Shown here: in pieces, positions 1 through 64,000 of the stretch
Position numbering within the stretch: position 1 is the first letter of the stretch
Layout: each line of letters opens with the position of its first letter
Source: Histomonas meleagridis 2922-C6/04-290x
Taxonomy: Eukaryota; Protista; Parabasalia
Assembly (NCBI GenBank): GCA_020184695.1
Contig: JAANOX010000266.1
Span: 1 to 64,000, forward strand
Length of the DNA stretch: 64,000 nt
Reading direction: 5' to 3'
The notes under the pieces: generated by a model
The model's input: the letters and a program-made list of their open reading frames with translations, nothing else
What the model was told of the DNA's origin: nothing
The model's database searches: none
Made by a program: the position numbers and the translations under genes

Positions 1-94
1 ACTGCATGAGCACCTTCTCACGAAGGGTCCGAGACCTCAGGTGCCCTCCGACCCCCGGCCAAAGACCCCGGAAATCCCCCCAGTGAAAACTAAA

Positions 95-171
95 GGTCGG
101 GAATGATCACGAGGACCCTAGGGGCCCCGCCCCCGGCGGGGCCCCTAGGGTCCTCGTGATCATTCCCGACC
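95..171. repeat. Perfect 37-bp GC-rich inverted repeat (hairpin, 3-nt loop)
   Basis: 95-131 ggtcgggaatgatcacgaggaccctaggggccccgcc is the exact reverse complement of 135-171; lies in a GC-rich first ~175 bp unlike the rest of the window. Confidence 0.95.
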
Positions 172-315
172 GCATTATATACCTACCTATTACCGATGTG
201 TTTTTCCGACACAGGGATTTTGAACATGAATGATAACGCATTCACTTTGAATTTTAAATTGAATAAAAATTTTTTGCCAAAAAATATTGAAATGAAATAA
301 TATTGTATTAGTCTG

Positions 316-2376
316 TTGGAGAAAGAAAAAAAGAATGAACCTCCTTCTTTTCTCGAAGAATTATATATCAGCAAATGTAAAGATACGCAAGAAGAACCTT
401 CACGTGATGAATTTCTAAGGTTTCATGCAAAATTGAATCAAAGGTGTTTAGGAAATTCATGTGTAATTAGAAACCAACATTTGGGTACTTCATCAGCAAA
501 CGTGCTTTCAAAACACCTAAGAAACAGAGTAAATTTATTCAAACTAGATTTATATTGTAACCAAATCAAGGATCAAGGATTACAAATTATTTCATATTTA
601 ATTCATTTAAATCCATCCATTCGTATTTTTAACATTGGGTGTAACGATTTAACTGATAAATCAGATGTATATTTAGCAGACATTTTAAGTTTTAAAAATC
701 TTAGATCATTACAAATAGGCACCATGAAAAATACAATACATGCCAATAGTCTAACTTCTTCCACATTAGAAACAATTTCCAATCCAATTATTAAAACCAA
801 TAATTTATTATCACTTGGTATTAACGGAATTAACTTATCACCAAAAGTATCACAATCAACTGACCGTATCATTTCCAAAATACTTTCTAAGTCTACTTCT
901 TTGAAGATGCTTTCGATGAGTCATTGCGGAATAACATCACAGATATTCCTTAACGTTCTCAAAAGCGGTTTTTCATTCAATTCCACTCTAATTCGACTTG
1001 ACGTTTCCGATAACAATTTAAATTCAACGGTAGGCATTAAACTTGGTGAATATCTTCTTAGTAATACCTATAAAGAATCATATAATTCTGATTTTGAGAA
1101 GAAAGTTATACAAACCGATGAAATTCCACATATTTTTTATTTAGATTTAAGCAAAAATGATTTTACATTTGACGTTGCGTATACTTTTTCGGACGTATTA
1201 TTAAAATATCCATATTTAGGATATCTAAACTTAAGTTATAATAACATTGGTGATAACGGTATATGTCAACTTGCGAAATCATTAGAACAAAACCAAACAT
1301 TAGTTGAGTTACATTTAAGTTCAACTAAAATATCATATAAAGGAGGAACAGCCATTGCTGAATCTCTTAAAAAGAACAAAGTTTTATCTTTGTTAAATAT
1401 ATCAAAGAATAAAATTGGTGATAAAACAGCTTTTGCATTTGCAGAAGCATTAAATATTAATACAACGTTAACAACGTTAAACATTTCTTCATCGATGTTA
1501 TCGAATGAAGGAGGAATACAATTAGCGAAATCTACTTTAAGTTGTACGTCTTTGATTAATTTAGATATAAGTGATAATTTATTTACTGAAAATTCGGGAA
1601 AAACATTCGAAGAAATATTTAGTAAAAATAAAACAATTTTGAAAATTAATATAAATGGAACACAAATAAATCATTTTTGTTGTAATAATATAAATGATAT
1701 TTGTAATAGGAATTTGTTAATGTTAGAACAAAGGGATAAAAAACCATTAAAAAATCAAATAATAAAAAATAAATTTTTAATGATCGAAATCAAACGAAAA
1801 GAAAAAATTTTGAAGAAATTATTATCAATAAAAAATAATTTAGAAAAACAAATTAATGAATTGGATGAATCAATCCAAGGAATAATTAATAATGAAGAAA
1901 TTAATACAAACATTTTAACGAAACAAATACAAGAGAAAGAACAACAAATTAAAAAGGATAAAGAAGATTTAGAAGATAAAATTAAAAAACACAACGAAAA
2001 AATGAAAAATTTCGTCGATAAAAATAATGAAATTGCATTAAAAATTGAAAATCAAAATAAAATTATTAAAGAAACAGAACTAAAAATTAAAGAAAAAAAT
2101 GAAGAACTAAAAAGAATTAGAGAAGAGTTTCAACAACAAAAAAATGTCCTAATAAAAGAAATGAATGAAATAAATAATGCAACAAAAGAATTGGACAAAT
2201 TAATAAAAGATAAAAACGCATTAAATGAAATGGAAGAATTGCCACAATTCTTGGAATTTGATGTGAAACCAATAGAAGAAGAAAATAAAAATGTTATAAT
2301 AGAAGAGAAAATTGAACCTCCAAAACCAAAGAAAAGAAGAATACGACGTCGTATAATCAAGCCAAAGGAAAAATAA
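316..2376 (+). CDS. RNI-type leucine-rich repeat protein with C-terminal coiled coil; start codon unresolved
   Basis: Repeated LxxLxLxxNxIxDxG-type units (LFKLDLYCNQIKDQG, LGYLNLSYNNIGDNG, LSLLNISKNKIGDKT), K/E-rich heptad region, basic tail; no in-frame ATG until codon ~137. Confidence 0.85.
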   Translation: MEKEKKNEPPSFLEELYISKCKDTQEEPSRDEFLRFHAKLNQRCLGNSCVIRNQHLGTSSANVLSKHLRNRVNLFKLDLYCNQIKDQGLQIISYLIHLNPSIRIFNIGCNDLTDKSDVYLADILSFKNLRSLQIGTMKNTIHANSLTSSTLETISNPIIKTNNLLSLGINGINLSPKVSQSTDRIISKILSKSTSLKMLSMSHCGITSQIFLNVLKSGFSFNSTLIRLDVSDNNLNSTVGIKLGEYLLSNTYKESYNSDFEKKVIQTDEIPHIFYLDLSKNDFTFDVAYTFSDVLLKYPYLGYLNLSYNNIGDNGICQLAKSLEQNQTLVELHLSSTKISYKGGTAIAESLKKNKVLSLLNISKNKIGDKTAFAFAEALNINTTLTTLNISSSMLSNEGGIQLAKSTLSCTSLINLDISDNLFTENSGKTFEEIFSKNKTILKININGTQINHFCCNNINDICNRNLLMLEQRDKKPLKNQIIKNKFLMIEIKRKEKILKKLLSIKNNLEKQINELDESIQGIINNEEINTNILTKQIQEKEQQIKKDKEDLEDKIKKHNEKMKNFVDKNNEIALKIENQNKIIKETELKIKEKNEELKRIREEFQQQKNVLIKEMNEINNATKELDKLIKDKNALNEMEELPQFLEFDVKPIEEENKNVIIEEKIEPPKPKKRRIRRRIIKPKEK

Positions 2377-2505
2377 TTTTGTATGTAAACATGTTTTTCT
2401 TGTAAATTTTTTGAGGAAATATTCCTTAGCGACCGTTTAAAATAGATGGACTCAAAAGTGACAGCCATAGTTGGTCAGTTAAGGCGAAATGCCACTTTTT
2501 ATAAT

Positions 2506-3081
2506 ATGCTAAGCGTAGTTGGACTTTGTGGACCAGATTGGGTATTAATTGCAGCCGATTCTTCAGTTTCATCATCAATTATTTGCATGAGCGAAGAATA
2601 TGATCGTATAGTCGAGGTTGACAAAAGAAATGCTCTTGCTATGGCTGGAGAAACAGGTGACTCCCTTCAATTATCAGAATATATCCAAGGAAATGTAGCA
2701 CTTTATAAATACCGAAATGGAATTGAACTTAGCACAGAAGCAATGAGTCATTATATCAGAAGCATTATGGCCGAAGCCATTAGAAAGAATCCATACGAAG
2801 TTAACATGTTACTTGGCGGTTACGATGGAAAACCATCACTTTATTACATGGATTATCTTGGAACCCTCCAAAAAATTCCATTTGGTGCCCAAGGTTATTG
2901 TTCATATTTTGTCCTTTCTGTCTTTGATAAGTACTATAAGCCAGATATGACACTTGATGAAGGTAAAGAATTAATGAAGAAAGCTTTAGATCAGATTAAA
3001 CAGAGGTTCACAATTGCTCCACATGGTTTTATTGTTAAGCAAATTGATGCGAATGGAATTCAAAAAATCACCATCAATTAA
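2506..3081 (+). CDS. PSMB2: 20S proteasome subunit beta type-2 (beta4/Pre1-like)
   Basis: MLSVVGLCGPDWVLIAAD, GETGDSLQLSEYIQGNVALY, PYEVNMLLGGYD, LYYMDYLG, GAQGY motifs; ATG at 2506 fits the family N-terminus better than 2446. Confidence 0.92.
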   Translation: MLSVVGLCGPDWVLIAADSSVSSSIICMSEEYDRIVEVDKRNALAMAGETGDSLQLSEYIQGNVALYKYRNGIELSTEAMSHYIRSIMAEAIRKNPYEVNMLLGGYDGKPSLYYMDYLGTLQKIPFGAQGYCSYFVLSVFDKYYKPDMTLDEGKELMKKALDQIKQRFTIAPHGFIVKQIDANGIQKITIN

Positions 3082-3132
3082 ATAAACCTGATTTTTTATT
3101 TTTTGTTAAAGATCTGGCGAACGTTAAAGGTA

Positions 3133-4455
3133 ATGAATGATTCCTTAAAGAAAATAACACCAACACCAAAATCAGAAATAAATGACTTCGAAAGGAAAAC
3201 ATTTATGGTGTCTACTCTACGTGGATTAGATTTTCAAAGAGTAACAATAAACGAAATTCCATCACTTGAATCTGCATCAGAATCTGATTTTCCAAAACTA
3301 TTCATAAAAAAATGTAAAGAATGTTCTAAGATATGCGATTTTACATCCGAGTTATTTGATAAAAATGCAAAAAAATTAAAATCAGATTATCTCATTGAAT
3401 TTGAAAAAATTTTTTCTAAAATAAGGTTTACTAAAATCATAAATGATAACTTAATTGCAGAATTTGTTAAAATGATTTTAGCAAATATTTCTCGTTCAAT
3501 ATCATCTCTTAAAATTATATCATCAATAGAATGCCCAGATAATGTTCTTGACGTTTCTTGGCCACACCTTAATCTTGTGTACAATGCTGTTAAATCATTA
3601 TTCTCTTCTAAGCTTTCATCAAAAGTTAATGATAAACCTTTATTTTCATCATTAATACTTAACATGTGCTCAAGTGATCAACGTGAGCGCCAGTCTTCAA
3701 ATGAAGCTCTTACTCTCATTTTTAACAAACTTAATACAGAACTCAAATCATATATAATTACAAACACAATAAACAAAATCAAGCTTGGTAATTCTAGTGC
3801 CGAACTTCTTAATTTTATTTATGATATTATTCCAGAAATCAAGAAAAACAATGAGAAAAACTTTGAAAACACATTTTCAACCGTTATTTCACTTCACAAT
3901 TCACCCCAATACATGAAATTTTCAAACAATTTAACTCAATGCATTACTCGATTTATACGTGTTGATAATACACTTCTCAATCAAGCAATTTTATATATTG
4001 TTCATCATTGGCCAACATATTGTATTAAAAAGCAAGTTATTTTTATTTCTGAACTTGAAATCATTATGCAAAATTTTGCAGAAGATCCAATTATTGAATC
4101 CATTGCGAAACCACTTTATACTAAAATGTCCGAATTAATCATTGATCCTTCTGTAAACGTAGCAGAAGCAACATTTAGTTTTTTGCTTGGACAAGGAAAC
4201 GAAGCAAGTTTAATAGAGAACATCGAAATTGCAATAAAAATTTTAGTTCCGCCATTAGTTACATGTTTAAAACAACATTGGAATATATTTATACGTGATG
4301 ATGCACGCGTCGTTTTGGATTTGTTGGCAAAAGTTTGCCCGAAAATTTATGAAAATGAAATAAAAATCATGTCGAAAGAGAAAAAAGAAAAAAGCGCAAA
4401 AAGAAAGAAAAATTGGGTTTTAGTAATAGAAAAGGCGAAAGGAAAGAAAAAATAA
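3133..4455 (+). CDS. PP2A regulatory subunit B' (B56) family protein
   Basis: FIKKCKECSKICDF, SWPHLNLVY, SSDQRER, HWP..KQVIFISELE and HWN motifs of B56 subunits; first ATG at 3133. Confidence 0.85.
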   Translation: MNDSLKKITPTPKSEINDFERKTFMVSTLRGLDFQRVTINEIPSLESASESDFPKLFIKKCKECSKICDFTSELFDKNAKKLKSDYLIEFEKIFSKIRFTKIINDNLIAEFVKMILANISRSISSLKIISSIECPDNVLDVSWPHLNLVYNAVKSLFSSKLSSKVNDKPLFSSLILNMCSSDQRERQSSNEALTLIFNKLNTELKSYIITNTINKIKLGNSSAELLNFIYDIIPEIKKNNEKNFENTFSTVISLHNSPQYMKFSNNLTQCITRFIRVDNTLLNQAILYIVHHWPTYCIKKQVIFISELEIIMQNFAEDPIIESIAKPLYTKMSELIIDPSVNVAEATFSFLLGQGNEASLIENIEIAIKILVPPLVTCLKQHWNIFIRDDARVVLDLLAKVCPKIYENEIKIMSKEKKEKSAKRKKNWVLVIEKAKGKKK

Positions 4456-4468
4456 AGTAAATATAAAA

Positions 4469-4774
4469 TTATGTTGTCTTTTTGAGATGGAGAACAGAGG
4501 CTGAGAGAGGTAAAAGAACAACTTCATTATCGCGAAAAACTAAAATACATTCTTTTTGACTATCATTAGGCGTTTTCCAGTTTCCTTTAAAATTGACTGT
4601 TTCCCCATTTTCAAGAACGTGTTCTACAATTCCATAATTTGGATTTTCTTCATCATGAACTAGGGTTCTAGAAACTGTTGAATTTGCAATTGATTGAGGA
4701 CAGAAATTGTATTGGATTCGAATATATTCGTTATCGCCACTCGCAACACGAAGTGGAAGTTTTTCTCCTTCCAT
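4469..4774 (-). CDS. ELL-associated factor (EAF) N-terminal domain protein
   Basis: IQYNFCPQSI...FKGN...KECILVF...LSASVLHLKK resembles the EAF domain pattern (RYDFKPAS..FKG..KECVLI..LKK); ATG at 4774. Confidence 0.6.
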   Translation of the reverse strand: MEGEKLPLRVASGDNEYIRIQYNFCPQSIANSTVSRTLVHDEENPNYGIVEHVLENGETVNFKGNWKTPNDSQKECILVFRDNEVVLLPLSASVLHLKKTT

Positions 4775-4878
4775 TTGGTTGAGAGCACTTTTTTTCAAGC
4801 AGCCGTTTAAAATCACGGCGTGCCCCAAAATTGTTTATAAAAAGTGCCAATAATTCGTTATTTAACGGTTCCATAAGA

Positions 4879-5234
4879 ATGAATGAACCAGAGGAACTTG
4901 CATTCATCTCTGAGGATGTAAAAGGAGCTGCTAAAGATGTATTTTTATTTTCTTATTCCAGAGTATTGAATCAACCCTTCGAAATAAAGAATTTCAACAA
5001 AATATGATAAATCAATGGTGTTCAACAATTATTGAAGAATGTACAAAAAGACTTTGCGCTCTCAACAAGCCATTTAAGTACATAACTTCTTGTGTTATTA
5101 TGCAGAAAACAGGCGGAGGTTTACATTTGTCATCTTCAACTTATTGGGATCAAGCAACTGATAATTCTGTTACAGTTCAATACGAGAACCAAACAATGTA
5201 TGCCATTCTCTCAGTATTTGGCGTTATGATTTAA
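4879..5234 (+). CDS. DYNLT1: Dynein light chain Tctex-1 (two exons: 4879-4938, 4962-5234)
   Basis: Spliced product MNEPEELAFISEDVKGAAKDSIESTLRNKEFQQNMINQW...KPFKYITSCVIMQKTGGGLHLSSSTYWD...YENQTMYAILSVFG aligns by eye end-to-end with Tctex-1. Confidence 0.92.
4939..4961 (+). other. 23-nt GT-AG spliceosomal intron
   Basis: gtatttttattttcttattccag; removal restores the frame and the conserved Tctex-1 N-terminus. Confidence 0.85.
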
Positions 5235-5436
5235 TTTGCTGAATAAATAGAACATGTTGTTTTTTCAATTTTCTATCGTCTTTGTGAAATTCAGCGGTTA
5301 ATTTATTTTTTTATCATCAATAACTATCACAGCCAATGGAAAAATTTTCTAAATTAATACTTAAGAACTTTATTGGACTAGTTGATCAAATCACAAAAAG
5401 TTATTGGAAATCATTTAACTTTATATAATTAATATA

Positions 5437-6279
5437 TTACATTTCATTTTTGTTTTCAGGAGTATCTGTTTCTGTTTTATCACCTTTTGAATCGGTGCCT
5501 TCATTTTTCTTTTCATTTGTCGTGTTGACTTTATCTTCTAAATTTTCCATTGTCGCTGGTGAAACATTTAACTCAAGAATGGCAATTCCGACATTTTTGC
5601 CGAACTCTTTCACCAAATCTTCTGCAAGAGGTCTCAATGAACCAGGATCTACTTGTGCAATAATTACTGTGATATCATCTTTCTCCTCAACTGATTCAAC
5701 AATTGGCAGCATTGAAATCATCTTCTCTGCTCCTGATGGTGGAATAAGGAATTTGATGCGGATTCTAGCTCTTGCAATTGGATATCTTTTTTCTTGAAGT
5801 GTCTTGATAAGTTTCATTGCTTGAGCTTTTGGCGCTTTTTTAAGGCTGACACTATATCCGATGTCACTCATTGCTCGTTCTATCATTGTGCTGGTTAATG
5901 GTCGTTGTGTATTGGTATTGACACATTGTGAAGCCACAATAGATGCTATATCTTTAGTGAGATTGGCTATTCTAATTTTCCTTTCTTTCTCTGCAAGAGT
6001 AACTTTTCCTTCTAAAAGAATTATTTTTAAAGCTTCTTCCATATCATCGACTTTTAAAGCTTCAAAAACGGCAGCTTGACTTGCAAGCATACCGCGATCA
6101 ACGTTAACAAATATAGAATGAGATTGAACAACATTGTCAATATCAGTCTCAAGTCCATCTCTCCATGAAGTTACTTTGTTTGGAATAACAGCTATTTCAA
6201 AGTGTTGACCACGTCTATCTAACTTCACCACAGACACATTCGATAAAATTTTTTGGCCAAGAGGCTGAATTAAGGCCAT
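5437..6279 (-). CDS. SBDS: Ribosome maturation protein SBDS/Sdo1
   Basis: LSNVSVVKL..G.HFEIAVIPNKV..WR.G.E.DIDNV, CVNTNTQRPLT..MIERAM, K.AK.QA...IK.L, I.RARIRI motifs. Confidence 0.95.
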   Translation of the reverse strand: MALIQPLGQKILSNVSVVKLDRRGQHFEIAVIPNKVTSWRDGLETDIDNVVQSHSIFVNVDRGMLASQAAVFEALKVDDMEEALKIILLEGKVTLAEKERKIRIANLTKDIASIVASQCVNTNTQRPLTSTMIERAMSDIGYSVSLKKAPKAQAMKLIKTLQEKRYPIARARIRIKFLIPPSGAEKMISMLPIVESVEEKDDITVIIAQVDPGSLRPLAEDLVKEFGKNVGIAILELNVSPATMENLEDKVNTTNEKKNEGTDSKGDKTETDTPENKNEM

Positions 6280-6661
6280 TAAAAATTTTAAAAATTCACT
6301 ATCTTTGTTCGAACATCAGAAAAATTTTAGAAGATTTCCAAATTTTCGAAGTTGCGATAAATGAAATAAAATTTTAATATCAAATATTGTTATTAAGCTA
6401 GCTATCCAAAGACGATGTATGAATATAATATAACTATTATTCAATGATGAAAATTAATTAATTTACATATATTTTTCTTGTTTTTTTTTCTTTTTTTAAC
6501 ACGTAAAAAATTAAGTTTAAGAAGCTGTATGAATGTGAGTTACTGTTTATTTACATTTCAATATTGAATCTTTTTTTATAATTAAATAATATGAGTTAAA
6601 CAGATTTTTTACTCAAATAATAAAATTTACTGGAAGGCTTTGATAATAATTTAGATTTAAA

Positions 6662-6946
6662 TTAAGAATCAATAATTACATGTATTGTTTTGAAAACATT
6701 TCTTCGGCAAATAGGACATTCTTTAGGCACTGGTAATTTGTCATAACATTGCTCACAAACGCAAGCATGACGACAAGGGATAAATATAGTGTCAATCCTA
6801 TTACTCATACAAATTTTGCATAAAATAACATATTTTTCTGGGCGATCAAATGCTTCTGGTGGAGGGTCTATTTCGCATACATCATCTGTTTGTTTATCTT
6901 TTCCCCTTTTGCGCGTGTTTTCTTTCTTTATTGGTTTTCTGCTCAT
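6662..6946 (-). CDS. Small RING-finger (C3HC4, IAP/MGRN-type) protein
   Basis: CKICMSNRIDTIFIPCRHACVCEQC...CPICR. Confidence 0.85.
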   Translation of the reverse strand: MSRKPIKKENTRKRGKDKQTDDVCEIDPPPEAFDRPEKYVILCKICMSNRIDTIFIPCRHACVCEQCYDKLPVPKECPICRRNVFKTIHVIIDS

Positions 6947-6988
6947 TTCCTTAACGGTCTCTAATACACAAAATTGACAATTGTCTAT

Positions 6989-7225
6989 ATGGAAAAGAAA
7001 CCCTTGTTATCATTTGATATTGCACTTGATGGGACAATGCAAAACATAAAAGGTGACATTGATGGGAAACTTCCTGACAAAACAGTTATGAATAGGTTGT
7101 TGTTCGCAGCAAATAAATTATTGACTAATGAAGAAGTATCCTCAATAACAATACACACAGATAAATATGTACTTAGAATATCAGCAGCAGGAGCCAATTT
7201 TTCATGCATTGTAACGAGATTGTAA
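6989..7225 (+). CDS. Small protein, possibly roadblock/LAMTOR-like
   Basis: 78-aa ORF from ATG 6989; beta-beta-helix-beta-beta-beta pattern (LSFDIALDG..KGD...RLLFAANKLL...SITIH..YVLRIS) loosely like LAMTOR4/5. Confidence 0.45.
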   Translation: MEKKPLLSFDIALDGTMQNIKGDIDGKLPDKTVMNRLLFAANKLLTNEEVSSITIHTDKYVLRISAAGANFSCIVTRL

Positions 7226-7538
7226 TAAAAATTTTTATGATTAATCCTTTTCTTGGACTTTCAATCGAACCTTATCAAGAGTGTACAATAATTTGCAAAT
7301 GAGGGTGTGCACAGTTTCCCAATGTATATAATTTTATTTATAATTAATAAATTAATGATAATTCATAAGGTAAAAATTTGATATTTTTTGCATAAATTAA
7401 AACAAATTCTCTTTGTGGATATTAGCTTTGTGTAACAGTTCCGTGAATACTAATAAATGTAAGAGTTGACTATTCTAAAAATTTTACAAAACAAAAAAGA
7501 CAAAAAGTGACGGTTTTAAAGAAACATTTTTCCAAAGA

Positions 7539-7988
7539 ATGGAAGCATTTAGCTCAGATTCTAGCGATCTTTCTGAATTCGAAGATTTCCACCCAGAGGA
7601 TTTTTCTGCAGAACTTGATAGACCTACACCAACAAGAGGTGGAATCAGATTACCTCCACCAAAAAAGAAATCAGTAGCTCCTCCACCCCCACCTCCTATT
7701 GAAGTTATTCCTCCAAGTATTGCCAAAACCGTGTTAGAAGCTGAAAAAGAAGAGGATCAAGTAATTTCTGTTGATTTTGACACATTCAGAGAAGAAGGCG
7801 AAGATCTTGCACAAAAGAATGCAATGATTAAAGATAAGTCACAATACAAAGGTGTAGGTTATCAAAGAGCTAAGTCACAACTAACATATCTTGCACAACT
7901 CGATCTTGAAACACGTGGAGCGTATGAACAGCAACTAAAAAACAGCACAAGAGCAAAAGTTGCATCTGCAAAACTATATGGATGGTGA
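7539..7988 (+). CDS. PRCC-family (proline-rich, C-terminal PRCC domain) protein
   Basis: Poly-Pro stretch plus C-terminus QRAKSQLTYLAQLD...KLYGW typical of the PRCC C-terminal domain. Confidence 0.75.
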   Translation: MEAFSSDSSDLSEFEDFHPEDFSAELDRPTPTRGGIRLPPPKKKSVAPPPPPPIEVIPPSIAKTVLEAEKEEDQVISVDFDTFREEGEDLAQKNAMIKDKSQYKGVGYQRAKSQLTYLAQLDLETRGAYEQQLKNSTRAKVASAKLYGW

Positions 7989-8091
7989 AAAAAAGCTTTT
8001 TTTAAATTTTGTTTATCGATAATCGACTTGTGATATGAAATTGATATATTTTTGAACGTTAAAGTCACAGGACCAAGAGCCAAAATTTTAC

Positions 8092-9516
8092 ATGAATTTC
8101 ATCGCCCAACTTGTTAATAATGATGGAACACCAACAGGCCCACAGATTAGTCTTCCTTCTACCACTTCTACAAAAGATTTAACAACTCTTGTAAACCAAT
8201 TTCTTGAAAATGAGGAACCTACACCATTCTCATTTTATGTAGACGAAGAACAAATTGTTGGGAATCTTGAAAACGTTACAAAAACAACATCAACAGAGAA
8301 AGTATTAAAGATTGTTTATCGACCAGAAGCAGTATTTGGCGTTCGTGCTGTTAGTTATTGCTCGGCAACACTTCCAGGACATTCACACACAATCTTATGC
8401 ATTGCTTTTTCCAATGACGGCACAGATTTGGCAACTGGTGGTGGCGATGGATCTGTAATTTTTTGGGATATCACAACACAATCAATGAGACAACGACTTC
8501 CAATTAAAGAAAATAATTGGATTCAATGTATTGAATGGCATCAAATGTGCAAAATTCTCGCAATTGCAGGTACAGATGGATATATCAGAATAATCGAAAA
8601 AAATCCAGAAACAGGAAACTTTTCACTCAAAAACGAATTCAAAGTTTCCAACTCACCGATTTATGCTATACAATGGGAACCATTTCATCTTCAAAACACA
8701 CAATATCCACGAATAGCTGCATCAACAAAAAATGGTGAAGTAGCTATTTGGTGTTCACAAACAGGAAGGAGGCTTATTGCTTTTTCTGGGCATTCTGGTT
8801 TTGTTATGGGACTTGCTTGGGGCGTTGATGGAATTCTTTATTCTTCATCTCATGACCGAACCCTCAAAGCATGGGACACAAAGACTGGCCAAGAGTTAGC
8901 GAAGTATAGTCCACGTAGTGGAGCTTGGAGAACTCTTGCTATCTCAACAGCATTTGTATTAAGAACAGGTCCATATGAACTTGGCCATATAAATGGTCCT
9001 GATCCCAAAGAAGAAGCTCTTAAAAGGATTGCTGCACATCGTGCGCAAAGCCCTATCGAGTACGTCGCTGTCGGCGGAGAAGATTTCACTGTTTCACTCC
9101 TCAGATATGAAAACGGTAATTTCATTGAAATTCAACGGTTAACGGGGCACACCAAAGCCGTTAACCATATTGTTTTTTCACCAAATGGTTATTGGTTAGC
9201 TACAGCTTCATTTGATAAGACAGTAAAATTATTCGATGGGAAATCGGGCAAATTTGTTTGCACACTTGGTAAGGGCCGAGGTCGACATACTGGTATGCAT
9301 TTAGGTCCCGTCTACAGACTTGCATGGTCAGCTGACTCTAGGAAACTAATAAGTGGAAGCTCAGACACTACATTAAAAGTATGGGACATCACAACACAAA
9401 AACTTCTCAGAGATTTACCAGGTCATGAAGATGAAGTTTATGGTGTAGATTGGTCACCAACCGGATCACCAGCTGCTTCTGGTGGCAAAGACAAACAAGT
9501 CCGACTTTGGAAGTAA
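8092..9516 (+). CDS. NLE1: Notchless homolog (Rsa4), NLE domain + WD40, 60S biogenesis
   Basis: N-terminal NLE domain (LVNQFLENEEPTPFSF, IVYRPEAVFGVRAV..CS.TLPGH), WD40 repeats, RLTGHTKAVNH..FSP.G, LPGHEDEVYGVDWSP. Confidence 0.95.
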   Translation: MNFIAQLVNNDGTPTGPQISLPSTTSTKDLTTLVNQFLENEEPTPFSFYVDEEQIVGNLENVTKTTSTEKVLKIVYRPEAVFGVRAVSYCSATLPGHSHTILCIAFSNDGTDLATGGGDGSVIFWDITTQSMRQRLPIKENNWIQCIEWHQMCKILAIAGTDGYIRIIEKNPETGNFSLKNEFKVSNSPIYAIQWEPFHLQNTQYPRIAASTKNGEVAIWCSQTGRRLIAFSGHSGFVMGLAWGVDGILYSSSHDRTLKAWDTKTGQELAKYSPRSGAWRTLAISTAFVLRTGPYELGHINGPDPKEEALKRIAAHRAQSPIEYVAVGGEDFTVSLLRYENGNFIEIQRLTGHTKAVNHIVFSPNGYWLATASFDKTVKLFDGKSGKFVCTLGKGRGRHTGMHLGPVYRLAWSADSRKLISGSSDTTLKVWDITTQKLLRDLPGHEDEVYGVDWSPTGSPAASGGKDKQVRLWK

Positions 9517-9669
9517 TAATTATTTGCAGAAAACTCGAAAAAATAAATTCTTTGAAATTCTTTTCAATTTGAAATTTTCTGTGCTTTACAAAACGAACAC
9601 CATTTTGTGAACAATATTCTGAGCGCATTGAATTTGAGCAGCCGGATAACCGCCGCCAAATTGGATCAG

Positions 9670-11025
9670 ATGTTTTTTGCGCTTGTTCTTCAACTTATAA
9701 GTGCATCCGAAACTAACGATTTGTTAACTGGCGTTTCGTTAACGAAATACTTAAAAAAACATGAAAAAACTATTTTATTTGTAACAAATACCAAAGAATC
9801 TGACTTAAGTTTTGCTTCAGAAGCAATCCACAGATATGCAGAACAAATTGGCTTTGCTAAGACTTCAGAAGATCAAGTCCCTTCTGAGTTGTGCAAAGAT
9901 TATCCATGCATAATTCCATTCCAACGTAAAAAGCCATTCAAAACATTTGCTGCTCCAAAAGAACCTGAGCCTTTTGCAAACTGGGTTGCAAATGTTATCA
10001 ATCCAACATTTTACAAAGTTGTTTCATCATCACAATTAAATCTTCTTCTTGATAATCCTACACCATTATTAATTTCAGTTGACAATCCAGAAATTCAAGA
10101 AAGCGCAGATAATTTAACAATAAATATGGTTACAAGTGATCTTCTTCGTCAAAATAACATCAATCTTGAAAAAGGTTATTATATCTACAGACCATCAGAC
10201 AACACATTTGTACCATACAATGGGTCTTTTGTTGAAGAATCCAAAACAAATTTAATCCACTATAGTTTAATTCCAAAAGATTCCAAAAAACTTGTTGCTG
10301 GATATCTTATCAATGAAACAAATAACGATTATTATCAAAGGTTAAATAACATATCATCTAAATATGGCAATCAATTTTTGTTTACAATCATCAAACTTGA
10401 AGATTCCAAAGAATTCCTCAAAAACTCAAGACTAACATCAGTTCCATCACCTTATTTCTTTGTAATTAATATGACCGACATGAAATATGAAAGATATCTT
10501 CTTACAAACGAAAGTCAGAACTATGTTGAAGACATCGGACACTTTTTGAGTGAAATCACCTCAAAAAGTGTCACCCCGACGGTTATTTCAGAGAACATTA
10601 CAGAGACATATGGCGACAAAGCGACAATTAAAAACATCAATGCAAACAACTTTAAGGAATATGTTTATGATGATTCACATGATACTGTTGTAGTTTTTAC
10701 TGCTGAAGATTGTCGGTTTTGTAAGATCTATAATAAGATCTTTTCGAAAATCGCATCATTCTTAAGCAGTACATATGTATATATTTATATGTTCGATACA
10801 TCTAAAAATGATATACCAAAAGGAGTCCCTGAGCTTGAGAGTTATCCTTACGTCGTAATGTGGCCCGCCGGAAAAAAGGATCAGCCAAATGTCTTCGACA
10901 GCTCAAACTTAAGCGATATACTTCTGTTCATTAAGACTTGCGCAACACATAAATTCGAGGAAAAGCCAAAACTGGTGAAGTTTATTGATGAAAAAGTGTC
11001 ATCTTTTTTCAAAAAAGCTAAATAA
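9670..11025 (+). CDS. Secretory thioredoxin/PDI-like protein
   Basis: Signal-peptide-like start MFFALVLQLISA; C-terminal thioredoxin fold VVVFTAEDCRFCK (CxxC), FDTSKNDIP, YPYVVMWPAGKK. Confidence 0.75.
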   Translation: MFFALVLQLISASETNDLLTGVSLTKYLKKHEKTILFVTNTKESDLSFASEAIHRYAEQIGFAKTSEDQVPSELCKDYPCIIPFQRKKPFKTFAAPKEPEPFANWVANVINPTFYKVVSSSQLNLLLDNPTPLLISVDNPEIQESADNLTINMVTSDLLRQNNINLEKGYYIYRPSDNTFVPYNGSFVEESKTNLIHYSLIPKDSKKLVAGYLINETNNDYYQRLNNISSKYGNQFLFTIIKLEDSKEFLKNSRLTSVPSPYFFVINMTDMKYERYLLTNESQNYVEDIGHFLSEITSKSVTPTVISENITETYGDKATIKNINANNFKEYVYDDSHDTVVVFTAEDCRFCKIYNKIFSKIASFLSSTYVYIYMFDTSKNDIPKGVPELESYPYVVMWPAGKKDQPNVFDSSNLSDILLFIKTCATHKFEEKPKLVKFIDEKVSSFFKKAK

Positions 11026-11833
11026 ATTATATTTTTTAAGATATGTTTCATGATGTAATACAATTGTAAGTAAAATGTGAAATAGAACAAGAAAAGGAAA
11101 TTTATATTTTGATGGACATCTTTTAGCAAGGACATCTCACTGGCAAAAAGTAAAATATTTCGTGAGTCAACTGAATTTATATGCGTATGTGGTTTTAAAA
11201 ATTACTTAATGATTCATTTTGTAAATTTAATAAATTTGATGAATCTCAGTTGATAATTATAGTAAAACATGTTAGAAATTTTGTTTATGCAATAAGGTTG
11301 AGAGCTGTACTTATTGTGGCACCTGGCTCAATTACCAAATTATATCCGACAAAATTTAAATTAAGATTTTACCGGATACTGCTAAACAAACTTTAAATTT
11401 TTACAAAGTCAAAGAGATGGAAAACATGTGTTTTTGAATGTAGTCTTAATAAAGAAAATCAACAGCAATAAGAGTGAGCAGTAACTGTTAGAAGAACTTA
11501 CTCTTAGAAATAATAGTACCAAAGGTAATGTAAACAGATTCTAATTGTTAAGTATCCATTCATATTCAGAGTGCACTCTTATGCATAAGCTTAAACTTGA
11601 ATTTATTCCTAAAGTATCTTGAAGTCAAATTGAGTGTTCATATGTTGATCCATGAATTTTCGGAAAAGATAGTAAACGATTGAAACAATTGGTTTTATCA
11701 CAGTGGTTCTAGTCAACAATAATGTGTTGTCGTTTAGTCCCTAATGTTTCTCGATGAACAAGGACTTGTTCAAATGCCGATAGAAATTTCAGATCACTTT
11801 TGATAAAAGCGTCAAAACCTCCGTAAACCGCAG

Positions 11834-13636
11834 ATGGCAAGCAAGGAGAAGACGATCCTATCCTTTGCAAAGAAAGATCTCACCAAAATCCCACCCATCA
11901 ACACAAAATCAGAGATCAAGATATTGAATCTTTCACATAACCAATTAGCAAACTTTGAAGGATTTAAGCCGATCAAAGGTTTAAAAACACTTTCGGTTGA
12001 TTTTAATCCAAGGCTTGTGTCCTTCAAGGGAATTCAAATACTGGATGAACTCACCGAATTTTCTTGCAAAATGACTCCTCTCGGTGAAAATCCAAATATT
12101 TCCATAATGGCATTAATTCTTTTTGGTAACTCATTAGCCAAAGTCAATGGAGCTCCAGTTACAGCTGCAATGAAAAACCAAGCTGATCTTATTCGACTTT
12201 ATGCAGTTGATTATCTTGAAGAAGGTTGGATTATCACTAACACATATCCACTAAAAATGATGAATTCTATAACACGAGAGCGCCGAACAATTTACTATGA
12301 TAAGAACAAAAAACCTGTTGAGATTGATCTTCCAACAATTGATGAAATCATGTCACGTAAAAGTGGCAGCATCAGGAAAACAAAGAAGTATAAGCCAATA
12401 CCGCCCGAGGAATATAAGCCCGAAGAGGAAGAAGAAGACGAGAAAACGCAAGAATATCGCGAAAAATTCAATCAATTCCACGATGACTATTTGAAAGGTT
12501 TAAATAGCCGTTCGACGGTTCTTCCGCCCACCCCGAAGACCGTTAAGCCACAACAAGAAAATTTCAAAGCTACGCTTCGTATGAGCAAAGGCAAAGCTGT
12601 AGCAAAGACAAAGCTTTCGCCAACACCAAAAGTTAAAAATAATGAGAAGAGTAGTAAGAATGCTGAATCAAATCAATCCACAAGCGAAATGAAGAAAGCT
12701 GAAAGTTCGTCACGTGCATCAATGGAGTCTTCAGACAACGAAGAAATTGTTGTTGACGCTAAAATGCCTGATTCACACTATAACGAATCGACGAAATCAG
12801 AAGCAAAAGACAAAACAAACGAAGAACCAAAACACGAACAAATAGAAAAAGAAGAAAATGAAAAAGAAAATTCTTCTGCAGAAGCAAACGTAATTCATGA
12901 AGCTGAAATTAAAGAAGAAAGTGAACATGAAGTTAAAGATGACAAACAAAAAGAAGATAAGGAAGAGGGCGAACACGAAAACGAAAACGAAAACGAAGAT
13001 AATGAACATGAAATTAAAGAAGAAAATGAAAGTGAAGTCGAAAAAGAAGAAATTGAAAACGAAGTCAAAAATTCAGAAACTTCGTCTGACATATTGAATG
13101 ATTTACACGAAGAAACGATAAATGAACCAATTCTTGCAAATGAAGAAGAAAAAGAAAATTCAGCTACAGAAGAAATAAAAGACGAAAACAAAGAAACACA
13201 AAATGATGAAAACGTCGAAATGAAAGAAGAAAAAGAGAATGAAGTTCATGAAGAAAAAGAAAACGAAGAAAAGCAAAGCGAAAAAGAAGATAATGGAAAT
13301 GAAATTAAAGAAGAAATCAAAGAAGATGAAATTAAAGAAGAAATCAAAGAAGAAAACGAAAAAGAAGAAAAAGATTCTTCTGAAATATTGAATGATTTAC
13401 ACGAGGAACCGTTAAAGGACGACACTTTTGAAGAAAACGCTGAGAATAAACAAGAAGAAATAACAAATGCAAAAGAAAATATAGATGATGATGACGATGA
13501 TGCATTAAACGATCTTTTAGAAACTATGAGTTTGGGCTCATCAAATGATGGCGATATTGGAACAATCGAAAATACTGAAAACGCTGAACTAGATTCCGAT
13601 GTTAACGATATTCTGAACGAAATTGGTTCTGAATAA
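11834..13636 (+). CDS. Protein with N-terminal LRRs and long Glu-rich low-complexity tail
   Basis: IKILNLSHNQLANFEG, LKTLSVDFNP; internal repeated unit SSDILNDLHEE/SSEILNDLHEE and EIKEE repeats; 600-aa intact ORF. Confidence 0.8.
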   Translation: MASKEKTILSFAKKDLTKIPPINTKSEIKILNLSHNQLANFEGFKPIKGLKTLSVDFNPRLVSFKGIQILDELTEFSCKMTPLGENPNISIMALILFGNSLAKVNGAPVTAAMKNQADLIRLYAVDYLEEGWIITNTYPLKMMNSITRERRTIYYDKNKKPVEIDLPTIDEIMSRKSGSIRKTKKYKPIPPEEYKPEEEEEDEKTQEYREKFNQFHDDYLKGLNSRSTVLPPTPKTVKPQQENFKATLRMSKGKAVAKTKLSPTPKVKNNEKSSKNAESNQSTSEMKKAESSSRASMESSDNEEIVVDAKMPDSHYNESTKSEAKDKTNEEPKHEQIEKEENEKENSSAEANVIHEAEIKEESEHEVKDDKQKEDKEEGEHENENENEDNEHEIKEENESEVEKEEIENEVKNSETSSDILNDLHEETINEPILANEEEKENSATEEIKDENKETQNDENVEMKEEKENEVHEEKENEEKQSEKEDNGNEIKEEIKEDEIKEEIKEENEKEEKDSSEILNDLHEEPLKDDTFEENAENKQEEITNAKENIDDDDDDALNDLLETMSLGSSNDGDIGTIENTENAELDSDVNDILNEIGSE

Positions 13637-13861
13637 ATTGTTTCATAAATTTAGATATCAATAAACATGGAAATGAAATTTCATAAATTAAGTGAATACC
13701 ATCAATAATTTATTGTGTTTTTCTTTCTCATTGTTATACCAAATGAAAGTGGTCTTATGAAAAATGCATTTTGTTGTTGTGGAAGATGGCAAATTATACT
13801 CTGAAAAAGCTAAAATTTCAAAACTTTACTTTATCTATCTGGAAAATTCTCCAAAAAATTT

Positions 13862-14794
13862 ATGGAAGTTCCTTCAGATTTACCATTTTCTTCTGCTCGA
13901 TTTATTGATACGTACAATTTTAGGAAGTATTATACTAATCATGATGAAGGTGAAAAAACAGGAAGAGTAATTGTATTAAATGAACTTACTTTCCCTGTTT
14001 GTATTATTGACATTGATTTTGAGAATCAAGAAGAATCTTACAAAGATAATTTTATATCTCAGCTTTTACCTCTTTTACCAAAAAATACAGTTGTAGTTCA
14101 AACAGCACATAAAGGATTACACATTTACTCACAACACAAACTATATTTAAAAACAAATAGATTCATTAAAGTACAAAAGAGTCCAACATTCGACGTTGAT
14201 TTTTTCATTTCTGGAATAATCGAAAAGAAAAGTTGTTTAGTTTGTCCACCAACACGAGTAATTGATAAAGAAACTGGTGAAGAGTTACAATACAAATTTA
14301 TTCTTAATGATTTTAATGTTCCTGATCTTCCAAATGTCGATGAAGTAATTCATGCGCTTGAAACAATCACAGACATGACGCCATTAAAGAATTTTATGGA
14401 TAAACATCGAAACCCACCACCTGTCAAAATTCGAGTTGAGCCATTTTTCGTCAACAAAATTTTTGCCGATGCGATTGTTGATGGAATTTGCGGATTTGAT
14501 ATTGTCGATGATCCCGAATTGGATATAACCAAAGGCGTATCCATTCAATATGTTTTCCAAGCGCTAAATTCGATGATTGATATGCGCAATGTAACGAAAA
14601 ATGATATCGAAAGATATTACAAACAAATATTTGATAATAATAAAATATCTGACAATTTGCGAAATAATTATAATAAAATTAGAGAAGAATACGCAAACAA
14701 AAAAACGAAATGGAATTTCGCTGTAAAAATTTTGAAGTTATATCGAAAAGATTTTTACAAAGGAAAAATTATTCCGCTAACAAAAGCAAAATAA
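13862..14794 (+). CDS. Stand-alone primase-polymerase (AEP, prim-pol type) domain protein
   Basis: Motif I CIIDID (DxD), motif II VVQTAHKGLHIY, motif III DVDFF followed by LVCPPT; helical C-terminal region resembling a primase C-terminal domain; no helicase. Confidence 0.75.
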   Translation: MEVPSDLPFSSARFIDTYNFRKYYTNHDEGEKTGRVIVLNELTFPVCIIDIDFENQEESYKDNFISQLLPLLPKNTVVVQTAHKGLHIYSQHKLYLKTNRFIKVQKSPTFDVDFFISGIIEKKSCLVCPPTRVIDKETGEELQYKFILNDFNVPDLPNVDEVIHALETITDMTPLKNFMDKHRNPPPVKIRVEPFFVNKIFADAIVDGICGFDIVDDPELDITKGVSIQYVFQALNSMIDMRNVTKNDIERYYKQIFDNNKISDNLRNNYNKIREEYANKKTKWNFAVKILKLYRKDFYKGKIIPLTKAK

Positions 14795-15257
14795 ACTGCA
14801 GTTGAATATAGTTTTAAATAAAAATTTCACTATAATGTAATAACGTTATCATGTGTTATTCAGATGCATCTATAAATGAGAACATAAAGAAATAAAAGAT
14901 TTGATTTTTTTTGCACTGTTTATATCGTATTTCCTTTCAAAATCATTTTGTCTTTTGTACAGTCAACATCCATAAATCTCGGTTTGTTTATTATTTTCTT
15001 CTGAAACAATCGTGATCTTAAGTTATATTATGATTTTATTAAAATTTCCATGTTTAATTTGACGCAAATTGATCAAAAACTCCAAAAAAAGTGAAATCTA
15101 TGTGAAAACTGAGTAGCAAACAAATTTTTATCAGTTGATGATAATTAATTGATTGCAATTTAGGCAAAAAATACTTTAATATTAGTCGAAATGAAAAAAG
15201 TGAAGAATAAAGTTCCTTTCTTAAGGTTATGTGAAGTGACATTAATAAAATAACTTT

Positions 15258-18200
15258 TTGAGTAAGGCCTTCCGTTTTCATTATCAAATGAAACAAAAAA
15301 TTGCATCAGACAAAATAGATTGTGAGTTTCAACACAATAAATATAGGGAAATAAAGTTTTATCAACGAAGAGAAGTAATAGAATCACTTAAAGTAGAAAT
15401 TGGTTATCCTCAATTTTTGATTGCAACTTCATCACCTCAATTTTGTGATTCACCACGCAACATAATTCGTGAAGTTATACGAAGGGAGAATTATAGCATA
15501 TGTTGTGATACAAATTACTTTAAATTATTTGTAAATTTTGAAATTCTTAGCAATTTTCGTAATTTTTCAATTTTTCGGAGTAAGCATAGACAAAAAATCA
15601 AACATTTTCATTTTCTTAATATACCACCTGCCAAGTCTGAAAGTTTTAAAGAAAATTTATCACCAAATAATGTCATGTCCCTATTAAAAAATTATATAAA
15701 TTGTAATAATAAACAACAACTAAAATCAGAAAGTGTCACCACAAATCATAATATTTCAATTGAGCAATTTCGAAATGCCAATATTAGCATTCCGATTTCT
15801 TATGATTTTTCGCATCCAATTTCATCATGGAAACTTCCATGTGACGATATTCCGTGTAGCATGTGTAGTAGTAACACGTGTTTATTTGTATTTACATCCA
15901 AAAATCGCTTAAAAGTGTTTAAAATTTATAATGGAGCAATCATTGATGAACTCATCAGACCATATGTTTTAACAAGATTAGGTGTTGATTTAGATACAAA
16001 AATATTTTGTTCTTATTCGTATTTATATATTAAAACTAAAACGAATGTTTATAAAGTTCATTTATCAGTTATTGAAAAGAATGATTTTCAACCAATTGAA
16101 GTCACACAAGAAGAATATAAAAACATTGTAGCAGCAAGTTCAGATGGAACAACGCATTTGCTTTTTCATGAGAATAATACAATTACATTTGTTAATGATA
16201 AAATAACAAAAAATTTCAAATTTCCATTTAAAGATATTTTTAAAAAAGATAATAAAGATTTAATATATTTAACTAATGGAATGGTACTATCTGTTATTAA
16301 CAAAAAAGGAAATACTATTGTTACTTCTTTATTTGATGGAACAAATACAACAAATGATAATACTTTTAAAGATTTAAGTTGCGATATAGAATTAGCAACA
16401 ATTAATTCATATCATGAGGCTATATTTATTGTAACAAAAGTTAATGATCAATATATAATATCTTCTTATTCTTGTAAAGGTTCTACAAATGTTTTATTAA
16501 ACGATTCTTATTTTGATCAAAATATTAATGAATCTTTTGATAAAATTTTATTTTATAAAATGCTAAATTTATCTTTTTCACATTCAATTCCTGAAAAATT
16601 AACTTTTGAAGATGAGGATCAATTAATAGAATTCACTAAATTAATAATAAAAATTAATCCCAAAAATGATATTTTTAAAGGACTTCTTCTTTATTTAGAT
16701 TTAAATTTAACAAAAATTCATAGTGAAATAGCAGCAAAAATTATTAAAGAGTTTTTAATAGATTGTTTTCATAAATGTGATAAAAAAATGAAAAATTTGA
16801 TTTTTGGTGTTATTATAAATAATGTTGATTTATTTTATGAATATCAAACAACTGAATTTATTGATCTCATAAAAGAAATAACATCAAATAACACATATTC
16901 TTCTTATTTAGATTGGTTTCTTAGACAATTTTGGCATTCATCACTTTCATCTAAAATAACTATTGATTCCAAATTCATGGAAAATTTATTTGGATCAAAT
17001 TGGCCAAGTGAATCATCATTAGAAAAATGTTATTTATTTGATTATGTTTTAATTTGTCAAGAAAATTTAATAGATTTAGCTGCAGTAATCATTGAAGAAG
17101 ATCCAATGGATTTAAATAATTCATTTGTTATTGATAATATATGTACACATATTAAAATGTTATATGAAGAATTTTCTAAATGGTTAAATAATCTTATTCT
17201 TTCAAAGAAAGAAATTGATGATGATTCGATTATTTATACATTATTTGTTAATTTTGTTTCGCTTTCTTCTCCTTTACTTTCTTCATATAAAATAGAAAAT
17301 GATGTAATAAATTTAAATGCACAAAATATAATAAAAATGTTTGAACAAATTGATTTCGATATATATAAATTAGATTTCGTATTCTTTTTGATAAATTTCA
17401 CTTTTGCTTTATCATATTTAATTCGTGGAGGAGGAATTTATCAATGTGAGTTAGATTATTCATGGTTAATACAAACTAATTATGAAAAGGCTAATATTGA
17501 TACTAAAATACTTGGATTTAATGGTAATAATTTTAATGATTTAATAAAAAACCAAAAAATTCTTCAATTCATTGAAAATGATTCTGATCAATTAACGAAA
17601 TATATTCAAACAAAATTTAGAAAATTTAATTTAAAATCAATGAAATGGATCAAAAAAGTTCTAATTTCAGTTGTATTACATCAAACGAATCTTTTTGATT
17701 TTTTCCAAAATGAAATTTCTAATGATAATATCACTAAAGAAATGAGAGCTATTTTTTCATGGGTATTAAAAGAAAGTAATTATTTTATACGTATTAAACA
17801 AAGTGGTGATGTAACAAATATGAATCAGATCTTAATTAATATTCTTATATTGATTGAACTTAATCCATCTTTAACTGATTATATGACAAATCCAAATCAA
17901 CAAGAAAACTATTTAAGAAATATTAGTATTTTTATACATAATAATGATCCTAATTTATTTATTCAAGTATTACAAATATTACCAAAACGAATCAAAGGTA
18001 TAATGCACGGATTCAAAATTATAGAACAAACTATTCAAAACTTAACTAATCAAAATTTTCATTGTTTAGTAATAGATGGAATATTAAAAGTAGAATCATT
18101 TCAAAGACTTGATTATTTATTATCATTAAAAGAACTTAATGATAAAGAATTAACAATATTAAAAATATTCACTGAATTTTTGATGGATACAATTAATACT

Positions 18201-21200
18201 CAAAATACATTTTCAAGTTTAGAAGCGTTATATACTATTCTTGGCACATGTAAAAGTTTACATAATTTAGCAATTGAAATAATGAACAGATTACGAAAAT
18301 ATCTTTCACGAGAAAACAAATCAATATTATATACTATTGTTGGGTTAGCAATAGAAACAAATACAATTTTAGAAGATATATACGATAAAGATAATTTATA
18401 TTATTTTAAACAAATTAGTTTTCATTTATCAGAAGAAATATATAAGAAATGTGATGCTAAATCAATTCTTGATAAAATATTTAATAATAAACATTGGTCA
18501 TTATATAAATCTCATATAAAACTTCTTTTTGATATATTAAAGAATCAAACAACATTAAATCCAGAACAATGTTTTCATTATTTGGATGAAATAATGAAAA
18601 TTGATCCAAAATTAACAGAATGTTATTATATAATGCCTACGTTTACACAATTTATTTATTCATTTCGAAATCTTTTAAATCAAGAATCAGAAATATCGGA
18701 AATGACTAAAGCAATGATTTATTCAATTACAAATGAATCTTCAATAAATGAAATTATACTTCTCTTTTCAATTATAGCCGCTGATGGAGCCGAACTTGAT
18801 GAAATTTTTGGGTTTAGAAATGAAGATGGAAATTGGATAAGTATTGAAGAATTTGATTTTAAATGTGAAAAAGTACCAATTACTTCATTAACTGAACCTA
18901 TTCCTTTTGAAGGAAAAAAGATTTATGGAACAATTCAAGGAGAAGAACTTAAAATAGAGAACTCAATAGACTTTGATTCTATTATATCATTTTGGGATAT
19001 TTGTATGAATCATGAAAACACATTTTTAAATAAGTTATATATACAAGCATTAATTCGTTATATTTCAGAAAAAAAGATTTTTCAAAATATTAAAAATATT
19101 AATCAAATTGCTTTAACAGCAAAACCATTTACTGATTATTATATGTATTGTTATAAGAAAAATATTATGAAATATAATTTCTCTTGTAATATTTTGATTG
19201 ATGAAGATGATATTTTTGGAAGAATTCAACAAAATAATTTATGTCATATATTTACAGATAAACTTACAAAACATGAATGGTTCTATTTAGATGTTTTCTT
19301 ATATGGTAAAGGTTATATAATTCTTAAGAATAAAAGTAATGTATACATAGAATTGCCATCAGGAAAAATATGTGGAACAAACAAAAAAATTAACTTTACT
19401 AAAAGTAATTTTATGTTTGAGTATGATTTGATTTCAAAGATAAAAAAATTACTATTAATAAACTTGAGTTTTATGCTGATAATGAAACAATTCTTGAATT
19501 TGTTACTCTGAATTTCGATTTATTTTTATTTGAAATCAGAAAATCAGAAAAAATTATCCAAAACGTTAATTATAAAACAACAAAATATTATAATAACATT
19601 GCTATTGATAAAAAAATACCAATAAATGAATTAGAAATCGATAGAGAAAAATATAATTCATTATATTTCGAAAAGGAAGATTTAATACAATTTGATTTTA
19701 CTCAAAAAATTGTTTTATCAAAAAATGCACTTAAAATAGTACAAAGAAATTATGAAATCGAAATGTTCAATCAATTAAAAAGTGTTTTAATTGCATTAAC
19801 TATATTATATAATAATAAATCGATGAATGATGCAATCCAATTATCGTTTATCCAATCTGCAGTTATATCACTTATTGGATCAGAAAGAACACAAATTAAA
19901 AATGAAGAATTCCCTTATAATCTAGATTTAGGATTCTTTCATTATTGTTCTAGTGGTTTACTTCAGAACAAAAACTTCCAACTTATATTTCTTGCAACTA
20001 ATAAACTCATTAAATCGAAAGAATTTATGGATTCGTTAGGAAAAGAACTCATAAAAATGGCCGGTGATTATAGATATCATAATTTATATTATAAAAGAGA
20101 TTTAATATTCATATCAACCAAAGATTTAGAAAAATTCCAGCCAAAAGAAAATGATTATGTTATAACATTCTCTAATGGTTCGAAAGGAATAATTAAAACA
20201 GATAATAGTGGAGTATGGATTATTGATACACCAATAGTATTTTTATTATTATTATGGATTTATATTGAATATTGTTCGACTTCAGAACATCGAATTTATG
20301 CAAAACTTGCACTAATTGATTGTTGGATTATAGATTCGCCAATGATAAAGAAGTTTTTTCCTGAATTTCTTTCATATATTCAACGGAAATTAGATTTTAC
20401 TCCTAATGATTATAGTCAGATTTATATTGATCATTTAGCATATCTTGCATCAAATAATTCAAACAATGAACAAATTAAAGTTTTTTTGGAAGTCGAAAAA
20501 GAACAAATGAGTTTGAAGATATTTAATGAGAACTGTTTTGATAAAAATGGCGTTTTAGATATAGAACAATTAAAAATAAACATGACTCCGAATATTTTGT
20601 ATCATATAATTCATTTAATGAAACATTATGATAATTTAGATAATTTTCCAGATTATTATTTTTATCCAATATTTGAATCATTAATAAAATGTCCAAATTA
20701 CAAATTATGTAAAAAATCAATTTTTGAAATTAAAAATAATTGTATAAAAATTTCTAACCCAACTAAAACAAAAGTTTTATATATAATAACATTTATAAGT
20801 TCAAATAAACTTCAATTTAAATTATCTAATGATGAAAATGATATTGAAAAAGGAGAACAAATTTCATTCGAAACAATAAATAAAAAACAAATTATTAAAT
20901 ATGTTTTGGATCAAAATAAAATAAAATATATTTATTGGCATAAAAACAAAATAGATAAAATTGATATTAAAACATATGTCCTTAAAAATTATGAAGAAAT
21001 TGAATTCGAAAATTGTATTCAAAACTTCGCATTAAATTGGAAAGATGAAAATAATGATGAATTACTTTATCAAACAACATCATTTGATATAACAGAAGAA
21101 AATTTTGAAACATTAAAATTTAAGACATATGAAATGAACGAATTAATCGAAAAATTTGGAGTTATTACTGTACAATGTAAAGCATTTTGTATATATCTTA

Positions 21201-22438
21201 TTAATTATTTATTTAATCATTGTAAAGATAAAGAAATTTTAAGAATTATAAAAGAAAATTCAAATTTGTTGCAATATAAAATTCGATTTCCTGTTTTCCA
21301 AATTTCAAGGGAAATTGATCCTAAGAAGCGAATATTATATCAAATGTTTATGCGACATAAAATTATTTTCGACATAAACAAAGCGTTAGATTATGCAACT
21401 GGTAATTCTAATAATATAAATGATAGTATGATATATCAATTCTCTAAAAATGTTGAACAATATGCAAAACGTTATCAATTCCCTATTTGGGGAATTGGAT
21501 ATAAAAATAACAAAGCATTTGATACTGGTGGAGTTACATATCAAACAATAATGATGGCAACTGAATCATTTTTAAATATTAAAACAGGTTTATGTATAAT
21601 TTCACCTAATTTTATTGGCTCCAAAGTTTATGAATTAATTCCTTATCCAACAAATCCAAATAAAGAAATAGAAAAAAAGTTTTACGCATTTGGCATTATT
21701 TTAGGTTCTATTATTCGATTATCTTTACCACAAAACATTCGATTTCCGAATTTTGTATGGAAATATTTATCAGGGAAACAAATAACAATGAATGATATAT
21801 ATGAAAATGACATACGATTAAAAGATAAAATTATTGACATGAAGAATAGCGACTTAACAAAATATAAATATTATTGGATATATAATGATTGGGATAATTC
21901 GCTTAAATCTATAGATGGTTTTCCTTCCGATAAACCAATTGAGAAAGAATTCGTTGATGTATATGAAAGAATTGTTATTAGTTTAAGAATTAAATCAATT
22001 GAAAAATGGCTTTTATTAATAAGAAATGGATTTTGGGCAAATCAATCAATAAATGATTCAAAGTTATTAAGTAATGGTTTAATTAAATATTTATGTCAAG
22101 TGGATATAATTGATAAAAAAGGAATTATTGAACATTTGAAATTTAATGATGGAAATGAAGAAGTAAAAAATTTATTTATAAATGTTTTGCAAGATTTTGA
22201 TCACGAAATGATGAAAAAATTCTTGATTTTTACTATCGCACAGCCTTCGCATCCGAATTTTAATGATTTCCCGAATTTTGCGATTAACGTGAATTTTACA
22301 AATAAATCTCTGGTGTTTTACCCTGAAGCAGCAACTTGTACACAAACAATATACCTGCCAAAATATAAAACAATAAATGCCATGAAAAGTAAAATGGAAT
22401 TTGCAATAACAAAATGTTTGGAAATGGAAAATGAATAA
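15258..22438 (+). CDS. Very large HECT E3 ubiquitin ligase (~2390 aa), split into two ORFs near 19405-19448
   Basis: C-terminal HECT motifs (DTGGV, AFGIILG, FPNFVWKYL, FLIFT, PEAATCTQTIYLPKY); the second frame is open from 19427, overlapping the first ORF, so both are one gene. Confidence 0.8.
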
Positions 22439-23125
22439 AATTGTAACTATTTTAATATAACATATTATTCTGTTATATTTTTACAAAAGTTTTAAATTGG
22501 TTATTCCAAAAATTTATGAAAAGAAATGATAATTTTTATAGTTCGTGTTCAGATGAATTCTTTTAATTTATGTCATTTTTTATATCATTGAGCTCCTTAT
22601 CTAATTCTTATCAATTACCACCTTATAAATAAAAAATTAACTTCATATTAAAATGATTAGTTGTCTTATTATCTTTTATAATTTAAATTTAACATTATTA
22701 TTATATGGGATTCAAAAAACTTTTACCAATCACGAGATCTCCATTATTCGTGATATTAATATTTACTATTATTAGTTCTAAATATTTATTGAATTTGGAC
22801 TTCTGTATTAAACCTTAAATCTCAAAAAAGCAATTTGAAATTTTGGAGAAGCAAAATTCGGTAAAGATAATTTTATTGTATGGAATGTGTTTACTTATTT
22901 ATTTATATTTTTTAAAATATAGTTCAATGGAAAATAAAAAAAATTGATTTTCTGATTTGAAACGAAAGTTTATTTGGATGACATTTTCACAGCTGTTTTG
23001 AATGTGATCACATTTATATGTTTTTTTTTGAATGGTTTATCAATAACTTCAATTGAAAAACAATGTCGTTCACGAACAGAAACATCGGCTCTTATTCAAC
23101 GGTTTAAAAAAATCCCCCAACTCAA

Positions 23126-24217
23126 ATGCGAATAAGAATAAGAATAAAAAAAACTCACATATTTTCATATCTATCACTCTTACCTATAATTTTTCTCTTT
23201 TGCTATATTTCATATTCAATAAAAGCATTACCTAAAGAAGTTGATTTTATATCTTCTCTTCTAACCTCAAATAAACTCATTATATCTGGCATAACAAAAT
23301 GCATAAATGTTTCCATAAATAATTTTACAACAAATTCAATAGCAAGAAAAGAACAATTTGATATTGTTGAAAATTACATTAAAGAAAATCATCCTATTGT
23401 TTCAAGCACATGTTATGTAGGATATTGTGGATTTCAATTAGAAGATTACTGGTATGAAGCATTTCATAATAAATCAATTGAAGATTTTGGTGTTTTTGTA
23501 CCAATTTTTGTTAATTACACCAACTTCTTTCATGATCCTCGTTATTGTGATAATTATCGAAGTTTTATGGAAGGTTTATTTAATATATTAAATAAAGATT
23601 TCTTATATGTCACATTAGTAGCAACCGATGCAGGAATCGAAGCTTATACAGACATGAAAGTACCTGACAATGTATTTATTTTGAGTAGTGGTGGTTTAGG
23701 TAATGTTCCATTAAATCTATTTTTAAGGGATTTTGAGCCAATTGAAGTTAAAAAAACCCCGAAGTATACCGCAGTATTTTTTGGGACTGTCGAAAATCAT
23801 GAAATACGAAGTGAAATGGCACGAATTGCAAGTGAAACGCTCGGAGATAAATTTTTAAAGGGTTCAACAAGCGTAGAAGAAACAATTGAAATTTATAAAG
23901 ACGCTAAAGCTATATTATGTCCACGTGGCAATGGTCGAAACTCATATCGATTGACAGAATCTTTACAAATGGGCTTAATTCCAATTGTTATCTATACTGA
24001 CATTCCATAGGTGCCTTACTATGATTCCATTGGTTGGAACGATTTCGGATTTGTCATCAAAATAGAACAACTTGCTGAAGTACTTCAAAAAGTGGATAAA
24101 ATGAGTTATAAGGAACTGACAAAAAGGAGAAACAAAATTAAAACTATGTACAAAACACATTTCTTGCCAAGTGGTGCAATGAATCAAATTGCAGAATTTT
24201 TTATTATGGATTTGTAG
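23126..24217 (+). pseudogene. Exostosin-family (GT47) glycosyltransferase with one in-frame TAG at 24008-24010
   Basis: N-terminal signal anchor; LCPRGNG..SYRLTESLQMGLIPIVI.D..*VPY...IGWNDF continues in frame past the TAG. Confidence 0.75.
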
Positions 24218-24411
24218 GATCAGATCTAAGATGCGGAAAGAGAATGTATTCAAAATAACTATAACATATAAACTTTCGAATGTTAATTATATCTTTGTAT
24301 TTTTGAAATCTACCTAATGTTCAGTTGGTAACTAAAAAGTATCACATATTCTATGTATTATACCGAAAGTGACAAAGGCTCGTTTATTTTTACTGGTTCC
24401 ATATAAGAAAA

Positions 24412-25077
24412 ATGATTTCAAGCGAAAATGTTTCATTTATTGATGGAAGTAGTGATGCGTTAGAGCCAGCAGACGAAACAAATATTGAATTAAATCAACA
24501 AAATTCAACAATGGATTTTATTATTCATGAAGATCCATCAGAGATAATTGAATCACTTGAAAGCGATTTTACTCGCATTTCAGAAGATATACGAATAGAA
24601 AAAGAAAAAAATGAAAAATTGAAATTATCTTATTCAAACACATTGAAAGTAACAACAAACAAGCAAAAGCAAATTCTTAATAAGTTGAAAAATCTCCTTA
24701 AAAAAGATTCAGAAAGTGAATCTGTACAAGAAGCACTTGACTTAATCGGAAACATCGAACCTGATGATAATGTTCCTCAAGAAAAGCCAGCTCCTCAAGT
24801 AAAAGAACTCGAAAAGAAGGCCCAACAAATTAAATCAAATGTTGAAAAACAACAATTAGAGAACAAAAACCTTAAACAGTTAATAAAAGAACGTAGAAGC
24901 GAACGTGATGATTTAAAATATCAGCTTGAAGAAATAAATTCGCAAATTGAAGAAGAGAAAGAAAAGCGAATCCAACTCAAAGAAAAGTTTAAATCCATTG
25001 CAGAGAATGTTAAAAAACGTGATGCATATTGGAAAGAAAAGATTCAAAATCTTGAATCACAAATCAACGATCAATAA
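24412..25077 (+). CDS. Coiled-coil protein of unknown function
   Basis: Intact 221-aa ATG-initiated ORF, K/E/Q-rich heptads. Confidence 0.75.
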   Translation: MISSENVSFIDGSSDALEPADETNIELNQQNSTMDFIIHEDPSEIIESLESDFTRISEDIRIEKEKNEKLKLSYSNTLKVTTNKQKQILNKLKNLLKKDSESESVQEALDLIGNIEPDDNVPQEKPAPQVKELEKKAQQIKSNVEKQQLENKNLKQLIKERRSERDDLKYQLEEINSQIEEEKEKRIQLKEKFKSIAENVKKRDAYWKEKIQNLESQINDQ

Positions 25078-25879
25078 CCGTTAACCGTCGCACAACTGTT
25101 TGATGATGCTGAAGATTTGTTTAATTTAAAATTAAAATGAAAATGTTAAATATATTCCATTTGACATCAACTCTGAAGCGCAACGATCATAAAACAAAAT
25201 GAAATTGCAATATGAAAATCTAAAAATTTGATTTGATAATTATACAAAATTAAAATTAAGTTCACCAAAGCAAATGTAATTTCTTTCAATGCGCAACAAA
25301 TCCAAAAAGTCGAAATCCAACACAAATACAAAACAGTAAACCATATTTGTTGTAACGTGTTTTTCATTTCATAAAAATTTTTATTAAGAATTCTTAATCT
25401 AGTTTTATGTGATTGATTAAATGGAGCATTTTGATCATTACAATCTTCAGTTCTTAAAAAAAAAAAGAACGAGTTCCATCATTATTTACTGCAACTAATT
25501 CACGTAATATATTTTATAAAATATATTATTCTAGAAGAAAAAATTGAAATAAATTTCAGCATATTTACTATCTTTGTAAATAAAACATTTTTTAATCACT
25601 CAAATTGTATTTATTTTTATTGATTTCGGTAATTTGGTATTTACCCTTTTCATTTTATTAGTCACTTTTTGAATAAAAAGTGTATACAATGATAGGTTTT
25701 TTAAAAATTAATAAGCCTACAAGAAATGCCATTTTAACGTTTTTGGGGACAGGTCCAGTGTATCGTAGTTGCTGATGATATAAATAATAGGGTTTTCCGA
25801 TGAATAGGAACAAATCCAGTGGCTAGTGTCTATTTATACATCTTAAGCCAAAACACAAGTTTGAATGAAAATAAGTGGA

Positions 25880-28300
25880 AATCGAAAAAGTAGAATTAAT
25901 TTGGTATTGTCATAATATTGAAAAATGGATTTGCAACATGTAACGACTTGGTTACTTGGTGTAATTGTTGGATAATATTATCAGTTAGAATATCTCTAAT
26001 AACATTTGAAATTTTGATTGTTATTACAAAATCTGGTTGGTTACACAAGTGAAAAAGAGATGACCAATAGCATCATGAAATAGAGCATGATTCATATTTT
26101 TGTTCCTCTTCTTTGGAGAGCATAATTTTTAATTCTGGTCATTGCTCTCATTTGGCCGATGAAAAACCACTCAATTTTACGTTGGATATTAACGGACGAA
26201 TATTTGGTTAGCTCGAACAAAAGTAAATTGAAGTTCTTCTTATCAAAAAGTAGACGTTATTGAAACTTTTTGAATTATAATTCAGTTGTTCAAAAATTAA
26301 CGCTCAAGAATGTCTTCTGCACAACTTGAAAAAAAAGAAAAAAAACTCAGGCATCCTGAATCCTCAATGAATAGTGCCAAAGTAGTTTTATGTAATTCCA
26401 TAAAAGATCTCCTTCGGGTATGATGAATGGTGCTCCAGGATTTGAAAGGAATTGAACGTATCGGATTTTTCGATTTTGTAAACCATGCAAATAAAACATG
26501 TTTTTCAATGCTTATTCAAATATTTTCATGTTTGTGAGAAAATATTTGCTCATTCAATTGTGTTTCAATAAAAATAATTTCGCCTAAAATATTCTATGGA
26601 AATAAAAAATGACATATACGATACAACAAAAATTTGAATGCTTTTGAAAATTCTTAATATTATGACGAGGAAATTGAATTGATTCAATTTTCAATCAACA
26701 ATTCGTATCGTTGCATTCATCATTAAACTTTGATATGTTTAAAAATCCGATGAATTTAATACAAAATAGTAAAAACATAATTTTGTTAAGATCCAGCACT
26801 CGATCGCATATGTTATACCGAAGTTAATTCATGTTCATATTAATATCAAATCATATAAAAAAATATTTACGCGAAAATTAGATGAATATTCGATGCAATA
26901 AATCAAATATGTATTTATTATCATAATGTTATTCGACTTGAATACGATATTCCATTTTTAATGAGATTATATGATACATTTTATATAAATTAGATATTAT
27001 AAGCCTATTCACGTATCGAAAATATATATTTTGATCAATACCATAATTAAAACACGGATCAAAATTGAGCCATTTAATGAATCATTAAATTTTCAATATA
27101 TAAATAATATATTCATTAACATGAACAATTATATTCTGAAAATAAGTATATAAGAATATGTCAATATTTACAATTTTTAATTGATAAGAATACTTTCGTC
27201 ACAATAAATGTTTTAAATTGGCAATAATAATATGTTTAATATAATAATCAACTTTATATAATAATATAATATACACATAATGATATATATATTTTGCATG
27301 TGATATATTGTATGATATAATAAAAATCAAACGATATTAATAGAAAATATAATCGGTTATTTACAACATTAATTTTATTATTTGAATATTAAAATACATA
27401 AATCGTTATAATGCTGAACGACTATATATAATTAATAAAATAAATAAAAATATATAGTTCGTGATGATATATTGGCTGGCGTATATTAATCATTGTGTTA
27501 ATCGTATTTTAATTTAAATATGATAATGGAATTGAGGTATTACAGAAATATGAGGTCATTAATTAAGTATCATATGAAAAATGTTTATTCATAATTAACT
27601 GGAAGTATAAATAATAACGACATTTTTCATGGATGAATTTTAATTTTGTTATAATCGCTCGGATTTTTGATTTTTATTCAGAAAAGCATCAAATTTTTAA
27701 ACATATCAAAGTTTAATGATGAATGCAACGATACGAATTGTTGATTGAAAATTGAATCAATTCAATTTCCTCGTCATAATATTAAGAATTTTCAAAAGCA
27801 TTCAAATTTTTGTTGTATCGTATATGTCATTTTTTATTTCCATAGAATATTTTAGGCGAAATTATTTTTATTGAAACACAATTGAATGAGCAAATATTTT
27901 CTCACAAACATGAAAATATTTGAATAAGCATTGAAAAACATGTTTTATTTGCATGGTTTACAAAATCGAAAAATCCGATACGTTCAATTCCTTTCAAATC
28001 CTGGAGCACCATTAATCATACCCCAAAAATCATCCAAATTGTTTGAAAAAGCCTTGTGATTAATTAAACAACTCTTTCCCCAAATGTTCACTCAAATAAC
28101 TTTAAAGAATGCTTTCATAAAGATGTTGTCATTTGAGATATCATAACAAATTGATTCTTTAATTGAGACGAGTTTATCATACTATTGAAGTTTGTTCCAC
28201 TCCATGCAAGAAAGAAAGTGACAAAATCTTTGATGGGGAAGAAATTGAGAAACAGCAGATAATTTTGGCAGTAATTTATTTCCATCAATCACACCATTGA
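25880..28300. repeat. Degenerate dispersed repeat (25880-26416 + 28024-28300) interrupted by a long-TIR element
   Basis: Both flanks are reverse-complement homologous to 55660-56640 (e.g. gtaacgacttggttacttggtgtaattg; caaaaatcatccaaattgtttgaaaaa). Confidence 0.85.
26417..28023. mobile_element. Non-autonomous 1.6-kb element with ~330-bp terminal inverted repeats (copy 1)
   Basis: 26417-26746 is a near-perfect reverse complement of 27693-28023; AT-rich interior has no credible ORF; no TSD found. Confidence 0.9.
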
Positions 28301-28565
28301 GTCCTTTGAACAGTTTCGATTTGAAATATCAAAAAATATGAACATGAATATCTTTAAAATGGACACTAAGATTTTTTTCTCATAAGTAAAAAGTTTATTT
28401 TTTTTTCATTAGTTAATAAATAAATTTTAAGTATAAAGAAAATCGTACAGAGAATTCATCTGGTTTTTGTGTAGTCAGTGACCAACGATTCGCAATATAT
28501 ATGGCGAATAAAGAATTATTTCAAAGACAACAAGTTTCTATAAAATATGAATTTTTTGTATGAAA

Positions 28566-30316
28566 TCAATATCCAACAAGATCATGATAATATATTTTTA
28601 ATTGCTTTAAATTTGATTCAGTATATTTCTTTAAATCATCTTTTGCTTTGTTAATTTCATCTTGTGTTACCTTCAATAAGTTCTCATTTAGTTGAGCTAT
28701 TTCTTTAATTTTGCTTTTTACATTTTCCTTTAATGTATTAAGTTCATTTATTTCTTCACTTAAAAATAATTGCATTTGTTCTGATACATTCTTAATTATG
28801 TTCTGCTTTAATTTCTTTTATCCCAATATATTGCGTATAATTAATACCATTTTGTTGCATGACTTCAATTAATTGTGAAAGATTCATTCCAATATGAATA
28901 TTATTTGATCCATTTGTTTCAATTTCTCCAATTTTCATTTGTTCTGTTTTAATATCTCAGTTTTTTATTTTTGGTGGAACATTAATTGTTTTTTCATTTG
29001 GAATTTTGGAATTTCTTGTAGGCAAAACCTTTGTAAAGTTTCCATCTTCTGCATATATGTCTATATTATTATTATTATTGTCATATTGATTTTGTTGATA
29101 TACATCAATTTGTACTCGTTTGTTTAAATAAGAGTTTGGTTCTAATGCACCTGCTAAATAAGCTGTTCCTTGTGCAATATATTCGTATTGAATAGGATTT
29201 GGCTTAACTTCTTGTGATTGAAATAAGCGAGAAATATTACGTAAAAATGGGTTAACGCGAGATCCACCGCCTATAATCACCAAATCATTATAACTCTTTA
29301 TATTAGCATCTCGATATGCTTCGAGAATAGGATCCTTGATTTTTTAGGCAAGTTCCTGAATACTTTTTTCGAATTCGGAACTTTCAAAGTCAAATTCGAA
29401 TCCATTGGGCAATTCTTTACATACAAAATTTATGTTCATTTTGATTTTTTTGTTAATATATAACTTTTCTTTAGCTGTGTTTGCAGCATAATAAATATTT
29501 AATAAATGTGTTTTGGAAAGTTGAATTCTTGGATATTTCTCTTTGATTCTATTTACGAAAAGTTATTGAACTATTTTTGTTACATTTGAGCCTCCAAAAC
29601 GTGTATCGCTTATTGAACTCAAAACTTGAACATTAATTGGCTTTTCCCCTTTTAGTTTATTATAACAAATAGATACAACATTCATAGATGTGTCACCAAT
29701 GTCAATAAAAATGACATATAAATTTTTATCTTTAAATTTCTAATAATTATCAACTGCATACTTAACTGCGGCTGCTGTTGTGGAGTTAATTGTACATATG
29801 CAGTCAACGCCAGCAATTGAGGCAGCATCAAAAATTGCTTGTCTTTGTTGAATATTAAACCAAGGTGGAACAGTGATTACACAACGCGTAAAGTTCGTTG
29901 TTGTAAATGCATATTCTTGGTATTGAACATAAGAAAAAATTGTTTTGAGTAAGTACGCAATGCATTATTCAACAACTTTGGTTTGATTTGGAATTCTTTT
30001 TTTCCATTATTAATAATGATACCTGTAAATTTATCATCTAGCTCGCAAAGATCAAATACAAACTGCAATTCAATATGTTCATTACTATTGAACTTTAAAC
30101 CAATTAATTTATTTAAATCATAAATAGTTATTATATTAGGCACTAAATTGCTGGAAGCATCTGTGTCGCCAGGGTATCGAGTTGTTGGTGTAAAATAAAC
30201 AAATGAAGGAGTAAATTGAATCTGTCTCTAACTCCTATATTTACTTCTGAAAGTATGCTACCTACGATTCTTTTGTTTCCAAGATCAATTCCTAAAGTTG
30301 GTATTACCCTCATCAT
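28566..30316 (-). pseudogene. Divergent Hsp70/Hsp110-like pseudogene
   Basis: LGIDLGN, CVITVPPWFNIQQRQAIFDAASIAG, FIDIGD, DTRFGG, IIGGGSRV, IAQGTAYLA motifs with frameshifts and several in-frame stops. Confidence 0.85.
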
Positions 30317-30651
30317 GAGGAAAATTGGTTTCAAAAAAAGCCATTTTGAATAACTTTTTGTTGATTCAAAACCCGCCGCCAAAAAACGAATGGATTATCG
30401 TTTTACGTAGAAAATCTTATCGTTCTCTATGACACTTTTGCGATAGAGCTTACAACATGCAAATCGTGATATAAAACCTTTGATGTAAAGTCTTAAAGTA
30501 AAAATGTTTTAAAAAAGATATCAATATGAATAAAATTCTCAAAACATTTACATAAAATTTTAAATGATTAATAATATGAATTTGATATCAAATTTTTACT
30601 AACAAAATGAAATTTTCCCTTTTAAACCACGATAAAATTTCATATATGAAA

Positions 30652-31762
30652 TTATCTTAATTTTATAGGCAATTGTATTACTATTTCTTCATCATCTTTA
30701 TCTTTATTATATTCGTCTTTTAAAATATTGAGATATTCCAAATTTTTTTTCAACATTGGTAACTTATCAATGAATGTATTAATTTTGGAAGCATTTCTCT
30801 TTAAGAATTTATATCTATAAATAAAAGAGATCGAAGATATAAATGAAGTAAAAAGGACATCGAAATGTTTTGGAATATCAAAATTATCAGTTGAAATATA
30901 ATTTTGTATTTTAAGAAGAAATCCTTCAGTGAGTTCCATTGGACCATTAAAACAAATTTTCATGCATATTTCCCATTTCGGACCGACAAATATATCCTTT
31001 TCTTCTTGCATTATTTTATCATAGATCGAAGTAATGATATAACTTGGACCACGTTCAACACAAACGCAAACCAATTTCGATAAGATTGGATGAACAGAAA
31101 ATGTGTTATAATTCGAATATATTTTCATGACAATTCGTTTATATATCAAATCATTAGTTTCATTTAATATATATATATATGCATCAATATGTTGTTCATT
31201 TTTTTGAATATCTTTAGCAAAAAATAATTCGATGAATTCCACATCAATAATAAAATATTTTAATATCGAGATAAGTAAATTGGTAAAAGTTGGAAATGAA
31301 TTGGATTCTGAATATGATATAATGGTCTGAGAGGTTTCTTGTATTTGTTGTTCCATTAAAAGTTGTGAATCATATGCTTTTATAAGAAGTTCACAAACTG
31401 AATCTTTGATTTGATCACTAATATCGATTTGGCCTAATAAAGGAACTGCAACCTTAAATACTTCATTTTGAAAAGCATACTGTGGTACAAAAAATTTGCT
31501 TTGAATGGAAATTAGAAAATAAATGCCTGATTTATATAAAATTAATGTCGGAAGAACTGAAACTAATTCACGAAGAAACCACATTTGATTCCTACTGCCT
31601 TTATAAAATTTTAGAATTCGTCTTCTGCCATCAATAAAATTAATTATTTCAGAAATGGAGCCACGCATTTGTTTAAATGACCTGTACTTATTAAAGCTTC
31701 CTGTTTTATTTGGTGATTGTGATCTATGTCGTCTGGACGAACGATGATGATGGTGTCTTTTG

Positions 31763-31794
<32 letters not shown>

Positions 31795-31803
31795 TTTTCC
31801 CAT
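30652..31803 (-). CDS. Protein with N-terminal poly-His/basic tract and helical-repeat (possibly Pumilio-like) body
   Basis: MGK-H11-KRHHHHRSSRRHRSQSP; FSVHPILSKLVCVCVERG loosely resembles a PUF repeat; intact 383-aa ORF. Confidence 0.65.
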
Positions 31804-32531
31804 TAAAACGAATTCGGCTTATGAAAAGTGGCATATATAAAAAGTTCACTTTTTTACGTTAATTCAAAAATGAAAAATCACCGAAATTGTACAATTACTA
31901 CTGTAGTAAGTCAAAAATGTTGCTGAAATTAACGGTCGATATATCACCACTTTTTGCATAGTTTACATATAATCAACAATATATTTGACGATTAAAATTA
32001 ATCTACAATTTTTCTTGAAGTCGCTTCATATCTACTAAATATGTGTTGTGTACGGAAATTCTCAAAAATCATTCAATTTTCGAGTAAACCACTCAAATTA
32101 TGAAGAATTTGAAATAATTGCTTGTCGTTAAAGCGTTAGAAAAGTGACGGATGCATTTTTGGGATTTTTTGTACACCAGCTGTACGTAAATTCCGTACTG
32201 TACTGCAACCGTTGGGAAACCCTGTTGGGAAATTTGAGTATGTAGTATCCAAAAAGTGGAGGCCCCATTTAATCAATACGGAGAAATTGAATAAGGTGTA
32301 ATTTGCATCCAAATATTGGCTCTCAATTGGAATGTTTCGAAAGATTTTAAAAGTTTCGAAAGTTATCAGAAATAAAAATCAAACATATACAAATTAAACC
32401 AATCTTCTCAAACTTATGCCAAATTATTCAAACTTTAACCAAATCTATATAAAGTTCCGACTTTAGCAAATTTTACAAACTTTTGTGAACTCATTCGATT
32501 TTGAAAACATGAAATTCTCTAAATTTTTTTA

Positions 32532-33437
32532 ATGAATTTTAATTTTGAAGCTGTCGAAGAAAATGAAAAACAGGAAATTGATCCTCTCATTGATGGAATA
32601 TCAAGTGATAATGAAGAAGATTCAATGAAATATAATGCAGATTTTATTATTAGTCAAGAAGATGATCATATGATTAGAACATTGACAAATTTCAAATGTC
32701 GAGAATTTTTAATACTTTTCCAAGTCATAGAACCTTATATGGAAAATGCTCATACAGGTGGAAGAAAATCAAAACTTTCAATTATAACAATGTTTTTAAT
32801 AGAATTATGCTTTTGTAAGCATGCTTTGAGTTTTGTTTTCCTTCAAATGCAATTTGGTTATGACAATTCCTATTTGGAGAGAATTGTCTTTCAAACAATC
32901 TCAATTTGTCATATGATTTTATTTAATTTTGCAGTTAGATAAATTTCACGAGAAGAAAACGAAAGAGATGGAATTTTATTTGAATATTTTCCTTTTGCTA
33001 CATGTGCTATTGATGCTTCTGTACAAGAAGTATCAAAATCAAACTTAGATTGGTATTCAGGAAAACATAAGAAACATTGTATCAAAATGCAAGCAGCTGT
33101 TGGTGCAGAAACACCTTTTAAGAAAACAAGAAACGGACTAACAGCACAACAACATAATCACAATGAAAATTTCAGTCATGATAGAGTCATTGTTGAAAGA
33201 TGGTTTGGTAGACATGAAAGTTTATGGAAAATCATGTTTTTAAAATTTTCCTTTAAATTAGATAGATACGAAATGAAGTATATATTTTGTAGTGCTTTAA
33301 CAAACTTTCATATTTCTTGCTCGAGATATAATCGAACAATTTCTACATTGAGAATTAATATCAGTATATTGTTCATTAAAAAAATATCGTTTTTCATTAA
33401 TTTGTATAAAACACTCATTTTCAATGACGACTATTGA
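32532..33437 (+). pseudogene. Decayed DDE_Tnp_4 (ISL2EU/PIF-Harbinger, IS5-like) transposase
   Basis: N-terminal HTH-like region (RTLTNF..GRKSKLS); in-frame TAA at 32940; AIDASVQ, WYSGKHKKHCIKMQ and HN..FSHDRVIVERWFGR motifs; central segment with the second Asp appears deleted. Confidence 0.8.
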
Positions 33438-33569
33438 ACATTTAGTTGTTAAAAAAGTAATTATCATTTTTGCTTGTCTAGTGCAAGGAGAAGGTAGGTT
33501 AATATCAATTCTATTGTAATGGTATACATCATATGAATTTATTGTGTAATCAATGGTTTCATTAAACAT
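33297..33569 (-). pseudogene. Virus-like cassette gene Z, copy A (3' truncated)
   Basis: MFNETIDYTINSYDVYHYNRIDINLPSP is homologous to MFNKIKDYTISSYDYAHYYRIYVNLPGP at 42060. Confidence 0.65.
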
Positions 33570-33620
33570 TTATATAATATAAAAATATTTCAGGAATTCT
33601 ACTTATCAAAACACAACTTT

Positions 33621-34420
33621 TTACAACACAACTGTCTTTCTATAATTAAACATGAATACTAATTGAATAATAAATCTACAATGAATTGGATATATAGGAT
33701 TCTTCCCATCAGAAGTAAATTTTATATTAAAAGTATATCCGTCAGAAGGAGCGTAATAAATAACAGTAGGTTTTTCATTAAAATCACCTTTGATACCAAT
33801 GAATTTTCTCTTACTATCACTAAAAATGCATGGAATTCTAAATATTCTCTATTCCAAACATTAGTAAAAGTTTTACTATTATAGAAGTTATTAAGTATAT
33901 CTTCATTGGTGGGATTCTGATTTATAAATATTAATAAATTATTTATGTTGGTATCAAATAAGTTATCAGTAGGATTAACAAATCTGTATTCATGATCACA
34001 ATTAATAGTAAGTTCTCCTGTTGTATTTATAATGATAATCAAATGTATAATTATTATCATTAAACGCAGCATCTCTTAAGAGAATTATCAATTGATTAAA
34101 TAAGTAATTACTTCTAATAAATTATTATGACTCATTATTTGAATACTAACTATAGTTTCTTTTTGTTCTTCATCTCCATTTTTTACAATACATTTTAATG
34201 CAATTACATGTGAAGTAGGAATGATTTCTAAACGTCTTATTCCAACTACTTTATTTTGACTACAGGAATCTAATTCACGTTGTGGATGACGAAACGTATA
34301 ACCATTATTTTTATTTACATTAGTTAAATCTCTTTCATATTCTTCAATATCTAAATTAGTATGATTTTCTTCTATAGGTAATTCTGATGCATGAGTAGTA
34401 AGTTGCTTTTCAGTTCTCAT
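33621..34420 (-). pseudogene. Virus-like cassette gene X, copy A (stop + frameshift)
   Basis: Homologous along its length to 38908-39705 (NLDIEEYERDLT, SQNKVVGIRRL, NVWN, APSDG.TFNIKFT.DGKNPIYP). Confidence 0.85.
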
Positions 34421-34437
34421 TTTAATTAGTATAAAAT

Positions 34438-34860
34438 ATGATTGAATCTAATAGAATTGAAACTATACTTAAATCTTTAATGAATAAAAATAGTGTAGTA
34501 TATCCTAATTATAGTAAGAATTCTGATACCTTATCTAATGGCATATGTTCATTAACAATTAATAGTGTAGATAAATCATTTATAATATTTACTTATGGAA
34601 GATGTCATTTAATAATTAATCCTCTAGATTCCAGTATCAAAGGTCTTATTTTAATAAACGATATTTTAGTAAGTGATATTATTACAGGATCTAATATTAT
34701 GAATAATGCTTATCTATCTTAAATGTTTAGTAATATTAATAATATATTAACTATATATGAAGAATTCATTAAAATCAATGAAGAAAATAATAACGTTAGT
34801 ATAAATGACATGTTATTGATAATGTTATTCATTAATGTAATGTATATTGTTATTCATTAG
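34438..34860 (+). pseudogene. Virus-like cassette gene Y, copy A (internal TAA at 34720-34722)
   Basis: Homologous to the minus-strand ORF at 38432-38868 (NGICSLTI, INPLD, INDILVSDIITGSNIMNNAYL); TAA aligns with CAA (Gln) in copy B. Confidence 0.75.
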
Positions 34861-35800
34861 TGTATTATATAATGTTATTAATATTGTTATTCATTAGTGT
34901 ATTGTATAATGTAATTAATATCGTTATACATAAATAAATATAACAATAAATGATCGATAATAAATAATGATAAATATAATGTTTAATAATAAATAATGAT
35001 GAATGATAAATATTTAAAATACATTATGATGGATAATAATGAATATATAAATGCATAAATTAGCATATAATGTTTTAATAATCATCAACTAAATTTTGAA
35101 TGCAATCTAATTGAGATTTAAAAATTTAATTTAATCAAATCAATAATAGCGCATATAAAAGTGCCAATGCATTTCACATTCTCATTATCAACTTCATTAA
35201 ATAATGCTATTTAGATAAAATTAAAAAAAATAAAAAAAATCACCAATTTGTAGTATAAATAATTATGAATCAATGTTCATATCACTTTCAATATGAATAA
35301 AACAATTTACATATTTCGACAAATATTTGTGTTTGAATGCATACTTGGTCAACTATTTCATGTAAACGTTTTTCAATTAAAATCACAGAGATGCCACTTT
35401 TGAAGTCCAGATATATCATACAAAAAGTCGAAACATGAAAAAAATTAATAATAAGTTATTATATTTATCAACATAGAATCAATTTTTTCTAATAGCATTT
35501 AAGATTTATATGTTATAATAGATGGTGAATTTAACCATATGTATAAATTTCAAAAATATAAATAAAATTTCTAATGCTCAATAATTTTATCAAAATTAGG
35601 AATTATATGAAATTAATAGTGCATTTACGTCTTTTCTTGCATAATTTATCACAGTTTGATATAAAAATTATAAATTTAATTTTTGAATTTTTTGAAATTT
35701 TAAAAAAATTGTTTTTTCGGCGGTTGTCATCACATCGCATTCAAAAAGTGGAGAATTGTGGGAATAACCGTCAAAAAGTGGGTACAAAAAAGGAACAGTT

Positions 35801-35960
35801 AGCACATATAAGTGAGAATAAACATATATAATAAAAAATTAATAAGAATAAATGAGAATCAGCACATATAAGTGAGAATGAACATAAGACAATGAAATGA
35901 ACACATATAAGTGAGAACAAATACAGTTAGTGAAAATAAGCACATATAAGTGAGAATTAA
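35801..35960 (+). repeat. Four direct copies of the 16-bp motif CACATATAAGTGAGAA with variable spacers
   Basis: Copies start at 35803, 35863, 35902, 35941 (spacing 60/39/39). Confidence 0.9.
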
Positions 35961-36481
35961 CATAAAACAATAGAAATCAATAAATATTACAACATTCATT
36001 CACACCATCTTTGCCAAATTTAATTTTTATTCAAAAAAAAACATGACGAAAATTGTAAATTATCCATAATGAAATCGAATTTAAATATTTTCTCATATAA
36101 CAAATTGAGAGCCAATTTTTGAATGGAAATCACATCTAATTCAAATTCTCCATTATAATTGAATCAGGTATTCACTTTTTGAAAAGGTAGTATTCAAATT
36201 TTTCACGGTTGTAGGATAGTATCGGAAATTCTCAAAAAACATTTGAATTAATGAGTAAACTATTCGATTCAAAATTTTCATTCTCCTGATATAGATTATA
36301 CATCATATCAAAATATGATTTTCATTTATATTTGATGAATTAATATAAATATTCATGAAATTGATTTATTATAAGATGACAGATTAACGTCCATTGGAAC
36401 TTTTTGATTCATTTACATCACGACTTTTTGTGATATTTACATTATTGACTTTTCGTTATGTTAATTCTCTGATCATCTGTA

Positions 36482-36558
36482 ATGGGGTGTCCCCATACAA
36501 AATTCTCAAAAAGTGGATCGGATAAACTACAGTATATGACCCACTTTTTGATAATTTT
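36482..36558. repeat. Two adjacent hairpins
   Basis: atgggg-tgt-ccccat (36482-36496), then a 21-bp imperfect stem aaaattctcaaaaagtggatc / gacccactttttgataatttt (19/21 paired). Confidence 0.8.
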
Positions 36559-37259
36559 AATACGAATTTTTATTTCCTTATTGCGAAATTACTTATTTGA
36601 TATATCTTGAACATTGATTATTAATGTATGAGTCCATTCAAAAAGTGGAAAATATGAAGTCGTACGGATTTCCTCGTGCAACAGTGTTGTTATCAGTAGT
36701 ACCTTGTATGACTGCAGATGTTAGTATATGCGAAAACAAAATAAATATAAACAAAAACATTATTTCTTCAATATCTTAATAAATGAGTAAAATACAAAAA
36801 ATTTCAAAATGCATATTTTTTGAAATCATTAGAAATTATTGAAACATATTCAAATTAAAATATCGTTAACTATCATCATCAAGTATATAAATGAAACAAA
36901 AATGTAATATTTGAAGATTATAACGTGGCATAAGTGATTTTTCTCAGAATAAAACAAAATGTACTACCTCTACTACATTTTGAAATTTCGGCATCAGAGA
37001 ACTCATAGAATATTTTCAATTGATATAAAAATTGTTAATTTTGAATATTTATGCCAAAATTGCGCGGGATTTTAAATACATTTAAAAATAATTTATTTTT
37101 TATGATGTTTTCATCCATACCATTCCATTTATCCAACATACACTATCTAAACATAGATTACATGAACATAGATTTATGCATTGATCACCCCATTTCATCA
37201 CATCTCATCATCCCATCACTTATCACATTCCATGTGGTCATTCTTGAAATCAAGTCTCT

Positions 37260-38410
37260 TGATAAGTTTGTTTTCGAATTAAAAACCTTATGCAACGTTT
37301 CAGAATGGTTAGTACACCTTGCAATATGTAATGGTGAACGAATCCAAATTGCTCATTTTTCAACATTATATAATGGATGTTCTGTGTTTTGATCCACCAT
37401 ACACTGAACGTCGGTGATTTTCTCAGGAATAGATTCTGGATCTTGTTGTTAAATACAAATTTTGATTTCATTTGCAATTTGTACTGATTCGATCAAATAT
37501 TTATCTTCAGTAGTGCATTCTAATAGCCTTTGCACCCAATTTCGAAAAGACCGCCTCGAATGATAAACGGTCGTTTTAAAAACTTAATTTTTTTTTTTAT
37601 TTCATCGACAACAATAGAAATATGGATTTGTTGCTTTGAATGAGGCATCCAATTGTATATATTGTGTTTCTGCTATTCTCTTGGGACACCATTCACAAAC
37701 CCATGTAATTCTTTGGAGTTCAGTTTCATCATCCAGTTTCAATCCATTTTCAGAACTGTTTTGGACAACAAGTTCTACACAGGTAATCCACTGATAAGCT
37801 CATCTAGCCTTTGTTTAATACTCATTTTCGTTGTAGTTCTACAACCATATGTTCCTGGTTTCCTGAAAACCCCTCTGAATACTGCGTTCAAAATGTGGCT
37901 TGGAGCATTGTCTACTCTTCCAAAATATCGACCAAATTGGATTAGTGGGTGCGTATCCGGTTTTTCAATTGTCCATTTATTTTTCATTACATAAAAATAC
38001 TCCATTTTCTTACTTATATTAAACCAATTTGTGTGATTTTTTAAATATACCTTTTGATTTTCAGTCCATTTGATACATATATTTCAAAAACAATGATATT
38101 TCCTTCGTAAATTTCGATAAGCTTATCAAAGCCATCCTTTCTTGATCTTATTATCTTATTGCAAACAAAGGTATTTGTCATGTAGGATAAAAAGTTCAAA
38201 AGTTTGAATATGTCCCAGCCTTTGGAAACAATAATTTCATGCTTACGGTGGTATGATATGATATCATTTGGATTCTTTCGATGGATTATATATGAATTCG
38301 ATATTTCTTTCGGATTTTCATCTTTCTCTATTTCGAAAATAAACCGGCTTTTTTGTAAAGCATATGTAAATATCTCAATACCAGAAATTTACTTATCCGA
38401 AGCAAGACAA
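37260..38410 (-). pseudogene. Decayed Mutator-like (MULE) transposase
   Basis: Frameshifted minus-strand translation gives LQRITWVCEW...QYIQLDASFKATNPY (first catalytic Asp region) and RCTNHSETLHKVFNS (TNxxEsxH-type motif). Confidence 0.65.
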
Positions 38411-38431
38411 TGTTTTTGTTAAGCAGATGAT

Positions 38432-38868
38432 TTATTTTGTAGATGTGTCACTTTTCGGATATTTACTTTTGTAAAACAAGCCAAACAAATAGCAAACAGC
38501 TGTAACATTATTATTTTCTTCATTAATTTTAACAAATTCTTCATATAGAGTCAATACTTTATCAATATCACTAAACATTTGAATTAAATAAGCATTATTC
38601 ATAATATTTGATCCTGTAATAATATCACTTACTAATATATCATTTATTAAAACAAGATTTTTAATGCTGTTATCTAAAGGATTAATTATTATACGATTTT
38701 TTCCATAAGTATATATAAATGATTTATCTATACTATCTATCGTTAATGAACATATACCATTGCTAATAGTATCTGCTGTTTTGCTATGATTAGAATATAC
38801 AACACTATTTTTAATTTAATAATAATTTTTACTATATTTTCTAATATTTCGTATTGTTGAAGTGTCAT
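38432..38868 (-). pseudogene. Virus-like cassette gene Y, copy B (5' frameshift)
   Basis: Open from ~38815 to TAA at 38432; homologous to 34438-34860. Confidence 0.7.
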
Positions 38869-38907
38869 TTTATTATATAATAAATGAATATTTTTATTGT
38901 TAATAAA

Positions 38908-39705
38908 ATGTTAAGTGAAAGACAACTTGATTATCGAGTGTCTGAATTATCCATAGAAGAAAATTATACTAATTTAGATATAGAAGAATATGAAAGAGAT
39001 TTAACGTATGTAAATAGAAATGTTGGTTATAATACATATCGTTACCCACAACGTTGGTTAGAGTCTCCTAGTCAGAATAAAGTAGTTGGAATAAGAAGAC
39101 TTGATATAATACCTACTTCTTACGTAATTTCATTGAAATGTGTTATTAAAGATGGAACAGAAAACCCACCAGAAACTATTGTTAATATTCAAATTATGAG
39201 TCATAATACTTTATTAGAAATAATTATATATTTAATCAATTCTCTTAATGAAGCGTTTACTAATGATCCCGGTTTTGAATACTTATATAATGAAAAAGGA
39301 GAACTTATGATTAATTGTGATTATGAATTTAAGTTTGTTGATCCTATTAATGGCGCATATGATATAAATATAAATAATTTCTTAATATTCTCAAATCAAG
39401 ATACTACAAACGATAATTATAGTATATTAAATAATTTCTTTAATGGTAAATCCTTTACTAATGTTTGGAATAAAGTATATTTTAAATTCCGTGCATCATT
39501 CAGTGATAGTAAAAGAAGATTTATTGGTGTTAAAGGTGATTTTTATGAAACAATAAATGTTGTATATAATGCTCCTTCTGACGGATTTACTTTTAATATA
39601 AAATTTACATTTGATGGAAAGAATCCTATATATCCTATTTATTGTAGATTTATCATACAATTAGTATTCATGTATAATTATAAGAAAACAATAGTATTAA
39701 AATGA
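38908..39705 (+). CDS. Virus-like cassette gene X, copy B; beta-rich, possibly jelly-roll (minor capsid-like)
   Basis: Intact ORF; ATG 38908 matches the copy A start; C-terminal FTFNIKFTFDGKNPIYPIYCRFIIQLVF resembles the C-terminal strands of Polinton minor capsid proteins (inference). Confidence 0.6.
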   Translation: MLSERQLDYRVSELSIEENYTNLDIEEYERDLTYVNRNVGYNTYRYPQRWLESPSQNKVVGIRRLDIIPTSYVISLKCVIKDGTENPPETIVNIQIMSHNTLLEIIIYLINSLNEAFTNDPGFEYLYNEKGELMINCDYEFKFVDPINGAYDININNFLIFSNQDTTNDNYSILNNFFNGKSFTNVWNKVYFKFRASFSDSKRRFIGVKGDFYETINVVYNAPSDGFTFNIKFTFDGKNPIYPIYCRFIIQLVFMYNYKKTIVLK

Positions 39706-39760
39706 ACAAAAATAATATAAGCGTCATATAATGACAGCGGGTCTAAAGACCTTAATATTT

Positions 39761-41969
39761 TTATGATTCGATTAATGTTTTTATAGGATCTTCACTCTCT
39801 GAACATATATTTTTATATTTATTATTAACATGATATATATATTCATTATCAATATTTTTGGCAATCCAATTATCAGCTGATTTAATATATATTTCTTTAA
39901 ATATATGTTCTATCTTAAACTGACCTAATTTATCGCCAATATATCCTAAGTTTTGTAATTTGATATAATTATCTTCAGATATCAATAAAGAATCAACTTT
40001 TGAATAATATACTTTAGATATTAAACTTTTAATATGATTCATTTTATCATTAAAATTATTTAATACTGATCTTGCAAATTGTGGATAAGTAAAGTGTTCT
40101 CTATAAGGTTTTATTGTATATACATAGTTATCTTCATCATATTTAATAACATAAGGTGCAAATTCTTCAATATATTTATCAACATTAGTCTTTAACTTTT
40201 TATTAAAATTAGGTGGTTTTCTAATAGATGTTCCCCAACAACTATTCATCATAAATTTTAATGTAGTAGCCAATTTATCATTACTAGACTCATTAGCTTT
40301 TATTCTTAAGTTATATAATACTTTTATAAGTTGCTTTATTTTATTATTTTCTCCTTTAAAAGCACCGTTATCATCTGGTTTACCTGTAGGTATTGATATT
40401 ACAGATGACATATAAGCACCGTTTAAATCTATATAATAATATTTCCCAGTTAAATGTATTTGTTGCCATATAATTTTAGGAAATATACATTCATTACGTA
40501 TTTTATTAGCAATATCATTTGATATTTCATATACACCATCAAAACACCCATATTCATACATTATTTTTAACATTAAATCAGTATATCTATAGTATTTGAC
40601 AACATCTATTTTATGAGATGAATTTTTAGTTATATTTACATCTATTAAATGTTGTAATTCATTAATTCTGTATTTTATTTCTTTATCATCATCTAATTCA
40701 TAACCAAATAACTTTTTGCCGTGTTTCATTCTTTTAACAAATTTAGGTATAAACTTTTTATCAGCCACGGCTACTAGCCTGTAGCTGTTATATGGTTTAT
40801 TCACTGTTTTATAACTCCAGCATAATTTATTATAAGTATTAATATCCATAGGTTTTGATAAATTACTTTGTTCCATAGTATCAATTAAATAGTATATAGA
40901 TATATATTTATCAGTATATTCATCCGAAGTATTCAAGCCAATAAATTGGCGTTCTATAGTATTATTTTTACTATAATTTTTGATACTGTCAATAGATATA
41001 TTAACACTTTCATTTAACATATAATGATTATATATAATTATTAATTTTATAGTTTTATCATATTGTTTTTCCATAATCTCTGTGAGTAAAATCTTTATTA
41101 GCCATATATCTAATATTAATAAGAATTTTTTTAATAAATTAGATATATCTTTTTAATTGTTATAAAGGAACTGTTCTAGTATTTATAAAAGATCTTAACA
41201 TATTAATTTCGTTATCTGTAAATAAATTGCTAGCAATAAATGATTGTATCAAACAAGACTCATTGATATGTTCATTGTTGACGTTATTGAAAATACCATA
41301 TTTTGTAAGATCTATATTAGTAGTATTAATATAAGGGAAGAATCCTGGATTAACTCTCTTACCGTACTTTAAATCTTTAAATTCAAATTTTATAGATTTA
41401 ATATTTTTAAAGGTTTCTAATGCTAAAGTGTTACTGTCACTAATATTATCTTTTTCATTAATAATATCATATAAGAAGTTAACTGTATTCATATTTCCAT
41501 GATAGTAAGATATATTATTATCATCACTAATTACAGTCATTCTAATATCTTTATTTATCTTAGCACCAACTGCCTTTATAGCATACATTAATGCATATAA
41601 TATATCTTCTTTATTACTAAGGTCTTTGTTGTAAGTAAAATCTTTCTGAGTCATTAATTTTTTAATTAATTCTTTAGTTATATTGTTAATGGATTCATTC
41701 TGTTTTACAGGTTTCTCTACATGTTCATCTTCAGATAATGCTATATTATAATAATCATCAAATGGATTTTTATATATATATTTACTACGTTTATTGTGTT
41801 TTATTTTATATTGCAATTGATTAACTGATAAACTAACATTTTGATTACTCATTTCATCATATACCTTATAAATGGTTTTAGTATTAATATGTACAAAATT
41901 GTCTGGTAGTGTATAACCATACTTATTGAACAGTTCTATCATCTGTTTTGTTGTTAGCTTCCTTGGCAA
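39761..41969 (-). pseudogene. Compact family-B (protein-primed-type) DNA polymerase, decayed, with putative N-terminal OTU-like domain
   Basis: Motif A YYIDLNGAYMSSV, motif B KFMMNSCWG, motif C YYSKVDSLLI, then GDKLGQFKIE; the two ORFs join via two in-frame TAA (41160, ~41140) and one frameshift (~41070); start codon is TTG. Confidence 0.8.
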
Positions 41970-42059
41970 TATATTTATATAAAAATAAAAAAATAAATTT
42001 TATATAAAAAAATATATTTACAAAGAAAATATATAACACAGATGTTTTATATGGTTAAA

Positions 42060-42164
42060 ATGTTTAATAAAATTAAAGATTATACTATATCATCATATGA
42101 TTATGCACATTATTATAGAATATATGTAAACCTACCTGGACCACCTAATTTAAATATTGCTTGA
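42060..42164 (+). pseudogene. Virus-like cassette gene Z, copy B (34-codon remnant), divergent from PolB
   Basis: MFNKIKDYTISSYDYAHYYRIYVNLPGPPNLNIA* homologous to 33297-33569. Confidence 0.7.
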
Positions 42165-43725
42165 AAATCTACTTTTGTCTTTCTTCTAATTAATTTTTTG
42201 CTTGTTCCTCTCTTTCTTTCGAATTTTTATGATCGATATCTAATCACATCAAATTACAAATAATATCATTGATAATGATGAAATTTATATTTTATATCAT
42301 ATTTTATTACAATAAAATTTTATTTACTAAAAATATTCTTCTTGTAATTTTTATATACATACCTTTTTGCAATTAGGCTCAGCAAATGGGCTTCAATAAC
42401 GGAAAATACAATGATTTTGCGTACTTAATTTTTGTTGGAGTAATATGAAATTTAATATTTCCCCAACGGTTAAAAGTGGGCAATTTTTAATAACCGATAT
42501 CATAGGTGGTTACACTTATAAAAAAATGCAAATATCTCGTCAAAAATAGTTGTCGAAATTTTTGGTCTTAATATAAAAAAAATATCTATACTGTAGAAAT
42601 AATAAATTTAAATTATCAAATAAATTTATTATTAAATTTCTTAAAAATATAAGCTTTAAATCTTATAAAAAAAATGATTTCACTAATTTTTAACATAATA
42701 ATAATGCAATTTGTCATATTTTTCGGAGGAGAATATGGTGAACTTAGTCACGCCCAATGGGAATGTGTAGTTATAAAGATATAAAATTGTTATGTTGAAC
42801 AAACAAAAATACCGAATTACTTACCGACACAATGTGTCATTTTTGTGATTTTTTTCAATTTATTCGATGTCTTTGATCTATAGTTAGAGTATCTTTTAAA
42901 ATCTGATGACAAATTTATAGATATTTTTCAAAATAGTTTCCTATATACATTGCATCATCTATTATATATTATGTTTTATATATTATACGTTGCATGTTAT
43001 AAAGTGTATTAGATAACCAAAAACAAAGACTTCTGAACATTTCAGTTAATACATGTCGACTTTTTGAGTGTAAAATATACTTTTTGAATGCCGGAGCGGT
43101 TATTGCAGTTATAATGAAATTTGCTACGAATTTATATGAAAATTTAAAAAATTGACGAAATCGACCACATAAGATATAAACCGGCTTTTTCTAAAATAAT
43201 CTTATTATAGTAATTTGCCTACATAGAAATACTCTTTAGAGAAAATTGAACGCCTTTTAGATTAAATTAAACGACTTTTAGATAATTTTTTATACCATTA
43301 ATTATTATTCATGAATGAAGAAGTCCAAAAATCCAATACCAGAAAAGTACTTTTCTGAAGTCCAAGCGATAAATGTATTGAAAATATTCTATGAGTTATT
43401 TGATGCAGAAATTTCAATTATAGGTCATGCAGACAAAAAAACGTCATTTTCATAATATCTTTAAAATGTAGCAAAATTTTGATATTCCGAATATATGTTA
43501 TTAATATATTACTTATTATTTTTAAATATGGTATTTTTTTTTTAGATATTATGATAAAATTAAAAAAAATTCATTTGAATTGGAAGATTTTATATTTTTA
43601 GTATGAACGATGAGTTTCGTACAAAAAATAAATATCTGGAAAGTTATTTAATCATATGGTTAAATTTTGATATTATTGGATTGATAGTTTTTGTAAAAAG
43701 TTTGAATTAATCATGGATTATGACG

Positions 43726-45298
43726 GATTTATTGGACCGTTAATTGAATGGAGCTCCCGAATTTTGAAGGAATTGAACGTATCGGATTTTTCGATGTCGT
43801 AAACCATGCAAATAAAACATGTTTTTCAATGCTTATTCAATTATTTTCATGTTTGTAAAAAAATATTTGCTCATTCAATTGTGTTTCAATAAAAATATTT
43901 TCGCATAAAATATTCTATTAAAATAAAAAATGACATACGATACAAAAATTCGAATTTTTTTGAAAATTCTTAATATTATGACGAGGAAATTGAATTGATT
44001 CAATTTTCAATCAACAATTGGTATCGTTGCATTCATCAATTGATATGTTTTGAAATTCGATGCTAGTCTGCAATAAAAATCGATAATTTGTGCGATTATA
44101 ACGAAATCAAAATTTATTAATGAAAAATGTCGTTATTATTTATACGACCAGTTAATTATGAATAAACATTTTTCAGATGATACTTATATAATGACCTCAT
44201 ATTTATGTAATCCCTCTTTTCCATTTACATATATAAATTAAAATACGATTAACACAATGATTAATATAATACAGCCAATATATCATCACAAACTATATAT
44301 TTTTATGTATTTTATTAATTATATATAGTTGTTCAGCATTATAACGATTTATGTATTTTAATTTTCGAATAATAAAATTCATGTTGTAAATAACCGATTA
44401 TATTTTCTATTAATATCGTTTGATTTTCATTATATAATACAATATATCACATGCAAAATATATATATCATCATGTGAATATTATATTATTATATAAAGTT
44501 GAATATTCTATTAAACATATTATTATTGCCAATTTAAAACATTTATTGTGACGAAAATATTCTTATCAATTAAAAATTGTAAATATTGACATATTATTTT
44601 CATTATATTCAGAAAATAATTGTTCATGTTAATGAATATATTATTCATATATTGAAAATTTAACGATTCATTAAATGGCTCAATTTTGATCCGTGTTTTA
44701 ATTATGGTATTGATCAAAATTTATTTATTTTCGATACGTAAATAGGTTTATGATATCTAATTTATATAAAATGTATCATATAATCTCATTAAAAATGGAA
44801 TATCGTATTCAAGTCGAATAACATTATGACGATGAATACATATTTGATTTATTGCATCGAATATTCATCTAATTTTCGCGTAAATATTTTTTTATATGAT
44901 TTGATATTAATATGAACATGAATTAACTTCGGTATAACATATGCGATCAGATGCTGGATCTTCACCGAATTACGTTTTTACTATTTCGTATTAAATTCGT
45001 CAAATTTTATTCCATATCAAAATTTAATGATTAATGCAACGATACGGATTGTTGATTGAAAATTGAATCAATTCAATTTCCTCGTCATAATATTAAGAAT
45101 TTTCAAATTCGAATTTTTGTATCGTATGTCATTTTTTATTTTAATAGAATATTTTATGCGAAATTATTTTTATTGAAACACAATTGAATGATAATTGAAA
45201 AACATGTTTTATTTGTATGGTTTACGACATCGAAAAATCCGATACGTTCAATTCCTTCAAAATTCGGGAGCTCCATTCAATTAACGGTCCAATAAATC
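43726..45298. mobile_element. Non-autonomous long-TIR element, copy 2 (inverted relative to copy 1)
   Basis: TIRs ~43726-44050 / ~45013-45298; interior is reverse-complement homologous to 26750-27690; no TSD found. Confidence 0.9.
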
Positions 45299-46511
45299 AG
45301 ACAACCGTCAAAAATCAATTCAAAATCAAAAACGATAGAATATTGAAATTTTGTTACGCATCGAACAACGACCACAATTGTATATAATGTGTATTGTTAT
45401 CAAACTAAGATTCCTTTTTTGTAATCCCAAATAAATAAATTTGTGATGTACAAAATGTAGTATTAAAAAATCATATTTTGGCATCGAGGATTAATAATAT
45501 GAACAGAATAATCTAATTTTTCGAGAACCGCATGATTTGACTAGGTCTGTCAATCATATCACTATAAAAAAAAATAAAAATAATCTCATCTATATTATAT
45601 TTTTTGAGAAATCGTATTTAGACGTCGTAACGGTCGCCTGTTCTCAAAAATGATTACTTCATTCATAGAAATTTTAAGAAAAATTCCTATTATTGTCATT
45701 TAACACCACAGTGTTATGCTGTGATATTAATGATATTAATAAAGATCAAATAAATATAATTCTATGTTAATCTTCATCATAATAAATAGTAATTGGGCCA
45801 GTGTAAGCAGCCGAAACTAATGTGATTATATAACGTTTCTAAAATGATAGATTGCTTCTTTCAGAGCCACCTTTGTTTGTAATGAAAAGATTTGAATAAA
45901 TATCAGTGTGTGTATTTGAGGAAAAAGTAATAATTTGATAATATTTACCATCATTCAATTTCCCTTCTATCGTCACTTATCGTTGCCTCTATCGTTCAAC
46001 ATAAACCATGCAAAAGTCGATTTCTGTCACTTTTGATAATGAAAGAATAAATTTATCTTGTGCTAATCAAGATATAATTCTAAGTTCTTTATTAATCATA
46101 AATGTATATATTATATATCCATAATATCAAAATCGTAGAATGATCGCTATATACGAATTGCTGAAAACGGAAGTCAATTTTATATTCATGTATTAGAAGA
46201 TTTGATGAAGATAGATATTTTGATAGAAGATATGCAAACAAACATAGGCAAAAAAAGTTGTGAATATCATTGAAAATAAATTTTTTATTTATCTCTAAAT
46301 GTAAATTAATAAAATTATTTAAAGCTTTAATCAATAAAGATCAATATTATCACTGATTTCGGAAACAAGGGAAAATCAATAAATTATGCAATTTTCTCAA
46401 ATATTTATTTTTTTATGCATATTGTAATAAAGACAAAATTCTAATGATTTACACATGACTAAATAATACTAACGGTCTTCCTTGGGAGTGTATACAATAT
46501 TTTTTATTTTT

Positions 46512-46590
46512 TATATGTTTATTAGACTTGTCCAATAAACATATAAACTTATTAGACTTGTCCAATAAACATATAAACTTATTAGACAAG
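46512..46590. repeat. Palindromic 30-bp tandem repeat
   Basis: ttattagacttgtccaataaacatataaac repeated ~2.3 times, preceded by tatatgtttatt (reverse complement of aataaacatata). Confidence 0.85.
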
Positions 46591-47028
46591 TATATTAAAT
46601 TTGTTAATTTTAAACAACTTCATATATATTATGGAAATATTATACATCACCTAGCTATTTAGATATTTAGAACTTTTCATTCTGGCTTTAACTTTTATCA
46701 AAATAAATGAAATTAATATTTTTATTTATTTTTTTAAAATAAATATATTTAATAATTAAAAATTATTAGTAAGTTCATTATCAAAATATAAAATAACTTA
46801 CATTAATAATATCAAAGTTTATACAAATGAAGACAAATATTTACTTATTGACTTATGTTAATTAATTTGGTTTTTTGTCTGGTTTTCTGTTGAAACTTTA
46901 AATTTTTTCTCATTCTAACGCATTAATAATATTAATAAAATTCATATTAAAGAATTAATTTTGTCTTTTTGTTTGGTTTTGCGTTCAAATTTCGACATCA
47001 TTTTTATTTATTTGATTTTTTAATATTG

Positions 47029-48611
47029 ATGATGTTTGCTCTTTTATTTTGCAATCTTATAATTCCATCTTTTGGATTTTACTATAATAATACAAAAATA
47101 CTTGCAATAAGAACAGACGAAGACTTTACAACTTCAAAAATATAAGAATACAACAAAAGGCTTAATAATTCAAGATGGAATCACATCAATACCATCACAA
47201 GCATTTAGAGCTTGGCCAAAGCTATCTTGGGTTTCCATTGAGGAATCAGTATTGTTTATTGGTGATAGGGCATTTTTAGAATGTTCCAATTTATCAATTG
47301 TTACCATTAATAGAAGTGTACATACAATATCATATGGTGCATTTTATAGATGTTCTAAATTGTCTGAAATTATTTTTGGTGACAATCTGGTTAAAATTGG
47401 CCATCATTCATTTGCTGAATGTTCATCACTTAAAGATGTTAAGTTACCAAAATCAGTTTCTTCGATTGAAGAATATGCATTTTCTGAGTGTGCTAAATTA
47501 GCAAATATCACTTTGGGAGAAAATTTAACCAAAATTAATTTGGGTGTATTTAATCAATGTTCATCACTTGAAAGCATTAAATTACCAAATTCAATAACCT
47601 TAATCGAAGATTATGGATTTTCTTCTTGTTCTAAATTAAAAGAAATTACTATTGGAGGAAATTTAACTAAAATTGGCGATTATGCATTTTCTTATTGTAA
47701 CGTACTTTTAAGGTTTACATTCCCAAATTCGCTTTCTACAATTGGAAATTATGCATTTAATTATTGTCCTAAATTATCAGAAGCTATTTTTTGGAGAAAA
47801 ACTTAACTACAATAGGTAGATATGCATTTTTCTAATTGTAAAATCGCTTAAAAATATTACATTACCAAATTCGATAAATACAATTGAAGATTTTACATTT
47901 TCTTATTGTGATCAATTATCAGATGTTAAATTTGGAAACAATTTAACTATGATTGGCGATAGTGCATTCCTTCTTTGTATTTCTCTCAAAAAAATCGAAA
48001 CACCAGATTCAGTAACTTTAATTGGAACAATGGCATTTGGATTTTGTTCTAATTTATCAGTACTTATTCTTTGTGAAAATTTAGCTTCAATTGGATTTAA
48101 AGCATTTTGTAATTGCACTTGTCTAACATGTGTTTATTATTGTGGCAACACAGAACCTAATGTTGATAACACAGCATTCGATTTTTGTTCTGTAGGATGT
48201 GTGATGACATTAAATATATATAATTCGTCAAAATTTGGTAAACTTAATGTTTCAGTTGGATCAAATATAAGTAATTGTAATCCATTTCCAACAAACTCAT
48301 ATACAAAATCAAGTACATTAACAAATTCACAAACAACAACAATAACAAACACAAATATATACACACAATCAACCACAATTACACCACCAAAAACATTTTC
48401 AGAATCATATATAAGATCTATCACATTATCTCATTCATTCTCAAAATCAAGTACATCATCAAAGTCATTATCATCAAACTCTAATTCGAAAACTATGGCA
48501 ATTGTTGCTGTTTGTGTAAGTGTTTCTTCTATTGTAATTTTAATAGTTATTGTAGCAGCAATTTTCATTATTATACGTAGAAGTAAAAGCTATAACAATG
48601 AAGTTATTTAA
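47029..48611 (+). pseudogene. BspA-like (TpLRR/LRR_5) surface protein with Thr/Ser stalk and C-terminal TM, frameshifted in this sequence
   Basis: Repeats such as IGDRAFLECSNLSIVTI and IGDYAFSYCNVLLRFTFP; hydrophobic N-terminus; TM AIVAVCVSVSSIVILIVIVAAIFIII; one +1 shift at ~47130 and four at 47787-47843. Confidence 0.85.
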
Positions 48612-49171
48612 AATACTATCACCGGTAATAGAACCTTTCAATTAAAAAAAGAGAGAGTTTACTGAAACATAAATAAAGGTAAATATTACTTAAATCTTTT
48701 TGAAATTTAATATAATGAGCTTTATGTACACTAAATAATAAATATAATATAATAAATAATATCACCTTTTATTCGACAACTGAATTCATCTTTTCATAGA
48801 ACTAAAATTTGGAGGAAAACATGATATTAATTCATAATATTTACTTGTTTTGATGAAAATATTTTTACCAAGTTTTAATAAACGTATGAAGGTCTAAAAC
48901 GTAATGTTTCTTGATTTTTCTTTCAACAGTTTTTGATGTAATGATATCATATTATAAGCTCAAAATTTCTTTTGTTCTTTAAAGTAAATTAACATCATTG
49001 ATTAAATAGGATTTTAAAAGGCCTGTCATGACTTGCCATTTTCCATAATTGTAAAATGTACAGTATTCAAAAATACGGCACTTTCCCGAAAATCCAAAAC
49101 TCGTTTTTTGAGAACGTTTAAAAAGCAGTTAATTGAGGTATAATACGTTAGATACATTATATTTTAGGAAA

Positions 49172-49556
49172 ATGTCTGATCCAGTCATACGTCTTTGAAC
49201 ATATGGTCGAGATCTTGGTATCATTCCTATTTCACGTCTACCGACTGAGTTTGATAAAGCATATTTCATTTGTGTTAATACATACCAATCATACCGCCTT
49301 AATCTTGGTACTGGGCCATTAAATGATGCCGTTTCATTGGATAAATGTGTGAAGAACTTTGGGTTTCATATTTACTTCCTGTACAATCCTCATTCAATAT
49401 ATTTTTAAAAAATATCTTGATCATTTCTTTCAATTCACAACAGATCACTTAGTTTTCTTCTATATTGGCCATGGCACAACGGTTAGAGATCTTGATGGAG
49501 ATGAAGATGATTTTATCAAAATGTTTATGATTAATGGTATGAACATGAAATTCTGA
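49172..49556 (+). pseudogene. Truncated metacaspase (peptidase C14) fragment
   Basis: FICVNTY...LGTGPLNDA then LVFFYIGHGTTVRDLDGDEDD (catalytic His region); stops and a frameshift; Cys half missing. Confidence 0.75.
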
Positions 49557-50492
49557 TGTATTATAATATATAAAATTATAATTTTAATCAACATATTGGA
49601 TGAATATTCTATTTGAAATCGAAAGGCTCTTTTCCGTTATTCTATTGTACATTCGAAATCTCATATTTTAAAAGAAATATTCAAAATAAAGATAATAAAT
49701 ACCTCCATTCATGCTGCTATAATTTCTATAATTATTTGAATTGTATTAACATTTATTTGATAAAATTGTATGTAGAGAAATGCATTTTAAAAAAATTGAT
49801 TATTAAGTATCATTTTTCATAAAAAACGATATATATCTAATCAATGAGAAAAACATAACGAATTTTTTTATAATTATTCATATATCAAAGATATTTTTGT
49901 TTTTGATTTCGAATGATGTCATTCGATGTTCATTTAAAATCTATATATTTAATCCATAATCAACAAATTCTAGATTTATACATACACTAATTGCATATTA
50001 AGATTGAATACGATACAAATGAAATTTAAAACTTAGATAATTAATCAAAAAGGAAAGATTAAAAAAAATAAAAAAACATGCATACTTGATTACCAACTTG
50101 AAGTTCATTTAGATACACAAAAACAGTTAACAAATATCTTACTACATCTTCAAATTAATGATTTTTTTTTTTGTAATTAAAGGTTCTATCGAGTCGAAAT
50201 TTTCGGGATGTGGGAATATTCTCATAAAAAAATTATAAATAATTTAACGGTTGAAATTATTTAACATTTTCGACCCAAGTTGCAAATCAATTTACAAAAA
50301 TTAATAACAACCGTCTTATCGGCATTTCTAAACGTACTACAATTACAACAAATACATAACAGAGTAACGAAAACGAAGAAAATTACGTAACAATATATTC
50401 TATATTCGAAAAATAATATAAACTAAATGAGTAAAACAAGAAACATATTTATTTATAACATAATCATGTATTTCACATATTCAAATATAATA

Positions 50493-50520
50493 TCATCATA
50501 TATAATATTATATATGATGA
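50493..50520. repeat. Perfect 28-bp AT-rich palindrome
   Basis: tcatcatatataatattatatatgatga is its own reverse complement. Confidence 0.85.
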
Positions 50521-52165
50521 ATATGTTATAAATTATGTTAAAAATGATGTTATATATTATAATATATATATGATAATATAATATTTAATAATGTTATACA
50601 CAATGGAAATGTAATATTACATAAATATGTTATGCATTATGTTATACACAGATATTTTATGTATATATATTTAATGAACACGAATATATTATACATGAAT
50701 ATTTTATATATGATGTTATATATAATAATGCTATACATATAAATTTACATCAACACATTATACACAATAATGTAATAGAATTGCAGTCTGCTTGTAATTG
50801 ATATCCTTTAATTTTATTTAAATGGATTAACGAAAAATATTTTTCAGTTGATCATTCAGATGTAAATTGTCGCCTTTTGCCTCTAAACAACCGCGAATAT
50901 AGAAAAATTTGAATGTTAACTTTTTTTTAAGTTGAGTAGTGAATGAAAAATATAATTATTGCAAAAATTTCAATTTCAAATCCAATTAAAATATGCTAAA
51001 AATATATTATGAAACATATTTTCTATTAATAGTGCTACAGTATTCATCCAACTTGTTTTGTGTTCTTATGCACTGAAAGATTTCTCTTTTTTGAGTTAAA
51101 ATGCTTTACAAATATAAACTATACAATGCATGGCCATAACCGTCCCGTTCATCATGATGACTGATTTTTTAAAGAACCTTGAGCTTGGCTAGATTAAAAT
51201 GACATATAACCTATAAAAATGGAACCACCTGGACGACACAGAAACTTTTATTTAATATTATAAAACTCACAGATTATTTATTTTCACGAAAACGTAATAC
51301 GATTTAAGTCGAATTGACTTATACATAAATCAAAAGAGGGAGCCATTAAACAGGAAAACCTTTGTTATTACAAAAAACATCGGGTAGACTGAACTATACC
51401 CCGGAAAAAACACGTTATTTACGATAGATGACGATAGACATTTTGTGGCAGACGTTGTAAAATTACGTATTCAATATAACCGTTTACATTGATTTTACAA
51501 CCATGCAAAATTATCAAAAAGTTACCACTTAAATTTTGTCAACTTTACATATATGTAAAGTATTCATATATTTTACGTAAGCATTCACTTTATATATTGC
51601 TATGTTCAGGAAGCATTGCTGATGCTAATAGAGGAGCTAAACATTATTAATAGATACATATGCCGTATTAAGTATATATAAAAAACATTATTAATGGGTA
51701 CAAAAAAAATTGAATTTTATCGACTATTTATTGATTGAATTCTCTGGTAATTGCCAGTAACGGTTTTGACAATTACCATGCTGATACCGTTTACCATGTG
51801 AAAACACCAAATTTTAATCAAAATCATATTATTTCAGACGATATAATAAACATCAAAAAGGAATATTTTTATGGAAGCATATTTCTGAATATAATTTAAT
51901 TATATGTCTGAATTATCGTTCAACCGAAAAATTCAATTAATTTTTTTTTAGTTTTCCAAAAATCTTTAAATTTTCGCAGTATCTTTTAGGGACGTGTCCA
52001 CATTGAACATTTTATTCATATATACACAAAAACCTGATCATTTTCTTTTAAATTATAAACAATTGTTCAAATTCTAGTCAGTGGTTTTTTATATTATTCT
52101 AAATTGTTAATTTGTCTTCAAACTTTAATCATTTATTTTGTTTTTCCATTCTAAACATTATTTTA

Positions 52166-54115
52166 ATGATTTTTGCATGTATATTATTATCAATGCATGC
52201 TGTTGGGCATGTTTCTTATACATCTGAAGATTTATGGTCAATTGACATTATAGGAAAGAACAAAACAAAAAGTCTTCTTATTAATAATTATACTGGTGAT
52301 AGATATGATGAAATTGTTGATACAATAATAAAATCTACTGCATCATGGCAGATGTCACCTTTAGAAATCATTCTTACCATGACTCCAGAGCAACATATGA
52401 ATCTTACTGGTTTAGATCAAAATGTAAGCTCATCGATAGCTTATGTTTTTTGGGGAACTTATCTCAAGGGTGCATATAATGATTCATGTAACTATTTCCA
52501 TAGACTTGATGATACATTTTTTTAGGTTATTTTTCTTGTCTCTAGAAATTCATTCGGTACAGGTATTTCATGGCTTCAAGTTGGTCATCCTTATAATGAG
52601 TTTCCTGGTCAAATTAAAAATCAAACTTACTTTAAGACAAGGGATGAGAACCAATGAAACAGAAGAACGTGATGTCCGTAAAAGAGTTAATGAAATATTT
52701 ACCACAGGTAATCTTACAGGATATGGACGTGAAAATGATCTTCATACAGATTATGAAAAATCAGTTGCAATTTGGTGGTGGATTAAAGAAAATGTTGAAT
52801 ATGGTTTTTCTAAAAGGATGGAAAATTCAGCATATGGTGGAATTATATTGGGCAAAGCTGTAGATCATGGCTATTCTGCTATGTCTGGTATTTTGTTACA
52901 ACGAGCAGGAGTTGAAGTGCGTTGCTTAATGGGATTGTTAGCAAAGAAAAAACGATTCCATGCATGGAATTGGCTTCATATTGGGGAAGAATGGTTTGCT
53001 TACGATAGTACTTCAAGTAATGCAGGGAATTTTTTAATGGGAATTAATACAACTAATCATTTGAGTCAATACAAGTATTCTGATGGTGAATATTGGGATT
53101 TTCCTGTTTCCACTAGTAATTATAATTATAAGTTTAATAGCTTTAGTTTTCCTAAAAATGCACCATTGTTATATCAGAAAGAAGATACAGACTCAGGTTT
53201 AATCGGAAGAAATCTTAAATGGACATTAAAGAATGGTCTTCTTACTATTAAAGGAAGAGGACCAATGAGAAATTTCGAAAATGCAACACAAGTTCCATGG
53301 AAAAACTTCTTTTATAAAATTCTAAAACTAAAGATAGAAGAAACAGTTACAACGATTGGAGATTATGCATTTTATAATATAGACAAAATTAAGTATCAAA
53401 ATTATAAAGATAAATTAGGATTCATTCAATCAATTGGCCAAAAAGCATTTTCTGATTATAATGATCATGTTAAAACACAAGTATCATATAAAATTATTAA
53501 TTTAACATTTTTAGATGAAAATGAAAAAGAAAATTACAAAGCACAAATTGTAAATGCAAGTACACTAGATAAAATCAATGAAATATTACTAAAAGCTGAA
53601 AATAAATCAAAGGAAAACGAAAATACACAAAAAACATCAGCAAAAGATACAATCAAAAAATTGCCTTACCTTAAAAGCGATTCAGTTAAAGATTTTGAAG
53701 AAGAAATCAATAAAGCAAAAGATAAAGAATCAATTAAAGAAGTTGTTACAAAAGCACAATCAAAGAATAAAGAGCTAAAAGTAGTTTTCGAAAAGAGAGA
53801 AACAGTAAAAGAAGAAATCAAAAAAAGTTAGATAAATTGGGCGATATGCAAAAAGATTACATCGAAAAATTAGACAAAGCACACAATGAACAGGAATTTG
53901 ACCAAATATTGCAAGATGCTAAAACAAAAAATGAAGAACGTCAAGAAGAAGAAAATGCTGCTCAAGAAAACAAAACAAATACAATTGTTATGTCTGTAAC
54001 AGTTTCTGTTTCTATAATTGTTGTTTTAGTGGCAGTAGTCATTCTTGTTCTTGTTATTCGAAAACAAAGATATCAATCTGTTCATAAAAGTAATGAGCAA
54101 TCAAGTAAAATTTAA
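52166..54115 (+). pseudogene. Mosaic surface protein: transglutaminase-like domain + BspA-type cap/LRR + three GA-module-like repeats + TM; several frameshifts
   Basis: DYEKSVAIWWWIKENVEY..SAYGGIILGKAVDHGYS..HAWNW..WFAYDST; GRNLKWTLKNGLLTIKGRGPM..VPW..VTTIGDYAFYN; INLTFLDENEKENYKAQIVNA, IKKLPYLKSD..EEEINKA; TM VMSVTVSVSIIVVLVAVVILVLVI. Confidence 0.75.
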
Positions 54116-55659
54116 GCTAATCCAATAATTTTGTTTTAAAAAAACTTACTTCAAATAGCATCACTTTGAAATTTGATTCCATTACAATAATAATTTTGGC
54201 TATTAACAATAATTCTTTTTCATTCACTTAATTAATTTAGATAATTCTGTTTGATGATTTCTATTTTTATTGACCGAAAAATTAATGTTAAAAAATGAAA
54301 TAGTCACTATTATTAAATGATTCGGGAATGATAGATGCTCTAAGATCTCGGATTAGAATCAGCATCCTTTTTTACGTGGATTACAATTTTTCGAAAACAT
54401 TAATTTCTCGATTACCAAAATTTGTTGAATCTTCACAACTTGGTAATATGAAAATAATTGGAATTAATTATGAAATTAAATGCAAATGCCATAAATTAAT
54501 AGATAAGTGTATATCAATGTTTTGTATAGAGAAAGTTACTGAATGTTTCCCACTTAATGAAGAAAAACTTTTAAGTAATGCACTTAAAGAAGTTAATAAG
54601 AATTTAAGATGTAGAAATAATAAAACAGATGAAACGCAAAGTCTTGATAATAATGACATCGAATTAGATGTAGATATGACGAAGATGTATATGATTTAAA
54701 TGATTTGCGTGAAACAATATAACGAATAATGAAGCAACCACAGAATTTAGAGTAAAAAGGGCTCGAATTGTATAAAAGAGGTCGACTTGTGCTGAAAGAA
54801 GCGCCGAAGAAAATTAAAAAAAAAGATGATGAAGAAAGTAACGAATCAGGTTGAGTGAATGAAATAGCAGAACATATTAAGAAGAGAAAATTGAAACAAA
54901 AAGAACAACAAAAAGAAAAGTATCGAAAGAGCATTCATTTTATTTGGAACAACCCATACAGACATTCCACCTAATGAATAATTATTTAACATAACAAAAC
55001 TTAATAAATCAACACTTAAATATTATTTAATTTTATTGCATTCATTAACAATAGATTCGAGACAAAATTTTGTGGGCTTAATGACTTAATATTTTAAAAT
55101 GTAGAGATAAAAAATTATCATATAATAATGGATATCATATACAATGCATCTTCTTTTTTTCTTTGTTTTCTATTAGTTATTTTTACAATAATGTTGTCCA
55201 AATAAATAATGCATTATAAGAAAAGTAAATGATAATATATTATTTTAAAGAAAAAATCTGAAATTCAGAATTATTATGGTAAAAATACATTATGTGTTCA
55301 AATAGCAGAAGTAAGTATATTATATTACCTTGGGTAATACTATCTGTGATAATACCTTATTATGGTTTTTTTTATGGTTTTTACTAAAATTTCGATGATT
55401 TTTGTATTAAAATATTCAATCTATTTTCTTTTTTAAATGTCAATTAGATTATTTTTTAATAAAGCACATATTTTTCCGGGGTATTTTTTTTCATAATTAT
55501 TTTATACAAAATATATATCATCAATACATTAATTTCAATGATTATTAAAAAAAAAAAAATTCCTGTCTATTGGGATTGTTTGTACATCTACATAGAGCGA
55601 AAATTCTGAATTGAATAGTTTACTCATAAATTGAATGATTTGAGAATTTCAGGCGGTTT

Positions 55660-56640
55660 TTCAGTGGAATCAATGGTGCGACTAATGGAAGTAAATTAAT
55701 GTCATCTTTATATGCTGTTTCTCGATTTCTTTCCGATAAAAGATTTTATCACTTTCTTTCTTGCATGGAGTGAAACAAACTACATTCATATAATAAACTC
55801 GTCTCAACTTCAATTAAAGAATCAATTTGTTATGATCTTAAATTACAAAATCTTTATGAAAGTCTTCACCACCTTAAAGCATTCTTTAAAGTTATTTAAG
55901 TGAACATTTTGGAAAAAGAGTTGTTTAATTAATCACAAGGTTTTTTCAAACAATTTGGATGATTTTTGTTCAACTTTGTTACTCAAAGATATCCTTCATA
56001 CCAATAATACAATTTAATGATAAACCTTTTCATAAATTCTTCAGAAGGAGATCAATTACATAAAATCAGATTATTTGGTTTACTGTTTTCACATATTGGC
56101 ATAACTCATTGATGATCCATGGTGCTTGAAGTTTTTTGTTTTTTTAAGACAGAAAGACGACATTCTTGAGCGTTAATTCTCGAGCAACGGAAATTAATTC
56201 AAAAAGTTTCAAACACCCAGCAAAAACAACTTTTTGATAAGAAATTGTGCACAATTTCAATTTACTTTTGTTAGAGCTAATCAAATGTTTGTGTTTTTCA
56301 TCGGCTAAATGCGAGAAATTTTTAAAGTCTCATTTCCATTTGCTGGGTTCTGTTCCTTGTAATTTTATAATCTTTTTGCAAAACAGAGTGCAAGCAATGA
56401 CCATAATTAAAAATTATGCTCTCCAAAGAAGAGGAAAAAAAAAAAATATGAATCATATTATATTTCATGATACTATCAATAATCTCTTTTTCACTTATGT
56501 AACCAACCAGATTTTGTAATAACAATCATAATTTCAAATGTTATTAGAGATATTCTGATAATATTATCTTACAATTACACCAAGTAACCAAGTCGTTACA
56601 CGTTACAAATCCGTTTTTCCATATTATGACAGTATCAATT
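55660..56640. repeat. Uninterrupted paralog of the repeat at 25880-28300 (inverted)
   Basis: Reverse-complement homology to both flanks of the 26417-28023 insertion; coding-like but heavily degraded. Confidence 0.8.
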
Positions 56641-57217
56641 GATCCAATGATATCTCGTATTATCTTGCATACCTCCAATCTTCATATTTCCTTCATCATT
56701 GTGTGTTGTATGGTGCTTTGTCTTTCAACACTCTTCTTCCATTTTCATCTTGGTTGAAATATTTCAAAATTCAAATTTTTGTTGTGATATTGGCCATTCA
56801 TCAAACTTCAACCCTTTATCGAACCCAAAAGACCATTCAAATGTTCTTCTGATCATATTTATGGATATCCAAATATTTTGCAATCAACACGAATTACATC
56901 TTCCATTACCAATGGTATCATCACTGCACCCTTTGTTTCCTAACACATACTAAGCCACCAGCTGAGGGATGATCATTGTTTTGTCATGTGAGCATTTATG
57001 GAAGCGATGTTGCATCGACCACTTTTTCAGAAAAAAGTACTGAATTTTCACAGTAAGGTTCTGTGTACAAAGGGATTGAAGTCTAAGAGTTGTACACTTT
57101 TTCATGACCACCTTTTTTAATTCGGATTTGAACCTTTTGTAACAAAATACATCAACCGTAAATTTCAAACAAAGTTTGTAATTTAAACAGATATAATTTT
57201 TACAGAAGAACGACACG

Positions 57218-57680
57218 TCACTGACAATATGCCGAAGTCAATCGCCTTATGCGGCATTTACTTGTACGGTGGACGAATGGCAGAAAGCGACTTGAATTGA
57301 CAAGAACAACACACACAACAATTATCAACAACAACTTCCCCGACAATGTGTTCAACAAGTCTTTTTCTTTCTTTAATTTTTTCTGGATATTGGAACCTAA
57401 ATCCATGCAAACACAAATGCTCAAGAGCAATGTATTCGTTTTCAAATGTTTTGCCACAAAGTAAACATTCAGTAGTAACAAAAATATAATGACATTGAGA
57501 ATCATCAAATTCGCCACTATCTTCCTCCTCAATGATTACTTGGTTCTCTTATTCAGCTTCTTTTTTAGCGTCTTCTTCTGCTTGTTCTGCTTTTTTGGCT
57601 AAAAATTTATCAAGATTAAGATGATTTGAAATTTCAGTGTTGTTGTTAGAACGCACATGACAATTGTTACAATGGAGTCC
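57218..57680 (-). pseudogene. Rei1/ZNF622-like zinc-finger pseudogene fragment
   Basis: CNNCHVRS...NHL, then ECLLCGKTFENEYIALEHLCLHGFRFQYPEKI..RLVEHIVGEVVVDNCCVCC..FKSLSAIR..*MPHK, matching Rei1 C2H2 order. Confidence 0.65.
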
Positions 57681-57721
57681 GCTCAATAAAATCAAGCAAG
57701 AAACATAAAATATATTTTCAA

Positions 57722-57724
<3 letters not shown>

Positions 57725-57753
<29 letters not shown>
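57725..57753. repeat. (TA)n microsatellite
   Basis: About 14 TA units. Confidence 0.95.
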
Positions 57754-57755
<2 letters not shown>

Positions 57756-58800
57756 CATTGTATAATGATTTTCCAAGTGAATTTGAATCTGAATAAGTAA
57801 AATCACCAGGCTTAAAGAACAGATATCAATCCGAAATTCATTATTAATAAAATGTGTTCAATTGTGATATGTTTTGACATACCAGTATTTTTGTATTGGA
57901 AATATTTCATTTTATTTTTCAGCAAAAGCACGACAATCACATCCTTCTATTGCAATATCAATATCATTATTTTATTTACCCAAATTTTTTCTCAATAAAT
58001 CAATAATATTTTCAGTATCTATTAATATTAATACTATATATTAAACTCAACTTGCGATAATTATTAATATACTCATTTAATTTATGACACTATTATCTTG
58101 GATAAAGATATTTCAAATAATATTTCAAAATAATTGATAAAGTACTTGAAATCCAATTATTCATAATTTATGAATTTAATGAATATATAGATGATATCAT
58201 GATTTTCGGAAAGCATTATGATGTACCTATGTAACCTTATAAATAATTTTCTAAATATTTTTAGTAGAATTAAATATGTTTTATATATCTTAAGACAAAC
58301 GATACAACTAACTTCTGAAATCTAATACTTATGATAATTTCTATTATCTATCATCACAATTCATTGCTCACATGTTTTTTGTATCTGATTCGAATTTATT
58401 GATACTTTTCATTAATATGAAAGAAGTTTTCAAAAAATTATTTGTTATTCTGTGTAATGGTATTAATTTATATGATTCTTCAAGAACATATACAATACCA
58501 CTTTCCTTGGCAATTTTTCTTTCAAAACACGTTTTAAGGACGATATGTACTGATTGTGTGATTTTTTATTCGTCTTTTCCATTGCTTTGATTCTTCTGTG
58601 TAATCTTATTAATTTTAATAAAATTTAACAATTTTTAATACATATCACATAAATATTATACGATTGTAGTTTTTGTTTCCTGTGCTATAATTCTCAAAAA
58701 TCATTCAATTTCGATGTAAACTATTCAATCGTATTCCGACCCACCCCTGCGGTTGTGATCGTATTTTACTGAAAAAGCCTGACTTGAATTAATTCAAAGC

Positions 58801-59625
58801 GATGAATGCAACGATACGAATCGTTGATTGAAAATTGAATTAATTCAATTTCCCTTGTCATAATATTAAGAATTTTTATACTTGGAATTGAGTTTGAACT
58901 TCGATTTTTTCATTTAAACTCTTAATTCAAATTAACTCGAAAAGTTTTCCACTCATTTCTTCCGATAGACACCTTAGAATAATTTATCTTCAAATAAAAA
59001 AAATATTTTGAATACTATTTTTTCAAAAAATCACGCATAATTGAAAGGCATTCATATTTCATCCACTTTTTCAATTAAAAACTAAAAATTAAAAATAATA
59101 AATATTATGCTATATAATTGTGTTAAAAGGTTTTTTAGGGTAGATTGATCAGTATTATTGATTGTGCATATAACTCTATATTTAAATAAAATTCTATAAA
59201 GAGGATTGTTGGTTGACTCCGTCCTTTTCGAATTATCACCTGTTTAGAGAAGAAGGGCAAAACATTATAAGATTTTTCGGGATCCTATACTGAAGATCAT
59301 TTAGTGCTTGATACAGAATTTCGATCTGTTTGCTAATGATGCTAATTTTTCCCACTGGGATAATGAAAACGGGTGTGATGAATGGTGCTCCCACATTTGA
59401 AAGGAATTGAACATATCGGATTTTGTAGACCATGCAAATATAACATGTTTGTGAGAAAATATTTGCTCATTCAATTGTGTTTCAATAAAAATAATTTGGC
59501 TTAAAATATTCCATGGAAATAGAAAATGACATATACGATACAACAAAAATCTGAATGCTTTCGAAAATTCTTTTTAATCATCAAATATTGATATGTTTTA
59601 AAATTTGATCAATTTAATACAAAAT
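58801..59625. mobile_element. Two fragments (58801-58876, 59371-59625) of the long-TIR family TIR, in opposite orientations
   Basis: gatgaatgcaacgatacgaa..tcataatattaagaatttt and gggtgtgatgaatggtgctcc..gacatatacgatacaacaaaaat match the TIR at 26417/27693. Confidence 0.8.
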
Positions 59626-59925
59626 AGAGGTACTACAACTTCAAATTTTGCAATATTTTTTCAACTATGATTTTATGTAGGGTTGGCAAATTTCTCCCAA
59701 AGTTAATTTTTGCCCCCGCCCCTGGTGAAAAAAATGGGGAAAATAATTCCCAAACTTTTTGAATAAAAATTGAATACTAGAAACTGCTTTTACGATACGG
59801 AAAAGTGCGAGGTACTTCCCAACCTAATGGGAGATTTTGAATACCTTGCTATCAGAAAGTGGAAATGTCTTTCAATTATGCGTGATTTTTTGAATAGCAT
59901 TGAAAAAATCTCATTCAAAATATTT
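59000..59925. repeat. Imperfect ~65-bp inverted repeat pair (59000-59070 / 59855-59925)
   Basis: ttcaaaaaatcacgcataattgaaag pairs with ctttcaattatgcgtgattttttgaa. Confidence 0.7.
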
Positions 59926-61045
59926 TTGTGAGAAAATATTCCTTCTTAAATTTGATTTCTATGTTTTACATTTCTTGACATGAAAATTTTTGAAAATTTA
60001 TAAAATGTCACCAAATAGATTTGTTCACAAATCAATCTACACATGTTTAAATGCAATCGATTTAGAGAAATTGAAATGATACAAGAATAATTACATTTCA
60101 AATGCTTGATCCTAACTCACAACTAATTTCAAATCTGATGCATCATTTTGTGTATTTTGTGGTTCTCCTTTAGATATTAATAATCAATATTATACATTAA
60201 TATCAAACAAATGATTTATGTATTTATTCGAAACATCAAAAGTTAATGAGAGTTAAATAAACATTCAGGTTGTACTCCAAACGGTCGCCACAGAAAAAAT
60301 ATTGTTTAGTTAATAAATCGATACACATTAATAATTTTAATCTTTAAACCAAAAAATTATCTATAATTATTAATGCTCTTTGTTAAATACTAAATTATTT
60401 TAATTTTAATTTTTTTATAATCAATTTCACTTTAAATTAAAAAGTTGAAAAATATCTCTATCACATTTTTTCGAATTATATGATATATTTAAATTTTTCA
60501 TTAATTTTGATTTATATTCAGTTAATATTGAGTTCTATTCATTTCAAAAACCTAAAATCATGAAAATTGATTTTGAAATATAATGAACAACATAAAGAAT
60601 AATAAATAAACATGAATCTATATTATTATAATATATAAGAACAAAACAGACGGTTGACACTCTAACCGTAATTTCTTCTCAAAAATCATCATTCAACTTC
60701 ATCTATCGGAGCGGCTCCCAGTTTTTCCTAAAAAATTGCGGTTATTTTATCTGATTTTTATTCTTTACGTGTATCGTCATTCAATATTGAAAAGTTTATT
60801 ATTAGAAAAAGTTTTATCTTCGAATTAAATGATTTACTTACACACTTTTTCCTTCTTATCCTTCGCGCTGGCCATTTTTTACTATATCATGTCAACCACC
60901 GAGTTTTAATAAATAAAATGATTTGATTCATTTTTTTATCCATTTTTTTCTTTTTTTCTTATCTTATTATTTTCTATTTTTAAGGGTGAGGTATAAACGG
61001 TCTCCCCGAAAATTTATTATTTTTCAAGAAATCTTGGTGGTTGAA

Positions 61046-62134
61046 TGTAATACTTACGATTAAAAATAAACAATATTTCTGCCTAATGATGTACTTATTA
61101 TTTATTGAAATATTAAGATTTTTGATAAAACATGACAGATAATAAAACCTTATATTATAACAAAATGAAAAAATCGTTCTATTACATTATTACAAATTTG
61201 AATATATAAATAAATATTCAACTGTTTTTAACTTTTATTGGTTAATCAATAAGTTTAGTTCATATCAAATCTAAAAATTCGAATTTTTCAATAATGCAAA
61301 ATTATAATTAATGTCGTATCTCAGTTTTATACTTGGGTTTATATTTTGTAATTATCTTTATTTATTTAAATAATGTTGTTTAAATTCTAAAAATACGATT
61401 AAAACTCATTGAAAAAAGCCTAAAAGTCAAAACAAGAAAATAGGTTTTGAAAAATATTCATTTCGTAATTATATAGATTAAATCCAATTTATTATTAGTA
61501 AAAAAATTACATGGATGTATAAATTATATAAACAGAGTATAATATTAATATTTATTGAAATGTGTTCGCAAATTACATTTAAAATTTTTATCTTCAAATT
61601 TTCAATATCTCTCTATCATTTGATTTTGATTTATTATGCGATTATATATTTGTAATTTATTTTGTTTTATCACTTATATTCATCCCTCTCTATTCATTTT
61701 AAAATTTATTTTTTTATATTGAATGCAATTTGATCGATTTGAATTCAATTTTTTTGATGTGCTTTTTGATGCATATTCCGTTTTTTGTTTTTTCTCTCTT
61801 ATTTTCTTGGATTCTAAATTTGTTTCATAAAATATATTATCATATTATTAAATGGAATTTCGCATATTAATTTCAGGATTGAATTTTGCTTTCATGATGA
61901 TTTTTTCATCATTTTTCTTAATTTTCTTCCTTTTCTTAATTTTCTTCAATTTTTTCTTTTTCAGGACCATATAAAGAAAAATAATAAGAATGTAATATAA
62001 CAACGATTTTTTCATCTTATTTTAATATAAAATTTAATTATCTGTCATATTTTATCAAAAATCTTAATATTTCAATAAACAATAAGTACATCATTAGGTC
62101 GAAATATCGTTTATTTTTGATCGTAAGTATTACA
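61046..62134. mobile_element. MITE-like element with ~150-bp imperfect TIRs (different family)
   Basis: tgtaatacttacgat..cctaatgatgtacttatt..attgaaatattaagatttttgataaaa..tgacagataa at 61046-61195 is inverted at ~61988-62134. Confidence 0.75.
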
Positions 62135-63530
62135 CAAGTATCCCAGACGTACACTAGTACTTGAATTAATTTTTGAATATTTCAAAATTATCCAAACTAA
62201 AAAATAATAAATAATTCCCATATGGAATTTTATATAAAAGCTATTCATAAAAAAAATTAGTATAATTATGATAATATAATTTCATAATAGTTTATACGAC
62301 TTATTTTATATTTCTTCAATTTTAAATCTCTAAATTATATGATGTTTTTTAATAATAAAAATATACAAAATTTAACAAAATCCAAAATATTATTTCGAAA
62401 AATTCAATAATTAAAATAGATATAAAAGCAAGTCTCATAATTTATTAAAGTTTGGATTTATTTTTTGCCGAAGGTGAAAAATATAGAAATTTTTTTCTCA
62501 ATCAGTTGATATCATTTCACATGTTCAAGCGGTTATAAGTCAAATTTGAATGTATGGACGTATAAAAATCACTCAATCAGCTCATATCGTTCTCAATAAC
62601 AATTTTAGATTAAAGCTCAAGAAACCGTGGTATTGAATCATATTCGGAAAAATAGAGAAATCAACATCATTACATATAATGTCAAATAAGTTGAAAAATG
62701 TAATATATTCAAAATTGAGTAGCACATGAGTAATATGAGATAAAAGGAATCGATAAATGTATCTCAAGTCAGTATTTTAAAGATAAGTTGCAAATTGCAT
62801 TTGTATAGATATTTATTTATTTATTCAATAAAATTGAACAATCTGCTAATATACAAAAAAAAAAAAAATACATCAAATAAACCCAATGATTGAGAATCGT
62901 TTTTTAGAAAAAAATGTATCGTTTGTCCCAAGATACCCCAATAATATGTATCTACACAGAAACTAATATGATTCTATTTATCATTTTTTTCCTTTTTTCT
63001 TATTACTCTACACCTAATTTTTTTTCACTTTTTATTTTTTTTTTAATTTTTTTTTAATTTTTTTTTATAAATTTCATGTAAATTGATATCTAATTCCTTC
63101 TAATTTATATACAAAAGAATGATATTGAAATTAAATTTTAATCAGCCACTATATATATGCCTTAGCATTCTATTATGCATTATTTATAATATAAATAAAC
63201 TCTAAGAGTATCTATATATTATATAAAATGAAAAGTATTTAATATATATATAGAATTAGAAATATATTAATTCTAGCAAGCAAAATTTTAATTTTAATAT
63301 ATCCAATGATCTTTTCACTGAAAAACTTGGAAAGTTTTGAATAGTTTATATGTCCAGCGGCTGATATTTTAAACTGAGTTTTTAAATCTGGGCTGTCGGT
63401 TTTATTGAAATATGTTTGAAAAAAAGACGATAAGCGATGGTACTCAGATAACATCTATCCAAAATCCTCAGAATTTTTTATAAGGTATCATAATTCTTTT
63501 ATTGAAAATTACTTTTTGAGCAGCCCAAAT

Positions 63531-63866
63531 TTATTTTGAATGAAAATTTTCAACTTTTTCAAAAAAACATGGGTTGCAAAAATTTTTAAATGCTCGAGCA
63601 CGAATTTTGATCGCAAATTCTTTAATTTCATTTTTCGGTCTCCCCAACTTAGTACACCACCGTCCATATGGTGGTGGGGTTTTTTTGTTCCACTTCGCTA
63701 ATTTCTTCAAAATATATTGTTGTTCGGATTCAGTAAATTCCTTACCTTCTTTTTTATAGAAGCTTGGAAGATTTGGGTCCCAGTTTGCGATCATCTCAGA
63801 CTTAGAATACAATGGATATTCATCAAGGATGACAGGATCATTCGTGAAGCGATGTTCTTTGCTCAT
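63531..63866 (-). CDS. Hypothetical protein, possibly Myb/SANT-like
   Basis: ATG-initiated 111-aa ORF; KEFTESEQQYILKKL..W...GRPKNEIKEF loosely like a Myb repeat. Confidence 0.4.
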   Translation of the reverse strand: MSKEHRFTNDPVILDEYPLYSKSEMIANWDPNLPSFYKKEGKEFTESEQQYILKKLAKWNKKTPPPYGRWCTKLGRPKNEIKEFAIKIRARAFKNFCNPCFFEKVENFHSK

Positions 63867-64000
63867 TCGGAGTTAATCGTTTATGCATTCTCCGTTTAAG
63901 TTACAAACAATTTTGATTCTGTCTCGAAAACTTAACACTAGATTATTTATCACATACATTGGTATCTCATCCCATATTTGCTTAAGAAGTTCTATTAATT

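What the first reader, a model, noticed from the sequence alone, without database searches (positions are those of the whole stretch)
38432..42164. Small virus-like four-gene element (Y, X, PolB, Z) with no integrase, packaging ATPase or recognisable major capsid
Seen in sequence: a compact cassette Y(-) X(+) PolB(-) Z(+) with 40-90 bp intergenic gaps. The polymerase carries B-family motifs A/B/C. Established: Polintons/Mavericks of parabasalids are ~15-20 kb and pair a protein-primed PolB with rve integrase, ATPase, protease and capsids. Inference: this ~3.7-kb unit may be a minimal or satellite Polinton-related virus or plasmid. X (and possibly Z) look beta-rich and jelly-roll-like. It could also be a deletion remnant of a larger element.
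Basis: partly seen in the sequence, partly recalled or inferred. Interest (0 to 1): 0.85.

Follow-up and report, generated by a model that had tools for sequence, protein, structure and literature searches.

The report
Decayed fragment of a Maverick-like virus
The "four-gene mini-virus" is a broken-off, partly decayed piece of a much larger (16-20 kb) Maverick/Polinton-like virus that once inserted into this parabasalid protist's genome; such relics are common in these organisms, so it is ordinary.

Summary
The cassette is real but is not a minimal element. Only X (273 aa) is an intact gene.

- **PolB:** it is a true family-B polymerase by fold, and by homology to proteins that carry PF03175. 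No Pfam model hits it directly. Against intact 710-830 aa relatives it carries 2 in-frame stops and 1 frameshift.
- **Y:** the tail of an N-terminal remnant (about 100 of about 1,200 aa) of a large gene.
- **Z:** the first ~30 aa of a ~250 aa gene.
- **Second copy:** an inverted, more decayed partial copy lies at 33345-34827, with no PolB between X' and Z'.
- **Missing parts:** no integrase, ATPase, helicase or capsid-candidate gene of the family occurs anywhere in the 64 kb. There are no terminal inverted repeats.

Intact relatives of X, PolB, Z and the large gene sit together on 12-17 kb contigs, most labelled human gut metagenome. Those contigs also carry an rve-like integrase, a D5-like helicase and an A32-type packaging ATPase.

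X weakly resembles penton (minor capsid) proteins. The order X-PolB-Z was seen in no other locus.

The host is a parabasalid; its best named protein hit is Tritrichomonas foetus at 50% identity. Genomes of this group are known to be crowded with divergent Maverick-Polintons.

Verdict: an endogenous viral fragment, a new member of a known kind, of low to moderate interest.

The parts
38504..38812 (-). Remnant of the N-terminal part (about residues 29-131) of the family's large gene, which is ~1,200 aa in L020 and L021.
   Evidence: tblastn of the L007, L008 and L009 gene products gives 62-65% identity. The homology to the left copy ends sharply at 38503.
38884..39705 (+). X, the only intact gene (273 aa). 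It is a putative penton-like minor capsid protein. The likely true start is the second Met, as in the homologues.
   Evidence: 15 homologues of 265-283 aa, E 1e-37 to 4e-83, aligned in A2 with conserved ends and a variable middle. AF2 pLDDT is 63.5. BFVD Foldseek hits are marginal: Bodo saltans virus protein E 8e-4, mimivirid 'putative minor capsid proteins', mavirus minor capsid E 0.075. PDB gave nothing significant.
39761..41969 (-). Family-B DNA polymerase pseudogene with 2 in-frame stops and 1 frameshift relative to the intact 733-aa relative P0001. The polymerase-motif residues are retained.
   Evidence: Fold. Link to PF03175-bearing proteins. No direct Pfam hit.
41970..42034 (-). Upstream (promoter-side) region of PolB, conserved with the closest relative. 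Together with the CDS it forms a cleanly bounded gene cassette between X and Z.
   Evidence: blastn of window 42034..39759 against L001 646-2902 gives 82% identity. The homology stops at the stop codon and ~53 bp upstream of the start.
42042..42164 (+). Z, a remnant of the first ~30 residues of a 250-264-aa gene of unknown function (homology 42045-42155).
   Evidence: tblastn to L003 13477-14271, L007 2732- and L009 1518-. The full-length family has no Pfam or PDB match.
33345..33584 (-). Left (inverted) copy: Z' remnant, the first ~75-87 residues.
33624..34435 (-). Left copy: X' pseudogene (3 in-frame stops, 1 frameshift). It lies ~40 bp from Z' with no PolB in between.
   Evidence: Against X, dN is 0.226 and dS 0.580.
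34453..34827 (+). Left copy: remnant of the large gene's N-terminus (about residues 8-136, 1 in-frame stop). It ends at the same point of the gene as the right copy.
33087..33437 (+). Neighbour, not part of the element: a remnant of a DDE_Tnp_4 (PIF/Harbinger-type) transposase that abuts the outer end of the left copy.
   Evidence: Pfam PF13359, E 5e-7.

Best explanation
Window 38504-42161 is a non-functional endogenous fragment of a Polinton/Maverick-like double-stranded DNA virus of parabasalids. So is the inverted partial copy at 33345-34827.

The parent viruses are 16-20 kb elements. They encode an rve-type integrase, a D5-like primase-helicase, a very divergent compact family-B polymerase, an A32-type packaging ATPase, a penton-like protein (X), a ~540-aa conserved protein (a capsid candidate, untested), Z and a ~1,200-aa protein.

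What is shown:
- The right-hand fragment keeps one whole gene (X), a polymerase gene with three disabling breaks, and stubs of two neighbouring genes.
- It has no integrase, no packaging or major capsid gene, and no terminal repeats.

What is inferred:
- It can neither replicate, nor move, nor make particles on its own.
- The PolB cassette lies exactly in the X-Z intergenic space. This most likely reflects a gene-order variant of the parent virus lineage, since gene order varies widely in the family, rather than a deletion that happened in the host.
- X is intact most likely because it is short and the decay is mild. At PolB's rate of 3 breaks per 2.2 kb, about 1 break would be expected in X.
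For: 1. Y and Z are truncated remnants of much longer genes.
2. PolB carries 2 stops and 1 frameshift against intact relatives of 710-830 aa.
3. X, PolB, Z and the large gene co-occur on contigs L011, L020, L021, L034 and L036 (9-17 kb, labelled human gut metagenome). These also carry the A32 ATPase family (scanned on L003: PF04665, 27.6 bits against a cut-off of 22.8), an integrase family (scanned on L003: rve, E 1.5e-4) and a D5-like helicase (scanned on L003: DUF5906, E 9e-20).
4. ORFs of all 79 related loci match the window only at 33345-34827 and 38504-42161.
5. No inverted repeats join the two ends.
6. The neighbourhood is a repeat and transposon graveyard, with a DDE_Tnp_4 remnant, tandem repeats and a foldback repeat family.
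7. The host is a parabasalid. Published work reports that Maverick-Polintons make up about a third of the T. vaginalis and T. foetus genomes, with very divergent capsid genes (PMC10120064; 10.64898/2026.06.19.733378).
8. The PolB fold is family B, and distant relatives carry PF03175.
Against: - X is fully intact and well conserved, which would also fit a gene still in use.
- Both window copies end at the same residue (~131-136) of the large gene. That is unexpected for two independent random truncations.
- The PolB cassette has clean boundaries, which could suggest a designed compact unit.
- Stops and frameshifts in endogenous-virus regions can be assembly artefacts (PMC10120064), so the three PolB breaks are not proven real.
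- The rest of the host genome could not be searched.
Confidence: 0.85

Rival explanations
1. One reading: a self-sufficient minimal or satellite virus or plasmid of four genes, replicated by its own protein-primed PolB and perhaps coated by X.
For: Compact layout with short gaps. PolB keeps its polymerase-motif residues. X is intact and capsid-like. The closest PolB relative sits on a 3.6-kb contig, L001.
Against: L001 carries the standard neighbours of the large elements, not X or Z. Y and Z are stubs of long genes. PolB has three breaks. There are no terminal repeats. X-PolB adjacency occurs in none of the 13 X-bearing related loci: L007-L009, L011, L020, L021, L023, L034, L036, L049, L050, L064 and L080. 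IMG/VR holds no relatives.
Confidence: 0.03
2. A non-autonomous deletion derivative (a 'mini-Maverick') that was copied within the genome with the help of full-length elements. The two window copies would be members of that derivative family.
For: Two copies in 5 kb share exactly the same inner boundary in the large gene.
Against: The copies are only 77% identical (dS 0.58) and differ by presence or absence of PolB. Their outer ends differ (Z stub ~30 aa against ~75-87 aa). They lack terminal repeats. The left copy's outer end abuts a transposase remnant.
Confidence: 0.07
3. X has been kept by the host (exapted) while the rest of the insertion decays.
For: X is the only unbroken gene. Its neighbours and its paralogue X' are broken. 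Divergence from relatives shows dN/dS of 0.26-0.39.
Against: At the observed decay rate an unbroken 0.8-kb gene is expected by chance about one time in three. The low dN/dS is explained by divergence while still viral. There are no expression data.
Confidence: 0.08
4. Assembly artefact: a collapsed or chimeric consensus of several element copies, giving false breaks and false junctions.
For: Published warning that such regions assemble badly and acquire false stops and frameshifts (PMC10120064).
Against: The two copies are diverged and embedded in unique and repeat sequence within a 64-kb contiguous stretch that contains ordinary host genes. The boundaries are sharp, not mosaic.
Confidence: 0.07

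Closest known systems
Maverick/Polinton elements of parabasalids (Trichomonas vaginalis, Tritrichomonas foetus; the 'Metamonada group')
   Same: Parabasalid host. The relatives are 16-20 kb elements with a family-B polymerase linked to PF03175 proteins, an rve-like integrase, an A32-type ATPase and very divergent virion genes. Decayed copies sit in repeat-rich DNA.
   Different: The window holds only a 3.7-kb fragment plus a 1.5-kb fragment. PolB here is compact (710-830 aa against about 1,000-1,200 aa in the PF03175-positive relatives), is invisible to Pfam, and has no conserved acidic residues in the exonuclease-like region. No KilA, protease or recognisable capsid domain was detected by Pfam in the relatives scanned. 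No direct comparison with T. vaginalis sequences was possible here.
Polinton-like viruses (PLVs) and virophages
   Same: Small dsDNA viruses of protists with an A32-type ATPase, a penton and a major capsid gene. X gives marginal structural matches to the mavirus and TVS1 minor capsid proteins.
   Different: PLVs usually lack the rve integrase plus PolB pair. No relatives were found in IMG/VR viral contigs. The capsid identity is untested.
Linear plasmids and small viruses with protein-primed PolB (fungal or plant mitochondrial plasmids, phi29-like phages, bidnaviruses)
   Different: There are no terminal inverted repeats, no terminal-protein evidence and no RNA polymerase. The setting is nuclear and eukaryotic, and the relatives are 16-20 kb.

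Membership tests
Polinton/Maverick (self-synthesising virus-like elements) | Family-B DNA polymerase of the protein-primed (PF03175) type | tested here: met
   The fold is family B. There is no direct Pfam hit. Profile hits at E 1e-40 to 1e-58 reach 1,000-1,190-aa proteins that carry PF03175, and hhalign gives 99.4% over the N-terminal region. Protein priming itself is not testable here. The gene is broken in the window.
Polinton/Maverick (self-synthesising virus-like elements) | Retrovirus-like (rve) integrase | tested here: not met
   None in the 64-kb window. Relatives have a 369-422-aa gene with a sub-threshold rve match, E 1.5e-4, 22.4 bits against a cut-off of 32.6.
Polinton/Maverick (self-synthesising virus-like elements) | A32/FtsK-type packaging ATPase | tested here: not met
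   Absent from the window. Present in relatives: PF04665, 27.6 bits against a cut-off of 22.8, found in 37 loci.
Polinton/Maverick (self-synthesising virus-like elements) | Double jelly-roll major capsid protein | tested here: inconclusive
   No candidate in the window. The relatives' conserved ~540-aa protein has no Pfam or PDB-sequence match.
Polinton/Maverick (self-synthesising virus-like elements) | Penton (single jelly-roll minor capsid) protein | tested here: inconclusive
   The X model has pLDDT 63.5. BFVD hits to minor capsid or penton proteins run from E 8e-4 to 0.1. PDB hits are all E > 0.2, with the mavirus penton at 0.5. The profile has no PDB-sequence hit.
Polinton/Maverick (self-synthesising virus-like elements) | Adenain/Ulp1-like maturation protease | tested here: not met
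   No protease domain was found in the window's ORFs or in the proteins of the relatives that were scanned.
Polinton/Maverick (self-synthesising virus-like elements) | Terminal inverted repeats and target-site duplication; length 15-20 kb | tested here: not met
   No inverted repeat links 38.5 kb with 42.1 kb. The fragments are 3.7 and 1.5 kb. The related contigs are incomplete and show no contig-end repeats.
   One of the four genes is intact. The ends are undefined. The X-PolB-Z order is absent from every related locus that carries X. No protein identical to X is on record in the public collection.

The most novel reading that the evidence does not exclude
The intact relatives, which are 16-20 kb elements on at least 69 metagenome contigs (most labelled human gut, some at 20-100x coverage), may be an undescribed and currently active lineage of Polinton-like viruses of gut parabasalids. 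On this reading they would have a compact polymerase that is invisible to Pfam, lacks conserved exonuclease residues and has a short motif A-B spacer. The window fragment would then be a fossil of that lineage in a related host.
Probability: 0.35. Interest if true: 0.55.

Novelty: new member of a known kind. Interest (0 to 1): 0.3.

Why it matters
The locus matters little as a "minimal virus", because it is a relic.

Its use is as a pointer. It ties a parabasalid genome to a family of virus-like elements that recur in human-gut metagenomes and that standard domain models miss. PolB, the capsid candidates, Z and the large gene all lack Pfam hits.

That family could help in two ways. It could mark the presence of gut parabasalids in metagenomes. 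It could also help place the still ungrouped metamonad Maverick-Polintons among eukaryotic dsDNA viruses.

Tried and rejected
Searches that found nothing:
- Organelle or plasmid origin was rejected: there are no tRNA or rRNA genes, and the flanks hold nuclear-type eukaryotic genes.
- Pfam and PHROGs on X, Y, Z and both PolB parts gave nothing.
- The PDB sequence search with the C-terminal part of PolB gave nothing. The profile gave only a weak match (E 0.5) to E. coli Pol II at motif B.
- IMG/VR scans with the X and PolB profiles found no relatives.
- The JGI metagenome scan with the X profile found nothing. The PolB profile then found 69 loci.
- An exact look-up of X in public assemblies found no record, so the source assembly was not identified.
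No paper cites the assembly GCA_028748565.
- The Z family and the 540-aa family have no PDB sequence hit.

Ideas rejected:
- X related to the 415-aa gene of L003, or Z related to X: hhalign was negative.
- The large neighbouring gene as the major capsid protein: it is ~1,200 aa in L020 and L021, and the ~539-568-aa family is a K/E-rich coiled coil.
- The two window copies as the long terminal inverted repeats of one element: the 3.7 kb between them matches no element gene, and the arms are only 77% identical.

The scripts printed alignment ranges that bracket the breaks of PolB, X' and the left large-gene remnant. This report gives counts only.
Full report
**Setting.** The window is AT-rich (26.7% G+C) and has no tRNA or Rfam match. 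Its first 25 kb hold long, intron-free ORFs for ordinary eukaryotic proteins: PP2A-B56, a Notchless-like WD40 protein, a HECT ligase and LRR proteins. BspA-type LRR genes lie further on. The best named relative of the B56 protein is Tritrichomonas foetus TRFO_25385 at 50% identity. From 25 kb onward the window is gene-poor and rich in repeats.

**What is at 38432-42164.** On the + strand lies X (38884-39705, 273 aa). On the - strand a polymerase gene spans 39761-41969. The short ORFs Y (38432-38602, -) and Z (42042-42164, +) flank them. None of the five ORFs has a meaningful Pfam or PHROGs match.

**PolB is real but broken.**
- A search of 5.8 billion proteins with the C-terminal part found 92 relatives, most of them 700-765 aa. 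The closest, P0001, is 733 aa and 82% identical.
- Both window ORFs align end to end with such single proteins.
- Relative to P0001 the window gene has two in-frame stops and one frameshift.
- An AlphaFold2 model of P0001 from a 38-sequence alignment has mean pLDDT 84.8. Its best 50 PDB matches are all family-B DNA polymerases (Pol alpha, Tgo/KOD, E. coli Pol II, phi29), with E 6e-7 to 3e-5 and probability 1.0.
- The family profile hits 1,955 cluster representatives. Seven of nine distant ones examined, 1,065-1,190 aa long, carry PF03175 (DNA_pol_B_2) at E 1e-25 to 1e-44. hhalign links the N-terminal regions at 99.4% probability.
- The window copy keeps the residues aligned with the invariant motif A, B, C and KxY-region columns.
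- No acidic column is conserved across the exonuclease-like region, about residues 290-470 of P0001. I infer that proofreading may be lost in this family.

**Y and Z are stubs.**
- The - strand from 38812 to 38504 encodes residues ~29-131 of a gene whose products are at least 575 aa on contig L007 and 1,203-1,234 aa on L020 and L021. Y is simply the end of that frame, running 24 codons into unrelated DNA.
- Z matches only the first ~30 residues of a 250-264-aa protein family.

**A second copy.** An inverted partial copy lies at 33345-34827.
- It carries Z' (~75-87 residues), X' (three stops, one frameshift) and a large-gene stub (one stop). It is 77% identical in DNA, and X' and Z' are ~40 bp apart with no PolB between them.
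- Both copies end at the same point of the large gene, residues ~131-136, and the boundary is sharp.
- The left copy's outer end abuts a DDE_Tnp_4 transposase remnant. Its inner end abuts tandem repeats.

**Relatives show the full element.**
- Exact look-ups and a metagenome scan gave 80 related loci, most of them labelled human gut metagenome.
- On L034, L036, L020, L021 and L011 the gene order is: integrase(-), 179, 215, 539 (coiled coil), 540 (conserved), 106(-), 194, PolB (784-830), 209, 78, 150(-), A32 ATPase, Z, X(-), large gene (~1,200), D5-like helicase.
- Pfam supports the ATPase (PF04665, above its cut-off) and the helicase (DUF5906, E 9e-20). It supports the integrase only weakly (rve, E 1.5e-4, below its cut-off).
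- Gene order differs among L003, L034, L051 and L056, so the family is fluid in gene order.
- ORFs from all 79 loci held at that point match the window only at the two fragments. No integrase, ATPase, helicase or 540-aa gene lies anywhere in the 64 kb.
- No inverted repeat joins the fragment ends.
- X is followed by Z, never by PolB, in every X-bearing locus long enough to show its downstream neighbour. This includes L080, which carries the closest X at 58% identity.
- DNA homology with L001 covers exactly the PolB coding region plus ~53 bp upstream. PolB therefore sits as a clean cassette in the X-Z spacer. I read this as a gene-order variant of the parent virus, which is an inference.

**X.** Fifteen homologues of 265-283 aa share strongly conserved ends and a variable middle.
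- The AF2 model is mediocre, with pLDDT 63.5. It is confident only for the central alpha/beta part.
- PDB Foldseek gave nothing significant.
- Against predicted viral structures the best hits are a Bodo saltans virus protein (E 8e-4, probability 0.99) and mimivirid "putative minor capsid proteins". The minor capsid proteins of mavirus and a Tetraselmis PLV, and adomavirus LO5, follow at E 0.06-0.1.
- This enrichment, together with the position next to the packaging ATPase in L056, makes a penton-like role plausible, at about 50%.

**Age and selection.**
- dN/dS is 0.17 for window PolB against L001, 0.26 for X against L009, and 0.39 for X against X'.
- Most divergence therefore arose under purifying selection, that is, while the lineages were still functional viruses.
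- With three breaks in 2.2 kb of PolB, about one would be expected in X. Its intactness is therefore not evidence of function.

**Comparison with what is known.**
- Published work reports that Maverick-Polintons make up roughly a third of the T. vaginalis and T. foetus genomes. It also reports that parabasalid capsid genes form a separate "Metamonada" group, and that stops and frameshifts in such regions may be assembly artefacts (PMC10120064).
- A 2026 preprint still cannot place metamonad Maverick-Polintons because of their divergent morphogenetic genes (10.64898/2026.06.19.733378).
- The window fragment fits that picture as a decayed member.
- As a Polinton it fails the tests for integrase, ATPase, capsid, terminal repeats and length. 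Its intact relatives meet the polymerase and ATPase tests and weakly meet the integrase test.

**Unexplained.** I cannot say why both window copies stop at the same residue of the large gene while differing by the presence of PolB and in the length of the Z stub. One possibility is duplication of an already truncated fragment followed by long divergence. Another is a recombination-prone point. In L056 the N-terminal module is a separate 337-aa gene. I could not decide between these.

**Verdict.** The fragment is a new member of a known kind, with interest 0.3.

Noticed in passing
window 43721-45303; also 26424-28013 and 58801-59572: A ~1.6-kb repeat family with ~320-bp terminal inverted arms (85-99% complementary) and no long ORF. 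The copy at 26.7-28.0 kb is 92% identical. It looks like a foldback or non-autonomous DNA transposon.
   Followed up: partly
window 33087-33437 (+), perhaps with 32532-32942: A remnant of a DDE_Tnp_4 (PIF/Harbinger-type) transposase (Pfam E 5e-7) lies directly beside the left virus fragment. Its insertion may have cut off the Z' gene.
   Followed up: partly
window 34810-34931 and 35773-35983: Two short tandem-repeat arrays (alternating 12/25-nt and 39-60-nt start-to-start spacings) start right at the inner boundary of the left fragment.
   Followed up: no
alignment A1 (PolB family), P0001 residues ~290-470 and 512-569: The polymerase family has no conserved acidic residues in its exonuclease-like region, and only ~57 residues separate motifs A and B. 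From memory, phi29 has about 130. This suggests loss of proofreading and a missing or tiny TPR1 insertion, which is unusual for protein-primed polymerases.
   Followed up: partly
L036 1-1932 versus 5043-8311; L020 6283-8121 and L036 15193-16892: One metagenome contig carries an inverted second copy of the 539/540-aa gene pair upstream of the integrase. Two contigs carry two tandem X paralogues. So rearranged and duplicated modules are common in the family.
   Followed up: no
loci L011-L079: At least 69 metagenome contigs, most labelled human gut, carry this polymerase family. Some have assembler coverage of 20-104x. No relative is present in IMG/VR. The host in the human gut is unknown; a parabasalid such as Dientamoeba is only a guess.
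   Followed up: partly
window 47252-48611 and 52443-53831: BspA-type LRR gene pieces, and a protein that combines a transglutaminase core, BspA LRR and a GA module. These are typical surface-protein families of parabasalids, and here some are apparently fragmented.
   Followed up: no
window 316-25077: All fourteen long host ORFs in the first 25 kb lie on the + strand with short spacers. This contrasts sharply with the repeat-rich, gene-poor remainder of the window.
   Followed up: no
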